Notes: generated from the letters alone by a model not told the origin. DNA of 62,803 nucleotides from Actinomycetota bacterium (GCA_035535815.1 DATLPI010000056.1:1-62803), one strand, 5' to 3'; shown: positions 1 through 62,803, counted from the first letter of the stretch. A program made the numbers and translations.

Positions 1-599
1 ACCCCGGGCTTCTGCTCCTTCAGATACCGGGCGGCCCCGCTGATGGTGCCGCCGGTCCCCACCGAGACCACCAGGACGTCGATCTCCCCGTCCGTCTGCT
101 CCCAGATCTCGGGCCCGGTGGTCTCGAGGTGGACCTTTGGGTTTTCCTGATTGAAGTACTGGTTGGGCTGGAAGGCACCGGGGATCTCCTCGGTGAGCCG
201 GTCGGCCACCCGGTAGTAACTCTCGGGCGAATCAGGAGCCACCGCCGTGGGCGTGATGATCACCTCGGCCCCGTAGGCGCGCAGCAGCGCGATCTTCTCC
301 TGACTCATCTTGTCGGGCATCACGAAGATGCACTTGTAGCCCCTGATCGCCGCGGCGATCGCGAGACCGTGCCCGGTGTTGCCGCTGGTGGGCTCCACGA
401 TCGTTCCGCCCGGCCTCAGCGTGCCTGCGCGCTCGGCGGCTTCGATCATGCGGATCCCGATCCGGTCCTTGACCGAACCGCCCGGATTCAGCATCTCGAC
501 CTTGGCCAGGACCGTGGCCTCCACGCCTCGGGTCACCGAATGGAGGCGGACGAGCGGCGTGTCGCCCATCGCGTCCAGGAACGTGTCGAGCACCTGCAT
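1..599 (-). CDS. PLP-dependent cysteine synthase / cystathionine beta-synthase family enzyme; first ~199 codons only, 3' end runs off the window
   Basis: Absent from the ORF track because it is open at the window edge. My reverse-strand translation from ATG 599-597 reads MQVLDTFLDAMGDTPLVRL..NPGGSVKDRIG..EPTSGNTGHGLA..SVGTGGTISGAARYLKEQKPG. This contains the SVKDR PLP-lysine and GTGGT-x-SG phosphate-loop signatures of the CysK/CysM/CBS family. Confidence 0.85.
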   Translation of the reverse strand, partial: MQVLDTFLDAMGDTPLVRLHSVTRGVEATVLAKVEMLNPGGSVKDRIGIRMIEAAERAGTLRPGGTIVEPTSGNTGHGLAIAAAIRGYKCIFVMPDKMSQEKIALLRAYGAEVIITPTAVAPDSPESYYRVADRLTEEIPGAFQPNQYFNQENPKVHLETTGPEIWEQTDGEIDVLVVSVGTGGTISGAARYLKEQKPG

Positions 600-751
600 C
601 GTGGACCGAGCCCCCTTCGCCGCATGCGGTCGGGGCCTATGGTGCCACGCCCGGACCGGTCCGTCCCGCCCGCCACCGCGTTCGGGGGCGTGCGGCAAAG
701 AACAGATCGCTACCCGGACACGCTTCACCTTCGGGACTAAAGTGCCGATTC

Positions 752-1801
752 GTGACCCAAGCGATTCGCGAGGGGACACGGGGGATACGTGACCGAGCAG
801 ATGGACCGAGCACAGGTGCGGGTGTGAGCGAGGCCGAAGGATTGAGCGTGGACCCGACCGCCGATGCCGGGGGTGGCGAGAGCCTCCTGGTGGTCGACGA
901 CGATCCGTTCATCGCGCGCCTGCTGGAGATCGAGTTGCGGGCCGCGGGCTACGACGTGCGCGTGGCCTCCGATGGATCGCTCGCGCTGAGCGCCGCCCAG
1001 GAGCGCTGTCCCGACCTCGTGCTCGCTGACGTGATGATGCCCAACATGGACGGGTTCGAACTCACCCGCCGCCTGCGTCAGGACCCCCGCACCGCGTCGG
1101 TCTCGATCATCATGCTGACGGCACGCGGCCTCTCAGCCGACAAGCTGGAAGGCTTCGCGATCGGCGCCGACGACTACATCGTCAAGCCCTTCGACACACC
1201 CGAGCTCCTGGCCCGGATCCGCGGCGTGCTCCGTCGATCGCGCGACATGCGCGCGCAGTCGCCCCTCACGGGCCTGCCCGGCAACGTCCGGATCGAAGAG
1301 GAGATCGATGGCCGGGTGGACCAGGGGATCCCGTTCGCGATCCTGTACGCCGACCTCGATCACTTCAAGGCGTTCAACGACCACTACGGGTTCATGCGCG
1401 GCGACCAGGTGATCCAGTCGAGCGCTCGCCTCTTCGAGGAGGTCTCGAGCGACGAGACCGGCGGGGCCGCGTTCGTGGGCCATGTCGGCGGCGACGACTT
1501 CGTGGTCGTGGTCGATCCCGGAAAGGCCGAGGCCGTGGCGCAGGCGATCGTGGAGCGGTTCGACCGAGAGGCCCCAGGCTTGTACGACCCCGACGACCGT
1601 GACCGGGGCTACATCGAGGTGACGAACCGTCGCGGTGAGCTGCAGCGCTTCCCCGTCCTAACGGTTTCGATCGGGGTCGCTTCCACCGACAAGCGGGCCT
1701 TCCAGCACTACGCCGAGGCGGTGGCCGTGGCGACCGAGATGAAGCAGTTCACGAAGGGTTCCACCGGCTCGTCCTGGGCGATGGACCGACGCACCGGCTA
1801 G
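752..1801 (+). CDS. Response-regulator receiver domain fused to a GGDEF-type domain with a GGDDF active-site variant
   Basis: 349-aa ORF. Receiver motifs are LLVVDDDP, DLVLADVMMPNMDGF, MLTARG and DYIVKPF. The GGDEF-like region reads LYADLDHFKAFNDHYGFMRGD..GHVGGDDFVVV, with GGDDF at 1487-1501. The start is uncertain (GTG 752 or in-frame GTG 824). Confidence 0.85.
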   Translation: MTQAIREGTRGIRDRADGPSTGAGVSEAEGLSVDPTADAGGGESLLVVDDDPFIARLLEIELRAAGYDVRVASDGSLALSAAQERCPDLVLADVMMPNMDGFELTRRLRQDPRTASVSIIMLTARGLSADKLEGFAIGADDYIVKPFDTPELLARIRGVLRRSRDMRAQSPLTGLPGNVRIEEEIDGRVDQGIPFAILYADLDHFKAFNDHYGFMRGDQVIQSSARLFEEVSSDETGGAAFVGHVGGDDFVVVVDPGKAEAVAQAIVERFDREAPGLYDPDDRDRGYIEVTNRRGELQRFPVLTVSIGVASTDKRAFQHYAEAVAVATEMKQFTKGSTGSSWAMDRRTG

Positions 1802-1830
1802 AAGGTGCGATGGACCGACGCACCGGCTAG
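1778..1830. repeat. Direct duplication of a 24-bp unit GCGATGGACCGACGCACCGGCTAG (1778-1801 and 1807-1830) separated by AAGGT
   Basis: Read directly. Copy 1 encodes the last residues and TAG stop of the GGDEF-type gene. The CTA of copy 2 is the reverse-strand TAG stop of the EAL gene. Confidence 0.95.
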
Positions 1831-3032
1831 TCCAGTGGAGCGGGTTCGGCCAGGTAGAAGCCCTGACCGAAGCGAACGCCCAAGGTCGCGAGCGTCTCGA
1901 GTTCCTCCACCGTTTCGATGCCCTCGGCCACCATCACGATGTCCATCTCCTCGGTGAACGAGATCAGGGCCGCCGCCAGGGCTCGCTTCGCGCGATCGGC
2001 GTCGATCCCCCGGGTGAGGCTCATGTCCATCTTCACGATGTCGGGGGTGATCTGCAGCGTGTGGCGCATGCTGGCGAACCCCGCGCCGGCATCGTCGATC
2101 GCGATGCGGGCGCCCATCTCGCGCAGGGGAGCGAGCGCCGTCACCAAGGCGACGTAGTCCTCGACGGCCTCGTGTTCGGTGATCTCCAGCACGACCCGGC
2201 CGGCGTCCGATCCCAGCAGGCGTGCCAGTTGGGAGGAGGTGGCCGCGTGGTGCGAGCAGTTCACCGCCAGGTAGGCGCCCTCGGGCACCCGGTCCAGCTC
2301 GCGCAGCGCCTGGGCGATCGTGGTCAGCTCCAGCTGCACGCCCAACGCCAGGTGGACGGCCTCGGCGAACCATTCGTTCGGTGGTCGCAACGGGAGCGAA
2401 CGGAACCGGGCCAACGCCTCGACCCCGACGGTGCTCCGGGTCGAGAGCTCGACGATGGGCTGGAACACCATGGACAGGCCCTCGCCCGCCACGAACCGCT
2501 CGATCTCGCCGCGCCGGGCATCGCGCTCCTCGCGAGCCGCTTCCTCACGTCGGAGCTGCTGGGTGAGCTCGTGCACGATGCCGGCGATCACCTCCGATGA
2601 CAGGCTGGCGCCCCCGGCCATGACCTTCTGGATCGAACCCAGGATCTCCTCCCCGGCGGTCCCCTTCACCAGGTAGCCAACGGCGCCGGCGCGCAGCATC
2701 TCCAGGACGGTGGGACGGTCCTCGAAGGCGGAGAGCGCGATCACCCGGGTGTCGGGAGACACGCGCATGATCTCCCGCGCCGCTCGCGGTCCGCCGCCGG
2801 CGGGCATCTTCACGTCGACCAGGGCCACGTCGGGATGCTCGTCCACGGCGAGCTGGATCGCTTCGTCGGCATCGCCTGCGCTGCCGATAAGCACCACCTC
2901 GTCGTCGTGGGCCAGGAGGTCGGCGAGGGCGACGCGCAGGGCGGGTTCATCGTCAGCGATGAGGACACGGATCGGGTCGGCGCCCAGGCTGCTGGCACCA
3001 CCCGGCGCGTAGGGGGAAGTTCCGACGGCCAT
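1827..3032 (-). CDS. Response-regulator receiver domain fused to an EAL c-di-GMP phosphodiesterase domain
   Basis: Receiver motifs are [10 protein letters not shown] and [13 protein letters not shown]-domain motifs are [33 protein letters not shown] and [16 protein letters not shown] trimmed the track ORF (start 3248) to ATG 3032 (MAVGTSPY), because the upstream extension runs into the hutU leader. Confidence 0.85.
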
Positions 3033-3156
3033 CGGGGGGACGCTACCCGGCAGCAACCCCCTGCTCAAGCACATGAGCCGTTTCTCCACAGGCTCGTTCT
3101 CGAACCGCCTCTCGGGCGCTCGGCGGGTAGCATCGGCCGGACGGGGGAGGGGATCG

Positions 3157-4815
3157 ATGAGCCACCGCGACATCAGGGCACCGCGCGGCACCGAGCTGTC
3201 GTGCCGTTCGTGGCCGCAGGAAGCGGCGATGCGGATGCTCATGAACAACCTCGACCCCGAGGTGGCCGAGCGTCCCGAGGACCTGGTCGTCTACGGCGGC
3301 ACCGGACGCGCCGCCCGCAGCTGGGAGGCCTACGAGGCCATCGTTCGCACGCTGCGGACCCTGGGCGACGACGAGACCCTGTTGGTGCAATCGGGCAAGC
3401 CGGTCGCGGTGTTCCGCACGCACGACCTCGCCCCGAGGGTCCTGATCTCCAACTCCATGCTGGTCCCGAAGTGGGCCGACTGGGAGACGTTCCGCGCGCT
3501 GGAGGCGCAGGGCCTCACGATGTACGGGCAGATGACCGCGGGCTCGTGGATCTACATCGGCACCCAGGGCATCCTGCAGGGCACGTACGAAACCCTCGCC
3601 GAATGCGCGCACCAGCACTTCGGTGGTTCGCTCGCCGGCACGATCACGTTGACCGGCGGGCTCGGCGGCATGGGCGGGGCGCAGCCACTGGCGGTGACGA
3701 TGAACGGGGGCGTGGCGCTCTGCGTCGACGTCGATCCCGCGCGGATCGAGCGACGGATCCAGACGCGCTACCTCGACCGCATGACCGCCGATCTGGACGA
3801 GGCCGTGACCTGGGCCGAAGCGGCGAAGGCCTCACGCGAAGCGGTCTCGATCGGGGTGGTCGGCAACACCGCCGAGGTCTTCCCCGCGTTGCTCGGACGA
3901 GGGTTCGGCGCCGACGTCGTCACCGACCAGACCAGCGCACACGACCCGCTCGGCGGCTACGTGCCCGAGGGGTTGTCGTTGCCCGAGGCCGATGCGCTCC
4001 GACGCGAGCCCGATGACTACGTCCATCGCTCCTACGAGTCGATGGCCCACCAGGTGGACGCCATGGTGGGTTTCGCCGAGGCGGGCTCCGTGGTCTTCGA
4101 CTACGGCAACAACCTGCGGGCCGGGGCGGTGGAAGGTGGGCTCGACCGCGACCGGGCGTATTCGTTCCCGGGGTTCGTGCCGGCCTTCGTGCGACCGCTC
4201 TTCTGCGAAGGCAAGGGTCCGTTCCGTTGGGCGGCACTCAGCGGCGATCCGGCCGACATCGCGGCGACCGACCGTGCGGTGGCCGAACTCTTCCCGGACA
4301 ACGACCGCCTGCACCGTTGGCTCCGGATGGCCGCCGAGCGGGTCGCCTTCCAAGGGCTGCCCGCACGGATCTGTTGGCTCGGCTACGGTGAGCGGGATCG
4401 TGCCGGGGAACGCTTCAACGAGATGGTGGCCTCGGGCGAAGTGTCGGCGCCGATCGTGATCGGGCGCGATCATCTGGACGCCGGCAGCGTCGCCAGCCCC
4501 AACCGCGAGACCGAGGCGATGCTGGACGGGTCCGATGCGATCGCCGACTGGCCGATCCTCAACGCCTTGATCAACACGGCCGCGGGTGCGCACTGGGTGA
4601 GCGTGCACCACGGGGGTGGCGTGGGGATCGGGTACTCGATCCACGCGGGCATGGTGGTGGTGGCCGACGGCACCGCGAACGCCGGTGAGCGACTCGCACG
4701 GGTGCTGCGATCCGACCCCGGCATGGGTGTGGTTCGCCACGTCGACGCCGGGTACGACCGCGCGATCGACGTCGCGCACGAGCGAGGCGTCCGCGTGCCC
4801 ATGGAGGAGTCATGA
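3157..4815 (+). CDS. hutU: Urocanate hydratase
   Basis: The N-terminus [48 protein letters not shown] is the typical urocanase N-terminus, and the length is ~552 aa. A GGGGGAGGGG purine-rich tract lies just upstream of ATG 3157. Trimmed from track start 3073. Confidence 0.95.
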
Positions 4816-5516
4816 CCGAACGCCACATCGTCGCGATGGGTGGAGGGCAGTGGCCCTCGGACCCGATCTATCCGTTCCTGTTCGCGCTGGCCGGCGCGGC
4901 CAAACCCAAGGTGCTCTACGTCCCCACGGCCACCGGTGACAACGATCGCGGCGTTGCGATGTTCTACCGCTCCTTCCCCGCGCATTCGTTCGAGCCGAGC
5001 GATCTCGGGCTGTTCGCGCGAACCGTCGAGGACCTGCGCTCGTTCGTGCTGGACCAGGATGTGATCCTTGTGGCGGGCGGCAACACGCTGAACATGCTGG
5101 CGATCTGGCGCGGCCACGGCCTCGACACGATCCTCCGCGAGGCCTGGGAAGCGGGAGTGATCATGGCTGGAGGCAGCGCCGGGGCCAACTGCTGGTTCGA
5201 GGCCAGCACCACCGACTCCTACCTGATCGGCAACGCCGATCCGCTGCCCGACGGTTTGGGCCTGGTGGCGGGGAGCTTCTGCCCGCACTACGACAGCGAG
5301 CCCTCGCGCCAGCCCGCCTACCGGGCGCTGGTCGCCGACGGCACCCTGCCCCCGGGGATCGCGTGTGACGACCTCGCGGCCGCGCACATGGTCGGGGCGG
5401 ATCTCGCCGAGGTCGTGGTCTCGGCCGAAGGGTCCGGCGCCAGACGCGTCGAGCCCGATGGCAGCGGCGGCGCATCGGAGACCACGTTGCCGGCCCGGCT
5501 CCTGGAGGGGCCATGA
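4812..5516 (+). CDS. Peptidase family S51 (dipeptidase E / cyanophycinase-like) protein
   Basis: 234 aa with [18 protein letters not shown] and the nucleophile motif [13 protein letters not shown] start/stop overlaps link it to hutU (4812-4815) and hutH (5513-5516). Confidence 0.75.
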
Positions 5517-7057
5517 CCGTCGAGATCGGCGCCGGGCTGTCGCTCGCCGACGTGGTGGCGGTCGCCGACGGTGCTCCGGTGGCGTTCCCCGAACTGGCTC
5601 GGGCGTCGGTGGCGGCCGCTCGTGCCGTGGTGGAACGGGCGGTCTCGACCGGGGACGTGATCTACGGCGTCACCACCGGGTTCGGTGCGCTGGCCGATAC
5701 GCGCATCGACGCCGAGCAAGCCGCCGAACTCCAGCACGGCATCATCCGTTCGCATGCCACCGCGGTCGGCGAGCCGCTGTCCCGTGAGGAGGCGCGGGCG
5801 ATGCTGCTGCTCCGCGCCCACGTCCTGGCGCTCGGTCATTCGGGCGTCCGGGCAGAGGTGATCGACCTGATGGTCCGGATGCTCAACGAGGACGTGATCC
5901 CGGCGGTGCCCCAGCAGGGGTCGCTCGGTGCTTCCGGAGATCTCGCGCCGCTCGCCAACCTCGCCTTGCCGCTGATCGGCCACGGGTCGGTGCTCAGTCC
6001 CGAAGGCGGCGTGGAACCGGCCGCGCCGGCGTTCGTGCGGGCCGGTTTGGCACCGTTGTCCCTCGAGGCCAAGGAAGGGCTGGCACTGGTCAACGGCACG
6101 CAGGGCATGCTCGCGATCGGGATCCTCACGTGCCACCGTGCCGAGCGGCTTGCTCGGACGGCCGACGTCGTGGCGGCCATGACGATCGAAGCCGCGCTCG
6201 GCACCGACGCGCCGTTCGACGAACGGCTCCAGCGGCTGCGACCGCACCCGGGCCAGAACGCGAGCGCCTCCAACCTGCGCCGGTTGCTGGCCGGCTCGCC
6301 GATCCTGGCCTCACACCGGGACTCCCACCACATGGTGCAGGACGCCTACTCCCTGCGGTGCGCGCCACAGGTGCACGGCGCCACCCGGGACGCTTTGGCC
6401 TACGCCACCGCGGTGCTCCGCATCGAGGCGGGCAGCGTCAGCGACAACCCGATCGTCCTCCCGGGCCAGGGCGAGGACGACGACGAGATCCGCGCGGGCG
6501 GCAACTTCCACGGCCAGCCGGTGGCCGTGGCGATGGACACCGTCGCCACCGCCCTCGTCTCGCTCGCCTCGATCAGCGAACGCCGCCTCTACCGACTCCT
6601 CGATCCCAAGCAGAACAACGACCTGCCCGCGTTCCTGGTGCACGGCAGCGGCCTGAACTCCGGCTTCATGCTGGTGCAGTACACGGCGGCCTCGTTGGTG
6701 AGCGAGTCGAAGTCGCTGGCGCACCCCGCGTCGGTGGATTCGATCCCCTCGAGCGCCGGCCAGGAGGATCACGTCAGCATGGGGATGACCTCGGCCCGGC
6801 ATGCGCGCGACGTGGTGACGAACGCCGAGACGGTGATCGCGCTGGAAGCGCTGGCCGCGACGCAGGCGCTGGATCTGCGGGCCCCACTGGAGCCGGGCTC
6901 GGCCACCCGTGCGGTGCACGACGTGATCCGGACCCGCGTGCCGTTCTTCGCGGCCGACCGTGAGTTCGGCCCCGACATCGCCGACGCCATCTCCCTGGTG
7001 CGCGAGGGGGCGTTGGTGGCCGCCGCCGAGTCGGCGGTGGGCTCGGCGCTCGACTAG
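5513..7057 (+). CDS. hutH: Histidine ammonia-lyase
   Basis: 514 aa. The MIO-forming motif GSLGASGDLAPLA is present, along with GVTTGFG, NGTQGM and QEDHVSMG. Confidence 0.95.
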   Translation: MTVEIGAGLSLADVVAVADGAPVAFPELARASVAAARAVVERAVSTGDVIYGVTTGFGALADTRIDAEQAAELQHGIIRSHATAVGEPLSREEARAMLLLRAHVLALGHSGVRAEVIDLMVRMLNEDVIPAVPQQGSLGASGDLAPLANLALPLIGHGSVLSPEGGVEPAAPAFVRAGLAPLSLEAKEGLALVNGTQGMLAIGILTCHRAERLARTADVVAAMTIEAALGTDAPFDERLQRLRPHPGQNASASNLRRLLAGSPILASHRDSHHMVQDAYSLRCAPQVHGATRDALAYATAVLRIEAGSVSDNPIVLPGQGEDDDEIRAGGNFHGQPVAVAMDTVATALVSLASISERRLYRLLDPKQNNDLPAFLVHGSGLNSGFMLVQYTAASLVSESKSLAHPASVDSIPSSAGQEDHVSMGMTSARHARDVVTNAETVIALEALAATQALDLRAPLEPGSATRAVHDVIRTRVPFFAADREFGPDIADAISLVREGALVAAAESAVGSALD

Positions 7058-7072
7058 TCCATGCTGGACTAG
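7054..7072. repeat. Inverted repeat CTAGTCCA-tgc-TGGACTAG between convergent hutH and hutI; possible bidirectional terminator hairpin
   Basis: The 8-bp arms are read directly. The left arm contains the hutH TAG (7055-7057) and the right arm contains the hutI stop (7069-7071). No U-tract is present, so terminator function is only inferred. Confidence 0.3.
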
Positions 7073-8304
7073 CTGACGAGATCCCAAACAAGCTCACCGG
7101 CGACGAACGTCGCCAGCACGGGATCGTGGCCCGGCCGATACGGCACACCGGCGAACGTGGGCGTGTCGAGCAGCAGGAAGTCCGCGCGCTTGCCGGGTTC
7201 GAGCGTGCCCAGCCGGTCGCCGAGGCCAAGCACCCACGCGGGGTTCGCGGTAGCGGCCGTCAGCGCCTGCAGGGGTTCGAACCCGTAGAGCGTGCACGCC
7301 ATGGCGATCGCCTCGGGCATCGAGCACACCGGCGAGGTGCCCGGGTTGAAGTCCGTGGCGATCGCCGGCGCCGCCCCTGCCGCCAGGAGCGCCGCCGCCG
7401 GTGGCGCCCCGGCACGAAGGAAGAACGTCGACGCGGGCAACAGGACGGTGGCCGTCGACGGCGCCGATCCCAGCGCCGCCACCGCGGCCTCGTCAGCGTG
7501 GTTCAGGTGATCGGCGCTGCGAGCGCCCAGTGCGACGGCGGCCGCAGCGGCGCCCGTGGCACCCAGTTGATCGGCGTGTACACGCAGAGGGAGCCCCGCG
7601 ATCCTCGCGGCCGCCGCGACCGCTTCGAGATCCTGGAGGGAGAACGCGATCGATTCGACGTAGATGTCGACTGCGTCGGCGAGACCCTCGGCGGCCGCCG
7701 CCGGGATCAACTCCTCACAGGCCAGGCGCACCCAGTCGGTTCGCTGCATCCCCGGCGGCACCGCGTGACAGGCGAGCAGCGTTACCGTGCACGTCTGGGC
7801 GGCCACCTCGTCGGCCAGGCGCCGGGCGAGGCGCGCTTGTCGCAGCTCGGCCTCGACCGAGAGGCCGTATCCCGTCTTGAGCTCGAGTGCGGTGGTGCCG
7901 TGGGCGAGCATCTCGGCCACGAGCGGCCGGCAGAACTCGAGCACCTCGTCGTCGCTCGCCGCCGCGAGCTGACGGCTCGAGCGGAAGATCCCGCCGTCCT
8001 CACCGTGCAGCTCGGCGTAGCTCACGCCGCGCAGCCGGGCCTCGAACTCGTCCGCGCGCCATCCCGCGAACGGCAGGTGCGCGTGGCAATCCACGAAGCC
8101 CGGCACCAGGCAGCCTCGGTCCGTCCGGCCGATCGTGGGCGCGGATCCGAGGCCCTCGGCGGGACCCGCGTAGGTGATGATGCCGTCGTCGTCCCACGAG
8201 ATCGCGCCCGGCGCGGTGACCTCGGCGCTCAGCCCGGGCCCGCGCACGGGCAGGGATCCGGTGGCCGTGGCCATGCTCGCCGCGATCGCCGCCCCCCGCG
8301 TCAT
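7069..8304 (-). CDS. hutI: Imidazolonepropionase
   Basis: 411 aa amidohydrolase-fold protein with GFVDCHAHLPFAG, ELKTGYGL, SADHLNH and ATDFNPGTSP. It is convergent with hutH. Confidence 0.9.
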   Translation of the reverse strand: MTRGAAIAASMATATGSLPVRGPGLSAEVTAPGAISWDDDGIITYAGPAEGLGSAPTIGRTDRGCLVPGFVDCHAHLPFAGWRADEFEARLRGVSYAELHGEDGGIFRSSRQLAAASDDEVLEFCRPLVAEMLAHGTTALELKTGYGLSVEAELRQARLARRLADEVAAQTCTVTLLACHAVPPGMQRTDWVRLACEELIPAAAAEGLADAVDIYVESIAFSLQDLEAVAAAARIAGLPLRVHADQLGATGAAAAAVALGARSADHLNHADEAAVAALGSAPSTATVLLPASTFFLRAGAPPAAALLAAGAAPAIATDFNPGTSPVCSMPEAIAMACTLYGFEPLQALTAATANPAWVLGLGDRLGTLEPGKRADFLLLDTPTFAGVPYRPGHDPVLATFVAGELVWDLVS

Positions 8305-8368
8305 GGCGCGAAGCCTAGCGGCATCCCTCGGCCAGGGACCCTGCCGGCTCCCTGCCTACACTCGCGGG

Positions 8369-8821
8369 ATGCAGGTGGAACGCACGGTCGTGCTCCCCAC
8401 GACGCCCGCCGACGCGTGGAGCGTCCTGATGGACTGGGAGCGCCAGGCCGATTGGATGCTCGACGCAGACTCCGTGACCGTGCTGTCCGACCGGCGCGAA
8501 GGGATCGGCGTCCGCCTGGCGGTGCGGACCCGGTTGTTGGGCGTGCCGGCCTTCGTCGAGCCGATGGAGGTTACCGATTGGGATCCGCCCCGCCGACTCG
8601 AGATCCGGCACGGGAGTCTGGTCTCGGGGGCGGGCACGTGGACGCTGGAACGGGTCGAGGGCGGGACCCTGTTCACCTGGCGCGAGGACATCGAATTGGC
8701 GGTGCCGTTGGTGGGCGGCCTCGCGGCCCGGTGCTATCGCCCGGTGATGCGGGCGCTGATGGGCCGGGCCATGGAAGGGCTGCGCCGACACGTGATCGCA
8801 GTTGGTCCCGCCCGGATCTGA
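8369..8821 (+). CDS. SRPBCC (START/polyketide-cyclase-like) ligand-binding family protein
   Basis: ~150 aa, MQVERTVVLPTTPADAWSVLMDWERQADWM..GTWTLERVEGGTLFTWRE, matching the typical SRPBCC pattern. Trimmed from track start 8174, which overlaps the hutI 5' end. Confidence 0.65.
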   Translation: MQVERTVVLPTTPADAWSVLMDWERQADWMLDADSVTVLSDRREGIGVRLAVRTRLLGVPAFVEPMEVTDWDPPRRLEIRHGSLVSGAGTWTLERVEGGTLFTWREDIELAVPLVGGLAARCYRPVMRALMGRAMEGLRRHVIAVGPARI

Positions 8822-8836
8822 TCCACCGCGGGTGGA
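8822..8836. repeat. Short inverted repeat TCCACC-gcg-GGTGGA between convergent genes
   Basis: Read directly. It has a 6-bp stem and a 3-nt loop and lies in the 24-nt gap between the two stop codons. Function unknown. Confidence 0.2.
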
Positions 8837-8845
8837 CGTCGGAGC

Positions 8846-9175
8846 CTAGATGCCGGGTGCCGGGGGCGGCGCCAGCGTCAGCATCACGACCGTCGGCTCC
8901 TCCGAGGCGTTGCGCAACGTGAGCTCGGTGCCGGCGGGCACGACGATCGTCTCCCACTGCCCCATGCGGGCCCGCCCCTGGCCGGCCTGGGCTGCCACGG
9001 CACCAGCCAGGACCGTGACCTGCGCATCGGAGGTGGGATCGCTGAGCGGGCCGATGCCCTGGTTGTTCTGGAGGCAGATCACCTGGGACCACAGGTGATC
9101 GGTTTCGAAGAGGGTCTCGGTGCGGGCCTCGTCCTCGCTGAACCACACCAGGTCGCGGATGTCCTTGGTCTTCAT
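8846..9175 (-). CDS. Small cupin-fold protein
   Basis: 109 aa from ATG 9175 (MKTKDIRDLVWF..). The beta-rich pattern VTVLAGAVAAQ..GQWETIVVPAGTELTLRN resembles a single cupin barrel. Function unknown. Confidence 0.5.
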   Translation of the reverse strand: MKTKDIRDLVWFSEDEARTETLFETDHLWSQVICLQNNQGIGPLSDPTSDAQVTVLAGAVAAQAGQGRARMGQWETIVVPAGTELTLRNASEEPTVVMLTLAPPPAPGI

Positions 9176-9293
9176 CGGGACCCAGCCTACCGGTGGGGCC
9201 ACCCTTCGCGGTGGGTTGCCGCCCAGGGGCGTCGGACGATGTGCCGGCGCACTACACTCGCTCTTCGCCATCGAATCGAAGGAGCGCCGATCC

Positions 9294-10772
9294 GTGACCA
9301 CGTACTCCTACTCCAGTGATGCGCCGGGCGAGATCCGGACCGGGTTGCTGATCGTGCCGGTGTTCCAGGGGCCCGCCCCGGGCCCGGGCGTGCGAGAGAT
9401 GGGCTTGGCTGACGCGTACGCCGGGGCCAAGCTCACCGGCAAGAAGGGCGAGCACCTGCTCGTCACGGCCCGAACCGGGGATCGGTTCGCCGCGGGTGCG
9501 GTGCTGCTGGTGGGCGTCGGTCCGAAGGCCGAGTTCACGGTGGATGCGGCCCGGCGGGCGCTCGGCCGGACCGCCGGCACCGCGCGGCGCTTCGGCACGG
9601 TGGCCACGACCTTCCCGACGGTGTTCAGCGCCAAGCAGGCGGCCGACGCGGTCGGGGCGAGCATCGAAGGGCTCGGCCTGGGTGCCTACCGATTCGACCG
9701 CTACCGGACGAAGAAGGCCGATGGCAAGGACCTGCGTCGCATCACGGCCGTGGGGCCGCCCCGGTGGGACGCCAAGCCGCTGAACGCCACGGTGAAGCAG
9801 GCCGCCACCATCGTCGAGGCCGTCTCGTGGGCACGTGACCTCGTGAACACGCCGGCGGGCGACATGCCGCCCGCCGAGATCGCCCGTGAGGCCCAGTCCA
9901 TGGCGAAGCAGGTCGGTCTCACGTGCAAGATCTGGAACGAGAAGCAGCTGGCCGATGGGGGCTTCAACGGCATCCTCGGCGTGGGCAAGGGCAGCGTGAA
10001 CCCCCCGCGCCTGATCGAGCTGAAGTACACCGGCGCGGGACGGGCGACCCCGATCGCGCTCACCGGCAAAGGCATCGCGTTCGACTCGGGCGGCCTGTCG
10101 ATCAAGGACGCCAAGGGCATGGAGACGATGAAGGACGACATGGGCGGCGCGGCCTCGATCCTGGCCACGATGAGGGTGATCGCCCAGCTGAAGCCGAAGA
10201 TCAACGTGATCGCCGCGATCCCCTGCAGCGAGAACATGCCGAGTGGTTCGGCGCAGAAACCCGGCGACGTCATCACCCACCGTGGCGGCACCACGTCGGA
10301 GGTGCTCAACACCGACGCGGAGGGCCGCCTCGTGCTGGCGGACGCGCTCGCCTATCTCGCCGAGAAGAAGCCGCAGCTGATCATCGACACCGCGACGCTC
10401 ACGGGCGCCTGCATGGTGGCGCTGGGCGACCGCATCTCCGGCGCGTTCGGCAACGATCGTGACCTGGCCGCCGATCTCGTCGCTGCCGGCGACGCCGTCG
10501 GGGAACCGATGTGGGAGATGCCGCTGTTCAAGGACTACCGGGCGTTGATCGATTCGCCGGTGGCCGACATCAAGAACATCGGCGACCGCTGGGGCGGCGC
10601 CATCACGGCGGCGTGGTTCCTGGCCGAGTTCGTCGGTCAGACGCCATGGGTGCACGTTGACATCGCGGGACCGGCGTTCACCGATCGCGCTCACGATCTC
10701 GGACCGCGCGGCGCCACGGGGGTGCCGGTTCGCACCCTCGTCCGGTTCGTGCTGGACCGCGCCGGAGCCTGA
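9294..10772 (+). CDS. pepA: Leucyl aminopeptidase (M17 family)
   Basis: Contains VNTPAGDM, GKGIAFDSGGLSIK, MKDDMGGAA and NTDAEGRLVLADAL. GTG 9294 is preceded by GAAGGAG (9278-9284). Trimmed from track start 9120. Confidence 0.92.
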   Translation: MTTYSYSSDAPGEIRTGLLIVPVFQGPAPGPGVREMGLADAYAGAKLTGKKGEHLLVTARTGDRFAAGAVLLVGVGPKAEFTVDAARRALGRTAGTARRFGTVATTFPTVFSAKQAADAVGASIEGLGLGAYRFDRYRTKKADGKDLRRITAVGPPRWDAKPLNATVKQAATIVEAVSWARDLVNTPAGDMPPAEIAREAQSMAKQVGLTCKIWNEKQLADGGFNGILGVGKGSVNPPRLIELKYTGAGRATPIALTGKGIAFDSGGLSIKDAKGMETMKDDMGGAASILATMRVIAQLKPKINVIAAIPCSENMPSGSAQKPGDVITHRGGTTSEVLNTDAEGRLVLADALAYLAEKKPQLIIDTATLTGACMVALGDRISGAFGNDRDLAADLVAAGDAVGEPMWEMPLFKDYRALIDSPVADIKNIGDRWGGAITAAWFLAEFVGQTPWVHVDIAGPAFTDRAHDLGPRGATGVPVRTLVRFVLDRAGA

Positions 10773-10781
10773 GGGGCGGTC

Positions 10782-11513
10782 GTGGTCGACGCCGAACTCC
10801 CGCCATCTGAGCCGCGCACCGGCCCGGTGCTCGCGGTCTTCGCCCACCCCGACGACGCGGAGATCTCGGTGGGCGGCACGATCGCGAAGTGGTGCGCCGC
10901 CGGCCGAGAGGTCCATCTGTTGGTGCTGACGAACGGCGACCGCGGCTCGAGCGACCCCGCCCAAGATCGTGAGGACCTCGCGCGCATCCGATACGCCGAG
11001 ACGGTGGCCGCGGGCCAGGTCCTGGGGCTGGCGAGCGTCCGGATCCTCAGTATCCACGACGGCGAGCTGGAGAATACCGACGACGTCCGCGAGGCCGTGA
11101 CACGGCGTGTCCGCGAGGTCCGAGCCGAGACGCTCCTGTCCTGCGACCCGACGCTCATCTTCTTCAGGGACAGCTACTACAACCACTCCGACCATCGCAC
11201 CGCCGGGTTCATCGCGCTCGACTCGGTGTTCCCGGGTTCGGGCAACCCCCACTTCCACTCAGAGCATCTGGGGGAAGGCCTGGAGATCCAGGAGGTGACC
11301 GACGTCTGGCTCGGCTGGACGGACGAGCCGAACCACGTCGAGGACATCAGCGAGCATTTCCGCGCGAAGGTGGACGCCCTGGCCGAGCACGCGAGCCAGC
11401 TCGCCGAGGGCATCCGGTTCTTCGAGAAGTTCCTGGCCGAGGACGCGGTGAAGGCCGGCGAGAAGATCGGCGTCACCCACGCCGAGGAGTTCCGCGTCCT
11501 GGATCTCCGGTGA
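10782..11513 (+). CDS. PIG-L / LmbE family N-acetylglucosaminyl deacetylase
   Basis: 243 aa with the family signatures VFAHPDDAEISVGGTIAKW and YNHSDH. Confidence 0.8.
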   Translation: MVDAELPPSEPRTGPVLAVFAHPDDAEISVGGTIAKWCAAGREVHLLVLTNGDRGSSDPAQDREDLARIRYAETVAAGQVLGLASVRILSIHDGELENTDDVREAVTRRVREVRAETLLSCDPTLIFFRDSYYNHSDHRTAGFIALDSVFPGSGNPHFHSEHLGEGLEIQEVTDVWLGWTDEPNHVEDISEHFRAKVDALAEHASQLAEGIRFFEKFLAEDAVKAGEKIGVTHAEEFRVLDLR

Positions 11514-12223
11514 GCGAACGCACCCATGGGATCGATCGGCGAGCGATCGGCGCCGGCATGGTCGCCGTCGTAGTGCTGGTCGCGGTGGCCGCGATCTCGA
11601 TCGGCGAGGAGGGAGGCGGACCGACCGGCCTGCGGCGCGCCTCCGCCTCGCTGGCACCGGTGACCGAACGACTCACGAACGTCGGCGGCGTCTACCAGGA
11701 GGAACCCGGCATCGGCCTCGACGATCTCGACCCCGCCGAGCTGCCCTATCCCTACACCCGTCCGATCCCGCCCGAGGAAGCATCACCGATCGACGGGGCA
11801 TACCTGAAGATCACGCCGCTCGAGGGTCTCGGGCAACCGGCGGTCGCGCTGCCGATCCGCTGCCTGCGCTGCATCCCCTTCCGCATCGAAGCCGGGGTCA
11901 GCACGCTGATCCTGTTCCACGGCCGGTACTTCCTGCATCACCAGCTGTCCGATTTCCGATCGCTGGGATTCTTCGCCGTCGAGGGCCACCGCGTGACGTT
12001 CTCGAACGATCCGAGCTGCCCGACGACGCATGGCGTCTACCGGTGGCGACGCGAGGGCGTCGAACTCATCCTCGACGTGATCGACGATCCGTGTCCGTTC
12101 GACGAGCTCCGGGCCCAGGACCTCACGGCTTCGCCGTGGACCTCGTTCAACCACTGCATCTCGCGGTTCGTGGGCCTGTGGCCTGGCGAGCTCGGCTGTG
12201 AGAAGCGGCGGTTCCAGCCGTGA
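11510..12223 (+). CDS. Hypothetical membrane-anchored, Cys-rich protein
   Basis: 237 aa. GTGA overlap with the upstream gene. It has one N-terminal TM helix (GAGMVAVVVLVAVAAISI) and 8 Cys in the C-terminal 150 aa. I recognise no family. Confidence 0.55.
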   Translation: MSERTHGIDRRAIGAGMVAVVVLVAVAAISIGEEGGGPTGLRRASASLAPVTERLTNVGGVYQEEPGIGLDDLDPAELPYPYTRPIPPEEASPIDGAYLKITPLEGLGQPAVALPIRCLRCIPFRIEAGVSTLILFHGRYFLHHQLSDFRSLGFFAVEGHRVTFSNDPSCPTTHGVYRWRREGVELILDVIDDPCPFDELRAQDLTASPWTSFNHCISRFVGLWPGELGCEKRRFQP

Positions 12224-12229
12224 TGCGGC

Positions 12230-13021
12230 TCACACCTTGACGGCGGTCGACAGGATGACTTCGCGGAAGTCGTTGAGCGGATCGGGGAAGCGTTCGGCGA
12301 ACACGGCCGAGGCCCTCGCCCGGAACGCATCCCAGCCCGAGGCACTCAGCATCTCGCGCACGAACCGACCCGAGGCGAACACGCTCATCCCATCGATGTA
12401 CTCCTCGCGGTCGTACACCCACCGGTACTTGCGGACCTCGGTGCGTACATGGCGGAGGCCGGCGTCGATCAGCACCTCTTCGATCTGGTCGCGCTTGCGG
12501 AACTTGTCGTGCCAGGGCCGAGCTTCGGCGTAGGCGGGCTCGAGGATCTCGCGCGGCACCACCGACTCCACCAGTTCGCTCCACGCCGTCTGGTAGGCGT
12601 CGACGCCGTCGGACCAGGACGAGAACCCGATCGTGCCGCCGGTCTTCAGCACGCGCATCGCGTCGAAGATCGCGGTCTCGTACTTCGTGAAGTGCGCCAG
12701 CACGAAGTTGCCGATCGCGGCGTCGAAGACCGACGCGCGGAACGGCAGGTCGATCGCCTCGGCCGCCGCCACGGCCTCGGCCGGGCGCTCGCGGCGCGCC
12801 ACGTGCAGCATGCCCATCGATTCGTCGATGCCGACCACGCGGGCGCCCACCTTCGTGGCCGCCTCGGCGGCGATCCCGGTCCCGGTGCCGATGTCGAGGA
12901 GCAGGTGACCTTCGCCGATCCCGGCCTGCGCAACCAGGTCGTCGGCGACCTGGACGAACCGTGACGCGTGCACGCGTTCGTAGGTCTCGGCGACGTCGTC
13001 GTAGCTGCGCCAATCGTCCAT
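12230..13021 (-). CDS. Class I SAM-dependent methyltransferase
   Basis: Motif I is LLDIGTGTGIAA, followed by VVGIDES and FDAAIGNFVLAHF. I prefer the ATG at 13021 (MDDWRSYDD). The track start 13054 would be a TTG. Confidence 0.8.
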   Translation of the reverse strand: MDDWRSYDDVAETYERVHASRFVQVADDLVAQAGIGEGHLLLDIGTGTGIAAEAATKVGARVVGIDESMGMLHVARRERPAEAVAAAEAIDLPFRASVFDAAIGNFVLAHFTKYETAIFDAMRVLKTGGTIGFSSWSDGVDAYQTAWSELVESVVPREILEPAYAEARPWHDKFRKRDQIEEVLIDAGLRHVRTEVRKYRWVYDREEYIDGMSVFASGRFVREMLSASGWDAFRARASAVFAERFPDPLNDFREVILSTAVKV

Positions 13022-13110
13022 GTGGGCAGTCAGCCTACCGGCCGTCGGCGCCAACGAAGCCCGCCTCCGGGCGCGGGTAGGCTGTCGAGCCGTATGCGGG
13101 ATGCGAACAG

Positions 13111-13887
13111 GTGACCGGCGCGGCAGGCTACATGGCGCTCGTGCTGGCGGAGGCGGTCGCCGGCTCCCTGGCGTTCCTGTGGTGCGTCCCGTTGTGGAAC
13201 GAGGTCAAGCGCGGGTTCTTCACCCTCACGTCTTCGATCCTGCTGGTGCTGGCCGTGGCCGCGTGGTGGTCGGCGAAGGTTGCCCTGGTGGCGGGCGAGG
13301 ACGCCGGGCTCTGGTCGGTGCGGCTCGCGCTCGCTACCGCGGTCGCGGTGGGTGTGACGTTCCTGTTGATGCTGGCCAAGCAGCACACGGTGGCCAGGGT
13401 GGTGGGGCTGCTCAGCGTGCCCCTGTCGATCGCGGTGCTCGTAGCGATGGCGGGCACCGGCCGGCAGTCCTACGCGCTGTCGCTGTTCCAGCTGCTGGCG
13501 GGCGCGGCGTTCCTCGGAACCATCACGGACGGGCTGCTGCTGGGGCACTGGTACCTCACGGACCGGGGATTGCCTCGTGGACCGATCAACCGGTACACGA
13601 CGGCGATGCTGATCGCCGTGGGCGTAGAGGCGGTGGCGGTCATCTCGGGCGGGTTCTCGGCGACCGCCGACTCCGGCTCGCTCAACCCGTTGCTCACCGC
13701 CGGCGCGCTCGCGCCGTGGATCGCGCTGGGCATGGTGGGGACGACGGCGTTGATCGCGGTGCTCACCCGCGCCGCGCTCAAGGGTGAACGGGCGTCCGCC
13801 GTGCAGTCGGCCACCGGCTTCTACTACCTCGCGGTCGTGACGGGCTTCACCGCGGAGGTCGCGTTCAAGACCAGGTTCCTGGGCTGA
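13111..13887 (+). CDS. Polytopic membrane protein of unknown function
   Basis: 258 aa with ~7-8 hydrophobic helices and codon usage typical of the window. No family recognised. Confidence 0.6.
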   Translation: MTGAAGYMALVLAEAVAGSLAFLWCVPLWNEVKRGFFTLTSSILLVLAVAAWWSAKVALVAGEDAGLWSVRLALATAVAVGVTFLLMLAKQHTVARVVGLLSVPLSIAVLVAMAGTGRQSYALSLFQLLAGAAFLGTITDGLLLGHWYLTDRGLPRGPINRYTTAMLIAVGVEAVAVISGGFSATADSGSLNPLLTAGALAPWIALGMVGTTALIAVLTRAALKGERASAVQSATGFYYLAVVTGFTAEVAFKTRFLG

Positions 13888-13890
13888 TCG

Positions 13891-14553
13891 ATGCAGTGGG
13901 CAGTCATGGCCGCCGGGCTCGTCGCCGAGATCGTGGGGTGGTGGTTCGTCTCCGCCCGCGGGCGCGACGTCTGGCGCCTGATGCCGATCGTGCTGGGCAC
14001 GATGGGGGTGGCGGCGGTGCTGGCCAGGCCGCCGGTGGCCGCCGCCGAGGTCACGGCGACGACGGCGCTGGCCGCCGGCCTGGCCAGTGGCCTCGCGCTC
14101 TTCCTGGGCACCCGTGTCTTCGTCTGGGCCGCAGCGCATTGGGAGCCGTTCCGGCGGGACGTCGTGGAGAAATACTCCGAGGCCGCCGAGGTGTCACTCA
14201 CGCGCTCGCTGCTGTTGTCCCTGGTGATCATGGTGCCGTCGGAAGAGCTCTTCTGGCGGGGGTTGTTCCAGGGCCGCCTGGCCGTTGCGATGGCCGCGGG
14301 GGCGGCAGCGGTGGTGGCGTGGGTCGGATACGTCGTGGCCAACGTCTCGAGCCGCTCCCTGCCGATCGTGGCGGGCGCGGTGGTGGGCGGGGCGCTCTGG
14401 ACCGGCCTCGCCTGGTGGTCGGGCGGCGTGCTGGCGAGTCTCGCGAGCCATATCCTGTGGACGGGGTTGATGCTCGCGCTGCCGCCGGGAGCCGGCCGAC
14501 CCAGGTTCCGGTTGCGTTCCGGCGCCCAGACCACGGGAGACCAGAAGATATGA
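13891..14553 (+). CDS. CPBP (CAAX/Abi) family intramembrane metalloprotease
   Basis: 220 aa polytopic protein with the EELFWRG motif (PSEELFWRGLFQ) and a distal HILW motif. It starts 4 nt after the preceding membrane-protein gene. Confidence 0.75.
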   Translation: MQWAVMAAGLVAEIVGWWFVSARGRDVWRLMPIVLGTMGVAAVLARPPVAAAEVTATTALAAGLASGLALFLGTRVFVWAAAHWEPFRRDVVEKYSEAAEVSLTRSLLLSLVIMVPSEELFWRGLFQGRLAVAMAAGAAAVVAWVGYVVANVSSRSLPIVAGAVVGGALWTGLAWWSGGVLASLASHILWTGLMLALPPGAGRPRFRLRSGAQTTGDQKI

Positions 14554-14566
14554 GGAGAGCGAACGC

Positions 14567-15514
14567 GTGAGCTTCCTGTCGACCGCGGTCCAGCAGGTCT
14601 TGGACGAGGGACGGTTCTGTGCCGTGGCCACCTCGACGCCGCGCGGCCCGCACTGCACGCCGCTGGTGTTCGCGGCCTCGGGCGGACGCATCTGGCTCAC
14701 CACGTCTCGCGGCTCGGTGAAGACCCGTGCGTGGAAGGTGGACCCCAGCGTCTCGGGGCTCGTCCGCTCCGGGGGGCTGTCCGTGACCTTCACCGGCCAC
14801 GTCAAGACCTACGACGCGCTGGACCGCGGAACCTGGGGCGCGGCGGTCGCGGGCGCCACCTCGATCGCGCGAGCCACCGCGAAGTTCTCCAAAAAGAACG
14901 CTCGATTCTTCGCCGGCTACGCACTCGATGCCCGTCAGGTGCCGTTGGCGTGGACGCCGCCGGGTCGGGTGTTCGTGGGCATCGACCTCGAACGGACCGC
15001 GCTGCTCGACGAGGACGGCGTCCAGGAGGGTCGCGGACGTTGGGGCGGCGGAGCCGAGTCGCACCCGACGTTCCGCTCGCACAAGCAGGGCCCGGATCCG
15101 CTCGCCGAGTTGCCCGCTGACATCGCGGCCTCGCTCGGCCGCAGCGGAGAGGGCGTGCTGACCGTCGCCGGCGCGCGCGGGCCGGTGTCGCTGCCGGCGC
15201 GCTGGCTCGCCGAACCCTCCGCGCTCTACGTCGCGCTCCCCGCCGAAACGCTCGCGCTCGCCGGGGCCGGGCCCAACGCCGCGATGGCGCTCACGATCGA
15301 TCAAGCCAGCGAATGGCGAGCGCGCGACATGGTGGGCGCCATGGTGCAGGGCGAAGGCTCGATCTACCTCGTGGATTCCCTGGGGTCGGGCGGGAAGACC
15401 GCGAAGGCCTTGGCGGCCGGACTGCATCCGGGCTCTGACGCGCTCGTGCGCCTGGCTCCCTCGCGCCTGGTCTGGTGGAAGGGTTGGTCCAGCGGGAGCG
15501 CGCCGGTCGGATGA
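14567..15514 (+). CDS. Pyridoxamine 5'-phosphate oxidase-like (split-barrel flavin/F420-binding) family protein
   Basis: 315 aa. The N-terminal region GRFCAVATSTPRGPHCTPLVFAASGGRIWLTTSRGSVKTRAW is PPOX-like. A second, similar half may be present. The assignment is by eye only. Confidence 0.5.
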   Translation: MSFLSTAVQQVLDEGRFCAVATSTPRGPHCTPLVFAASGGRIWLTTSRGSVKTRAWKVDPSVSGLVRSGGLSVTFTGHVKTYDALDRGTWGAAVAGATSIARATAKFSKKNARFFAGYALDARQVPLAWTPPGRVFVGIDLERTALLDEDGVQEGRGRWGGGAESHPTFRSHKQGPDPLAELPADIAASLGRSGEGVLTVAGARGPVSLPARWLAEPSALYVALPAETLALAGAGPNAAMALTIDQASEWRARDMVGAMVQGEGSIYLVDSLGSGGKTAKALAAGLHPGSDALVRLAPSRLVWWKGWSSGSAPVG

Positions 15515-15960
15515 CCACCGTCGAGTTCTCGGTGGAGGTCGAAGCACCGCCCGAGCAGGTGTGGGCGGTGGCGAGCGACCCCCGCAACCTCCCGCACTGG
15601 GACCGCCACGTGGTGAACGTGGCGCTGCCGGAAGGTGGCATGAGGCTCGGCGCCCGCTATTCCGTGGTGATGGGCTTCATGGGAGTCAACTCCACGGTGC
15701 GCGCCGAGGTGCTGGAATGGGAACCGCCCTGGCGCTCGAAGGTCCACCTGAGCGGCCTGCTCGATGCGATCGTCACCACGTCGGTGGGCTCGCTCCCGTA
15801 TGAGCGCAGCATGCTCCGGCACGAGGTCGACTACCGGTTCCGAGGTCCGCTCGGTGGGTTCGCGGCTGCCAGCCTGAACGCGGTGGGTGGCGCCCAGATG
15901 GGCCTTCGCCACGGGGTGCTGGCGCAGAAGGCCGAGATCGAATCGATGGCCCAGCGCTAA
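15511..15960 (+). CDS. SRPBCC family protein
   Basis: 149 aa, MTTVEFSVEVEAPPEQVWAVASDPRNLPHWDRHV. ATGA overlap with the upstream gene at 15511-15514. Confidence 0.65.
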   Translation: MTTVEFSVEVEAPPEQVWAVASDPRNLPHWDRHVVNVALPEGGMRLGARYSVVMGFMGVNSTVRAEVLEWEPPWRSKVHLSGLLDAIVTTSVGSLPYERSMLRHEVDYRFRGPLGGFAAASLNAVGGAQMGLRHGVLAQKAEIESMAQR

Positions 15961-16271
15961 CGCTGCTTGTTCATCCGACCCTTGCCCAGCTCGAACCGCC
16001 CCATCAACCACCCTGCGACCAGGCCGAGCAGCCCGGCCACCGCGATCGCCAGCCACAGCGGCGCGCGGACCTCGATGAACGTGAACGAGATCCGCACCTC
16101 CTCGGTGTTCTGGAGCAGGAACACCAGGAACGCCACGACCACCACGATGAGCAGGACCGTACGTGCCTTGACCTTGGACCCCTTCGGTTGGCCCGGATCG
16201 AAATCGTCCCGGCCGGTGTTGTCCTCGAGCATGCGCTTCGCGCCTCCTGTGACGAGCGTCGCCGCCATCAT
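15957..16271 (-). CDS. Small membrane protein, LapA-like (DUF1049-type) domain
   Basis: 104 aa from ATG 16271. Two TM helices (TVLLIVVVVAFLVFLL and LWLAIAVAGLLGLVAGWLMG) flank EEVRISFTFIEV. The remaining 5' part of the 302-aa track ORF looks non-coding in this frame and overlaps the PAP2 gene on the other strand. Confidence 0.55.
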   Translation of the reverse strand: MMAATLVTGGAKRMLEDNTGRDDFDPGQPKGSKVKARTVLLIVVVVAFLVFLLQNTEEVRISFTFIEVRAPLWLAIAVAGLLGLVAGWLMGRFELGKGRMNKQR

Positions 16272-16277
16272 GCATGA

Positions 16278-16874
16278 TTGCCCGCCGTGAACCTTCGAAG
16301 CGTGATCAAGGGCGTGACGCTCGCCGCGGCGGCGGCCGGCGTCGGCTACGCCGCGCTCCGCACCGCCGACGGGGAACGCCTGGACCGTGCGCTCTTCGAG
16401 GCCGGCAACACGGATGCCGGACCCGGCGCCGACCGGTTCTTCCTCGGGGTGACCGAGCTGGGTTCGCTGTATGCCGCCGCAGCTGCTGCTGGAGTGTTGG
16501 CCGTATCGGGACGTCCGCGCGAGGGCGCTCGCGCGCTCTCGGCCGCCGGGGCCACCTGGCTCCTGGGCCAGGGCCTGAAGAAGGCGGTGAACCGGCCCCG
16601 TCCCTACGAGGCCGACGCGGAGGCCACCCGGTTCCTGGTCGCGCCGCCCCATGGAACCTCTTGGCCCAGCAGCCATCCGGCGGTCCTGACCGCCTTCACG
16701 GCCGTCGCCGCGAGGGAACTGAGCGTCGGCGGGCTCGGCAACGCCGGGCTCACCGCGGTGGGCGCATCGGTGGCGGCCTCCCGCATCTACGTCGGCGTCC
16801 ACTACCCCTCCGACGTGGCGAGCGGGTTCCTGCTGGGCCGCGCGGTCGCGGCCTTGTGGCCACACCGTCGATAG
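16278..16874 (+). CDS. PAP2 superfamily (acid/lipid) phosphatase
   Basis: PAP2 motifs KKAVNRPRP, SWPSSH and SRIYVGVHYPSDV are present. The start is uncertain (TTG 16278, GTG 16287 or GTG 16302). Confidence 0.8.
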   Translation: MPAVNLRSVIKGVTLAAAAAGVGYAALRTADGERLDRALFEAGNTDAGPGADRFFLGVTELGSLYAAAAAAGVLAVSGRPREGARALSAAGATWLLGQGLKKAVNRPRPYEADAEATRFLVAPPHGTSWPSSHPAVLTAFTAVAARELSVGGLGNAGLTAVGASVAASRIYVGVHYPSDVASGFLLGRAVAALWPHRR

Positions 16875-17893
16875 ACTCGGCCTCGGTGCTCCCTTCGGTC
16901 CTCGCCATCGGTTGGCCCGTCCTCGACCGCATCCGATTCGGGGACTCGTTCGCGATCTCGCCGCACGGGCTCTTCATCGCGATCGGGTTCCTGGTGGGGG
17001 CGTGGCTGCTCGGGCGCATCGCCCCCCGATGGGGCGTGTCCACCGAGACCGTCAACGGGGTCGTCTTCTGGTCGCTGATCGGCGCGATCATCGGTTCGCG
17101 ACTGTTCTACGTGATCGCCCATTTCTCCGAGTTCGACAACGTCGGCCAGATGCTCGCGATCTGGCGTGGCGGCATCTCCCTGCTGGGCGGCATCGCCGGG
17201 GCGGTCATCATCAACACGTTCCGCGTCCGGCACGAGGGCTACCGGTTCTTCCAGGTCGCCGACCCGGTGGCTCCCGCGCTGGCCCTGGGGATCGCGGTGG
17301 GGCGGATCGGCGACCTCATCATCGGCGACCACATCGGCCGGCCCACGAGTTGGTTCCTGGCCTGGCACTACGAGGGCGGCACGCTGGCGCCACCGTTCGC
17401 GTGCGTCAACGAGTTGTGCCAGGCGGGGCTCCAGGGCGGCCATCTGCAGACGATCGATCGATCCGGAGCCAGGCTGCTCGACGCGAAGGGCGCGGTGATC
17501 GCCGCCGGGGTTGGCGTCCACCAGACGGCCCTCTACGACATGCTCATCGCCGCGGTCCTCTTCCTGTTCCTGTGGTTCGTGATGATGCGCAAGCCGCGCC
17601 GCGAGGGGATCCTCACCCTGACGTTCGGCCTCTGGTACGGGATCGCGCGGATCCTGGAGGACTCGCTACGGATCGACAAGCGGTTCTTCGGGCTCACCGG
17701 CAGCCAGTGGACGGCCGTGGCGGTGGCGACCGCCTCCGCGGTGGTCCTGCTGTGGTGGGCGCGTCATCCCGATCCCGAGGCGCCGAGCGGCGGGGGACCG
17801 GCGCCACCGGAGGACCGGACCGCCGTCGACGCCGGCAGCGACGGCGATCTCGACGAACCGGAACCTACCGGGCCGGCGACGTCATCAGCGTGA
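16856..17893 (+). CDS. lgt: Prolipoprotein diacylglyceryl transferase
   Basis: Contains FAISPHGLFIAIGFLVGAWL, WRGGISLLGGIAGA and GRIGDLIIGDHIGRPT. I used only the C-terminal ~345 codons of the 539-aa track ORF, with the start at GTG 16856 or 16886. The Arg-rich 5' extension overlaps the PAP2 gene out of frame. Confidence 0.85.
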   Translation: MATPSIDSASVLPSVLAIGWPVLDRIRFGDSFAISPHGLFIAIGFLVGAWLLGRIAPRWGVSTETVNGVVFWSLIGAIIGSRLFYVIAHFSEFDNVGQMLAIWRGGISLLGGIAGAVIINTFRVRHEGYRFFQVADPVAPALALGIAVGRIGDLIIGDHIGRPTSWFLAWHYEGGTLAPPFACVNELCQAGLQGGHLQTIDRSGARLLDAKGAVIAAGVGVHQTALYDMLIAAVLFLFLWFVMMRKPRREGILTLTFGLWYGIARILEDSLRIDKRFFGLTGSQWTAVAVATASAVVLLWWARHPDPEAPSGGGPAPPEDRTAVDAGSDGDLDEPEPTGPATSSA

Positions 17894-18989
17894 GCGGCTT
17901 GCCGACCTTCGTCTTCGTCGCCTGCACCACCTTCGTGGCGGCCTCGCGGAGGGCAACGCTCGCGGCGGCGTCGGGCTGGGCGATCACGATGGGCGTGCCG
18001 GTGTCGCCGCCCTCCCGCATGGCCGGCAACAGCGGCACCTGCGCCATCAGGGGGACGTCCAGGGTGTCGGCCGCTTCCTGACCGCCGCCCTCCCCGAAGA
18101 TCGGCTCGCGCTCCCCGCAATGCGGGCACACGAACCAACTCATGTTCTCGACCACGCCCAGGGGTCGCAGGTTCGTGCGCTCAGCCATCTTCCCGGCGCG
18201 TTCGGCCACCTTGCGAGCGGCCTCCTGGGGGGTGGTGACCACCAGCATCGAGGCGCCAGGCAGGAACGAGGCGAGCGAGATGCTCACATCCCCGGTCCCC
18301 GGCGGCAGGTCACACAGGAGGAAATCGAGGTCGCCCCAATAGACGTCGCCCAGGAACTGTTCGATCGCCTTGTGGAGCATGGGCCCGCGCCAGATGACCG
18401 GCGTCTCCTCGGGAACGAAGAATCCCATGGAGATCACCTTCACGCCGTGGCCCTCGAGCGGCAGGATCATGTCGTTGAACCCGACCGGCTTCCCGCTGAC
18501 GCCCAGCATGCGTGGGACGCTGAACCCCCAGACGTCGGCGTCCAGGATGCCGACCTTCTTGCCCTCGGCGGCGAGCGCCGCGGCGATGTTGACGGTCACG
18601 CTGGACTTGCCCACACCGCCCTTGCCCGAAGCGATGGCGATCACCGACGTCGAATCCGGGAACCCGATCGTCTTGGGAGCGGGCGCCGCGCCGGCGGCGC
18701 TCGAGCCTCCTCGGAGCTGCTGCACCAAGGCCTCACGCTGGCCCTGGTCCATCGGGGTGAGACGGACATCGACGCGCTCGACCCCTTCGACGGGCTGGAC
18801 GGCGGCGGTGACGTCCTGCGTGATGCGGTCCTTCAGGGGACAGCCTTCGATCGTGAGCAGGACGTGCACGCGCACGGTCCCGCCCTCGATCTCGATGTCT
18901 TGCAACATGCCGATGTCCTCGATCGGCCGGCCGATCTCGGGATCGAGCACCTGGCGGAGAGCTTGTCGGACCTGGTCCTGCGTGGCCAC
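17865..18989 (-). CDS. mrp: Mrp/ApbC/NBP35-type Fe-S cluster carrier ATPase with N-terminal DUF59 domain
   Basis: 374 aa. The DUF59 domain reads VLDPEIGRPIEDIGML..TIEGCPL. The deviant Walker A is IAIASGKGGVGKSS, and the CPHC motif is present. Confidence 0.9.
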   Translation of the reverse strand: MATQDQVRQALRQVLDPEIGRPIEDIGMLQDIEIEGGTVRVHVLLTIEGCPLKDRITQDVTAAVQPVEGVERVDVRLTPMDQGQREALVQQLRGGSSAAGAAPAPKTIGFPDSTSVIAIASGKGGVGKSSVTVNIAAALAAEGKKVGILDADVWGFSVPRMLGVSGKPVGFNDMILPLEGHGVKVISMGFFVPEETPVIWRGPMLHKAIEQFLGDVYWGDLDFLLCDLPPGTGDVSISLASFLPGASMLVVTTPQEAARKVAERAGKMAERTNLRPLGVVENMSWFVCPHCGEREPIFGEGGGQEAADTLDVPLMAQVPLLPAMREGGDTGTPIVIAQPDAAASVALREAATKVVQATKTKVGKPLTLMTSPAR

Positions 18990-19096
18990 GAGCAGGTTCC
19001 TTTCGGCGTGAGCCCGGCGTCGCGGGCCCTAAGATGGGTCTCGGCTCGTTTGACACGGTGCTGACCGTGGAAATCCAGTCTACGACGGGAGACGAG

Positions 19097-19777
19097 ATGG
19101 CCGAACCCGCACCGATCGAGGTGCACAAGGCGCTCGCCGACGACACGCGCTACCGGCTCCACCGGTACCTGCGCCTGTCCGGCAGACCGGTGTCCGTGCG
19201 CGAGCTCGCCGTCCGCCTGTCCCTACATCCCAACACGGTGCGCCCGCACCTGCGGCGCCTCGAGGACGCCGGTCTGGTCGCGAGTGAGGTCCAGCGGGGA
19301 TCCACCTCGGTGGGCCGGCCTCAGACGGTCTACACCGCTGTGGATCGCGAGGGCCGCGAGGGCCGTGATTACCGGCTGCTTGCCGACATCCTGGCGGGAC
19401 TGCTGACCGGTTCACGCCAACGCGAGCGAGCCGAGGAACTCGCACGGGAATGGGGCGCCTACCTGGTGGGCCGGAGCGTGCAGAAGCCGGGGGGCCGGCG
19501 CCCCTCGGGGCCCAACCTCGCCGTGCTGCAGGAAGCGCTGGCCGATGCCGGGTTCGAGCCGCGGTTCCGTCGCCGCAGCGCCAGGACCGTCGAGATCACG
19601 TTGCGCGAGTGCCCGTTCCGAGACCTGCTGGAGGAACATCGCCAGCTCGTGTGTGCCGTCCATCGAGGTCTGCTCGAGGGCATGCTGGGTGCTTCCCGGC
19701 CCCCGATGGAGCTCGTGAGCTTCGAGCCCATGGCCGAACGGTCCTCGGTCTGCCGCACGGTGGCTCGCGGCGCCTGA
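19097..19777 (+). CDS. ArsR-type winged-helix transcriptional regulator with a Cys-containing C-terminal domain (SufR-like architecture)
   Basis: The N-terminus KALADDTRYRLHRYLRLSGRPVSVRELAVRLSLHPNTVRPHLRRLEDAGLV is an ArsR HTH. The C-terminal region carries three Cys (ECPF, VCAVH, VCRT). Trimmed to ATG 19097. Confidence 0.7.
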   Translation: MAEPAPIEVHKALADDTRYRLHRYLRLSGRPVSVRELAVRLSLHPNTVRPHLRRLEDAGLVASEVQRGSTSVGRPQTVYTAVDREGREGRDYRLLADILAGLLTGSRQRERAEELAREWGAYLVGRSVQKPGGRRPSGPNLAVLQEALADAGFEPRFRRRSARTVEITLRECPFRDLLEEHRQLVCAVHRGLLEGMLGASRPPMELVSFEPMAERSSVCRTVARGA

Positions 19778-19922
19778 AGAACGCGACTACGTACGTACCG
19801 CGGCAACAACCTGCGTACGGAGACTGAAGTCCCGGCGTCCACGGTCCGATGGTGTAGCGACAGACGTGAGCGGACGAGCGCTCGCGATGTGGAGAACGAC
19901 GGACGCGTTTCGGAGGAGATCG

Positions 19923-21044
19923 ATGGAGGGCACGGCCACCACGTCATCGGACGGCACACCCATCGTGCCGGAGTTCAACGGTTGGCTCGAAGAGCTCGTC
20001 GCCGGTGAGGGCTCCGACCTGCACGTCAAGGTGGGGTCGGCGCCGATGATCCGCCTGCCCAAGGGCTTGTCGCGGCTCGACCGCGACCCGCTCACCGGGA
20101 TCGAGACCCAGGCGATCGCCGACGGGATCATCCCCGAGGACCGCAAGCAGAAGTTCAACGACACGGGCGAGGTGGACTTCGCCTATTCGATCCCCAACGT
20201 CGGCCGGTTCCGCGTCAACGTCTTCCGTCAGCGCAACTCGATCAGCATGGTGCTGCGGAAGCTCCGATTCGGCGGGCCCTCGTTCGAAGAGATCGGGTTG
20301 CCCGACGCCGTCCGTACGATCGCCGACGAGCACCGCGGACTCATCCTGGTGACCGGCCCCACGGGTTCGGGCAAGACGACGACGCTCGCGGCCATGATCG
20401 ACTACATCAACAAGACCAAGCCCGTGCACATCGTGACCGTCGAGGACCCGATCGAAGTCCTCCACCGCGACGAGATGGCGTCGATCAACCAGCGAGAGAT
20501 CGGCAACGACACGATGGACTTCCTCGTCGCCCTGCGCGCGGCCCTCCGCCAGGACCCCGATGTGATCCTGATCGGTGAGATGCGTGACACCGAGACCGTG
20601 CGCGCCGCGATCCAGGCCGCGGAGACCGGCCACCTGGTGATGTCGACCCTGCACACGGTCGATGCCACCGAGACCGTGAACCGCGTCATCGACTTCTTCC
20701 CGCCCTACCAGCAGAAGCAGGTTCGCCTGGCCCTGGCCGGCACCTTGCGCGGCATCATCTGCCAGCGCCTCGTGCCGACCGTCGACGGCGGACGCACCCC
20801 TGGGCTGGAGATCCTCATCAACAACGGCCGCGTCTCCGAGCGGATCGCGGATCCTGAGAAGACCCACGAGATCAAGGACGTGATCCAGGACGGCGCCTAC
20901 TACGGCATGGCGACGTTCGATCAGTCGCTGCTGAAGCTGGTGCAGGACGGCAGGGTCACCGTGGAGGATGCGTTCGCCGCGGTGTCCAACCGCCACGACT
21001 TCGAGCTGGCGATGCAGCAAGCCGGCATGGCGTTGCCCGTCTGA
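19923..21044 (+). CDS. pilT: PilT-family type IV pilus retraction (twitching motility) ATPase
   Basis: Contains GSDLHVKVGSAPMIR, Walker A GPTGSGKTTT, IVTVEDPIE, LRQDPDVILIGEMRD and TGHLVMSTLHT. Trimmed to ATG 19923. Confidence 0.9.
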   Translation: MEGTATTSSDGTPIVPEFNGWLEELVAGEGSDLHVKVGSAPMIRLPKGLSRLDRDPLTGIETQAIADGIIPEDRKQKFNDTGEVDFAYSIPNVGRFRVNVFRQRNSISMVLRKLRFGGPSFEEIGLPDAVRTIADEHRGLILVTGPTGSGKTTTLAAMIDYINKTKPVHIVTVEDPIEVLHRDEMASINQREIGNDTMDFLVALRAALRQDPDVILIGEMRDTETVRAAIQAAETGHLVMSTLHTVDATETVNRVIDFFPPYQQKQVRLALAGTLRGIICQRLVPTVDGGRTPGLEILINNGRVSERIADPEKTHEIKDVIQDGAYYGMATFDQSLLKLVQDGRVTVEDAFAAVSNRHDFELAMQQAGMALPV

Positions 21045-21052
21045 GCCGCGGC

Positions 21053-21868
21053 TCACCCCAGATCGATCGACGGCGTCACCGTCTCGGCGAGGGCGATCGC
21101 CTCCGCCCGGGGCAACGCAGTCTCGAGCCGGAACGTGTACCCGGCGTCCTGCCAGATCAGGACGTTGCCGGTCACCAGCACGCGGCGCGACTCGCGACCG
21201 CTCACCAAGGTCAGGGAGTGCGGGCCCGTCGTCCAAAAGGCGGGTCGGCCCTCGACGATGGCATCGCCGTAGCGGTCGGTCTCGGCGAACACCTGCTTGG
21301 CGGCGACCTCCCACTCGCCCTCGAACTGCATCAACAGCGCTCCCGTGTTCGTTCCGTCGATAACGGGGAGCTCCTGGGTGGGCTCCCACGCCGAGACGAT
21401 GCGCTTGGCGACCTCTCCGGACTCCAGGTCGACCTCGGTCTCGTCGACCCAGAGCCGAGCGGGTGGCCCGAGAGCATCCGGGAGCGCCGGAGTGAACCCA
21501 ACCACACGCGTGGCCTGCGCGAGTGAGACCTCGCGTCCGAGGTCGGCGTCGGTGACGACGTTCGACGGCAACGATGTGGCCGGGCCGTCGACGATCTCGA
21601 TCCCGATCGCGCCCAGGTGGAATACGAGCCGTGCGGCGAGCGCGACGCCCGCCAGCGCCAGCACGGCCGCGACCACCAGGATGAGGGTCCGGCGCCGGCT
21701 CGGCAGCGACAGCCGCGTCGCGACGAGCGAGGGCTCGGCTTGCTCCTCGCGGATCGTCGCCACGACCGTCGCGGCGACGTCGGGCGTGTTCGGCCACGCC
21801 AGGTCGCCGGCGAGCGTGGTGAGCGCGCGGCCCAGTTCCTCGTCGGTCATCGTGCGGAGATCGCTCAT
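21053..21868 (-). CDS. Membrane-anchored protein downstream of an ECF sigma factor (putative anti-sigma/associated factor)
   Basis: 271 aa. ATGA overlap with the sigma gene at 21865-21868. It has a short cytoplasmic N-terminus, one TM helix (TLILVVAAVLALAGVALAARLVF) and a ~170-aa extracytoplasmic domain. Confidence 0.55.
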   Translation of the reverse strand: MSDLRTMTDEELGRALTTLAGDLAWPNTPDVAATVVATIREEQAEPSLVATRLSLPSRRRTLILVVAAVLALAGVALAARLVFHLGAIGIEIVDGPATSLPSNVVTDADLGREVSLAQATRVVGFTPALPDALGPPARLWVDETEVDLESGEVAKRIVSAWEPTQELPVIDGTNTGALLMQFEGEWEVAAKQVFAETDRYGDAIVEGRPAFWTTGPHSLTLVSGRESRRVLVTGNVLIWQDAGYTFRLETALPRAEAIALAETVTPSIDLG

Positions 21869-22464
21869 CGTGTCTCCTCGCCGGCTCGGTCCGGCATCCG
21901 TTGGGCCAGTTCGGTCCGGAGCCGGACCATCGCGCGCGAAAGGCGCGACTTCACGGTCCCGGGCCGCACCCCGAGCGCGTCGGCGGTCTCGGTTTCGGTC
22001 ATCTCGAACAGGTAGCGGTAGGCGATCACCAGGCGGTCGCGCTCCGGCAGCCGTTCGAGGGCCGCCGTGAGCGTCTCGGCGTCATCGCGGGCGAGCGCGA
22101 CGCCCTCCGGGGATGGGCTTTCGCTCGGGTGGTCGGAGGCCGCAACCCGCAGGGTCAAGCGGTCGTGCCGCCGGCTCGATCGTCCGCGGTTCCGCGCTTC
22201 GTTGGCGACGATCCGCAGGAGCCAGGGCCGGAAGGGCGCCCCGGAGCGGAATCGCGGCAAGGCGTAGTACGCCTTCACGAACGCGTCCTGCACCGCATCC
22301 TCCGCTTCGCCCCGATGACGCACCACGAGCCAGGCGACGCGGAAGGCAAGGGCCTGGTACCGCGTCACCAACTCCTCGTACGCGGCGACGTCGCCGTCGC
22401 GTGCGCGTGCGGTGAGCTCGGCGTCCTCCGATGGTCTGCCCGCTGGCGGGCGCTGTTCCGTCAC
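21865..22464 (-). CDS. ECF (group 4) sigma-70 family RNA polymerase sigma factor
   Basis: Region 2 reads AYEELVTRYQALAFRVAWLVV..AEDAVQDAFVKAY. Region 4 reads LPERDRLVIAYRYLFEMTETETADALGVRPGTVKSRLSRA. The start is ambiguous (GTG 22464, 22482 or 22485). The 392-aa track ORF is over-extended into the SPFH gene. Confidence 0.88.
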   Translation of the reverse strand: MTEQRPPAGRPSEDAELTARARDGDVAAYEELVTRYQALAFRVAWLVVRHRGEAEDAVQDAFVKAYYALPRFRSGAPFRPWLLRIVANEARNRGRSSRRHDRLTLRVAASDHPSESPSPEGVALARDDAETLTAALERLPERDRLVIAYRYLFEMTETETADALGVRPGTVKSRLSRAMVRLRTELAQRMPDRAGEETR

Positions 22465-22577
22465 CGTTCGACCGTCATACACCACGGAGGGCGCCGGGGT
22501 TCCACGATGCGCGGAGGGCGCCGACGTGGTGGGCGCCCACCGATGGTTCAGTGAGACCGTGGTGAGCTCGGCGGTGC

Positions 22578-23501
22578 TTAGCGGCTCGACCCCCCGCCTG
22601 TGGGCGCCGCGGCCTCGGCGATGGCGGCGATACCCGCCGCCAGGCCCGACAGCTCCATGGGGACCACGACCTTCGATGAGGATGAGGACCCGATCGACTT
22701 CAAGGCCTCCAGGTACTGGAGCTGCATCGTCTTGAGGTCGGCGATGCTGGCCGATTCGTTGATCGACCGGATCGCGAGCGCGAAACCCTCCGCCCGCAGG
22801 ATCGCGGCCTGCCGTTCCCCTTCGGCCGTGAGGATGTTCGACTGCTTCGACCCCTCGGCGTTGAGGATCGCGGCCTCCTTGTTGCCCTCTGCCACCGTGA
22901 TCGCGGCCGCTTTGGCTCCGTCGGCTTCGGTGACCACGGCACGACGGGTGCGTTCGGCAGACATCTGACGCGTCATGGCCTCCTGCACCGCGGCGGGCGG
23001 GATGATCTCGCGGATCTCGACATTGGTGACCTTCACGCCCCACCGTTCGGTGACCTCGTCGAGCTTGAGACGCAGCAGCGTGTTGATCTCGTCGCGCTTG
23101 GCCAGCATGTCGTCGAGCGGGATGTCACCGATCACGGCACGCAGCGTGGTCGAGGCGATGTTGAGGGCCGCGCCGGCGAAGTTGCCGACCTGCACGACCG
23201 AGGTCTGCGCGTCCATCACCTTGTAGAACATGACGAAGTCCACGGCGATCGGCGCGTTGTCCTTGGTGATCGAGTCCTGCCTCGGGATCTCCAGGTAGAA
23301 CTCCCGGAGGTCGACGACCGTCGCCTTGTCCACGAACGGGATCAGCAGGACGAGGCCCGGGCCCTTCTGGCCCACCAACCGCCCCAGCCGGAACACGACC
23401 AATCGTTGGAACTCGGGCACGACCTTGATCGCTTTGGCTATGAACACGATCACCAGCAGCAGGATCACGATCGCGCCGATGAGCGCGATGTTGACGTCCA
23501 T
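22578..23501 (-). CDS. SPFH/Band 7 (stomatin/prohibitin-like) membrane protein
   Basis: 307 aa with an N-terminal TM helix. Motifs are EFQRLVVFRLGR, ITKDNAPIAVDFVMFYKV and RWGVKVTNVEIREI, with an Ala/Glu-rich coiled-coil tail. Confidence 0.9.
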   Translation of the reverse strand: MDVNIALIGAIVILLLVIVFIAKAIKVVPEFQRLVVFRLGRLVGQKGPGLVLLIPFVDKATVVDLREFYLEIPRQDSITKDNAPIAVDFVMFYKVMDAQTSVVQVGNFAGAALNIASTTLRAVIGDIPLDDMLAKRDEINTLLRLKLDEVTERWGVKVTNVEIREIIPPAAVQEAMTRQMSAERTRRAVVTEADGAKAAAITVAEGNKEAAILNAEGSKQSNILTAEGERQAAILRAEGFALAIRSINESASIADLKTMQLQYLEALKSIGSSSSSKVVVPMELSGLAAGIAAIAEAAAPTGGGSSR

Positions 23502-24877
23502 CAGGTGTTCCTCCCTCCTTCGGCCGGCGCCGTGCCGGCCGTCGCGCCCTCATCGTTCGCGGCATCAACGGTGAGCGCGAGACCGTCGAGCCGGGTGACC
23601 ACGACGCGCGCTCCGGCGGGAAGGGAGCTCCCGTCGGACGTGGTGGCCTTCCATTCCTCGGATGCCACGCGCACGATCCCCTTGGGGTCGAGGCCTCGCC
23701 CGATGACGACGCCTTCCTTGCCCACCACCACTTCGGGCCCTTGGGCGGGCGCCATGTGACGCATCTTCAGCACCTTGGTCAGCACCAGGAAGAAGAACGC
23801 ACCGACGAAGATGGCGACGGTGGCGATCACCGCGGGCGATACCGAGACACCTTGGGAACGGTCGTAGAGGAACCACCCACCGAGCACGAGGCACGCGAGT
23901 CCGGCGAACCCCCAGATGCCGAAACCGGGAGCGTGGAGCTCCACGATCATCAACACGACCGCGGCGATCAAGAGCGCGATCCCGACCAGCTCCACGGGCA
24001 GGAGGCCGAACGAGACGACGGACAGGATCAACAGGATCGTGCCGATCGTGCCGGAGAACACGTGGCCCGGCACCAGGAGCTCGAGCACGACCAAGGCCAG
24101 TCCGACCCAGAAGAAGATGAAGGCGAGGTTGGGGTCGAGCAGGGAGTGCAGGAACCCGATGAACCCGCCCATGGGCTCGTCCTCCAGCACCCACCCCTGC
24201 GTGTCCAGCGTGGTGGTGGTGCCGTCGCCGAGTCTTACCTGCCGGCCGTCGATGTCGACGAGGAGCTGTTCGGCGGTGGGGGCGATGACATCGATCACGT
24301 CGGCGGACAACGCTGCCTCGGCCGTGATGCTGTCGGCCGATCGCACGAACGACTCGGCCATGTCGGCGTTCCGTCCGTACGTCTCGGCGAGGCTCCTGAT
24401 GTAGGCGGCCGCATCGTTCACGGCCTTGTCCGACCCGATCGCACCGCTGAGGCCGACGGGGGTGGCGGCACCGACGTTCGTGCCGGGAGCCATGGCGGCG
24501 ACGGGGCAGGACAACAGCACGAACGCCCCGGCCGAGGCGGCCCGAGCCCCTTGCGGTGAGACGTAGCAGATCACCGGCACCTTCGAGTTCAAGATCGCCT
24601 GGGTGATCTGGCGCATGGAGGAGTCGAGGCCTCCGGGGGTGTCGATCTCGATCATCACCGCGGGGGCCGGATCGTCACCGTTGGCCACCTCGATCCCGTG
24701 CTCGATGTAGTCGGCCAGGAAGGGGTCGACGACGCCGTCCAGATCCAGCACCGGGACCTGTTCGGCCGATCCCTCCTGCGCGCCGGCGGTCCCCGCGAGC
24801 ACGCATGCGCCGGTCACGGCGATCAGGATCGCCGTGACCATCTGCCGCCCAGTTCGTCTCGCGTTTCGCATGAACAT
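23501..24877 (-). CDS. NfeD-family membrane-bound ClpP-class serine protease
   Basis: A signal/anchor is followed by a ClpP-like domain (IDTPGGLDSSMRQI, ARAASAGAF), 4-5 TM helices and a C-terminal NfeD OB domain (WKATTSDGSSLPAGARVVVTRLDGLALTV). The start is ATG 24877, 24871 or 24895. There is a 1-nt TGATG overlap with the SPFH gene. Confidence 0.88.
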   Translation of the reverse strand: MFMRNARRTGRQMVTAILIAVTGACVLAGTAGAQEGSAEQVPVLDLDGVVDPFLADYIEHGIEVANGDDPAPAVMIEIDTPGGLDSSMRQITQAILNSKVPVICYVSPQGARAASAGAFVLLSCPVAAMAPGTNVGAATPVGLSGAIGSDKAVNDAAAYIRSLAETYGRNADMAESFVRSADSITAEAALSADVIDVIAPTAEQLLVDIDGRQVRLGDGTTTTLDTQGWVLEDEPMGGFIGFLHSLLDPNLAFIFFWVGLALVVLELLVPGHVFSGTIGTILLILSVVSFGLLPVELVGIALLIAAVVLMIVELHAPGFGIWGFAGLACLVLGGWFLYDRSQGVSVSPAVIATVAIFVGAFFFLVLTKVLKMRHMAPAQGPEVVVGKEGVVIGRGLDPKGIVRVASEEWKATTSDGSSLPAGARVVVTRLDGLALTVDAANDEGATAGTAPAEGGRNT

Positions 24878-24881
24878 AACC

Positions 24882-24915
24882 TTGGTTCGCCACATGTGGA
24901 GAGTTGGTTCGAACC
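24882..24915. promoter_or_regulatory. Cluster of symmetric elements at the NfeD 5' end: TTGGTTCG direct repeat (x2, 22-bp spacing), palindromes CCACATGTGG and GGTTCGAACC
   Basis: Read directly: TTGGTTCG at 24882-24889 and 24904-24911, CCACATGTGG at 24890-24899, and GGTTCGAACC at 24906-24915. The cluster lies between the divergent NfeD operon and the ECF sigma gene. A regulatory role is inferred. Confidence 0.25.
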
Positions 24916-25043
24916 GAGCGTAATCGGGCCGCGAAGGCTGTGCAGAGGTTCCGGCCTGGTCGATAATCGATCGGGCGTGTCGCAGGGCGTGCAAGCCCGC
25001 AAGCCTCGACCAGCGCGAGCTCCGTATATCGAAGGGACACCGG

Positions 25044-25616
25044 GTGCAGGCTCGGAACGACGGTCCACTCCTCCCACGAGAGGAACAGCAACTGATGGAA
25101 GGGCTCCTCGCCGGCAACGACGACGCCATCCGCACGCTGTATTCGCGGTTCGGTCGTCCCGTCTACTCGTTGGGCCTTCGCCTGCTCGGAACCCGGGAGT
25201 CCGCCGAGGAACTCACCCAGGACGTCTTCCTCACCGCGTGGCGGAAAGCGGCGCGATTCGATCCGGCGCGTGGACGCCTGTCCACCTGGTTGATGACGAT
25301 CGCGCACAACCTCGCCGTCGACCGGCTCCGGCGCGAGACCGGCGTATCGCGTCCGACCCTCGTCCTCGTCGATGAGGTGCCGGACGCCCCGGGCCTGGAT
25401 GAAGAGGCTGTCCTGATCGAACGCGACTCGGCGCTGCGAGCGTTGGAGTCCCTCTCACCGGCCGAGCGCCTGCTCGTGGGCCGGGCCTACTTCCGTGGGC
25501 AGACCGCCCGCGAGATCGCTGAGGCCGACGGCATCCCCCTCGGCACGGTCAAGACCCGGCTCCGCTCGGCGATGATCAAGGTGCGCAAGGCCAACGAGGG
25601 CAAGGACCTGCTGTGA
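25044..25616 (+). CDS. ECF sigma-70 family RNA polymerase sigma factor
   Basis: 190 aa with AEELTQDVFLTAW, TWLMTIAHNLAVDRLRR and LSPAERLLVGRAYFRGQTAREIAEADGIPLGTVKTRLRSA. Confidence 0.9.
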   Translation: MQARNDGPLLPREEQQLMEGLLAGNDDAIRTLYSRFGRPVYSLGLRLLGTRESAEELTQDVFLTAWRKAARFDPARGRLSTWLMTIAHNLAVDRLRRETGVSRPTLVLVDEVPDAPGLDEEAVLIERDSALRALESLSPAERLLVGRAYFRGQTAREIAEADGIPLGTVKTRLRSAMIKVRKANEGKDLL

Positions 25617-26407
25617 ACTGCGTCACCGTACGGGATGGTTTGACCGAGCGTGCGCTCGGCACCCTGCCCGCTCGCGAGCGCGCGAGCATCGACCGGCATC
25701 TGGTGTGGTGCGCGGCTTGCCGGAAGGAAGCCGCCGAGATGGAGAGCGCGGCGGCCGTCTTCGCGTTCGGTGTCGACCAGACCGAACCCGACACCGCGCT
25801 GGAAGCTTCGGTCGTCGCCGCGTTCCATCACGCGTCGGCGCGGCGCACCCCACACACGGCTCCGCGCCGAGGCCGCCTCGCGGTGGTCGCGGTCCTCGCC
25901 GCCATGCTCGCCGTGAGCGGCCTGGGCTGGGGCGCCGTGATGGCCGGCAGAGCCGCACGTTCGGATGAGGCGGCACTGGTCACCACGCTGCGCCAACAGA
26001 GCGCCGCCGAGAAGTTCTCCCGGATCTTGTCCACTGCCGAGTTCGCCGGGGAGGGTGAGGTGTTCCTCGGTACCCTCGGGCCATCGACCGAAGGCGGAGG
26101 TGGCGGCAGCGCGCTCACCCTGGTCTCGCCCACGATCACGGACATGGCCGTCGTGCTGGTCAACGGCGTGCCGCCGGCGGAACGCAAACACGTGCCGTTC
26201 ACCGTGTGGCTCCGTGGTCCAGACGGCGCGTCGATGGCGGCTGGCCGGATCGACGAGCTCGACGCCGCCGGGGCCGGGATCATGTGGGAGAACATCGACC
26301 GCGACCTCGGCGTGTTCGACCGCGTCGTCGTGCGCGACGCAGATGGTCACGCCGTGATGCGCGGGATCATCGCCACCCGTGCTCCGGTGTCCTCACCGAG
26401 TCCCTGA
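25613..26407 (+). CDS. Zinc-binding (ZAS-type) anti-sigma factor with one TM helix
   Basis: GTGA overlap with the sigma gene. The H-x3-C-x2-C motif HLVWCAAC is present, with TM helix LAVVAVLAAMLAVSGLGWGAV and an extracytoplasmic C-terminal domain. Confidence 0.8.
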   Translation: MNCVTVRDGLTERALGTLPARERASIDRHLVWCAACRKEAAEMESAAAVFAFGVDQTEPDTALEASVVAAFHHASARRTPHTAPRRGRLAVVAVLAAMLAVSGLGWGAVMAGRAARSDEAALVTTLRQQSAAEKFSRILSTAEFAGEGEVFLGTLGPSTEGGGGGSALTLVSPTITDMAVVLVNGVPPAERKHVPFTVWLRGPDGASMAAGRIDELDAAGAGIMWENIDRDLGVFDRVVVRDADGHAVMRGIIATRAPVSSPSP

Positions 26408-26453
26408 CCGCTCGGCGACGGCGTCCCGTGCGCCGATTGGTATCCTCGTGCAC

Positions 26454-27464
26454 ATGCGATTCGGGCTGAGCCTGCCGCACTACGGGTTCTCCTTGCCGGG
26501 GTCCGCGCCGATCACGTTCGAGGCCATGGCGGTGTGGGCGAACCGGGCCGAGGAGCTCGGGTTCGATTCGGTGTCGATCTCCGACCACTTCTTCTATTCG
26601 TTCGGGCGCTACGGGGCCGATCCGCAGCCGATCGCCTCCCTGGAGCCCATGACGGCGCTCGCCGGGCTGGCGGCGGTGACCGACCGTGTTCGTCTCAGCA
26701 CGCTCGTCCTGTGCGCGCCGTTCCGACATCCGTCCAACCTCGCGAAGATGGCCGCCACGATCGATCAGCTCTCCGGGGGGCGGCTCGATCTGGGGATCGG
26801 CGCGGGCTGGCTCGAACAGGAGTTCTCGGCGTTCGGATATCCGTTCGGCACCGTGGGTGAACGGTTCGAGGCGTTGGAGGAAACGCTCCAGGTGCTCGAA
26901 GCGCTGTTCTCCGGAACGCCGGCGACCTTCGACGGACCGACGGTCACGCTCCGTGATGCCCGGCTGCTACCGGGGTCGGCGCAGGAGCCGCGGATCCCCG
27001 TGTGGGTGGGCGGCAAGGGCGGACCGCGACTGCTGCGTCTGGCGGTTCGGCATGCCGTCGGCTGGAACGCCGTGTGGCGCTGGGCGCCCGAGGCCTACGC
27101 CGAACGGGTTGCGGCCGCCAGGCAGATCTGCGAACAGGAGGGGCGTGACCCTGCCACGTTCCGCCTCTCGGTGGGGCTCTCCTGCCTGTTGGGTGAGGAC
27201 CAGGCCGCCGCCCGGGCGGTGTTCGAGCGCGGGCGGGCCGCGATGCCGGGCGACGCGATGGCCGCGGAGACCGAAGCCTCGTGGCGCGCCGACACGCTCT
27301 CCGGCACGCCCGAGCAGGCACTGGAGCGGCTCCATTCATTCGAAGCGCTCGGTGTAGAGGAGGTCGTGATCGCCCCGTGGGTGTTGCCGTTCGCGGTCCC
27401 CGAACCGGAACAGATGGACCTCTTCGCCGAGCGGGTGATGGGTCCGTTCCGCGCGGGCGCGTGA
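26454..27464 (+). CDS. Luciferase-like monooxygenase (LLM) family oxidoreductase, possibly F420-dependent
   Basis: Contains MRFGLSLPHYG, ELGFDSVSISDHFF and LDLGIGAGWLEQEFSAFG. Trimmed to ATG 26454. Confidence 0.75.
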   Translation: MRFGLSLPHYGFSLPGSAPITFEAMAVWANRAEELGFDSVSISDHFFYSFGRYGADPQPIASLEPMTALAGLAAVTDRVRLSTLVLCAPFRHPSNLAKMAATIDQLSGGRLDLGIGAGWLEQEFSAFGYPFGTVGERFEALEETLQVLEALFSGTPATFDGPTVTLRDARLLPGSAQEPRIPVWVGGKGGPRLLRLAVRHAVGWNAVWRWAPEAYAERVAAARQICEQEGRDPATFRLSVGLSCLLGEDQAAARAVFERGRAAMPGDAMAAETEASWRADTLSGTPEQALERLHSFEALGVEEVVIAPWVLPFAVPEPEQMDLFAERVMGPFRAGA

Positions 27465-27466
27465 GG

Positions 27467-27676
27467 ATGGAACCGGAGGCCGCGATCCTTGCCGTGCTGG
27501 AGGCTGCGGATGGACCGCTGCATTGGACGGTGATCCAGGATCGGGCTCTGCGTGCCGGCTACCTCGATCCCTTCGAAACCCCGGATGTGCGTGGCGTAGT
27601 GGGACGCACCCTGCATGAGCTCGCGAGGGCGGGGACGATCGTCAAGGTGGAACAGGGCACGTACCGACCGGCGTAG
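27467..27676 (+). CDS. Stand-alone winged-helix (HARE-HTH-like) small protein
   Basis: 69 aa, MEPEAAILAVLEAADGPLHWTVIQDRALRAGYLDP..VGRTLHELARAGTIVKVEQGTYRPA. ATG 27467 lies 2 nt after the LLM stop. The pattern resembles the HARE-HTH domain (by eye). Confidence 0.55.
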   Translation: MEPEAAILAVLEAADGPLHWTVIQDRALRAGYLDPFETPDVRGVVGRTLHELARAGTIVKVEQGTYRPA

Positions 27677-27682
27677 CGCCGA

Positions 27683-27922
27683 TCAGGCCGGCTTCTTGCG
27701 GGGACGCCCTCGCTTCTTCGGTGCAGGCTTGGGCTTCGGGGAGGCGTTGCCCACGACCGCCTTGCGTCGCCCGGGACGTGGTTTGCGCGCACCGGCGATC
27801 GCCTCGTTGACGTGGGTGCTGCAGAGGTCCTTCACGAAGTTCCCTCGTGCGACCTTGATCGTGATCGTCTCGGCCGCCGGTCGTCCGCAGGTGTCGCAGA
27901 CCAAGATCGTCTTCTCCGCCAT
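27683..27922 (-). CDS. Small nucleoid-associated-type protein: Lsr2-N-terminal-like segment with CxxC..CxxH and a C-terminal AT-hook
   Basis: 79 aa from ATG 27922, which is preceded by GAAGGAG. Sequence: MAEKTILVCDTCGRPAAETITIKVARGNFVKDLCSTHVNEAI..KPKPAPKKRGRPRKKPA. The RGRP core AT-hook is at the C-terminus. Confidence 0.7.
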   Translation of the reverse strand: MAEKTILVCDTCGRPAAETITIKVARGNFVKDLCSTHVNEAIAGARKPRPGRRKAVVGNASPKPKPAPKKRGRPRKKPA

Positions 27923-27990
27923 GATGGGTTCTCCTTCGCGCTCGCCGTGGACGAAGGATACGTCGCCCGCAGGTCCGGGCGCCGGCCGGC

Positions 27991-28986
27991 TCAGCGCCGA
28001 TAGGCGATCGGTGAGAATCGTTCGAGCTTCTCGAAGCGATGCTCTGCCTCGACCCATCGCACCGTGCCCGACCTCGACCGCATCACCATGGAGTGCGTGG
28101 TGGCGCCGTCCGGCCAGTAGCGGACCCCTCGGAGCAGGTTCCCCTCGGTGATACCCGTGGCCGCGAAGAACACGTCGTCGCCGCTGACGAGGTCGTCCGT
28201 GGACAACACGGCGTCGACGTCGTAGCCATCGTCGACGAGCTGCTGGCGTTCATCGTCGTCGCGGGGGGCGAGGCGTCCCTGGATGGCGCCGCCGAGACAC
28301 TTGAGTGCGGCGGCCGCGATCACGCCTTCGGGCGTGCCGCCGGTCCCGATCAACAGGTCGATGCCCGACCGGGGCGCCGCGGCGGCGATGGCTCCCGCGA
28401 CGTCGCCGTCGCTGATCAGGTACACGCGAGCGCCCACGCTGCGGATGGCGGCGATGAGGCCCTCGTGCCGGGGCCGGTCGAGGACGGTGACGCTGACCTC
28501 TTCGGGCCGAACGCCCTTGGCCTTGGCGACCAGCCGAACGTTCTCCTCCGGGGAGGCGGTGATGTCGATCACGTCGGCCGCCTCGGCGCCGGCGGCGATC
28601 TTCTCCATGTACACGGCCGCTCCGGGGAAGAACATCGTGTCGCGGGGAGCGAGCGCGATCACCGCCACCGCGTTGGGTTGGCCGAGGGCGGTGAGGGTCG
28701 TTCCGTCGACGGGGTCGACCGCCACGTCGACCCCCGGGCCTTCGCCGTTGCCCACTTCCTCGCCGTTGTAGAGCATCGGCGCTTCGTCCTTCTCACCCTC
28801 GCCGATCACGACGGTGCCGTGCATCGAGACGGTGTCGATCATCAGCCGCATCGCGTCGACGGCGGCCTGGTCGGCCGCGATCTTGTCGCCGTGGCCGATC
28901 CAACGGCCGGCGGCCAGCGCCGCCGCCTCGGTGACGCGTGCCAGTTCCATCGCGAGGTTCCGGTCGGGCCGCTGCGAGTCACTCAC
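27991..28986 (-). CDS. glpX: Class II fructose-1,6-bisphosphatase
   Basis: 331 aa with [44 protein letters not shown] and [12 protein letters not shown]. Confidence 0.92.
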
Positions 28987-29038
28987 GTTCGGTGCTCCTT
29001 CGAAGGTCGTGGGGGCATGACGTGCCCGAAACGCAATC

Positions 29039-30058
29039 CTACGCGCCGGTCACCGGGTCGGGGCTCGGTGGTCGCGGCGCCGGCGCCAGGCCGCGTTCGG
29101 CGTACCAGGCCAGGGTGCGGCGGACGGTCATCTCCAGCGGCGTGTAGCGGAGGTCGAGCGCACGGCGCGCCAGCGATCCGTCGTAGCGATGGCCGTGCAG
29201 CAAGGTGCGAAGCATCTCGGGGCAGACGGTGGATCCCCTGCCCACCAGACTCGCCACGCCGCCCGTCACCGTGCCCACGACGGTTACCACCGAACGCGGA
29301 GCGAACCGGGCCCGGGCCGGCTGGCCGCAGACCCGCCGCAGCAGTTCGATCGCTTCGCTCACCCGGACCGAGGCGCCGTTGATGAGGTAGCGCTCACCCG
29401 GCGCCCCGTGCTGTTCGGCGAGCAGGTGCGCCTCGGTACAGTCGTCGACGTCGACGATCGACACATAGGTGTCCACCAGGACCGGAAGACGACCGTTCAC
29501 GAGGTCCAGGAGCAGGCGGGAAGACCCGCCGATGCGTCCCGGACCCTGCACCGACGACGGGTTCACGCAGACGACCGGCACGCCGAGTTCGGACCCCAAC
29601 GCGAGGACCTTGCGCTCGGCGAGCAGCTTCGAGCGCTCGTACTGCGACAGGAAGCTGCCGCGGTGCGGGGTGTCCTCGCGGCCGATCACGCCGCTGGCCT
29701 CGCCGATCGTGGCGGCCGACGAGGTGTGAACGACCCGTGTGACCTTGGCGGCCGAGGCCGCCCGCACCACTGCCGCCGAGCCCTCGACGTTCGCGTGCAG
29801 CATGGGCCCGGGGTCGCGCTGGCACATCGCGTTGATGCCGGCCACGTGGAAGACGGTGCGCACCCCACGCATGCCATCGAGCAGGGCGGCCGGATCGTCG
29901 AGATCGCCGCGGACCGGATGCGCCCCCAGGGAGCGCACGGTGTCGGCGGCGGCCCCGCTCCGCGCCAGCGCCTTGACGAACCGGCCTTCGGCGACCAGGC
30001 GCTGCACGAGCGCTCCGCCGACGAACCCCGATCCGCCGGTGACGAAGACGTCGCCCAC
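29039..30058 (-). CDS. NAD-dependent epimerase/dehydratase (extended SDR) family protein
   Basis: 339 aa with the Rossmann motif [13 protein letters not shown] and the catalytic motif YERSK. GTG start at 30058. Confidence 0.8.
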
Positions 30059-30063
30059 GCGGC

Positions 30064-30663
30064 TCAGCGCTCTCGGGCGCTTCGCTCGCGCCGGGCGCTG
30101 CCGGCCAACGCACCGCCGTAGCGCGCGAAGTACTCGACCGCCGACGCGACGGTGATCACCGCGGCGATCGCCATCACGACCTGGTCGAGGTGCCAGTCAC
30201 CGACCATGACGTCGGGACGCCAGATGGCCAGGAAGATGGCGAGGAACTGCACGTTCGCCTTCAACTTGCCCCAGATCGAGGGACGGATCACCGTGCCGTC
30301 CCCGGCGGTCACCGCCCCCCGGAGCCCCATGACGAGCAGCTCGCGCCCGATGATGATGAAGGCCACCCACATCGAGCACCGCCCGACGGCGACCAGCGAG
30401 ATGAGCACCCCGGATACGAGCAGCTTGTCCGCCGTCGTGTCGAGGAAGTTGCCCAGCGTGGTCGTCTGCTTCCAGCGTCGAGCCAGGCGGCCGTCGAAGT
30501 AGTCGGTGATGGCGGCGATCGCGAACAGGGTGGCTGCGGCCGGTGTGGCCCACGACACGCGGTCGCCCACCCAGATCAGGGCCATCACCACGGGCGTGAG
30601 CGCGATCCGCAGATAGGTGATGGCCTGGAGGAACGTGGCGGCTCGGTCGTCGGCGCTGGTCAT
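30064..30663 (-). CDS. pgsA: CDP-alcohol phosphatidyltransferase (CDP-diacylglycerol--glycerol-3-phosphate 3-phosphatidyltransferase-like)
   Basis: 199 aa polytopic protein. The signature D-x2-DG-x2-AR..G-x3-D-x3-D appears as DYFDGRLARRWKQTTTLGNFLDTTADKL. Confidence 0.82.
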   Translation of the reverse strand: MTSADDRAATFLQAITYLRIALTPVVMALIWVGDRVSWATPAAATLFAIAAITDYFDGRLARRWKQTTTLGNFLDTTADKLLVSGVLISLVAVGRCSMWVAFIIIGRELLVMGLRGAVTAGDGTVIRPSIWGKLKANVQFLAIFLAIWRPDVMVGDWHLDQVVMAIAAVITVASAVEYFARYGGALAGSARRERSARER

Positions 30664-30694
30664 CCGGGCATCGGGCGCATCGTAACAGCGCCTT

Positions 30695-33184
30695 TCAGAC
30701 GGCCAGCAGCGCCCGGACCTCGGACGCGGACGTGCATGCCAGCGCCTTCACGGCCAGGGCCTCGGCCTCGGGGATGTCGGTGCTGCGCACGACCTGCTTG
30801 ACCTGCCCGATCGCCGGAGCGCTCATCGAGAGTTCTCGGACGCCGAGGCCGAGAAGCAACGACGTGGCGGTGGCATCGCCCGCGAGTTCGCCGCAGACAC
30901 CGACCCAACGACCATGTGCCCGTGCGGCGACGGTCGTGCCCTCGATGAGCCGCAGCACGGCGGGATGCACCGCATCGGAGAGCGACGCCACATGTTCGTT
31001 GCCGCGGTCGGCGGCGAGCACGTACTGGGTCAGGTCATTCGTGCCGATCGAGAAGAAGTCGACGGAGGGTGCGAGGGCCGCCGCGGTGAGCGCTGCGGCG
31101 GGCACCTCCACCATGATGCCGGTCTCCAGCTGTGCGGCGCGACCCACGGCCTGTCGAGCCTGATCCAGCAGTTCGAGCGCGCGGTGGAGTTCGTCGGTCG
31201 TGGCCACCATGGGGAACATCACGCGAACCGGGAAGTCGGCCGCCACCCGGACAACGGCGCGCAGCTGCGTGAGGAGCAGGTCGGGGCGCGTCAGCCCCAA
31301 TCGCACCCCGCGCACCCCGAGGAACGGGTTCGGCTCGGCCGGCTGGCCGAGGTAGGGAAGGGGTTTGTCCGCGCCGGCATCAAGGGTTCGTAGCAGCAAC
31401 GGGCGGCCGTGGAGGGCTTCGGCGGCGAGGCGATAGGCGGCCTCCTGCTCGTCCTCGGTGGGCATGGCGTCCCGATCCATGAACAGGAACTCTGTGCGGA
31501 ACAACCCAACGCCGTCGGCGCCCTGGGCGACCGCGGGGGCCACCTCCTCGGGCGAGCCGACGTTGGCCGAAACCTCGACGGTGACGCCGTCGGCCGTGAC
31601 GGCAGGCGTGTTCGCCACGTCGCGTGCCGCGTCGGCCGCCAGGGCGGCAGCGGTACGGGCTTCCTCGAGATCGGTGAGGAGCTCGGCCGGGGGATCGACG
31701 TGGACCAGTCCACGGTCACCGTTCAGGGCGAGCGTCGTTCCGTCCTCGATCTCCATGAGTCGGTCGCCCAGGCCCACGACTGCGGGGATACCCATCGATC
31801 GGGCGAGGACCGCCGCATGGCTGGTGGGACCGCCACGTGCGGTGGCGATGCCCATGACCACGGCGGGATCGAGCCCGGAGGTGTCGGCGGGCGTGAGGTC
31901 GGCGGCCACCAAGATGCCCGGCGCATCCATCGCCGGCGCGGGTGGCTCGATCCCCAGGATGCGAGCTAGCACCTGGACGCCCACGCTCCGCAGATCGTCG
32001 GCGCGCGCTCGCAGGTACGGGTCCTCGATCGCCTCCCAGTCCCGGGCCGTGGTGTCGATCGAGGCTTGCCACGCCTGCGCCGCCGTGCGGTGATCCGCGT
32101 GGATCGCTCGCCGGGCCGGCGCGAGCAACGCATCGTCTCGGAGCAACAGCAGGTGAGCCGAGAAGATCGCTGCCTCCTGTTCCCCCGCCTTTGTCAGGAC
32201 CTCATCACGCTGGCGTTCGATGTCGGCGCCGGCTTGCTCCAGTGCGTGGTCGAGCCGCGCGATCTCGGCTGCTCCGTCGGTGGCGTCGCCTGCCGGGACC
32301 GTGAGGGCCGGCACGTGGAAGCGCTGTGCGGGCCCGCTCGCGAGGCCGGGCGAAGCCGAGAAGCCGTGGAGGGCGCCGTCGCTGAGGTCGTCGTCGGTGG
32401 CCGGGAGGGGAGGCACGGGGGCGGTCGCCTCGGGGCCGACGGCCTCCTCGTCGAAGTTCCGCGAAGCGAGCGCCTGCACGGCAGCGATCGCCTCGGCCGC
32501 CTGGGGACCGGTGGCTGCAACCTCCAGCTCGTGTCCGGTGGCGGCGCCCAGGGTGGCGATGGCGTTGAGGCTCTTCGCGTCGGCAGGCCCCCGTCCGTTG
32601 GTGAGGTCGCGCACCTGTACCAGCGCGTCGTAAGAGGACGCCGTCTGCACGAACCGAGTCGCGGGCCGGGCGTGCAGCCCGTGCGGGTTCGCGACGGTGA
32701 TCGCGGCCACGACGGCCTCTCCCTCGGGGCGGTCGCCGGTGGGCTGGTCGCTGGCAGGACCCACGTCGGCGGCCGGGGTCCCGAGGTGGGTGATCTTGCC
32801 CGCCAGGCCGCCGCGGGCCTCAGCGGCCACCGCGTCGAGCGAGGCGCCCATCTTCGCCGTGACCGCGGCCGCCACCGCGCCCTCGACCAGCGGGGCCTCG
32901 CACAGTTGGATCCGTTCGCGCTGCCCGGGTTCCAGCAGGTCGAGGGCCATCTCGGCCGACAGGACCGCACTGCCTAGGTCCATCAAGACCAGCACGCCGT
33001 CCTCGGACCACGCGCGTTCGATCGCCTGCATCACGAGGACGGCGTCGGTACCGATCGGGTGCTCGGGCATGTCGAGACCGCCCGCGGTCTCCAGGCGGAT
33101 GTCCGGACCGCCCATCTCGCGCGCGAGCTCGGCGACGCCTTCGGCGATCCGGAAGCTGTGGGAGACGATCACGATCCCGACCAC
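30695..33184 (-). CDS. dhaM: Dihydroxyacetone kinase phosphoryl-donor subunit DhaM: EIIA(Man)-HPr-full-length Enzyme I fusion
   Basis: 829 aa. The N-terminus GIVIVSHS..GVAEL is EIIA-Man-type. The HPr motif is NPHGLHARPATRFV. EI motifs are GGPTSHAAVLARSMGIP, FFSIGTNDLTQY and VGVCGELAGD. GTG 33184 is preceded by GGAGGA. Confidence 0.9.
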   Translation of the reverse strand: MVGIVIVSHSFRIAEGVAELAREMGGPDIRLETAGGLDMPEHPIGTDAVLVMQAIERAWSEDGVLVLMDLGSAVLSAEMALDLLEPGQRERIQLCEAPLVEGAVAAAVTAKMGASLDAVAAEARGGLAGKITHLGTPAADVGPASDQPTGDRPEGEAVVAAITVANPHGLHARPATRFVQTASSYDALVQVRDLTNGRGPADAKSLNAIATLGAATGHELEVAATGPQAAEAIAAVQALASRNFDEEAVGPEATAPVPPLPATDDDLSDGALHGFSASPGLASGPAQRFHVPALTVPAGDATDGAAEIARLDHALEQAGADIERQRDEVLTKAGEQEAAIFSAHLLLLRDDALLAPARRAIHADHRTAAQAWQASIDTTARDWEAIEDPYLRARADDLRSVGVQVLARILGIEPPAPAMDAPGILVAADLTPADTSGLDPAVVMGIATARGGPTSHAAVLARSMGIPAVVGLGDRLMEIEDGTTLALNGDRGLVHVDPPAELLTDLEEARTAAALAADAARDVANTPAVTADGVTVEVSANVGSPEEVAPAVAQGADGVGLFRTEFLFMDRDAMPTEDEQEAAYRLAAEALHGRPLLLRTLDAGADKPLPYLGQPAEPNPFLGVRGVRLGLTRPDLLLTQLRAVVRVAADFPVRVMFPMVATTDELHRALELLDQARQAVGRAAQLETGIMVEVPAAALTAAALAPSVDFFSIGTNDLTQYVLAADRGNEHVASLSDAVHPAVLRLIEGTTVAARAHGRWVGVCGELAGDATATSLLLGLGVRELSMSAPAIGQVKQVVRSTDIPEAEALAVKALACTSASEVRALLAV

Positions 33185-33202
33185 GACGTCCTCCGCCTCG
33201 CC

Positions 33203-33598
33203 TCAGGCCCTCGAGGCCAGGACGCCGATCAACACGAACCCGTACGCCACGGTCACCACGCCGAGCCCCACGAGTCCCTTGCTCACGAGCTGCTTGTGAC
33301 GGTCGCTGAGGCCGAAGTCGAACAGGACCGACCGCAGTCCGAGCATCGCGTGGATCGTGATCACCACGAGGAAGATCGACTCGATCACGAAGATCACCGG
33401 GTTCGCGATGTAATCGAGGACGTGCTGGTAGGTGCGGAGCCCGCCGACGGCTTCGACCACGAAATGGTGGGCCACCATGTGGATCGTGACCAGCAGCAGC
33501 AGCGCGACGCCGGTGAGGGCCGTCCAGCGCCAGGTCCTGGAGCGGTTGGGTTCGCCTGTCGGCGCGCGAGGATCCTGAGCCGGAGCCTGCATCGTCAT
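33203..33598 (-). CDS. SdhD/FrdD-like 3-TM membrane anchor subunit
   Basis: 131 aa from ATG 33598, with an ATGA overlap with the upstream gene. Three TM helices carry His residues (LLLLVTIHMVAHHFVV, IFLVVITIHAMLGLRSVLF). Trimmed from the 347-aa track ORF. Confidence 0.7.
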   Translation of the reverse strand: MTMQAPAQDPRAPTGEPNRSRTWRWTALTGVALLLLVTIHMVAHHFVVEAVGGLRTYQHVLDYIANPVIFVIESIFLVVITIHAMLGLRSVLFDFGLSDRHKQLVSKGLVGLGVVTVAYGFVLIGVLASRA

Positions 33599-34056
33599 CC
33601 CTCCGCCGTGAAGACGTGGATCGCGGAGTAGATCAGCAGGATCGCCCCGAAGGTCATCAAGGTATAGAAGAGCGCCTTCTGACGGTTCGGGACGAAGCCG
33701 CTGCCGATCAGCGCCACGCGCAGGCCGTTCAGGCCGTGCGCCAGCAGTCCGAATACCAGCAGCACGTCCAGCCCCAGGAACAGCGGGGTGGTGGCGGTCT
33801 CGAGAAACCCGTTCCACGCGGCTTCGCCTCCCAGGAGCTGGGAGAGCACGGCCAGGTGCAGGTAAAGATAGAAGACCAACCCGAGGCCGGTGATCCGGTT
33901 CAACGAGAACGCGAAGTGTCCGGTGCCGCGGCGGCGGACGTCGAACCACGCGGTGGGACCCGGCGATTTCCGCTCGACGGGGCCTTCGGCACTTCGTACG
34001 CGCAGGATCTCCTCGACCCCACTGGGGGTCTGGTCCTCGGTTCGTCGTTCGCTCAC
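33595..34056 (-). CDS. SdhC/FrdC-like 3-TM cytochrome-b-type membrane anchor subunit
   Basis: 153 aa from GTG 34056, with a GTGA overlap with the upstream gene. Motifs are FSLNRITGLGLVFYLYLHLAV and LLVFGLLAHGLNGLRVAL, as in succinate dehydrogenase cytochrome b subunits. Confidence 0.7.
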   Translation of the reverse strand: MSERRTEDQTPSGVEEILRVRSAEGPVERKSPGPTAWFDVRRRGTGHFAFSLNRITGLGLVFYLYLHLAVLSQLLGGEAAWNGFLETATTPLFLGLDVLLVFGLLAHGLNGLRVALIGSGFVPNRQKALFYTLMTFGAILLIYSAIHVFTAEG

Positions 34057-34826
34057 GTCGGGTCCTCCGATCCGACCTCGGGGATGGCCCTTCCCTGGTC
34101 TCGCCGCCGTCGGCGAAGGTCTTTGCGCAGGGCCATGATCCGCTGGGCGGGGCGCACGTTCGAGGGGCAGGCCTCGGTGCATTCGAACGCGGCATGGCAG
34201 CGCCACGCGGCGGTGTCCTGGTCCGCCCAGTCGAGCAACGTGTCACGATCGACGGTGCCGGGGTCCTCCTCCAACATCCGCTGGGCGAACGCGAGGGCCG
34301 CGGGGCCGACGTAGCTGTCGTCGGTCGCCGACACCGGACAGGCCGACAGGCAGAGGCCGCATTCGATGCAGTCCTCGAACCGCTCGAAGGCCCCGAGGTC
34401 GACGGGCACGTCGGCTTGGGGAAGGAACTCGCTGTCCCGCACGATCGCGTGCGCTTCGGGGAACCGCTCGACGAAGGACGTCATGTCGACGACGAGGTCG
34501 TTCAGCACCGGCAGGTTGGCGATGGGCTCGACGGTGACGGTGCCGCCGCCGACGTCGGCGAGCGGCGTGACGCAGGCGAGCCGCTCCCGGCCGTTCACCC
34601 GTACCCCGCAGGTACCGCAGGAGGCATGGAAGCACGAGTGCCGGAGTGCCAGCGTGGCGTCCTCGTGGAGGTGGATCCATCGGAGGGCCTCGAGCACGGT
34701 GGTGCGTGCGCCGACCGGCACCTCGTGTTCGTCGACGTGTGCTGGACCGTCGTCGCGCTTGAACCGATGCACGCGGACGCGGCGCGTCTCCTGCGTGGTC
34801 GAGGCGACCCGATCCTCGGCGCTCAT
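34053..34826 (-). CDS. Succinate dehydrogenase/fumarate reductase-type iron-sulfur subunit (SdhB/FrdB-like)
   Basis: 257 aa from ATG 34826, with an ATGA overlap with the glpA-like stop. All three cluster motifs are present: CFHASCGTCGVRVNGRERLAC (2Fe-2S), CIECGLCLSACP (4Fe-4S) and CHAAFECTEACP (3Fe-4S). Confidence 0.85.
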   Translation of the reverse strand: MSAEDRVASTTQETRRVRVHRFKRDDGPAHVDEHEVPVGARTTVLEALRWIHLHEDATLALRHSCFHASCGTCGVRVNGRERLACVTPLADVGGGTVTVEPIANLPVLNDLVVDMTSFVERFPEAHAIVRDSEFLPQADVPVDLGAFERFEDCIECGLCLSACPVSATDDSYVGPAALAFAQRMLEEDPGTVDRDTLLDWADQDTAAWRCHAAFECTEACPSNVRPAQRIMALRKDLRRRRRDQGRAIPEVGSEDPT

Positions 34827-35998
34827 GCGGCGAAGACCGCCGTGTGGGGGAGCAGGACGGTCTCGCGCGTGCGGCAGGGTTCGTCGACGCCCAGCTTCCG
34901 GCCGACCACGTCGGCGCACACCTCGGCCATGCCACGAAGGGTCGTGCCCTTGCCGCCGGTGATCGTGACGAATCCCTCGAGGCCGTCGTCGACGGCGTGG
35001 TCGATCGTCTTGAAGGTGCGCGAGAGCTCGCGTCCCGAGTCGGCGTCGTCCTTGGAACCGATCAGCGGCCGAGCCGCCGACCACGCCGAGCGGAAGGGCG
35101 CCTCGCGCACGGCGGGGACCAACATCGATCCCTCGTCGATCATGCGTTGGACGTGGTCCTGGGGAACGCCGAGGTCGTCGGGATCCTCGACCACCCACGA
35201 GCTGGTGCCCACGACCGAGAGTGCGCGCTGCGGAACCACGATGTCGCCGTCGCCCGAGGCGTGCAGGCGGTTCACCACCATGTTGCAGAGCCGGCCGCGC
35301 ACCGCGAGCATGACGCCGGGGGAGGGCCGGATCGGCACGTCCACCCCGGCCATGTGGGCGACCTGTTCCGACCAGGGGCCGGTGGCGTTGACCACGAGGT
35401 CGGCGCCGATCGTGCTCTCGCGACCGGTGACGACATCACGCACGCGCGCGCCGGTCACCACGCCGCCGCCGCGCTCGAGATCCGTGACATCGACGTAGTT
35501 GAGCAGGACCGCGCCGTTCGCCTTCGCTGTGGCGAAGAACCGTAGCGGCATCCGCATGGCGTCCATCGTGGCGTCGGGCACGCGCACCGCGACCTTCAGC
35601 TCGGGGTTGAGCATGGGCTCGAGCCGGAGCGCCTCGTCGGGCTGCAGGACCTGGGTGCGGATCCCGGTCTCTTCGCAGCCCGCCAGGAACGCCGGGAGGT
35701 AGGCCATGTCCTCGTCGGTGATGGCCACGAACAGACCGTCGTTCTCCTCGAACGAGCCGGGCGCGATGTGTCGAAGGAGCGTGTTCTCCTCGATGCACTC
35801 CACGGCCGACTCCTTGTCGTTGACGGCGTAGCGCGCGCCGCTGTGCAGCAGGCCGTGGTGCCGTCCCGTGGTCCCCGAAGTGAACTCCCCACGCTCGACC
35901 AACGTGACCTGCATGCCACGGAGCGCGAGGTCGTGCGCGAGCGCGCCGCCGGTTCCGCCGCCGCCGATGATCAGGACATGTGGGCTCGAGCGCCTCAT
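34823..35998 (-). CDS. FAD-dependent glycerol-3-phosphate dehydrogenase, GlpA-type N-terminal catalytic region only
   Basis: 391 aa with VLIIGGGGTGGALAHDLALRG, ERGEFTSGTTGRHHGLLHSGARYAVNDKESAVECIEEN, VVNATGPW and TITGGKGTTLR. It is collinear by eye with the first ~400 residues of E. coli GlpA and stops before the BFD-like C-terminal domain. Confidence 0.85.
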   Translation of the reverse strand: MRRSSPHVLIIGGGGTGGALAHDLALRGMQVTLVERGEFTSGTTGRHHGLLHSGARYAVNDKESAVECIEENTLLRHIAPGSFEENDGLFVAITDEDMAYLPAFLAGCEETGIRTQVLQPDEALRLEPMLNPELKVAVRVPDATMDAMRMPLRFFATAKANGAVLLNYVDVTDLERGGGVVTGARVRDVVTGRESTIGADLVVNATGPWSEQVAHMAGVDVPIRPSPGVMLAVRGRLCNMVVNRLHASGDGDIVVPQRALSVVGTSSWVVEDPDDLGVPQDHVQRMIDEGSMLVPAVREAPFRSAWSAARPLIGSKDDADSGRELSRTFKTIDHAVDDGLEGFVTITGGKGTTLRGMAEVCADVVGRKLGVDEPCRTRETVLLPHTAVFAA

Positions 35999-36049
35999 TG
36001 ACCGTGCATCATCGCGCCGGTTCCACGACGGCGGGTGGCCGCCGCCACG

Positions 36050-36301
36050 TCAGTCCTCCGCGGTTTCTTCCCCGCGCGCGAAGTCGCCGCGCTGCGGGGT
36101 GGTGGGATCTTCGTCCTCGTCGGTTTGACCTTCGGCGAACGTCCCCTTCTCGGTCTCCGCAGGCTCGTGATGCTCCCGCTCTTGACCCTCGGCGAAGTCG
36201 CCGTGGCGGTCCTCCTCGGGATCGTGCTTCTCCTCTGCCTGGCCTTCGGCGAAGAACCCTTCGTGCTCGTCCTTGTCTTTGTCCTTCTCGTCTTCGGTCA
36301 T
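36050..36301 (-). CDS. Small acidic, His-rich repeat protein (four G-x-F-A-E/R-G-Q/E repeats, 19-aa period)
   Basis: 83 aa from ATG 36301, with GGAG 8 nt upstream. It starts 15 nt after the glpK stop. Sequence: MTEDEKDKDKDEHEGFFAEGQAEEKHDPEEDRHGDFAEGQEREHHEPAETEKGTFAEGQTDEDEDPTTPQRGDFARGEETAED. Third positions are G/C-rich, consistent with coding. Confidence 0.6.
   Translation of the reverse strand: MTEDEKDKDKDEHEGFFAEGQAEEKHDPEEDRHGDFAEGQEREHHEPAETEKGTFAEGQTDEDEDPTTPQRGDFARGEETAED
36053..36259 (-). repeat. Intragenic tandem repeat, ~57 nt (19 codons), about 3.6 copies
   Basis: The repeat anchors GFFAEGQ, GDFAEGQ, GTFAEGQ and GDFARGE begin at residues 15, 34, 53 and 72 of the small acidic protein. 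Confidence 0.8.
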
Positions 36302-36316
36302 GTGGGGCACTCCGAT

Positions 36317-37813
36317 CTACTCGACCCAGTCGAACGTTCGGGTGACGGCCTTCTTCCAGTTCGCGTACTCGGAAGCCACCTTGTCCGCAGACATCTGGGG
36401 CTTCCACTCCTTGTCCTTGCCCCAGTACTGGCGCAGCTCGTCGGTGTCCTTCCAGAATCCGACCGCCAGGCCGGCGGCGTAGGCGGCGCCCAGCGCGGTG
36501 GTTTCGGCGATCTTCGGCCGGATCACAGGAACCTGCAACGAGTCGGCCTGGAACTGCATCAGGACCTCGTTGTAGACCATGCCGCCGTCGACCTTGAGCT
36601 CCTTGAGCGTGACGCCGGAGTCGGTTTCCATGGCGTCGAGCACCTCACGGGTCTGCCACGCGGTGGCTTCCAGGGTGGCGCGGGCGATGTGGCCCTTGTT
36701 GACGTAGCGGGTCATCCCCACGATCGCGCCGCGCGCGTCGCCCCGCCAATACGGAGCGAACAGGCCCGAGAACGCCGGCACGAAGTAGATGCCACCGTTG
36801 TCATCAACCGTCGCCGCGAGTTCCTCGATCTCCTGGGAGGTGCTGATGATGCCCAGGTTGTCGCGGAGCCACTGGACGAGGGCGCCCGCGATCGCGATGG
36901 CGCCCTCCAGGCAGTACACCGCGGGTTGGTCGCCCAGCTTCCACCCCACGGTGGTGAGCAGGCCCGACTTCGAGTGGACCAGCTCGGTACCGGTGTTCAG
37001 GAGCATGAAGCAGCCGGTGCCGTACGTGTTCTTGGCGTCACCGACGTCGTAGGCGGCCTGCCCGAAGGTTGCGGCCTGCTGATCGCCCAGGATCCCGGCG
37101 ACGGGGATGCCGGCAAGCGTGCCCTTGGCCTCACCGTAGACGGCCGAGGAGGGCTCGATCGAAGGCAGCATCGACCTCGGTACGCCGATCGCGGACAGGA
37201 GGTCGTCGTCCCAGTCGAGGGTCGCCAGGTCCATCAACATCGTGCGGCTCGCGTTCGAGACGTCGGTGACGTGGCGCCCGCCGTCGACGCCGCCGGTGAG
37301 GTTCCACACGCACCATGTGTCCATGTTGCCGAACATGAGATCGCCGGCCTCGGCGCGCGCCCGGGCACCCTCGACGTTGTCGAGGATCCAGCGGACCTTG
37401 GTGCCGGAGAAGTACGTCGCCAACGGCAGCCCGGTCTTGGCGCGGAAGCGGTCCTGACCGCCGTCGGCCGCCAGCGCATCCACGATGTCCTGCTGGCGCG
37501 TGTCCTGCCAGACCAGGGCGTTGTAGACGGGCTCACCGGTGTTCCGGTCCCACACCAGGGCGGTTTCGCGCTGGTTCGTGATGCCGATCGCGGCGAGGTC
37601 GCTCGCGGAGATGTTCGCATTCTTCAACGCGCCGTCGATCACGTCGGTGGCGCGGGCCCAGACCTCTTTCGGGTCGTGTTCGACCCATCCGGGGTTGGGG
37701 AAGATCTGCTCGTGCTCCTTCTGGTCGATGCCCACGACGCTGCCGCCGTGGTCGAAGATCATGAACCGCGTGCTCGTGGTGCCTTGGTCCAGCGCTCCCA
37801 CGTAGTCAGCCAT
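36317..37813 (-). CDS. glpK: Glycerol kinase
   Basis: 498 aa with [30 protein letters not shown] and GTGCF. A strong RBS, GAAGGAGG, precedes ATG 37813. Confidence 0.97.
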
Positions 37814-37873
37814 GAGGGACCTCCTTCTCGTCGTCGGCTGCTTCCTTCAGTTACATCTTGTGCCTGTCGGGGC

Positions 37874-38515
37874 TCAAGCGTCGCCGGCCCAAACGTCGGC
37901 GGCGGTCTTCAACAACAGGTAGGAGGAGGTGGCGCCGGGGTCCTGATGCCCCGCGCTGCGCTCTCCCAGGTAGCTCGCGCGACCCTTGCGGGCCACCAGC
38001 GGGATCGTGTCCTTCATGCCCTGTTCGCCCGCTTCGGCCGAGCGCCGGAGCGCCGCGGGCAGCTCCGCTCCGTCGGCGACGGCCGCCGCGAACGCGTCGC
38101 GCGCGGGGATCAGGGCATCGAGCATCGTCTTGTCTCCCGCTTCGGCCTTGCCTCGGGCCTGGACACCCGTGACGGCGGCCTCCAACGCCGCCTGCCAGTC
38201 GGGCGCCGTGAGCTCGTCCTTGCCGGCCGTGGCCACACCCAGCTGCAGGAACAGCGTGCCGTACAACGGCCCACCGGCGCCTCCGACCGTGGAGACCAGG
38301 GTCATCCCCACGGTCTTGAACATGGCGCCGATGTCGTCGCCGGAAGGGGTCGCGTCGAGCTTGCCGATGACGGCCTGCATGCCGCGATCCATGTTGATGC
38401 CGTGGTCGGCATCGCCGATGGCCGAGTCGAGTTCGGTGAGGTAGGTCTTCTGGTCGGCGATCACCTCAGCGAAGGTCTTGACCCATCGGAGGACGTCTTC
38501 GTACGGCACGCTCAT
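37874..38515 (-). CDS. dhaL: Dihydroxyacetone kinase ADP-binding subunit DhaL (DAK2 domain)
   Basis: 213 aa with LDSAIGDADHGINMDRG, GGAGGPLYGT and ARKGRASYLGERSAGHQDPGA. Confidence 0.93.
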   Translation of the reverse strand: MSVPYEDVLRWVKTFAEVIADQKTYLTELDSAIGDADHGINMDRGMQAVIGKLDATPSGDDIGAMFKTVGMTLVSTVGGAGGPLYGTLFLQLGVATAGKDELTAPDWQAALEAAVTGVQARGKAEAGDKTMLDALIPARDAFAAAVADGAELPAALRRSAEAGEQGMKDTIPLVARKGRASYLGERSAGHQDPGATSSYLLLKTAADVWAGDA

Positions 38516-38561
38516 CGGATCCGCCCCCTCCCGAAGGCCGGCTCGTCGTGATGGATGTGGG

Positions 38562-39563
38562 TCAGGCGCCCCACCGCAGTCCGGCGGTCTTGACCGGGGC
38601 GTCCCACAGCTTGGTGTAGTCGTCGTTCAGCTTCAGCAGCGTGATCGAGCAGCCGGCCATCTCGAGCGACGTGATGTAGGAGCCGATCAGGTTCCGGGTG
38701 ATCGTGATGCCACGACCCTTCAGGAACTTGTTCAGCTCGTTGTAGACCACGTACAGCTCGATCAGCGGGGTGCCGCCCATGCCGTTGACGAACGCCAGCA
38801 CGTTGTCCCCGCTGGAGAACGGCAGGTCCTCGACGACGGCGGTGGCCATCAGCTCGACGATCTCGGAGGCGGGCTTCATCTTCATGCGCTCGCGCCCTGG
38901 TTCGCCGTGGATCCCCACGCCCATCTCGATCTCGTCGTCGCCGAGCTCGAAGGTGGGAGTGCCGGCTGCCGGGACGGTGCACGACGTCAGCGCCATGCCC
39001 ATGGAGCGGGCGTTCGCGTTGACCTCGCGGCAGATGTCGGCGACCTCCTTGAGCGGTCGCTGTTCTTCGGCCGCCGCACCGGCGATCTTCTCCATCAGCA
39101 CGGTGGCGCCGACACCGCGGCGTCCGGCCGTGTACAGGGAGTCCTGTACGGCGACGTCGTCGTCGACCACGACCGCCTCGACGTCGGTGCCTTCGGAGCG
39201 ACACAGCTCGGCCGCCATCTCGAAGTTCATCACGTCGCCGGTGTAGTTCTTGACGATGTGCACGACGCCCGCGCCACCCTCGACGGCCTTGGTGGCCGCC
39301 TCCATCTGGTCCGGCGTGGGGGAGGTGAAGACCTCTCCGGGACATGCGGCGTCGAGCATGCCCTTGCCGACGAACCCGCCGTGCATCGGTTCGTGGCCCG
39401 AGCCACCACCGGACAACAACGCGACCTTGCCTTGGATCGGGGATTCCTTGCGGGTGATGTAGTAGGGGTCGTAGAAGACCTTGACGAGATCGCCGTGGGC
39501 GGCCTCGATCCCCTGGAGTTCCTCGCGAACGACGTTCGCGGGGTCGTTGATCAACTTCTTCAT
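38562..39563 (-). CDS. dhaK: Dihydroxyacetone kinase substrate-binding subunit DhaK (DAK1 domain)
   Basis: Contains [27 protein letters not shown] and [10 protein letters not shown] prefer ATG 39563 over the track GTG 39590. Confidence 0.93.
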
Positions 39564-39635
39564 GCGTTGCCTCGCTTCCGTGCTCGTCACAGGGCCTGTC
39601 GCTGCCGACCCTGCGACGAGCGTTCGTGTCGTCGT

Positions 39636-40427
39636 TTACAGGTCGAAGATCGCCTTGGCTGCCAGTGCCCCGAGGACGCCGCCCACGATGGGTCCGACCA
39701 CCGGGATCCACGAGTACGCCCAATCCGAGCTCCCCTTCCCGGCGATCGGAAGGATGGCGTGCATGATCCGCGGGCCGAGGTCTCGGGCCGGGTTGATGGC
39801 GTAGCCGGTGGGACCGCCGAGCGCCAGGCCGATCCCGAGCACGAGGAGCGCAACCGCCAGTCCTGGGAGGGTGCCGAAGGTCGAGCCGCCGATGATCTGG
39901 GTGAGCACGATCGCCACGATCCCGAACACCAGCATGAAGGTGCCGATGATCTCGGTGATCAGGTTCGCCACGGTGTTGCGGATCGCGGGACCGGTGGAGA
40001 AGACGGCGAGCTTGAGTCCCGGGTCTTCGGTTTCGGCCCAGTGTGCGAGGTAGGCGAGGTACACGAGGGTTGCTCCGATGAAGGCGCCGACGAACTGCCC
40101 GGCGATCAACGTGGGGACATCCGCCCACTTCACGGCGTCGATCGAGGCGAGCCCGATCGTGACGGCCGGGTTCAGCTGCGCGACCCCACCTGTCACCGCG
40201 AGGCTCGTGATGACACCGAACAACACACCCAGGGCCCACGCCCAGGTGATGACGATCCATCCGCCGTTCTGAGACTTCGACTTGTTGAGCAGCACACCGG
40301 CAACCACGCCGTCACCGATCAACACCAAGACGGCCGTGCCGACCACCTCTCCGAGGAACATCTGGGTGACCACCCCCTCCTGTTTCGCTCCCTCGGTGAT
40401 CGAGGGCAGCTGTCGGGCGATAGCCAA
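39636..40427 (-). CDS. glpF: MIP-family aquaglyceroporin (glycerol uptake facilitator)
   Basis: Six TM helices and two NPA boxes (LNPAVT, INPARD). The start is uncertain: TTG 40427 as in the track, or ATG 40361. Confidence 0.9.
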   Translation of the reverse strand: MAIARQLPSITEGAKQEGVVTQMFLGEVVGTAVLVLIGDGVVAGVLLNKSKSQNGGWIVITWAWALGVLFGVITSLAVTGGVAQLNPAVTIGLASIDAVKWADVPTLIAGQFVGAFIGATLVYLAYLAHWAETEDPGLKLAVFSTGPAIRNTVANLITEIIGTFMLVFGIVAIVLTQIIGGSTFGTLPGLAVALLVLGIGLALGGPTGYAINPARDLGPRIMHAILPIAGKGSSDWAYSWIPVVGPIVGGVLGALAAKAIFDL

Positions 40428-40474
40428 AAACGTTCAGCCTTGGATGTCAATAGTGCGATAGGACCGAATGCCTC

Positions 40475-40510
40475 TTGACGTTGCCAGGCGTTGTTCGGCA
40501 TAGTCGAACA
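40475..40510 (+). promoter_or_regulatory. Candidate promoter (TTGACG-18 nt-CATAGT) overlapped by inverted repeat TGTTCG-n7-CGAACA
   Basis: Seen in the glpF/dhaL-paralog divergent intergenic region. TTGACG is at 40475-40480, CATAGT at 40499-40504, and the inverted repeat at 40492-40510. The function is inferred only. Confidence 0.25.
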
Positions 40511-40558
40511 CGATGGTGGCGAAGCAGTGACGAGTTGACACGGAGGTGGGTCGGTCGG

Positions 40559-41236
40559 ATGGTGCATCTGGTGAGTGACAGCCCGTCGACGACCCATGCG
40601 GCGCTGGACGGAACCACCGTGCGTCGGTGGATCCGCGAGAGCGCCGATGTCTTCTCTTCACAGCGCGACTACCTCACCCAGCTCGACGCCGCGATCGGCG
40701 ATGCCGACCACGGCATCAACATGGATCGAGGCTTCTCGGCGGCGGTCGTCGATCTCGACGCGGTGGACGGGTCCGCGCCGGGCGAACTGTTGACGCGCGT
40801 CGGCTCCACGCTGGTCTATCGCGTGGGCGGCGCGGCCGGGCCGCTGTTCGGTGGGTGCTTCCGCCAGGTGGGCAGTGCGCTCGGCACCGCCGAGACCTTC
40901 GACGCCGAAGATCTCCTGAAGGCGCTCCGTGCGGGCCTGGATGCGATCCAAGGACTGGGTGCAGCGGTCGAGGGCGACAAGACGATCGTCGATGCATTCG
41001 TGCCGGCCCTGCAGGCGTTCGAACGGGATCTGCGCGCCGGACGCGACGTCGGACACGCAGCCCACCGCGCCGCGGAGGCCGCGAAGGAAGGATCGCGCGA
41101 AACGATCCCCCTGCAGGCGCGGAAGGGGCGCGCGTCCTACCTGGGACCGCGAAGCGTGGGGCATCAGGATCCGGGTGCCACATCCACGGCGCTGCTCTTC
41201 GCCACCTTGGCCAAGGCGGTCGACGAGCAGCCGTGA
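40559..41236 (+). CDS. Second DhaL-type (DAK2 domain) protein, paralog of the operonic dhaL
   Basis: 225 aa from ATG 40559, with GGAGGTGGG upstream. Contains LDAAIGDADHGINMDRG, GGAAGPLFGG and ARKGRASYLGPRSVGHQDPGA. No adjacent DhaK-type gene on this strand. Confidence 0.85.
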   Translation: MVHLVSDSPSTTHAALDGTTVRRWIRESADVFSSQRDYLTQLDAAIGDADHGINMDRGFSAAVVDLDAVDGSAPGELLTRVGSTLVYRVGGAAGPLFGGCFRQVGSALGTAETFDAEDLLKALRAGLDAIQGLGAAVEGDKTIVDAFVPALQAFERDLRAGRDVGHAAHRAAEAAKEGSRETIPLQARKGRASYLGPRSVGHQDPGATSTALLFATLAKAVDEQP

Positions 41237-42030
41237 GCGCCACCGGTGAGCGGCGAGGAACGATCCAGTCCGTCGACCGCGCCGCCCGCATCCTGAAGGC
41301 GCTCGGTTCGGGATCCTCGAGACTCGGCGTCACCGAGGTCGCGGATCGGCTCGGCCTCGCGAAGGGGACCGTCTACGGCCTCCTTCGCACCCTCGAAGCG
41401 CAGGAGTTGGTGGAACAGGATCCCGAGTCGGGCAAGTACCGACTCGGGCCGGCCATGCTCCAGCTGGGCAACGCCTTCCTCGACAACCACGAGCTCCGCG
41501 GCCGCTCGCTGCTGTGGGCGGACTCCCTGGCCTCGCGGGTCGGTGAAGCCGTGCGCGTGGGTGTGCTGCACGGGCCGAACGTCTTGATCGTGCATCACGT
41601 GTTCCGACCGGACAACTCCGTGCAGATCCTGGAGGTGGGCGCGTCCATCCCGTGGCACGCATGTGCGCTCGGCAAGGCGATCGTCGCCTACCTCGGCGAG
41701 GACGAGCGGGCGGCCCTGGTGCGCCACGACCTCGCGCCGCTCACCGGGCGGACGGTCGTGGATCCCGAGCGGCTGCATCTGGCGCTCACCACGGTCGTGC
41801 ACGACGGTCTCGCCCTGGAGGACCAGGAGGCCATCGTGGGGGAGGCGGAGATCGCCGCCGCGGTGTTCGACCACCGCGGCTACCCCGCGGGCGCCGTCGG
41901 TGTGGTGGGCCCGGTCGAACGGCTCGTCCCCGAAGGCAAAACGTCGGCAGCGTTGTCGGCCGCCGTCCGCGAAACCGCTCGGGGGTTGTCCCGTGACATG
42001 GGCGCCGGCCGCGTGGCCGCGCGCGGCTGA
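41233..42030 (+). CDS. IclR-family transcriptional regulator
   Basis: 265 aa from GTG 41233, with a GTGA overlap with the dhaL paralog. The HTH reads SVDRAARILKALGSGSSRLGVTEVADRLGLAKGTVYGLLRTLE, followed by a C-terminal IclR effector domain. Trimmed from track ORF 40627. Confidence 0.88.
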   Translation: MSATGERRGTIQSVDRAARILKALGSGSSRLGVTEVADRLGLAKGTVYGLLRTLEAQELVEQDPESGKYRLGPAMLQLGNAFLDNHELRGRSLLWADSLASRVGEAVRVGVLHGPNVLIVHHVFRPDNSVQILEVGASIPWHACALGKAIVAYLGEDERAALVRHDLAPLTGRTVVDPERLHLALTTVVHDGLALEDQEAIVGEAEIAAAVFDHRGYPAGAVGVVGPVERLVPEGKTSAALSAAVRETARGLSRDMGAGRVAARG

Positions 42031-42082
42031 GTCCGCCGGGCGCGGTCATCATCGAGGGTCTGCACCGAATAGGCTTGCGCCC

Positions 42083-43114
42083 ATGACCGAGGCCGTGCCG
42101 TTCGTGATCGTCGACGACTACGAGTCGGTGGCTCGCGCCGCGCTCCCTCCCGACGTGTGGGGATACTTCGCGGGCGGAGCCGGCGATGAGTGGACGCTGG
42201 CGGAGAACCGCCGGGCCTTCGACCGATGGCTGCTGCGGCCGCGGTTCCTCCGAGGGGCGGGTGAGCCCGACACCTCGACCAGCGTGCTCGGGGCGCCGCT
42301 GTCGTTCCCGGTGATGGTGGCGCCGTGGGCGTATCAAGGTCTCGCTCACGCCGACGCCGAAGTCGCGACCCGCCGCGCCGCCGCAGCCGCCGGCACCGTC
42401 ATGATCGTCTCCTCGACGGCGATCGACCTGTTGGAGCAGATCGCGGCCGCCACCGAGACACCCGCCTGGTGGCAGTTGTACGTGTTCGCAGATCGCGGCG
42501 CGACCGGGGAGATGCTGGCCCGGGTCGCGTCGGCGGGCTATGAGGCGATCTGCTGGACGGTCGACTTCCCGGTGGCCGGGCTGCGGCACCGCGACACCCG
42601 CAGCGGGTTCGAGATGCCGATGGGCCTGCCGTGGACCGATCTGGTGTTCGACCCACACCTGGACTGGGACGACCTCGCATGGATCCGGGGACAGGTCCCC
42701 GGCCTGCCCATCGTGGTGAAGGGCATCCTCACGGCCGAAGACGCAGAGCTGGCGGTGCAGGCCGGCGCCGATGGGATCGTCGTGTCGAACCACGGCGGAC
42801 GCCAGCTCGATTCCTCGCCCTCCGGGCTCGGAGCATTGCCGGAGGTTGCCGCGCAGGTGGCGGGCCGGATCCCGGTCCTGATGGACGGGGGCGTCCGGAG
42901 GGGCACCGACGTGCTGAAGGCCATGGCGCTGGGGGCGAGCGCCGTCCTCGTCGGGCGTCCCACCGTGTGGGGCCTCGCCGCCGCGGGCCAGGAAGGCGTC
43001 GAAGGGGTGCTAGGCATCCTGCGCGCGGAGTTCGAGAACGCGATGGCGCTTACCGGCTGTCGCTCGGTGGCCGAGATCGGTCCGTCGTTGATCGCGCCGG
43101 CGCCGGGGCCCTAG
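42083..43114 (+). CDS. FMN-dependent alpha-hydroxy acid oxidase/dehydrogenase family (LldD/glycolate oxidase-like)
   Basis: 343 aa with DYESVARAALPPDVWGYFAGGAGDE, WWQLY, VKGILTAEDA and VSNHGGRQLD. Trimmed to ATG 42083. Confidence 0.85.
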   Translation: MTEAVPFVIVDDYESVARAALPPDVWGYFAGGAGDEWTLAENRRAFDRWLLRPRFLRGAGEPDTSTSVLGAPLSFPVMVAPWAYQGLAHADAEVATRRAAAAAGTVMIVSSTAIDLLEQIAAATETPAWWQLYVFADRGATGEMLARVASAGYEAICWTVDFPVAGLRHRDTRSGFEMPMGLPWTDLVFDPHLDWDDLAWIRGQVPGLPIVVKGILTAEDAELAVQAGADGIVVSNHGGRQLDSSPSGLGALPEVAAQVAGRIPVLMDGGVRRGTDVLKAMALGASAVLVGRPTVWGLAAAGQEGVEGVLGILRAEFENAMALTGCRSVAEIGPSLIAPAPGP

Positions 43115-43170
43115 TTCGCGCCACGCCGGATGTGACGCGCCGAGGACCCGTCTGCCACCCTTGCGCGACG

Positions 43171-44001
43171 ATGAGCGGCTACGACCTTCACACCCACAGT
43201 TCCTACTCCGACGGAACGAACACGCCGGCCGAGAACGTCGCACTGGCGTTGGAGCGTGGCCTGTCGGGGATCGCCGTCACCGACCACGACACCACGGAGG
43301 GGCTCGACGAGGCGTTCGCCGCGGCGGAGGGCACCGGCCTGGAGATCGTGCCGGGGATCGAGTTCTCCGCCGAGTACCAGGGTGCGAGTCTGCACGTCCT
43401 CTCGTACTGGGTCGAGCCCACGAACGTTCCGCTGCGCGAAGAACTGCAGCGCCTCACCGACACCCGGTTCCGGCGCGGCGAGATGATGGTGGAGAAGCTG
43501 CAGGAGCTTGGCTACGACATCTCGTTCGAACGCGTGCGCGAGCTGGCCGACGACGGCGTGATCGCCCGTCCGCACGTGGCCAAGGCCATGGTGGAGGCCG
43601 GCATCGTGCCCACCGAGAAGGAAGCCTTCGACCGGTTCATCAGCGACGACGGCATCGCCTACGTCCCCAAGCACGCCCTCGACCCGATCGATTCGCTCGA
43701 TCTCATCGCGGGCGCCGGCGGCATCTGCGTGCTGGCCCACCCCGGGATGTGGAAGGGCGCGGGTTCCGTGCCGGACGAGCTGATCGAGCAGATGGCCGAA
43801 GGTGGCATGGTCGGCTTGGAGGTCGATCACCCCGACCATGACGAGACGCAGCGTGCCTATTACCACGAGGTGGCGCGGCGCCTCGATCTGATCCCCACCG
43901 GCGCCAGCGACTGTCACGGGGCACGCTACGACTACCGCATGGGGTGCGACACCACCGACGCCGAACGGTTCGCCGAGCTCCAGCGTCGCGCGGGACGCTA
44001 G
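43171..44001 (+). CDS. PHP-domain metal-dependent phosphoesterase
   Basis: 276 aa with MSGYDLHTHSSYSDGT, IAVTDHDT, VLAHPG and SDCHG. Confidence 0.82.
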   Translation: MSGYDLHTHSSYSDGTNTPAENVALALERGLSGIAVTDHDTTEGLDEAFAAAEGTGLEIVPGIEFSAEYQGASLHVLSYWVEPTNVPLREELQRLTDTRFRRGEMMVEKLQELGYDISFERVRELADDGVIARPHVAKAMVEAGIVPTEKEAFDRFISDDGIAYVPKHALDPIDSLDLIAGAGGICVLAHPGMWKGAGSVPDELIEQMAEGGMVGLEVDHPDHDETQRAYYHEVARRLDLIPTGASDCHGARYDYRMGCDTTDAERFAELQRRAGR

Positions 44002-44020
44002 CGCAGCGCCCGGTGCCGTC

Positions 44021-44818
44021 ATGAGCCCCGTCGAACGCGTCACCGACCCGGCCGATCCCCGCCTCCGCGACTTCACCGAACTGCGTGATGTCCAGGTTCG
44101 GTCCCGCCGGGAACCGACCGAGGGACTGTTCATCGCCGAAGGAGAGGCCACGATCCGTCGCGCGCTCGACGCCGGGTACGTCCCTCGCGTGGTGCTCACC
44201 ACCGACCGGTGGCTGACGTCGATGGGCGATCTGCTGGGGAGCGCCGACGCGCCGATCTTGGTCGTGGATGAGGAGCTGCTCGAGGAAACCACGGGGTACC
44301 CGGTGCATCGGGGCGCGCTCGCCTCGATGACTCGGAGACCGTTGTCGTCCCTGGCCGACGTGATCGAAGGCGCCACACGGATCCTGGTCCTGGAGGATCT
44401 CGTCGACCACACGAACGTCGGCGCCGTGTTCCGTAGCGCGGCGGCGCTCGGGATGGACGCCGTCGTCCTGACCCCTCGTTGTGCCGACCCGCTGTACCGG
44501 CGCGCGATCCGCACGTCGATGGGCGCCGTGTTCACCGTCCCGTGGACCCGGGTGGACGGGCCTGAGGCCTTGCGCGAGGCCGGCTTCGAACTCGTCGCGC
44601 TCACGCCGGCGGCCGATGCCGTGGACCTCCGTTCCTATGACGGTGCGCCGAAGGTCGCACTGGCCCTCGGATCGGAAGGGGATGGTCTGTCGGCTCGGTG
44701 GCTCGATGCGGCGGACGTCTGCGTGTCCATCCCGATGGCGCACGGGGTCGATTCGCTGAACGTGGCGGCTGCGGCAGCGGTCGCCTGCTACGCGCTGGGA
44801 GCGTCGTCAGGCCGCTAG
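44021..44818 (+). CDS. SpoU/TrmH-family RNA 2'-O-methyltransferase
   Basis: 265 aa with LVLEDLVDHTNVGAVFRSAAALG, ALGSEGDGLS, IPMAHGVDSLNVAAA. Confidence 0.82.
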   Translation: MSPVERVTDPADPRLRDFTELRDVQVRSRREPTEGLFIAEGEATIRRALDAGYVPRVVLTTDRWLTSMGDLLGSADAPILVVDEELLEETTGYPVHRGALASMTRRPLSSLADVIEGATRILVLEDLVDHTNVGAVFRSAAALGMDAVVLTPRCADPLYRRAIRTSMGAVFTVPWTRVDGPEALREAGFELVALTPAADAVDLRSYDGAPKVALALGSEGDGLSARWLDAADVCVSIPMAHGVDSLNVAAAAAVACYALGASSGR

Positions 44819-44845
44819 CATGCCGGTCGTGCTACCGGACGCCGA

Positions 44846-44888
44846 GATCGAGCCAAAGATCGAACCAAAGATCGAGCCAAGGATCGAG
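44846..44888. repeat. 12-bp tandem repeat, 3.6 copies (GATCGAGCCAAA / GATCGAACCAAA / GATCGAGCCAAG / GATCGAG)
   Basis: Read directly from the sequence. Four GATC sites are phased at exactly 12 bp. The repeat is markedly less GC-rich than its surroundings and ends immediately before ATG 44889. Confidence 0.9.
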
Positions 44889-45554
44889 ATGGTGTTCTTC
44901 GACATCGGGGGCGTGATGTACGACGACACCGTGTACGCGCGGTCCTGGATGAAGGCGCTGCGCGAATCGGGCGCCGTCTTCACCGACGAGGAGTTCGAGC
45001 GCGAGTACGTCGAGGCCCGAGCCGCCCAGTCCGGATCGTTCCGGCGACGCCTCACGCGAACCTTCCTGGGTGAAGATGCCGACCTGACGCCCGTCGAGGC
45101 GCGTGCCGCGAAGTACTGGGCCTACCCTCCCACGGCGATCTACCCGGACGTGGTCCCGTGCCTTGATGCCCTCACCGACCGCTACCGGCTGGGGATCATC
45201 GCGAACCAGCCGAGCTCCGTTCGTGTCGCGATGGACCGTGACGGTCTCAGTCCCTACTTCGAGGTGTGGGGCGTGAGCGACGACCTGGGATTGCAGAAAC
45301 CCGATCCGAAGCTGTTCTCGGAGGTGCTCTACACGGCCGGCGTGGCGCCGACGCATGCGGTGATGCTGGGGGACCGCCTCGACTACGACGTGCGTCCGGC
45401 CAAGACCGCCGGGATGCGGACCGTCTGGGTGATGCGTGGCGAAGCGCCGGACGATCCCACGCCCGCGCAGCTGGCGGAGCCCGACGCGTACGTGCGGACG
45501 CTCGACGAGATCCCCGCCATGCTGGAGTCATGGGAACCCGCAAGCGCGTCCTGA
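44889..45554 (+). CDS. HAD-superfamily hydrolase
   Basis: MVFFDIGGVMYDD places motif I at the very N-terminus, followed by GIIANQP and MLGDRLDYDV. An alternative ATG at 44820 would add MPVVLPDAEIEPKIEPKIEPRIE, encoded by the 12-bp repeat. Confidence 0.75.
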   Translation: MVFFDIGGVMYDDTVYARSWMKALRESGAVFTDEEFEREYVEARAAQSGSFRRRLTRTFLGEDADLTPVEARAAKYWAYPPTAIYPDVVPCLDALTDRYRLGIIANQPSSVRVAMDRDGLSPYFEVWGVSDDLGLQKPDPKLFSEVLYTAGVAPTHAVMLGDRLDYDVRPAKTAGMRTVWVMRGEAPDDPTPAQLAEPDAYVRTLDEIPAMLESWEPASAS

Positions 45555-46837
45555 TCGTCGGCGGTGGCTTCGCCGGCATGGAGGCGGCCCTGCACTTGAA
45601 GCCGCTGGCGAAGGCGGGCTATGACGTCACCCTGGTGAGTTCGGACAACTTCATGCAGTACCAGCCGTTCCTGCCGGAAGTGGCCAGCGGCACGATCGAC
45701 CCCCGCGCCGCCGTGGTGCCGCTGCGACCCTTGTTGCGACACACATCGATCGCTGTGGGCGAGGTGGTGGCGATCGATCACGAGGCGAACTCCGCGACGG
45801 TGACGATCCCCGACGGCACCTCGGTGGCGCTGGGCTACGACATCCTGGTGGTGACGGCGGGGTCGTGGTCGCGCGTGTTGCCGGTGCCCGGGCTCGCCGA
45901 GCGGGGGATCGGGTTCAAGACCGTGCAGGAGGCGATCTACCTGCGCAACCACGTGCTGTCCCGATTGGACGTCGCCGCCGAGACCGACGACGAGAGCCGA
46001 CGCCGTGCCGCGCTCACATTCGTCTTCGTCGGGGCGGGCTACGCGGGTGTGGAGGCATTGGGCGAACTCGAGGACCTCGCCCGCGACGCGATGGAGCATT
46101 ACCCGACGCTGCGACCCGACCAGATGCGATGGATCCTGGTCGAGGCCGGCCCGCAGATCCTGCCGGAGCTCCCACGGGATCTGGCGACCTACGCCCAGGA
46201 CCAGCTAGAGGCCCGGCGGATCGAGGTGTTGCTGGGGACGCGTCTGGAATCGGCCGAAGGCGCGATCGTCTTGTCGAACGGTCAGACGTTCGACGCCGAC
46301 ACGTTGGTGTGGACCGCGGGCGTCAAGCCGGCGCCGGTGGCCCGGTTCAGCGGGCTCCCGCTCGATGAGCGAGGTCGCATCGTGGTCGACGACCATCTCC
46401 GTGTCGTGGGCGTACCGGGTGCCTGGGCCGCTGGAGACATCGCGGCCGTGCCCGATCGCACGACCGGTGGCACGAGTCCGCCCACCGCCCAGCACGCGAT
46501 GCGTGAGGGCAAGCGGCTCGGCGACAACCTTACCGCGAGCGAACTGGGCGGCGAGCTCCAGCCGTTCGTGTGGAAGAACGTCGGTGGCGTGTGTTCGCTG
46601 GGCCGGTACAAGGGTGTCGCGAACGTGTTCGGCGTGAAGGTGAAGGGATTCCTGGGGTGGTTCCTGCACCGCTCTTACCACCTGTACGCGATGCCCACGA
46701 TCGGACGGCGGGTCCGGATCGCGATGGACTGGACGATCGCGTTGTTGTTCCCCCGCGATATCACGCAGTTCAGCGGGTTCGAAGATCCCCATGGGCCGTT
46801 CCGGCGAGCCGCCGGTCCCGGCCCCGATCCGAGCTGA
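45530..46837 (+). CDS. ndh: Type II NADH:quinone oxidoreductase (NDH-2)
   Basis: Contains KRVLIVGGGFAGMEAA, FVFVGAGYAGVE and WAAGDIAAVP. Trimmed from track start 45266 to ATG 45530. Confidence 0.88.
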   Translation: MGTRKRVLIVGGGFAGMEAALHLKPLAKAGYDVTLVSSDNFMQYQPFLPEVASGTIDPRAAVVPLRPLLRHTSIAVGEVVAIDHEANSATVTIPDGTSVALGYDILVVTAGSWSRVLPVPGLAERGIGFKTVQEAIYLRNHVLSRLDVAAETDDESRRRAALTFVFVGAGYAGVEALGELEDLARDAMEHYPTLRPDQMRWILVEAGPQILPELPRDLATYAQDQLEARRIEVLLGTRLESAEGAIVLSNGQTFDADTLVWTAGVKPAPVARFSGLPLDERGRIVVDDHLRVVGVPGAWAAGDIAAVPDRTTGGTSPPTAQHAMREGKRLGDNLTASELGGELQPFVWKNVGGVCSLGRYKGVANVFGVKVKGFLGWFLHRSYHLYAMPTIGRRVRIAMDWTIALLFPRDITQFSGFEDPHGPFRRAAGPGPDPS

Positions 46838-46909
46838 CGGGGCGATGGCGCTGCGCGCGGCAAGTCCCTAGGCTTCGACGACGACGGCGACAGCTGGGGG
46901 AGGGAGCTC

Positions 46910-48631
46910 GTGAACGCGACCGCGGTGCCGGGCGTCCGCATGCTGACCGGTTACCGGCGTGAGTGGCTCACCAAGGACATCGTGGCGGGGCTGGTCCTCA
47001 CCGCGCTGCTGGTTCCCCAGGGGATGGCCTACGCCGAGCTCGCGGGCCTGCCGGCCATCACCGGCCTCTACACCTCGATCATGTGCCTGGTGGCCTACGC
47101 CATGTTCGGACCGAGCAAGATCCTGGTGCTCGGTCCCGACTCCTCCCTGGGTCCCATGATCGCGGCGACGCTGGCGCCGTTGCTCGTCGCCGACGGGGAC
47201 CCCGTGAATGCGGTGGCCATGGCCTCCGTGCTCGCGCTGATGGTGGGTGGCGTTATGGTCATCGCGGGCGCGGCGAAGCTCGGGTTCGTCGCCGACCTGC
47301 TGAGCAAGCCCACCGTCATGGGCTACATGAACGGGCTCGCGTTGACGATCCTGGTGGGCCAGCTGCCGAAGCTGTTCGGCTTCTCGGTCGACGCCGACGG
47401 GTTCATCGGCGAGCTCACCGGGTTCCTCCGAGGCCTGGCCGACGGCGAGACGGTGACGGCGGCGTTGGCGATCGGTGCGCTGGGGTTGGTGCTGATGGTG
47501 GTGTTCCAGCGCGTGCTCCCGAAGCTCCCGGGCGTGCTGGTGGTCGTCATCATCTCGATCGCATCGGCGGCGATCTTCGACCTGGCGTCCCGAGGCGTGT
47601 CGCTGGTCGGCCCTCTCCCGCAGGGGTTCCCGCCGTTCACGATCCCGACGGTCTCGCTCGGCGACCTGGGGGCCCTCGCGCTCGGCGCGCTCGGCATCGC
47701 GCTCGTGTCGCTGACGGACACGATCTCGACGGCGTCCTCGTTCGCCGCACGCACCGGTCAGGAGATCGATGGGAACCATGAGCTGATCGGGATCGGCACG
47801 GCGAACCTCGCGGCGGGCCTGTTCCAGGGGTTCCCGGTGAGCACGAGCGGCTCACGGACGGCGGTCGCCGAGCAGGCCGGGGCGAAGACCCAGGTGGCCG
47901 GACTGGTGGGAGCCGGAGCCATCACCTTGATGTTGCTGTTCGTGCCGGGCCTGTTGCGGAACCTTCCTCAGCCGACCCTGGCCGCCGTGGTGATCGCGGC
48001 CTCGGTCAGCCTCGCCGACATCCCGGGCACGATCCGGCTGTGGCGGCAGCGCCACACCGAGTTCTACCTGGCGATGGCGGCGTTCCTCGGCGTCGTCCTC
48101 CTGGGGGTCCTGCCAGGGATCGGGCTCGCCATCGCGTTGTCGATCCTCAGCGTGTTCCGGCGTTCGTGGTGGCCGTACCAGGCGGAGCTTGGCAAGGTCG
48201 AGGGGCTGCCGGGCTTCCACGACGTCTCGAGCTATCCCGGAGCCGAGCTCTTGCCGGGGTGCGTGCTCTTCCGGTTCGACGCACCGGTGTTCTTCGCCAA
48301 CTCGCGTGCCTTCCGCGATCAGATCCGGCGGCTCGCCCGCTCCGTTCCGCCGCCTCGATGGATCGTGGTGGCCGCCGAACCGATCACCGACGTCGACACG
48401 ACCGCCGCCGATATGCTCGAGGATCTCGACGAGGCCCTGAACGCGGCGGGGATCCACCTGGTGTTCGCGGAGATGAAAGATCCGGTGAGGCGCAAGGTGG
48501 AGCGGTACGAGTTGACCAGGACGATCTCGCCGGAGCACTTCTACCCGACGATCGACGCGGCCGTCGAAGCGTTCCGAGCGATGAGCGGCGCCGAGTGGCA
48601 GGCGGCGGAACGGGGCGAGCATGAGCGCTAG
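46910..48631 (+). CDS. SulP-family anion (sulfate/bicarbonate) transporter with C-terminal STAS domain
   Basis: 573 aa with DIVAGLVLTALLVPQGMAYAELAGLP, multiple TM helices and a STAS-like C-terminus (VLFRFDAPVFFAN). GTG start is preceded by GGGGGAGGGA. Confidence 0.88.
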   Translation: MNATAVPGVRMLTGYRREWLTKDIVAGLVLTALLVPQGMAYAELAGLPAITGLYTSIMCLVAYAMFGPSKILVLGPDSSLGPMIAATLAPLLVADGDPVNAVAMASVLALMVGGVMVIAGAAKLGFVADLLSKPTVMGYMNGLALTILVGQLPKLFGFSVDADGFIGELTGFLRGLADGETVTAALAIGALGLVLMVVFQRVLPKLPGVLVVVIISIASAAIFDLASRGVSLVGPLPQGFPPFTIPTVSLGDLGALALGALGIALVSLTDTISTASSFAARTGQEIDGNHELIGIGTANLAAGLFQGFPVSTSGSRTAVAEQAGAKTQVAGLVGAGAITLMLLFVPGLLRNLPQPTLAAVVIAASVSLADIPGTIRLWRQRHTEFYLAMAAFLGVVLLGVLPGIGLAIALSILSVFRRSWWPYQAELGKVEGLPGFHDVSSYPGAELLPGCVLFRFDAPVFFANSRAFRDQIRRLARSVPPPRWIVVAAEPITDVDTTAADMLEDLDEALNAAGIHLVFAEMKDPVRRKVERYELTRTISPEHFYPTIDAAVEAFRAMSGAEWQAAERGEHER

Positions 48632-49976
48632 GTCCTCCCTTGCCCCGACAGGGTGGCGACGGCTCGCGGCCATCGTGTCGATCGTGACGCTCATCGCGGC
48701 GTTGGGACTGGTCATCATCGCGACGGCTGCGAGCCTCGGGGGCGTACTGATGGTGCTCCTCGGCGTGCTCATCGTCGTCGGTGGCGGGTGGCACGCGGTC
48801 TCGCGACGGGGCCTGGTTCGCACGATCTCGGTGCTGGTGGCCCTCGTCGGCATCATGATCGCGGTCACCGGCCTGGTGGTCGGGGGATTCTCGATCGGGC
48901 GTGGCCTGACGATCGTGGTGCTGTCGGCGATCTCGGTGGGGACGGCCCGAGTGGCGCTCCATCGCACGGTCAAGGACCTGGGCGCCACCGTGTCCTCGTT
49001 GCCCTCGGCGCCGCCCGCCAGCCGGCCCGTGCTGATCATGAATCCCCGCTCGGGCGGCGGGAAGGTCGGCAAGTTCCACCTGGAGGACGAATGCCGATCA
49101 CGAGGGATCGAGCCCGTCGTCCTGTCGCCGGGTGAGGACCTCCTTGCGCTGGCCGAGGACGCCGTCGCTCGCGGCGCCGACGTGATCGGCATGGCGGGCG
49201 GCGATGGCTCCCAGGCGCTCGTCGCCTCCGTGGCGAGCACGCATGATGTTCCCCACGTGGTGATCCCCGCCGGCACGAGGAATCACTTCGCACTGGACCT
49301 CGGGCTGGACCGCGACGACGTCGTGGGGGCCCTCGACGCCTACGCCGACGGGGTCGAGCGCCGGATCGACCTGGCGTCGGTCAATGGCACCACGTTCGTC
49401 AACAACGCATCGATGGGGCTCTACGCGAAGATCGTCCAGTCGCCCGAATACCGCGACGCGAAGGTGCAAACCGTGCTCGACATGCTGCCCGACCTGCTCG
49501 GACCGAACGCCCAGCCGCTCGATCTGCGCTACGTCGGACCTGACGGGGAGCAAGAAGACAGCGCGCACATGCTGCTGGTCTCCAACGATCCGTACCAACT
49601 CGATGGGGGGAGCGGCCGGGGCACGCGGGTGCGACTGGACGCGGGCACGCTCGGGGTCGTGAGCCTGCGGGTGAAGAGTGCGGCCGAGGCTCAGCAGATC
49701 GTGGCCCTCGATGCCGTCGGCAGGATCAACCGGTTCTCCGGATGGCTCGAGTGGAGCGCGGAGCGGTTCGAAGTCGATTCCGGAGCCTCGGTGGAAGTGG
49801 GCGTGGACGGCGAGGCCATCATGATGCCTCCACCCTTGGTGTTCGAATCGAGGCCGGGTGCCCTGCGGGTTCGGATCCCGCGGCACGCGCTGGGGGTCTC
49901 GCCCGCGGCGAGGGCGACCTTCCCCTTGGCGTTCGAGGACCTCGTCCAGGTCGCCTCAGGCAGGTCGTCCGGGTGA
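48621..49976 (+). CDS. Diacylglycerol-kinase-catalytic-domain lipid kinase with N-terminal 4-TM region
   Basis: 451 aa. About 100 aa of TM helices are followed by VLIMNPRSGGGK and IGMAGGDGSQALVA (DAGK_cat/YegS-like). Confidence 0.8.
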   Translation: MSARSSLAPTGWRRLAAIVSIVTLIAALGLVIIATAASLGGVLMVLLGVLIVVGGGWHAVSRRGLVRTISVLVALVGIMIAVTGLVVGGFSIGRGLTIVVLSAISVGTARVALHRTVKDLGATVSSLPSAPPASRPVLIMNPRSGGGKVGKFHLEDECRSRGIEPVVLSPGEDLLALAEDAVARGADVIGMAGGDGSQALVASVASTHDVPHVVIPAGTRNHFALDLGLDRDDVVGALDAYADGVERRIDLASVNGTTFVNNASMGLYAKIVQSPEYRDAKVQTVLDMLPDLLGPNAQPLDLRYVGPDGEQEDSAHMLLVSNDPYQLDGGSGRGTRVRLDAGTLGVVSLRVKSAAEAQQIVALDAVGRINRFSGWLEWSAERFEVDSGASVEVGVDGEAIMMPPPLVFESRPGALRVRIPRHALGVSPAARATFPLAFEDLVQVASGRSSG

Positions 49977-50602
49977 TCCAGGACCTCCGGGCGCTCCCCG
50001 GCGCGGCGCAGTCCCTCATCCTGATCGCGGCCGGGGTGCTGGCGTTCGTCTTGGCGCTGGTGCTCATCCGGACCGGCGTCGTGTCCTGGGACGAGGGGCT
50101 CTTCACGATGCTCAACACGGGCACGGGATCGGGATCCGTCGGAGCGAAGGTGGTCTCGGCGATCACCACCCCGATCGCGCTGGTGATCCTCGTCGTGGGG
50201 GCGGGGCTCGCCGTCAACCGCGTACATGGCTCAGGCGCGATCCTCGTCTCAGCCGTGGCCGCGGCGTTCGGATGGGCGTTGGCCAACGGGGCCAAGCTCC
50301 TGATCGATCGTCCCCGTCCCTACCTCTCCCTGTCCGAGGCGATCCTGCGTCAGGACCCGGCGCGAGGCACGTCGTTCCCGTCGAGTCACACGGCCATCGT
50401 GACCGCGGTGGTGGTGGCGCTGTTTCCGTTGCTGCCTCGCCCATGGCGCGTGGTGGGCATCCTCGTGATCCTGGTAGTGGCGTGGTCCCGGATGTACTTC
50501 GGGGTCCACCACCCGCTCGACCTGCTCGGTGGGGTGGGCATGGGCATGGCCGCGGCGGGCCTCGCCTGGTTGATCGTGGGTGCGATCGCTGGCGCCTGGT
50601 GA
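49973..50602 (+). CDS. PAP2 superfamily lipid phosphatase
   Basis: GTGA overlap with the lipid kinase gene. PAP2 motifs are KLLIDRPRP, FPSSHT and SRMYFGVHHPLDL. Trimmed from track ORF 49742. Confidence 0.82.
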   Translation: MIQDLRALPGAAQSLILIAAGVLAFVLALVLIRTGVVSWDEGLFTMLNTGTGSGSVGAKVVSAITTPIALVILVVGAGLAVNRVHGSGAILVSAVAAAFGWALANGAKLLIDRPRPYLSLSEAILRQDPARGTSFPSSHTAIVTAVVVALFPLLPRPWRVVGILVILVVAWSRMYFGVHHPLDLLGGVGMGMAAAGLAWLIVGAIAGAW

Positions 50603-50608
50603 GTGACG

Positions 50609-51076
50609 CTACGCGCCCTTGCGACGCTGCTTCTGCAGGTCGCTCGCGGCCTGCAGCGCCTTGTGGCTGGTGGCGATGTCGGGCATCTCGTGGCCTCCCG
50701 CCAGCTCCTCGGCGGCCCATCTCGTGAGGTCGCGGATCGACACGATGCCGACGACCTTGCCGCGGTCCACGACCGGGAGATGGCGGATGTTGCGGGTGGC
50801 CATGTGCTCGGCCGCCTCGGCGATCTCCATCTTGGGTCCGATCGTCTCGAGGTCTCGCCGGGTCATGCCGTGGACCACCTTGACGCTGTGCGGGTCGCCA
50901 CCGGCGGCCACCAGGTTCACGATGTCGCGCTCGGTGACGATGCCGCCGAGCTTCTTGCCCTCCAGCACCACCACCGACGAGATACCGTTGGTGCGCATGA
51001 GCTTGGCGACGTCGGCGAACGTGTCCTCGGCGTTGGCCGACTTCACGTCGGTGTGCATGATGTCCGCGACCTGCAT
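50609..51076 (-). CDS. CBS-domain pair protein
   Basis: 155 aa with two CBS repeats (VADIMHTDV..ISSVVVLE..GIVTERDI; VVHGMTRR..IRHLPVVD..GIVSIRDL). Confidence 0.85.
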   Translation of the reverse strand: MQVADIMHTDVKSANAEDTFADVAKLMRTNGISSVVVLEGKKLGGIVTERDIVNLVAAGGDPHSVKVVHGMTRRDLETIGPKMEIAEAAEHMATRNIRHLPVVDRGKVVGIVSIRDLTRWAAEELAGGHEMPDIATSHKALQAASDLQKQRRKGA

Positions 51077-51171
51077 CGTGGGTGCCTCCTGATGGGATGA
51101 CGGCTCGAAGGGTGGAAGCCTACCGCGGCCCGGGCGACGCGCGCCTCACCCAGTACCGTCCGTGCGAGGCC

Positions 51172-52521
51172 TCAGTGGTCGCTGACGCCGGAGAAGTTGA
51201 ACTCTTCCACCTTGAGCGCGGGCACGCGTGAGGCGCTGAAGAAGAACTCGCTCGCCAGCTCGGCCTGACGGCCCACCATCGACGTGGTGGACAGCGCGCC
51301 GAGGATCGACTGCGTGAACCGGAAGTTCCGTACCGGACCGACGACCTCGCCGCGTTCGATCAGGAACGTGCCGTCGCGCGTCATACCGGTGATCGAGCTC
51401 TCGATCGGGTTCACGATGTTGGCGTAGTGGAACCTGGTCACCAGCACGCCGCGTTCCGTGCCCTTCACCATGTCCTCGACGGTGGCGTCCCCGGTGTCCA
51501 TGAACAGGTTGAGCGGGAACGGTCCCTCGGGGTTGGGCGAGGGGAGGCCGTGCCCGGTCGAGGGGACGCCCGCCTCCTTGCCGGTCCGCAGGTCGTAGAC
51601 CGCATCCAGGAACACCCCGTCGCGGATCAGGTCGACGCGCCGTTTGGGCACGCCTTCGAAGTCGAACGGCGCTCCCAGCGTGCGCGGGTCGGCGCCGTCG
51701 TCCCAGATCGAGACCGACGGCGCCGCCACCTGCTGGTCCTTCTTGCCGCTGAAGCAGGAGCGGTCCTCCAGGTAGCCCTTGCCGCCGAACCCGACCCAGG
51801 CCAGGAACCCGATCAGGGTGGCCACCGCCGCCGGCTCCAGCACCACCGGGTAGACGCCCGCATCGAGGGCCTTCGGTGAGCGCGAACCCAGGGCTTTGCC
51901 GTTGGCGCGACGGCCGACCGCGGCCGCGTCGATCGTCTCGACCGATCCGGAGAACGTCTCGGCGAAGCCGCTGCCGCCCTCGGAGCCCGACATCACCGTG
52001 GTGACCGAGGCTTGCGTGGAAGGCGCCCAGCATCGCTGGCCTTCGGTGTTCGCGAGCCCGACCTCCATCGCCATGGTTTCGTAGGCGCCGGCGGCCGTGA
52101 ACCCGGGTGCGCACGTGCCGATCAGGTCGGCGACGCCTTCGGCCCGCATCTCGGGCGAGGCGTTCGCCGTTCCCTCGAAGAACCGATCCACCTGCGGCGT
52201 GGGGGCGACGGGCCCCAGGCCCGGCCACAGCGGGTCGGGTCCGACGATCTCGGCCATCTCCTTGGCGCTCTGCGCGGCCTTGCGCGCCCCTTTCGGGGTG
52301 CACTCGTTCGTCGCCGCCACGCCGACGCGACCCTTCGACACCACGCGGACCCGCAGGCCGGTGTCCTCCCGGTTCGTGCTCTGGTGGATCTCGCTCTTGG
52401 CGAACCTCGTCAACCCGCCCCACTCGTGCAGGAACAGCACCTCGACGCCGTCGACGCCGGCCAGCTCCAGCGCGGCGTCGGCGACCGGCGCGAACCCATC
52501 GGCACCCAGCAGCTCGGGCAT
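51172..52521 (-). CDS. pmbA: TldE/PmbA-family metalloprotease subunit
   Basis: 449 aa from ATG 52521, which shares its A with the tldD stop (TGATG). TldD/PmbA-fold motifs include GHGLPSP and FSGVSDH-type C-terminus. Trimmed from the 527-aa track ORF. Confidence 0.8.
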   Translation of the reverse strand: MPELLGADGFAPVADAALELAGVDGVEVLFLHEWGGLTRFAKSEIHQSTNREDTGLRVRVVSKGRVGVAATNECTPKGARKAAQSAKEMAEIVGPDPLWPGLGPVAPTPQVDRFFEGTANASPEMRAEGVADLIGTCAPGFTAAGAYETMAMEVGLANTEGQRCWAPSTQASVTTVMSGSEGGSGFAETFSGSVETIDAAAVGRRANGKALGSRSPKALDAGVYPVVLEPAAVATLIGFLAWVGFGGKGYLEDRSCFSGKKDQQVAAPSVSIWDDGADPRTLGAPFDFEGVPKRRVDLIRDGVFLDAVYDLRTGKEAGVPSTGHGLPSPNPEGPFPLNLFMDTGDATVEDMVKGTERGVLVTRFHYANIVNPIESSITGMTRDGTFLIERGEVVGPVRNFRFTQSILGALSTTSMVGRQAELASEFFFSASRVPALKVEEFNFSGVSDH

Positions 52522-53969
52522 CAGCGCACCCCCACCTGGACGTTGCGGAACCGCGCCGGCGAGGCGCCGTGACCCACCCGGCCCACCTGCCCGGGCTGGC
52601 CCTTGCCGCAGTTGGGCGTGCCCCACACCACCCAGTCCTCGCGCCCGCCAACCGCGTCGCAGGAGCCCCAGAACTCCGGTGCGAGCCCGGTGTAGTTCGG
52701 GTTCTTGTAGAGGGTCGTCAGTTTGCCGTGCTCGATGCGCCACGCCATCTCGCATCCGAACTGGAAGTTGATGCGCTTGTCATCGATCGACCACGACGTG
52801 TTCGTGGACATGAAGATGCCGTCGTCGGTGTCGCCGATGATCTCGGCCAGCGTGCCTTCACGCGGTTCGATCGAGATGTTCGTCATGCGTATCAGCGGCA
52901 GGTGGCTCCACCCATCGGCTCGACTCGTGGCGTTCGAGGTCTGGCCCACCACCGGCGCCGTCTCCCGGGAGGTCAGGAAGTTCTCGAACATGCCGTCGAC
53001 GATGATCGGAGTGGACTGCGCCGGCACGCCTTCGTCGTCGAACCCGAACGTGCCGAGCCCACCCGCGAGCGTCGCGTCGGCGGTGATCGAGACGAGGTCG
53101 CTCGCGTAACGCACCTTCCCCCGGTCGTCCGGCGTGAGCCAGGACCCGCCGGCGAAGGCCTCCTCCATGCCGAGCACGCGGTCGAGCTCGATGGGGTGGC
53201 CGATCGACTCGTGGATCTGCAGTTCCATCTGGCCGCTGTCCAGCACCAGGGTGGTGACCTCGCTGGGACATTCGGGCGCGTTCAACAGGTCGACGGCTTC
53301 CTGGCCGATGCGTTCGGCCTCTTCGATCAGGCCGAGCGTACGGATGTGCTCGTAGCCCGCCGCCTTGATGTGACCGCGGAACGAGTTGGGGTAACTGCGG
53401 CGCTGCATGTCACCGTCGCCCACCGCGATGGCCTCGGTGCCGCCGCCCGAGTGCAGCATGACCTGTTCGATCGCGGCACCGTCGCTGGAGGCGAACCAGG
53501 TCGAGCGACGGAAGAAGTCCAGCCCCGCCTCGGCGAACGTAAGGCCATCGACCGATTGCATCCGCCGCGTGGCCTCCATCAGCAGCGCCACCTTCTCTTC
53601 CAGCGGCACCGTGAACGGATCCTCCTGCATCGGGCCCTGCCAGCTGGCGACCGCGGGCTCCACGGGCGACAGCGTCACTGGCTCGCCAGGGAGCCGCTGC
53701 GCCGCTTTCGCGATCTCGACGGCGAGGACGGCCGTTCGCGTGATCTCCTCGGGTTCCAGCCGGGAGGTCGAGGCGAACCCCCACCGGCCGCCCACCAGCA
53801 CGCGGATCCCGACCCCGGTGGAGATCGAACGGTCGATGCCGGCCATCTCCTGGTTGCGGACGGTGAGCGACTCGGTCTCGTCGGTGCCCGCGCGCGCATC
53901 CGCGAGATCGGCTCCTGCAGCTGTGGCGGCCTCGACCGCCATCTTCGCGACGTCCAGCACCCAGATCAT
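52521..53969 (-). CDS. tldD: TldD-family metalloprotease subunit
   Basis: 482 aa from ATG 53969, with GGCGGAGGG upstream. Contains the HESIGHPIELD metal-binding motif and GTPNCGKGQP. Trimmed from the 648-aa track ORF. Confidence 0.85.
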   Translation of the reverse strand: MIWVLDVAKMAVEAATAAGADLADARAGTDETESLTVRNQEMAGIDRSISTGVGIRVLVGGRWGFASTSRLEPEEITRTAVLAVEIAKAAQRLPGEPVTLSPVEPAVASWQGPMQEDPFTVPLEEKVALLMEATRRMQSVDGLTFAEAGLDFFRRSTWFASSDGAAIEQVMLHSGGGTEAIAVGDGDMQRRSYPNSFRGHIKAAGYEHIRTLGLIEEAERIGQEAVDLLNAPECPSEVTTLVLDSGQMELQIHESIGHPIELDRVLGMEEAFAGGSWLTPDDRGKVRYASDLVSITADATLAGGLGTFGFDDEGVPAQSTPIIVDGMFENFLTSRETAPVVGQTSNATSRADGWSHLPLIRMTNISIEPREGTLAEIIGDTDDGIFMSTNTSWSIDDKRINFQFGCEMAWRIEHGKLTTLYKNPNYTGLAPEFWGSCDAVGGREDWVVWGTPNCGKGQPGQVGRVGHGASPARFRNVQVGVR

Positions 53970-54128
53970 CCCTCCGCCTGCCCGCCCGGGGGCACCTGGT
54001 CCGCCTGCGCCGCTGCGCCTGAGGGGCCACAGGTCCCGGCGGAACCGGGGCATCCTACCCGGTGGCCGCGGCATCCATCGCCCTACGGTGAACTGGATAC
54101 GAACGCGAACGGAACGGAAGGAGCAACG

Positions 54129-54614
54129 ATGATCCTGGTGGCGTACGCGAGCAAGCACGGATCGACCGAAGGCATCGCACAAGCGATCGCGAAGCGGCTG
54201 GACTACCGCGACCTCGATGCGCGGGCGCACACCGTCCACGAGCTCGAGGACGTGGGGCGGCCGCAGGCCGTGGTGCTGGGCAGCGCCGTCTACGCCGGGT
54301 CGTGGATGAAGGACGCCGTACGGTTCGCCGAGGCACACGCCGAGGCACTGGCCGACGTGCCCGTGTGGCTCTTCAGCAGCGGCCCGCTCGGCGAGGAGAT
54401 CAAGGATGAGGAGGAACAACCTCGCCAGCTCCCCGAGCTGCGCCAGCTCCTCGACCCCCGCGAGCATCGCGTGTTCTTCGGCGCGCTCGATCGCGAGAAG
54501 CTGAGCTTCAGCGAACGCATGATCGTGAAGGCGGTCAAGGCGCCCGACGGCGACTTCCGCGACTGGGACGCGATCAATGGCTGGGCCGACGAGATCGCCG
54601 ACGAACTCCGCTGA
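54129..54614 (+). CDS. Flavodoxin-domain protein (HemG-like long-loop type)
   Basis: 161 aa from ATG 54129, with GGAAGGAG upstream. Contains MILVAYASKHGSTEGIAQAIA and VVLGSAVYAG. It is in frame with, but distinct from, the long antisense ORF 52107-54614. Confidence 0.8.
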   Translation: MILVAYASKHGSTEGIAQAIAKRLDYRDLDARAHTVHELEDVGRPQAVVLGSAVYAGSWMKDAVRFAEAHAEALADVPVWLFSSGPLGEEIKDEEEQPRQLPELRQLLDPREHRVFFGALDREKLSFSERMIVKAVKAPDGDFRDWDAINGWADEIADELR

Positions 54615-54690
54615 ATCACCTGGTTGGTCCGGTCCGCGCTCTCGGTGGGATGATGCGCACCGTCACACATCCAACCGAAGGAGTCCTGAG

Positions 54691-55065
54691 ATGCCCGTCG
54701 AGCGCGCCGCCGACCACCCCACGTTCGAACTCGGTGGCAACACGATCACCAGCCTCGCCGCTCCCGCCCGTGGCGCCGACGAAGCGGCGTTGTTCCGCAT
54801 CGACGTGCCGGGCGGTGGCGGTCTGCCTGCCCACCACCACGATCACCTCGACGTGTTCACGGTGGAGCGGGGAGGCGGCACGTTCCACATCGGCGAGGAG
54901 ACCTTCGAACTCACCGCGGGTGATTCGGTGGTCGTGCCGATCGGGGAGGTCCACTACCTGGTGGCCGGGGCCGAAGGCGCCTCGATGGTCGTGACGATGC
55001 TCCCCGGGACCATCCTCGTTCGCGCCGACGACGGCGTCGAGCTCGTCCCACCGTGGGTGAGCTAG
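54691..55065 (+). CDS. Cupin-domain protein
   Basis: 124 aa with GAAGGAG upstream. Contains GGGLPAHHHDHLDVFTVERG..GDSVVVPIGEVHYL. Confidence 0.7.
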   Translation: MPVERAADHPTFELGGNTITSLAAPARGADEAALFRIDVPGGGGLPAHHHDHLDVFTVERGGGTFHIGEETFELTAGDSVVVPIGEVHYLVAGAEGASMVVTMLPGTILVRADDGVELVPPWVS

Positions 55066-56261
55066 TCGTGGCCGGGTTCTACGTCTCCGACGTCACGGTG
55101 TTCGACGGCGCGAAGGTCCGCCGTCGCCACGGCGTCCTGGTGCGGGAAGGCCGTATCGCATGGGTGGGTCCGCACGCACGCGCGCCTCGGGAGGCCACGG
55201 GCGCCCGTGCGGTCGACGGCGCCGGCAAGACCCTGACGCCCGGTCTTGTCGACTGTCACGTGCACCTGTGCTTCGACGGGACCGGGGACTTCGCGGGGGA
55301 TGCGGCGCGGCTGCAGGCGTCGCCGATGCTCGCGCCGATCAAAGCGGTCCGCAACGCCGCGAAACATCTGGCCCGAGGGGTGACAACCGTGCGCGACCTC
55401 GGAGGGATCGGGACCTGCGAGCTCGCCTCGGCGATCGAGGACGGGGTCGTGCCGGGGCCGCGTGTCGTCGCGGCTGGCCGCGCACTCACCGTCACCGGTG
55501 GTCACGGCCACAACGTCGCCTTCGCCCGCCAGGTTGACGGCGCCGACGCCGTTCGCAAGGCCGTCCGTGAGGAGATCCTCGCCGGCGCCGCCGCGATCAA
55601 GGTGGTGGCCACCGGCGGCGTGCTCACGCCCGGGATCGGCGCCACGTTCACCGCCTTCACCCCCGAGGAGCTCGAGGCCGCCGTCGATGAAGCGCACAAG
55701 TGGAACCGGGGCGTCGCCGCGCACGCGATCGGCGCCGAGGGTGTCACCCAGTCGGTGACGGCCGGGGTCGATTCGGTGGAGCACTGCGTGCAGCTCACCA
55801 CGGCGTCGGCACGCCGCATGGCCGAACGCGGCACCTTCCGAGGGCCCACCTTGTGCGCGGCCTTCGGCATGATCGAGAACCCCGAGGGAACGCCGGCCTA
55901 TGCCCTGGAGAAGATCAGCTCGGTGATCGACGACGCCGAGCGCAGCAACGGCGTGGCGCTCCGGGCGAAGGTTCGCCACGTGTGCAGCACCGACGCGGGC
56001 ACCCCTTTCAACGAACACGGCAACGCGCCGCTGGAGCTTCAGCGGATGGTGGCCTGGGGCATGCGGCCGCTCGACGCGATGATCGCGGGGACCGCCAACG
56101 GCGCCGAGCTCCTTCGGGTGCCCGACATCGGTTCGGTCGCCGAGGGCATGCGCGCCGACCTCGCGCTCTACGACGCGAACCCCGCCGAGGACGTCGAGGC
56201 GCTCGACGCCCCGCGGACCGTCTGGAAGGACGGGCTCGTGGTGGCAGGTCGTCGCAGCTAG
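55053..56261 (+). CDS. Amidohydrolase-superfamily metal-dependent hydrolase
   Basis: 402 aa with GLVDCHVHL, IKVVATGG, HAIG and STDAG. The start is approximate (GTG 55053 or 55068). Confidence 0.8.
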   Translation: MGELVVAGFYVSDVTVFDGAKVRRRHGVLVREGRIAWVGPHARAPREATGARAVDGAGKTLTPGLVDCHVHLCFDGTGDFAGDAARLQASPMLAPIKAVRNAAKHLARGVTTVRDLGGIGTCELASAIEDGVVPGPRVVAAGRALTVTGGHGHNVAFARQVDGADAVRKAVREEILAGAAAIKVVATGGVLTPGIGATFTAFTPEELEAAVDEAHKWNRGVAAHAIGAEGVTQSVTAGVDSVEHCVQLTTASARRMAERGTFRGPTLCAAFGMIENPEGTPAYALEKISSVIDDAERSNGVALRAKVRHVCSTDAGTPFNEHGNAPLELQRMVAWGMRPLDAMIAGTANGAELLRVPDIGSVAEGMRADLALYDANPAEDVEALDAPRTVWKDGLVVAGRRS

Positions 56262-56269
56262 CGCAGGCT

Positions 56270-56767
56270 ATGGGCTTCCGTGACGAGATCCTGGCGGCGA
56301 ACGCCCGATTCGCCTCGGGCCTGCCCACGCTCGATCGTGCGGCGCGTCCCACGCGCGCGATCGCGGTGCTGGCGTGCATGGATGCCCGGCTGCGACCCGA
56401 GGACGCACTGGGCTTGGAGCTCGGCGAAGCCCACGTGATCCGCAACGCCGGCGGTCGTGCCAGCGACGATGCGATCCGGTCGCTCGCGCTGTCCTCGCAC
56501 CTGCTGGCCACTCGTACGTTCGCGGTCCTCCATCACACCGATTGCGGCCTGCTCGGGACCACGAACGAGGAACTGCACGGCCGCATCGCCGAGACCACGG
56601 GAGCCGACGTGCGGGCGATCGACTTCCTGCCCTTCGGCGATGCCCAGCAAGCGCTGGCCGAGGACGTGGAACGGATCCGGACCTCTCCGTTCATCGATGA
56701 CGAGGTCGAGGTGCTCGGGCTGCGCTACGACGTCCGGACCGGCGCCATCGAGGTCGCGGTTCCCTAG
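56270..56767 (+). CDS. Beta-class carbonic anhydrase
   Basis: 165 aa with zinc ligand motifs VLACMDAR and HHTDCG, plus IRNAGG. Trimmed to ATG 56270. Confidence 0.85.
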   Translation: MGFRDEILAANARFASGLPTLDRAARPTRAIAVLACMDARLRPEDALGLELGEAHVIRNAGGRASDDAIRSLALSSHLLATRTFAVLHHTDCGLLGTTNEELHGRIAETTGADVRAIDFLPFGDAQQALAEDVERIRTSPFIDDEVEVLGLRYDVRTGAIEVAVP

Positions 56768-57219
56768 CGGTCGCGCTCGAGGGCTCGCTCCAGCGCATCC
56801 ACGCCACGACCGAGCGCGGTGAGTTCCCGGGGGGGGAGGGTCCGCAGCAGCTCGGAGAACGCGGCCACCCTGCGCCGCCGCCCTTCGGTGAGCGCTGCCG
56901 CGCCGGCGTCCGTGGCACGCACCCGGACCGCTCGCGCATCGTCAGGGTCGGGTTCACGCGCCACGTAGCCGTCGCGCTGCAGACCGTCGACCAGGCGGGT
57001 CATCGTGGGGGGTTCGACCTGTTCGATCTGGGCGAGTTCGCCGATCCGGATGGGACCGGCGAACACCAGGACCGAGAGCACGGAGAGGCGCGGGGCAGAG
57101 ATGCCCAGCGCCTCATCCTCCACGCGCAGGCGACGCAACAGGTGGATCGCAGCCGAATGGAGCCGGTCGGCGACCGCGTCCACCTCTCGCGCTGGGGAAG
57201 TCCGCCGAGGCGTGGTCAT
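56764..57219 (-). CDS. MarR-family transcriptional regulator
   Basis: 151 aa with RLSVLSVLVFAGPIRIGELAQIEQVEPPTMTRLVDGLQRDGYV. Trimmed to ATG 57219. Confidence 0.85.
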   Translation of the reverse strand: MTTPRRTSPAREVDAVADRLHSAAIHLLRRLRVEDEALGISAPRLSVLSVLVFAGPIRIGELAQIEQVEPPTMTRLVDGLQRDGYVAREPDPDDARAVRVRATDAGAAALTEGRRRRVAAFSELLRTLPPRELTALGRGVDALERALERDR

Positions 57220-57277
57220 CTTGCTTCGTCCGTCATATTTAGTTAGGCTACGCAAATACAACCACGGGAGGCAAACC

Positions 57278-57934
57278 GTGACAAGCACATCGGCCGACCT
57301 CTTCGAGGCGATCGAGCAGGGCGACACCTCGCGGGTGCGCACGATCCTGGCCGCAGAGCCGACCCTGGCGGGGACGCGGGATCACGAAGGGGTCTCGGCG
57401 TTGATGCGCGCGCGCTACCGGATGGACAAGGACCTCATCCAGGCGGTGCACGAGCACGTGGACGAGCTCGACATCTTCGAGGCGGCGACCTTCGGCGATC
57501 TGGACCGGCTCACGGAGCTGCTGGCCTACGACCCGGCCTCGGTGGTGGAACGCTCGGGCGACGGGTTCACCGCGTTGCACCTCGCAGCCTTCTTCGGCGG
57601 CCCGGAGGTCACGTCGTTCCTGGTGACGCGCGGCTCGCAGGTGGACGCGCACGGCACCCGCTGGATGACCGGGACCCCACTGCACAGCGCCGCGAGCAGC
57701 GACCACGTCGACGTGGCCCGGGTGCTGCTGGAGGCGGGAGCGTCACCGGACGAACGTCAGTCGGGTGGCTGGACTTCGTTGCACGCCGCGGCCCACAACG
57801 GCAGCGCGGCGATGGTGACGCTCCTGCTGGAGGCCGGCGCCGATCCGGCGTTGGTGAACGACGACGGCCGAACGGCGCTCGACCTGGCTACCGAGCAGGG
57901 AGAGCCCGCGACGATCGCCCTCCTCGATGGCTGA
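57278..57934 (+). CDS. Ankyrin-repeat protein
   Basis: 218 aa from GTG 57278, with GGGAGG upstream. Repeats include GFTALHLAAFFGGPEVTSFLVTRGSQVD, TPLHSAASSDHVDVARVLLEAGASPD, WTSLHAAAHNGSAAMVTLLLEAGADP and GRTALDLA. Confidence 0.85.
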   Translation: MTSTSADLFEAIEQGDTSRVRTILAAEPTLAGTRDHEGVSALMRARYRMDKDLIQAVHEHVDELDIFEAATFGDLDRLTELLAYDPASVVERSGDGFTALHLAAFFGGPEVTSFLVTRGSQVDAHGTRWMTGTPLHSAASSDHVDVARVLLEAGASPDERQSGGWTSLHAAAHNGSAAMVTLLLEAGADPALVNDDGRTALDLATEQGEPATIALLDG

Positions 57935-57943
57935 CCCGGCCGA

Positions 57944-59023
57944 TCAGGCCGCGTACGGCGCGAACGTGTAGTCCTGCGCCACCGAATCGCAAGGGTTGCC
58001 GCGGCCGAACGTGATGCGACCGTCGGTGACGTCGGCGATGCACCAGAACACGGTCTTGGACGCGTCGCCGTGGCCGGGCTCTGGATGGCGGCAGATCGAG
58101 TCGGGCGCGCCCTCGTGATCGGACAAGACGGTGCGCAAGGTCTCCTCGGTGATCGATGCGGGCGGCTGTTCGGCGAGCAGGGTCCGGGCACGTTCGAACC
58201 GCACCGCGGAGCGCTTCGCGTAATCGGGGTCGCCTTCGAACGGCAGCATGCGATCGCACACGTAGTGGTTCGTGTGGGCGAGGTGGCCGGCATCGTCCAG
58301 CCCGGTGACCTCGGCGTCGGTGGCGCTGCCCTCGACGTTGGCCACGCCACCGTCGGCGCTCGTCAAGACGTTGTTGTAGCTGGAGGCGCGGTCGGAACGC
58401 AGCGCCATCGCCACCATGTCGTCGAGGGTGCGAGCGCGCATCATCTCGAGCACCTGATGGGACCGTGAGATCCCCACCTGCTCGTCGTTGGGGGAGAGCT
58501 CGTTGCCGGTGAGCGAGAGACCGGCGCTGTTCCACCCGACGGAGAGCCAGGGGATGCCCCCCAGTTGGAAGATCGTGGGGTCGCCGGTCACCCGCTTCTC
58601 GATCGCGACGATCTGGTCCTCCATCGCCGGACCGAGGTCGTTGGTGTGTCCGACCAGGAGATGCCCGTTCGCGGTGGCGGTGGGTCCGGCCACGACGTCG
58701 CTGCACCGGCCCTGGGTCACGCGCTCACGCGGTTCGTACCAGATCTCCTCCATCGAACACGCGAAGAACGCGAGCGGATCGACACCGGCGCCCTCGGCAC
58801 AGCCGTCGAGCTCCTCGATCAGCCAGGGGAGTCGAGCCGACGTGAGGTCGCGGTAGCCGGCGGCGAGTTCGAGCTGCTGATCGCGGGACCGCCCCGCGGG
58901 CAGGTCGTCGAACGCGGTGCGCAGCTCGCCCTGGATCCGGTCGCGGCCCATCTCGCCCAGCTGGCGCCCCACCTCGCGATGTGAGCCCTCGACGCGCAGG
59001 ATGTCGATCGTCGGCGGTGTCAT
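57944..59023 (-). CDS. Peptidase C45 family (acyl-CoA:6-APA acyltransferase-like, Ntn hydrolase fold)
   Basis: 359 aa. The candidate autoprocessing site is QGRCSDVVAG, and the overall pattern matches the C45 family. Assignment is by eye. Confidence 0.6.
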   Translation of the reverse strand: MTPPTIDILRVEGSHREVGRQLGEMGRDRIQGELRTAFDDLPAGRSRDQQLELAAGYRDLTSARLPWLIEELDGCAEGAGVDPLAFFACSMEEIWYEPRERVTQGRCSDVVAGPTATANGHLLVGHTNDLGPAMEDQIVAIEKRVTGDPTIFQLGGIPWLSVGWNSAGLSLTGNELSPNDEQVGISRSHQVLEMMRARTLDDMVAMALRSDRASSYNNVLTSADGGVANVEGSATDAEVTGLDDAGHLAHTNHYVCDRMLPFEGDPDYAKRSAVRFERARTLLAEQPPASITEETLRTVLSDHEGAPDSICRHPEPGHGDASKTVFWCIADVTDGRITFGRGNPCDSVAQDYTFAPYAA

Positions 59024-59050
59024 GGTCCGATGGTAGCGGGGCCGAAGACC

Positions 59051-59992
59051 CTAGGGCAGTGGCGGCATCGGCGGGGTCTCGCCCGCCGTCACGGCCGGAG
59101 CCATCACCACGGGGCGGGGCCTGTCGTGACCGGTTCGCCACGCCGCCACCACGATCGCGCCGAATCCCCACACCGCGGCCGCGGCGAACAGCGTGCCACC
59201 AAGGACGGGAACGAGCGCCAGCACCCGCAGGATGACCCACCCCAGCAGGAACGCCAGGACGAGCTTCCTCGGCTCCTTCAGCAGCAGCCGGCCCAGCGCG
59301 AGGGCGCCGGCGGTGTAGGCGACCGAATAGAGCAGCACCATGCCCGTGAGCAAGGCCACGCCGAACAACCCGCCCACGATCGTGACGAGCATGATCACCC
59401 CGAGGATCGGGATGCCCAGGAACAGCATGAACCCGAACCCGATCGAGCCGCCCACCGCGGTCCTGGCGGCGTTGGCGACGGCTTCGCCTCCCCGCGGGAA
59501 GAACCCGAACCACAACAGGCCGAACAGCAGGGACGAGATCGATGCCGCGAGCCAGAACGCCACACGGCCGAAGACCAGCAGGCCGTCGGTGCGCAGGCCG
59601 TTGCGCTGCACGTCGCCGCCCACCTCGCCGTCCAGGACGGGTTCCAACCGGGACATCACGTTGCCGGTCACGGATCCGGTCGCCGCCACGGTGACCCGGC
59701 CGTTGAGCGCGATGACGTCGCCGCTCACGTCGCCGTTGACGACGACGTCGCCGTTGAGCGCCACCGCGTTGCCGTTGACGCGCCCGTCGATCGTGGCGTC
59801 GCCGTCGAAGATGACCGCGTCCTCCACCGTGGTGCCGGACTCCACGGTGAGCTGGCCGGTGAGCACGATGAAGGGTTCGACGGCAGGGTCGTCGGTCGGG
59901 TTCAGGGTCTGGGCCGACGCAGCGGCGACGCCGAGGGCGAGGGTCGCCCCCAGCGCCAGCGCGAGGCTCGTGATCCGTGCGCTTCGTCGCAT
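59051..59992 (-). CDS. Membrane protein with signal peptide, bactofilin-like (polymer-forming cytoskeletal) beta-helix repeats and C-terminal TM bundle
   Basis: 313 aa from ATG 59992. The signal peptide is MRRSARITSLALALGATLALGVAAASA. The repeats read IDGRVNGNAVALNGDVVVNGDVSGDVIALNGRVTVAATGSVTGNVMS. Four to five TM helices follow. Confidence 0.6.
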   Translation of the reverse strand: MRRSARITSLALALGATLALGVAAASAQTLNPTDDPAVEPFIVLTGQLTVESGTTVEDAVIFDGDATIDGRVNGNAVALNGDVVVNGDVSGDVIALNGRVTVAATGSVTGNVMSRLEPVLDGEVGGDVQRNGLRTDGLLVFGRVAFWLAASISSLLFGLLWFGFFPRGGEAVANAARTAVGGSIGFGFMLFLGIPILGVIMLVTIVGGLFGVALLTGMVLLYSVAYTAGALALGRLLLKEPRKLVLAFLLGWVILRVLALVPVLGGTLFAAAAVWGFGAIVVAAWRTGHDRPRPVVMAPAVTAGETPPMPPLP

Positions 59993-60014
59993 GTGCAGAG
60001 ACCTCCAGGTCGGT

Positions 60015-61385
60015 TCAGGCGGTGAGTTCACCGATCAGATCGGAGAACGCGGAGAGATAGCCGTCGACATCTTCGGCGGTGGCGGGCACGCCACACGTGG
60101 GGCCGGCGCCGACGATCGCGTCCCAGACGCCGCGGTTCGCGAGGTAAACGCGCATCAGACGCCGGAGCGGCACGTCGAAGTGCTCGCGGGCCTCGAGCGC
60201 GTTGCGCGGCATCCGCTCGGCGAACGTGACGCCGCTCCGCGGCCAGAACCGGTGAGCCGTCCAGGGCAGACCGGCCTTGTCGATCGTGGCCTCGATGCCG
60301 TCGGCGAGCTGGGCGCCCAGCACGTGGGTGTGCGCGTACGCCTCGTCGGTGAGCACCTCGCCCATCGTGGCGCGCGCGGACGCCATCTGCAGCGGGTTGC
60401 CGAACAGCGTGCCGCCGGTGGCCACGGACGGCTTCTCGTCATCGCGCCCGCTGGGCCGTTCGAGCACGTCGGCCACCGCCTCGGTCATGCCGTATGTGCC
60501 CATCGGGATGCCGCCGGCCAGCGACTTGCCCGCCGACACGATGTCGGGCTCGAGTCCCCACATGCGGGTCAGCCCACCCGGACCCACGACCTGGGTGTGC
60601 GTCTCATCGTAGGCGAGCAGGGTGCCGGTCTCGCGGGTGATCGCGCGGAGCTCGGCGTGGAAATCGTCGACCGGCAGTTGCAGGCCGATCTCGTTCGTGA
60701 GGACGGGCTCGGTGAGCACGATCGCGATCTCGCGCGTCTCCAAGGCCGCCCGGACCGCCTCGACGTCGTTGAACTGCACGATCGCGGTCTTCGAGGTGAC
60801 GTCGCGCGGCAGGCCGACCTCACCGGGGACGAGGTGCCCGTCCTCCAGTTTCACGAGGGTCTCGTCGAAGTGCCCGTGGTACTTGCCGTCGAACAGCAGC
60901 ACCCGGTCTCGCCCGGTGATGGTGCGCGCCACCCGGATCACCTCGGTGTTGGCGTGGGTCGCCGACAGCGTGAACTGCCATTTCGGCAGACCGAATCTGC
61001 GCTGCAGCTCCCGCGCCACCCAGATCGAATCCTCGCTCGGCAGCAGGAACTGGCTCCCGGCCGCCATGCGCTTGGCGACGGCCTCCACCACGGGTTCGGG
61101 CCCGTAGCCGCCGAACATCGACATGTCGGCGATGTTGAAGTCGGCGTAGTCGTTGCCGTCCACGTCGCGGAAATGCCCGCCCTTGCCCTCGGCGACGAAC
61201 AGCGGCGGGTGGTCGTAGGAGGTGCGGAGCCACGACATCGGGACGCCGTTCGGCATCACGGCCTTCGCCTGGTTCCAGCGTTGGATCGATCCGGCGTGGC
61301 TGCCGATGAAGGCCGCGTCCTCGCGTTCCTTCAGCTCGGCGAGCGTGCGGCGGTCGATGCCCGGTGCGACGGCGGTCTCGGTCAT
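60015..61385 (-). CDS. Class III PLP-dependent aminotransferase (glutamate-1-semialdehyde aminomutase-like)
   Basis: 456 aa with LLAYDETHT and the PLP-lysine region DIVSAGKSLAGGIPMG. Confidence 0.8.
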   Translation of the reverse strand: MTETAVAPGIDRRTLAELKEREDAAFIGSHAGSIQRWNQAKAVMPNGVPMSWLRTSYDHPPLFVAEGKGGHFRDVDGNDYADFNIADMSMFGGYGPEPVVEAVAKRMAAGSQFLLPSEDSIWVARELQRRFGLPKWQFTLSATHANTEVIRVARTITGRDRVLLFDGKYHGHFDETLVKLEDGHLVPGEVGLPRDVTSKTAIVQFNDVEAVRAALETREIAIVLTEPVLTNEIGLQLPVDDFHAELRAITRETGTLLAYDETHTQVVGPGGLTRMWGLEPDIVSAGKSLAGGIPMGTYGMTEAVADVLERPSGRDDEKPSVATGGTLFGNPLQMASARATMGEVLTDEAYAHTHVLGAQLADGIEATIDKAGLPWTAHRFWPRSGVTFAERMPRNALEAREHFDVPLRRLMRVYLANRGVWDAIVGAGPTCGVPATAEDVDGYLSAFSDLIGELTA

Positions 61386-61438
61386 GCCACTAGGTCTATC
61401 AGTCGTGCCGTCGCCTGGCCAACGGACGAGGGGCGTCC

Positions 61439-62761
61439 TCAGCCGGAGGCGCGCAGGTCGAAGGCGTGCACGGTGCCCGCGTCGTCACCCATGTAGACCG
61501 CACCGGCGCCTGATGCCGGCACGGCCCGGGTCGGACCCCCGAGCGAGATCGTGGCGGCTTCGTCGCATGTGGTCACGTTCGAGGGGTCGCAACCGGTGCC
61601 GATCGCGAACACGCGGCCATCCTCGGACGCGACGAACACGAAGCCCTCTTCGATCACCGGCCTGCCCAGGCCTTCGGCTCCGAGGTCGAACGACCGCAGG
61701 GGCCCGCACGTTGGGTTCGGACACGTGGCGGGGAACAACCAGAGCGTGCCGTCGTCGCCCGCGATCGCCACCTGTCCCGAACCGACGCCCGGCGGGGCGG
61801 GCGATCCTTCCGCGAACGCACCGCCCGGCACGAACGTCCCGGTCCAGGTGGGGTGACACACGCCCTGGCACGAGAGGGGGAACGCCAGCAGCGATCCATG
61901 AGCCACCACGTACGCGGTATCGCCCTCGACCGTCACCCCGGTGGCCGGTCCGTCGGTCTCGCCGGTCCAGAGCGGTTCGCACCCTTCCGTGCACACCGCG
62001 GGGAACGCCGACACGCCGCCTTCGACCGAGTCGGATGCCACCACCACGACGCCCCCGCCCACCGCCGGGGCATCGCCGGTCGGGGCGTCCGGGAGCGGCG
62101 CCGTCCACGCCGGCAGGCAGGTCCGGTCGGCGCTGCCGCACGCCGCCGGGAAGGCGTACAGGCGGTCGGAGGTGACGTAGACGAAGTCGTCGTTGACGCC
62201 GGGCCGGGACACGCGACCCTTCCCGGCGACGCCCACCCATCGGGGCGGGCATCCGTTGGCGTCGCACGTCGCGGGAAAGGCGTACACCTGCCCCGACGAC
62301 GAACCGGCGTACACGGAATCACCGGAGACCACGGGCGCCGAGATCGGTCCGTCGGGCACGACGCCCAGCCACGACGGTCGGCACGGTTCGCCGTCGCCGT
62401 CGCACGGGATGTCGAACACGGTCAGTCCTTGAGCGCTGCTGGCGTACAGGCGATCGGCCTCGAAGGCCATGCCGACGACCTTTCCCTGTCCCAGATCGGC
62501 CGACCAGGTCGGGGTGAGGCCGATCAACGCCGACGGGTCGACCCCGGGCTCCTCGTGCCGGCTGAATGCGCGGATCGAACCCCCCACGACCGCCAGGACC
62601 ACGATGACGGCCAGGAGTGCGAGCACCATACGCACCACGGTTCGTCGGTGCGGGTGCACGAGACGTCGCAGGCGGTTTCGTGGGCCCGGACGCCGTGCGT
62701 CGGAGGCTGCCTCGGTGTTCACCCCGGGGTCGGCCGGCTCGTCGATGTCATCGTGCTGCAC
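61439..62761 (-). CDS. Membrane-anchored PQQ-like/BamB-like beta-propeller protein with a Cys-x(n)-Cys loop in each of 7 blades
   Basis: 440 aa with GTG start 62761. The TM anchor is VRMVLALLAVIVVLAVVGG. Seven repeats of the type (Y/L)AFPxxC..C.P.W follow, carrying 14 Cys in total. Confidence 0.65.
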   Translation of the reverse strand: MQHDDIDEPADPGVNTEAASDARRPGPRNRLRRLVHPHRRTVVRMVLALLAVIVVLAVVGGSIRAFSRHEEPGVDPSALIGLTPTWSADLGQGKVVGMAFEADRLYASSAQGLTVFDIPCDGDGEPCRPSWLGVVPDGPISAPVVSGDSVYAGSSSGQVYAFPATCDANGCPPRWVGVAGKGRVSRPGVNDDFVYVTSDRLYAFPAACGSADRTCLPAWTAPLPDAPTGDAPAVGGGVVVVASDSVEGGVSAFPAVCTEGCEPLWTGETDGPATGVTVEGDTAYVVAHGSLLAFPLSCQGVCHPTWTGTFVPGGAFAEGSPAPPGVGSGQVAIAGDDGTLWLFPATCPNPTCGPLRSFDLGAEGLGRPVIEEGFVFVASEDGRVFAIGTGCDPSNVTTCDEAATISLGGPTRAVPASGAGAVYMGDDAGTVHAFDLRASG

Positions 62762-62803
62762 GCGCTCATGGTGTCAGACCCCCCGGCTAGCTTGCGAGGG
62801 ACC

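Follow-up and report, generated by a model that had tools for sequence, protein, structure and literature searches.

A short GlpA-type flavoprotein encoded with complex II-like iron-sulfur and anchor subunits: a predicted glycerol-3-phosphate:menaquinone oxidoreductase in Actinomycetota and Chloroflexota

Introduction

Can a GlpA-type glycerol-3-phosphate (G3P) dehydrogenase deliver its electrons to the iron-sulfur and membrane subunits of a complex II? This question is raised by a block of four genes (33203-35998, minus strand) of a soil actinobacterium, in which neighbouring genes overlap start to stop and a GlpA-like flavoprotein is followed by SdhB-, SdhC- and SdhD-like proteins. We analysed the whole 62,803-nucleotide stretch of DNA carrying the block (hereafter, the window), together with related loci. 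An earlier note on this DNA had read the block as a GlpA-type dehydrogenase on a complex II chassis, and our data support this reading, with the assembly of the four proteins and their G3P:quinone activity as predictions.

The note had left open whether such an architecture was already described. It is, in part: a 'GlpA-SdhBCD' G3P dehydrogenase was predicted in Thermofilum pendens and its relatives (Schmerling et al. 2025, Commun Biol 8:539; PMC11962113), so the block reported here is not the first sighting. This archaeal system, proposed to be membrane-anchored, was deduced solely from synteny and modelling (PMC11962113), and the type is so far uncharacterised. In bacteria, glpA is stated in the same work to co-occur consistently with glpB and glpC (PMC11962113).

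Results

The block lies within a glycerol operon

The three start/stop overlaps are where the earlier note had placed them on the minus strand: ATGA for the stop of gene 1 and the start of gene 2 (34826-34823), GTGA for genes 2 and 3 (34056-34053) and ATGA for genes 3 and 4 (33598-33595). The NCBI calls on the contig (HVD69697/96/95/94) agree with genes 1 to 4, the start of gene 4 being called two codons later (129 aa instead of 131 aa). The observed order of the operon is glpF-dhaK-dhaL-glpK-small ORF-[genes 1-4]-dhaM/HPr/EI, with an IclR-family regulator gene adjoining; terminator-like sites occur at chance level in the region, and none was found in the intergenic gaps of the operon.

All genes of the operon are on the minus strand. 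The first encodes a glpF-like glycerol facilitator (39636-40427; Pfam MIP, 125 bits) and is followed by those for the dihydroxyacetone kinase subunits, dhaK (38562-39590; Dak1, 444 bits) and dhaL (37874-38515; Dak2, 187 bits), all three being syntenic in related loci, and by the glycerol kinase gene glpK (36317-37813; FGGY_N, 255 bits; FGGY_C, 160 bits). At the other end, 18 bp downstream of gene 4, an 829-aa protein (30695-33184) is encoded that joins a DhaM-type phosphoryl donor, HPr and a complete Enzyme I in one chain (Pfam domains EIIA-man, PTS-HPr, PEP-utilisers_N, PEP-utilizers and PEP-utilizers_C); its gene comes after gene 4 in almost every actinobacterial locus. The divergent IclR-family gene (40627-42027, plus strand; HTH_IclR, 62 bits, residues 215-266; IclR_C, 117 bits) probably has its true start downstream of 40627. 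As GylR of Streptomyces is of the IclR type, the product is, by analogy, a candidate regulator of the glycerol operon.

Between glpK and gene 1 lies a small ORF (36050-36310, minus strand) for an acidic, His/Asp/Glu-rich protein of 86 aa with three to four repeats of G-[DST]-F-A-E-G-Q, for which Pfam and NCBIfam profile searches gave no match. Its G+C content by codon position is 0.78/0.37/0.79, and tblastn matched it in about 40 related loci with the repeat motif kept. Its position there is nearly always the one seen here, but in L070 and L072 it occupies another place in the locus. It is possibly an accessory protein.

Gene 1 encodes a GlpA-type flavoprotein cut short before the BFD domain

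Gene 1 (34823-35998, minus strand, 391 aa; Pfam DAO, 168 bits) has a DAAO-fold FAD domain with the GxGxxG motif near its N-terminus and aligns collinearly with the NCBIfam GlpA model TIGR03377 over residues 7-385, i.e. positions 1-378 of the 530 of the profile (445.2 bits), and with PRK11101 over positions 7-386 of 548 (382.3 bits). Both scores are below the GlpA equivalog cut-offs (552.8 and 425 bits, respectively) because a C-terminal domain of about 150 residues, corresponding to the C-terminal third, is missing; the alignment with GlpA spans the whole of the matched part. Fer2_BFD was not found by the Pfam search and gene 1 is thus a GlpA truncated before this domain, which bears out the collinearity with GlpA up to the BFD domain that had been claimed by eye. 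The same dichotomy is seen across the family: the BFD Cys motif is present in 0 of 36 representatives of 370-430 aa versus 59 of 68 of 471-700 aa. We thus designate the product as a putative short (BFD-less) GlpA-type FAD G3P dehydrogenase.

From its sequence and its predicted structure, this flavoprotein is GlpA-type and not SdhA-, FrdA- or NadB-like (L-aspartate oxidase), as the earlier note had proposed. The GlpD score was 89 bits versus 445 bits for GlpA, no SdhA model matched in the NCBIfam search, the FAD_binding_2 match is limited to residues 7-49, and Pfam gave no match to DAO_C, the C-terminal domain of GlpD. The top Foldseek matches of the AF2 model (pLDDT 96.6, pTM 0.94) were GlpD, GlpO and the B. 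halodurans G3P dehydrogenase, with no complex II flavoprotein matched; the fold is that of E. coli GlpD (2QCU; TM-score 0.82, normalised to the gene 1 query). R56, R310, R327 and K350 correspond in the alignment to R54, R317, R332 and K354 of E. coli GlpD, which we take, from the 2QCU/2R4E work, to be the substrate-contacting residues, and conservation at these positions is complete or at least 90% in a 115-sequence alignment of the family.

Gene 2 and the membrane anchors are of complex II type

Gene 2 (34053-34826, minus strand, 257 aa) encodes an iron-sulfur subunit of the SdhB/FrdB family (Fer2_3, 93 bits; Fer4_8, 45 bits), with 177.8 bits to NCBIfam TIGR00384 dhsB (cut-off 88) and scores below every SdhB/FrdB equivalog cut-off. 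All three cluster motifs reported in the earlier note are present, namely C-x4-C-x2-C-x11-C (C65/C70/C73/C85), C-x2-C-x2-C-x3-CP (C153/C156/C159/C163) and C-x5-C-x3-CP (C210/C216/C220), for 2Fe-2S, 4Fe-4S and 3Fe-4S, and none of the 11 cysteines varies among 76 orthologues. Among solved structures, E. coli FrdB (1KF6_B, 129 bits) and SdhB of the M. smegmatis succinate dehydrogenase Sdh2 (6LUM_B, 116 bits) come closest; TfrB (PRK06259) is matched with 128 bits, and the ferredoxin-like part has a weak match to the GlpC N-terminus (41 bits).

Genes 3 (33595-34056, minus strand, 153 aa) and 4 (33203-33598, minus strand, 131 aa) encode SdhC- and SdhD-like anchors with three hydrophobic segments each, in line with what had been noted, and pass the Sdh_cyt cut-off of 25.8 bits (34.8 and 47.5 bits, respectively). 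The best solved relative of gene 3 is 6LUM_C (E = 2.7e-10), and gene 4 matches both 6LUM_C and 6LUM_D. Four histidines equivalent to the haem ligands of Sdh2 are invariant: H67 and H107 of gene 3 (69 orthologues), aligned to His C47 (bD) and His C87 (bP), and H40 and H83 of gene 4 (70 orthologues), aligned to His D65 (bD) and His D107 (bP). The two proteins are thus predicted to form a di-haem type A cytochrome b resembling that of Sdh2. No orthologue has the Trp that follows the CP of cluster 2 in SdhB or the Tyr that neighbours the conserved SdhD Asp. These residues are typical of the proximal quinone site, in a mapping that depends partly on what we take to be the E. coli numbering, and the place of the quinone site is uncertain.

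No GlpB, GlpC or SdhA is encoded nearby

The absence of glpB, glpC and sdhA from the window, claimed earlier, held against a motif search, an ORF scan and tblastn. The covalent-FAD motif of SdhA was not found in the window, none of the 10 window ORFs of 451-648 aa scanned encodes a FAD_binding_2/Succ_DH or CCG protein, and GlpB and CCG queries gave nothing significant by tblastn in the window. As no dicarboxylate-binding flavoprotein was found, succinate would be an unlikely substrate. In the related loci examined, there was likewise no sdhA in the flanks and no glpB or glpC downstream of the short glpA.

The architecture is widespread and the SdhB-like subunit is its constant partner

The earlier note had called for a survey of such blocks next to glpK. 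From 202 close relatives detected, 80 genome loci were kept, and in about 70 of them genes 1 to 4 occur in the same order (Actinomycetota, Solirubrobacterales, Chloroflexota), a recurrence beyond chance. The syntenic block is thus observed in about 70 species-level genomes of two phyla (Actinomycetota and Chloroflexota), and the architecture is common in uncultured bacteria. In most related loci the block adjoins glpK; in about 60 loci, as in the window, the gene 1 equivalent follows glpK directly and belongs to a glpF/dha operon.

The pairing of a short GlpA with an SdhB-like protein is kept at 46-51% identity in six distant loci, next to glpK in three (L081, L083, L087) and away from it in the others (L082, L085, L089). 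Among distant BFD-less GlpA homologues, the membrane module consists of SdhCD, of an SdhCD fusion or of a CCG domain, or is lacking; in six sister loci (L066, L068, L070, L072, L077, L080), one protein of about 527 aa with Fer2_3, Fer4_8 and CCG domains replaces genes 2 to 4. Since the SdhB-like gene stays when the membrane part is fused or swapped for CCG, the SdhB-like module is the constant partner. This SdhB-CCG layout, not found in the window, is that of TfrB, or type E, the partner flavoprotein in TfrAB being SdhA-like versus a short GlpA in the sister loci. Some short GlpA homologues stand alone or pair with CoxG. In a rough neighbour-joining tree, the SdhB-partnered short forms group apart from the BFD-containing and CoxG-type forms, a CoxG-type homologue (P0196, 434 aa, locus L088) falling on a different branch.

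Discussion

A proposed respiratory G3P dehydrogenase on a complex II chassis

We estimate at roughly three in four the probability that genes 1 to 4 encode a single membrane-bound G3P:menaquinone oxidoreductase, which would complete respiratory glycerol catabolism in the operon. Glycerol would be imported by GlpF and phosphorylated by GlpK, which would supply the gene 1 flavoprotein with its substrate, G3P, to be oxidised to DHAP on FAD. As gene 1 has no [2Fe-2S] BFD domain of its own and no GlpB or GlpC, the electrons would pass in trans from FAD to the N-terminal [2Fe-2S] domain of gene 2, then through [4Fe-4S] and [3Fe-4S] to the di-haem cytochrome b of genes 3 and 4, where menaquinone would be reduced, at a proximal or a distal site. 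The scheme builds on observed gene order, domain identities, conserved substrate-binding and cofactor-ligand residues and conserved synteny, and the operon context suits it; assembly, electron path and acceptor are predictions. Several points count against this reading. We know of no solved structure showing a DAAO-fold flavoprotein docked on an SdhB-type subunit, gene 2 does not reach the SdhB/FrdB equivalog cut-offs, and the proximal-site residues are absent. Moreover, electron transfer from G3P to menaquinone is exergonic (from about -190 mV to -74 mV), so that a di-haem transmembrane anchor is not obviously needed.

The independent inference of the same architecture for T. pendens counts in its favour (PMC11962113). 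There too, the GlpA homologue has hardly any C-terminal extension beyond the DAAO fold, and genes resembling sdhB, sdhC and sdhD come next (PMC11962113), whereas the block described here is bacterial, recurs in about 70 of 80 loci and is embedded in a glpF-dhaKL-glpK-…-dhaM operon. With E. coli GlpABC it shares a GlpA-type catalytic subunit, aligned over the first 378-386 profile positions, and a predicted electron exit via Fe-S clusters to the quinone pool, but its flavoprotein lacks the BFD [2Fe-2S] domain, GlpB and GlpC are missing, and the acceptor module consists of SdhB and predicted haem-b anchors instead of a CCG-domain protein. GlpD, aerobic and monotopic, differs from gene 1 by its C-terminal domain, the lack of partner subunits and direct quinone reduction. 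The characterised GlpA-CoxG of Sulfolobus acidocaldarius is similar in having a GlpA-like flavoprotein without BFD, GlpB or GlpC and an unconventional membrane partner; it differs by a tail of about 50 aa, a CoxG anchor and the absence of Fe-S subunit and haem (PMC11962113). Of the features of the complex II superfamily, the block has the SdhB-type subunit and the Sdh_cyt anchors and not the SdhA/FrdA flavoprotein. Among solved structures, Sdh2 of M. smegmatis, a di-haem type A succinate:menaquinone reductase (6LUM; PMC7447783), ranks first in similarity to genes 3 and 4 and second to gene 2. Both systems have the three Fe-S motifs and the four haem-ligand histidines; unlike Sdh2, however, the block has a DAAO-fold GlpA-type flavoprotein and no SdhA, SdhF was not identified, and other residues take the place of the Trp behind the CP of cluster 2 and of the Tyr that follows the conserved SdhD Asp.

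Alternative readings

The most probable alternative, which we nevertheless judge unlikely, is that the anchor of the G3P dehydrogenase does more than feed the menaquinone pool: electrons might be passed through the membrane to a distal site for quinone or to an acceptor on the outer side, and G3P oxidation would then be coupled to the membrane potential or consume it, as in di-haem succinate:menaquinone reductases. Such a transfer is suggested by the invariance of all four haem ligands, their alignment with the Sdh2 ligands of bP and bD and the loss of the proximal-site residues in all orthologues. Yet reduction of menaquinone by G3P requires no energy input, the mapping of the proximal site relies in part on our assumed numbering, and sister variants have a CCG domain or no anchor, so that transmembrane transfer would not be essential to the family.

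It is very improbable that the complex forms but acts on another small phosphorylated, hydroxy or amino compound of the sort that DAAO-fold enzymes oxidise. The failure of gene 1 to reach the GlpA equivalog cut-off (445 versus 552.8 bits), which would fit such a substrate, comes from the lack of the 150-residue domain; the equivalents of the presumed substrate-contacting residues of GlpD are conserved and, although three related pairs are not beside glpK, the gene directly follows glpK in a glpF/dha operon in the window and about 60 loci.

Least probable of all is that genes 2 to 4 are the ordinary Fe-S and anchor subunits of a succinate dehydrogenase or fumarate reductase whose SdhA/FrdA is encoded elsewhere, with gene 1 as a mere neighbour that acts on its own, a peripheral G3P dehydrogenase of GlpD-like or CoxG type: gene 2 does score above the cut-off for SdhB as a family, and genes 3 and 4 above that for Sdh_cyt, the anchors resemble those of Sdh2, the search for sdhA was confined to the window and the flanks of related loci, and certain short GlpA homologues are solitary or CoxG-paired, but the constant position of the SdhB and anchor genes directly behind short glpA across two phyla, also at 46-50% identity, argues against an SdhA encoded elsewhere, as do the overlap of genes 1 and 2, the joint retention of all four genes in the glycerol operons of about 70 species, the persistence of the SdhB-like gene without anchors or with CCG, the absence of sdhA adjoining any related locus, the failure of gene 2 at every SdhB/FrdB equivalog cut-off, and the lack of a GlpD C-terminal domain and of a CoxG neighbour for gene 1.

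Significance

What is new for the GlpA-SdhBCD type of architecture, of which the G3P:menaquinone oxidoreductase proposed here would be an instance, is its bacterial and widespread occurrence, as it had been noted earlier only in a few archaea. The bacterial short glpA without glpBC also contrasts with the statement that glpA and glpBC consistently co-occur in bacteria (PMC11962113).

The gene block and its operon

The window, with a G+C content of about 70%, carries four consecutive genes on the minus strand (33203-35998; NCBI proteins HVD69694-HVD69697), called here genes 1 to 4. The earlier note had described four overlapping genes following glpK, and both our reading of the junctions off the strand and the NCBI gene calls confirm this: at all three junctions (ATGA at 34826-34823, GTGA at 34056-34053 and ATGA at 33598-33595) the start codon overlaps the preceding stop. 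NCBI labels the products 'FAD-dependent oxidoreductase', '2Fe-2S iron-sulfur cluster-binding protein', 'succinate dehydrogenase' and 'hypothetical protein'. The block lies within a same-strand glycerol operon that comprises glpF (MIP), dhaK, dhaL, glpK, an 86-aa acidic ORF and genes 1 to 4. Eighteen bp after gene 4 follows an 829-aa EIIA(Man)-like DhaM-HPr-Enzyme I fusion (30695-33184, minus strand), a DhaM-type phosphoryl donor in which the Enzyme I part is complete, with N-terminal, mobile and PEP-binding domains; a PEP-dependent relay of phosphoryl groups to DhaKL is thus encoded in the operon itself. We saw no glycerol dehydrogenase gene in the annotated neighbourhood of the block. A divergent IclR-family regulator (40627-42027, plus strand) has a longest ORF of 467 aa with the HTH starting only at residue 215; probably its true start lies well downstream, or else it has an unusual N-terminal extension. 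A promoter and terminator scan of 27500-41000 returned terminator-like sites at chance level and none in the intergenic gaps of the operon, and scanning the window for Rfam families and tRNAs gave no matches.

The 86-aa ORF (36050-36310, minus strand), located between glpK and the short glpA, encodes a very acidic, His-rich product with 3-4 repeats of G-[DST]-F-A-E-G-Q and no Pfam or NCBIfam match. About 40 related loci keep these repeats, in variable number, and the ORF nearly always occupies the same place there, between glpK and the short glpA (in L070 and L072, two of the loci of gene 1 relatives, it sits elsewhere in the locus). Its product might serve the dehydrogenase as an accessory protein or in assembly.

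A GlpA-type flavoprotein without its BFD domain

The product of gene 1 (391 aa) matches Pfam DAO with 168 bits, and its best NCBI curated match is GlpA (TIGR03377, 445 bits, residues 7-385 on profile positions 1-378 of 530); PRK11101 gives 382 bits over profile positions 7-386 of 548, and the GlpD models only 89 bits. Fer2_BFD finds no match in it. Gene 1 is thus a GlpA-type protein cut before the BFD-like [2Fe-2S] domain, as had been proposed by eye, and it stays below the GlpA cut-offs because this C-terminal third is missing. An AlphaFold2 model of very high confidence (pLDDT 96.6, pTM 0.94), for which 115 family sequences were used, has as its closest structural matches E. coli GlpD, Streptococcus GlpO and the Bacillus halodurans G3P dehydrogenase, followed by other DAAO-fold oxidases. 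No SdhA, FrdA or NadB model was matched among the NCBI curated models, nor was any complex II flavoprotein found among the structural matches, which rules out gene 1 as a member of those three families.

Residues R56, R310, R327 and K350 of gene 1 align to R54, R317, R332 and K354 of GlpD, which we take to be the substrate contacts in the GlpD structures; in the family alignment, each of these gene 1 residues is either invariant or conserved to 90% or more. With the substrate residues conserved and glpK adjacent, a substrate other than glycerol-3-phosphate (G3P) is unlikely for the putative complex of the window; G3P is less certain for the more distant relatives at loci L082, L085 and L089, where glpK is missing.

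A complex II-type Fe-S subunit and a predicted di-haem anchor

Gene 2 encodes a 257-aa protein with Fer2_3 and Fer4_8 domains. It scores 177.8 bits with TIGR00384, the SdhB/FrdB family model, above the cut-off of 88, and fails all equivalog models, and is thus a divergent member of the SdhB/FrdB family; its nearest solved structures are E. coli FrdB and SdhB of Mycobacterium smegmatis Sdh2. All the cluster motifs ascribed to it are indeed present, the 11 cysteines of the 2Fe-2S, 4Fe-4S and 3Fe-4S motifs being invariant in 76 orthologues.

The products of genes 3 (153 aa) and 4 (131 aa) both pass Sdh_cyt and have three hydrophobic segments each, in agreement with their first description as His-bearing anchors of the SdhC/SdhD kind. 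They most resemble SdhC and SdhD of the di-haem enzyme M. smegmatis Sdh2. In the alignments, H67 and H107 of gene 3 and H40 and H83 of gene 4 fall one by one on His C47, C87, D65 and D107, which have been published as the axial ligands of haems bD and bP of Sdh2. The four histidines of genes 3 and 4 do not vary in about 70 orthologues. Being both aligned with the Sdh2 ligands and invariant, they lead us to predict that the anchor is a type A two-haem cytochrome b.

Two positions bear on the putative quinone site. In the second cluster motif, M. smegmatis SdhB carries YW between CP and GPA, and every gene 2 orthologue lacks the Trp there. In gene 4, Asp94 is invariant and is followed by Phe or Leu in place of the Tyr of SdhD. 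The corresponding Trp and Tyr of E. coli complex II belong to the lining of the proximal quinone site. Their absence, taken with the four invariant haem ligands, hints at a distal quinone site that would be reached via the haems. Electron transfer from G3P to menaquinone is exergonic and needs no arrangement of distal site and haems.

None of sdhA, frdA, glpB and glpC is present in the window, as the earlier note had stated: a motif search found no SdhA covalent-FAD motif, the 10 ORFs of 451-648 aa scanned include no SdhA, FrdA, GlpB or GlpC family member, and tblastn of the window with GlpB and CCG queries found nothing. The system is therefore not a succinate dehydrogenase, as it has no SdhA; nor does it belong to canonical GlpABC, from which it differs in lacking the BFD, GlpB and GlpC features.

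Conservation among close relatives

A search of one genome per species gave 202 close gene 1 relatives. We fetched the 80 best loci among these with flanks of ±8 kb; their sources are uncultured members of Actinomycetota, Solirubrobacterales and Chloroflexota, and no cultured isolate was seen among the sequenced bacterial orthologues of the block. About 70 of the best 80 loci keep genes 1 to 4 in this order, so that the survey suggested earlier for a conserved block near glpK gave a positive answer and a chance arrangement of ORFs is ruled out. Most of the 80 also have the entire glpF-dhaK-dhaL-glpK-…-dhaM context. Across these loci (L001-L080) identity to the window is 72-98% for gene 1, 48-93% for gene 2 and about 42-96% for genes 3 and 4, the flavoprotein being far better conserved than its partners.

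A wider family with varying partners

Among 1.84 billion cluster representatives searched, 518 clusters match gene 1 with E < 1e-30. In the top 150 of these, the BFD motif occurs in none of the 36 proteins of 370-430 aa, as against 59 of 68 with a length of 471-700 aa. We inspected the neighbourhood of thirteen short-GlpA lineages. An SdhB-like gene lies directly downstream in seven, namely the window clade and those of the representative proteins P0327, P0180, P0178, P0182, P0205 and P0209 (loci L083, L081, L082, L085, L087 and L089, respectively). The other six comprise one partnered with CoxG, which is the characterised Sulfolobus type (PMC11962113), four with neither partner, and one fragmented canonical glpABC. 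A rough neighbour-joining tree, which is not robust, places the SdhB-partnered forms apart from the BFD-containing and CoxG forms.

Two kinds of protein length deserve mention. The seeming short GlpA P0238 (408 aa; L090, 4001-8077) is a canonical glpABC split into small ORFs, with a BFD piece, FAD_binding_2 pieces and then a Fer4/CCG GlpC in order, probably owing to assembly frameshifts; length alone can thus mislabel a GlpA as truncated. At the other extreme, P0190, P0195, P0256 and others (920-1000 aa) combine DAO and FAD_binding_2 in a single chain, most with Fer2_BFD between, and those of about 950-1000 aa appear to be natural GlpA-GlpB fusions; no natural GlpA-SdhB fusion was found among the long family representatives scanned.

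What accompanies the SdhB-like part is variable. The pair of Sdh_cyt genes seen in the window recurs in L081 and L089. In L083 (6220-7935; Bacillota MAG JADBKO010000042.1), a single 571-aa protein, downstream of glpK and of a 409-aa short GlpA, is a fusion of SdhB-like Fe-S domains and two Sdh_cyt domains. In six loci from Solirubrobacterales and Actinomycetes MAGs (L066, L068, L070, L072, L077 and L080, about 9185-10790 in each), sdhB/C/D are replaced after the short glpA by a protein of about 527 aa with Fer2_3, Fer4_8 and CCG domains, a layout shared with TfrB/type-E-like proteins; its third cluster motif has a fourth cysteine (CxxCxxCxxxCP), which predicts a 4Fe-4S rather than a 3Fe-4S cluster. 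One MAG, MFD02159.bin.2.87, has both the SdhBCD and the CCG type (L067 and L068). Finally, L082 (5001-6937), L085 (5001-6883) and L087 (5001-6887) hold a two-gene form, a short GlpA with an SdhB-like protein of 221-241 aa, and no adjoining membrane anchor gene; such enzymes may be soluble or have another kind of anchor, and their substrate may differ.

This constancy of the SdhB-like part beside a changing membrane part is the best indirect argument that the short GlpA passes its electrons to the SdhB-type subunit, whose N-terminal 2Fe-2S domain would take the place of the lost BFD domain. It is unlikely that genes 2 to 4 serve an SdhA encoded elsewhere, against which stand the start/stop overlaps in the block, the conservation of genes 2 to 4 inside a glycerol operon across loci examined with ±8 kb flanks, and the existence of the anchor-less and CCG variants.

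Discussion

Our data support, at the level of sequence, the interpretation put forward in the earlier note, a putative G3P:quinone oxidoreductase in which a GlpA-type dehydrogenase is mounted on a complex II chassis. Beyond the observed domain identities, ligand conservation and synteny of the block, we infer that the four gene products assemble. With its FAD, the gene 1 product would oxidise the G3P made by GlpK to DHAP, and the electrons would pass through the 2Fe-2S, 4Fe-4S and 3Fe-4S clusters of gene 2 to the haem-b anchor of genes 3 and 4 and from there, presumably, to menaquinone, the quinone of the phyla Actinomycetota and Chloroflexota. More broadly, we give about an even chance (0.5) to the reading that bacteria hold a large modular branch of respiratory G3P dehydrogenases, in which a GlpA of the DAAO fold that lacks the BFD domain hands its electrons obligatorily to an SdhB-type Fe-S subunit, and this core is combined with interchangeable output modules (di-haem SdhCD, fused SdhCD, a CCG domain, or none).

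Full-text literature searches found one description of this architecture, by Schmerling et al. 2025, who drew a 'GlpA-SdhBCD (T. pendens)' complex (PMC11962113). The system of the window is of the same kind, a kind known so far as a prediction only. It has also been stated that bacterial glpA always travels with glpBC (PMC11962113), and an earlier GlpA/GlpD phylogeny had a mixed archaeal-bacterial group whose partners were not discussed. New here are the presence and abundance of the system in bacteria, the assignment of a di-haem anchor and the modular family around the block. These results would correct the claim about glpBC, and bacterial relatives with many sequenced orthologues now stand beside the hyperthermophilic archaeal example.

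If the four proteins do assemble, they would give many uncultured soil-dwelling members of Actinomycetota and Chloroflexota a respiratory entry for glycerol carbon. Present annotation hides the block, so that metabolic reconstructions could miss a G3P dehydrogenase and miscount succinate dehydrogenase. The interest for bioenergetics is in a complex II chassis that seems to be driven by a foreign flavoprotein and is both widespread and mis-annotated, with the idea already in print and the function a prediction throughout. If true, the Fe-S and haem chassis of complex II works with a flavoprotein of a different fold and is not tied to the SdhA family, G3P oxidation by the di-haem form may involve transmembrane electron transfer, and such a chassis would bear on the modular evolution of respiratory dehydrogenases.
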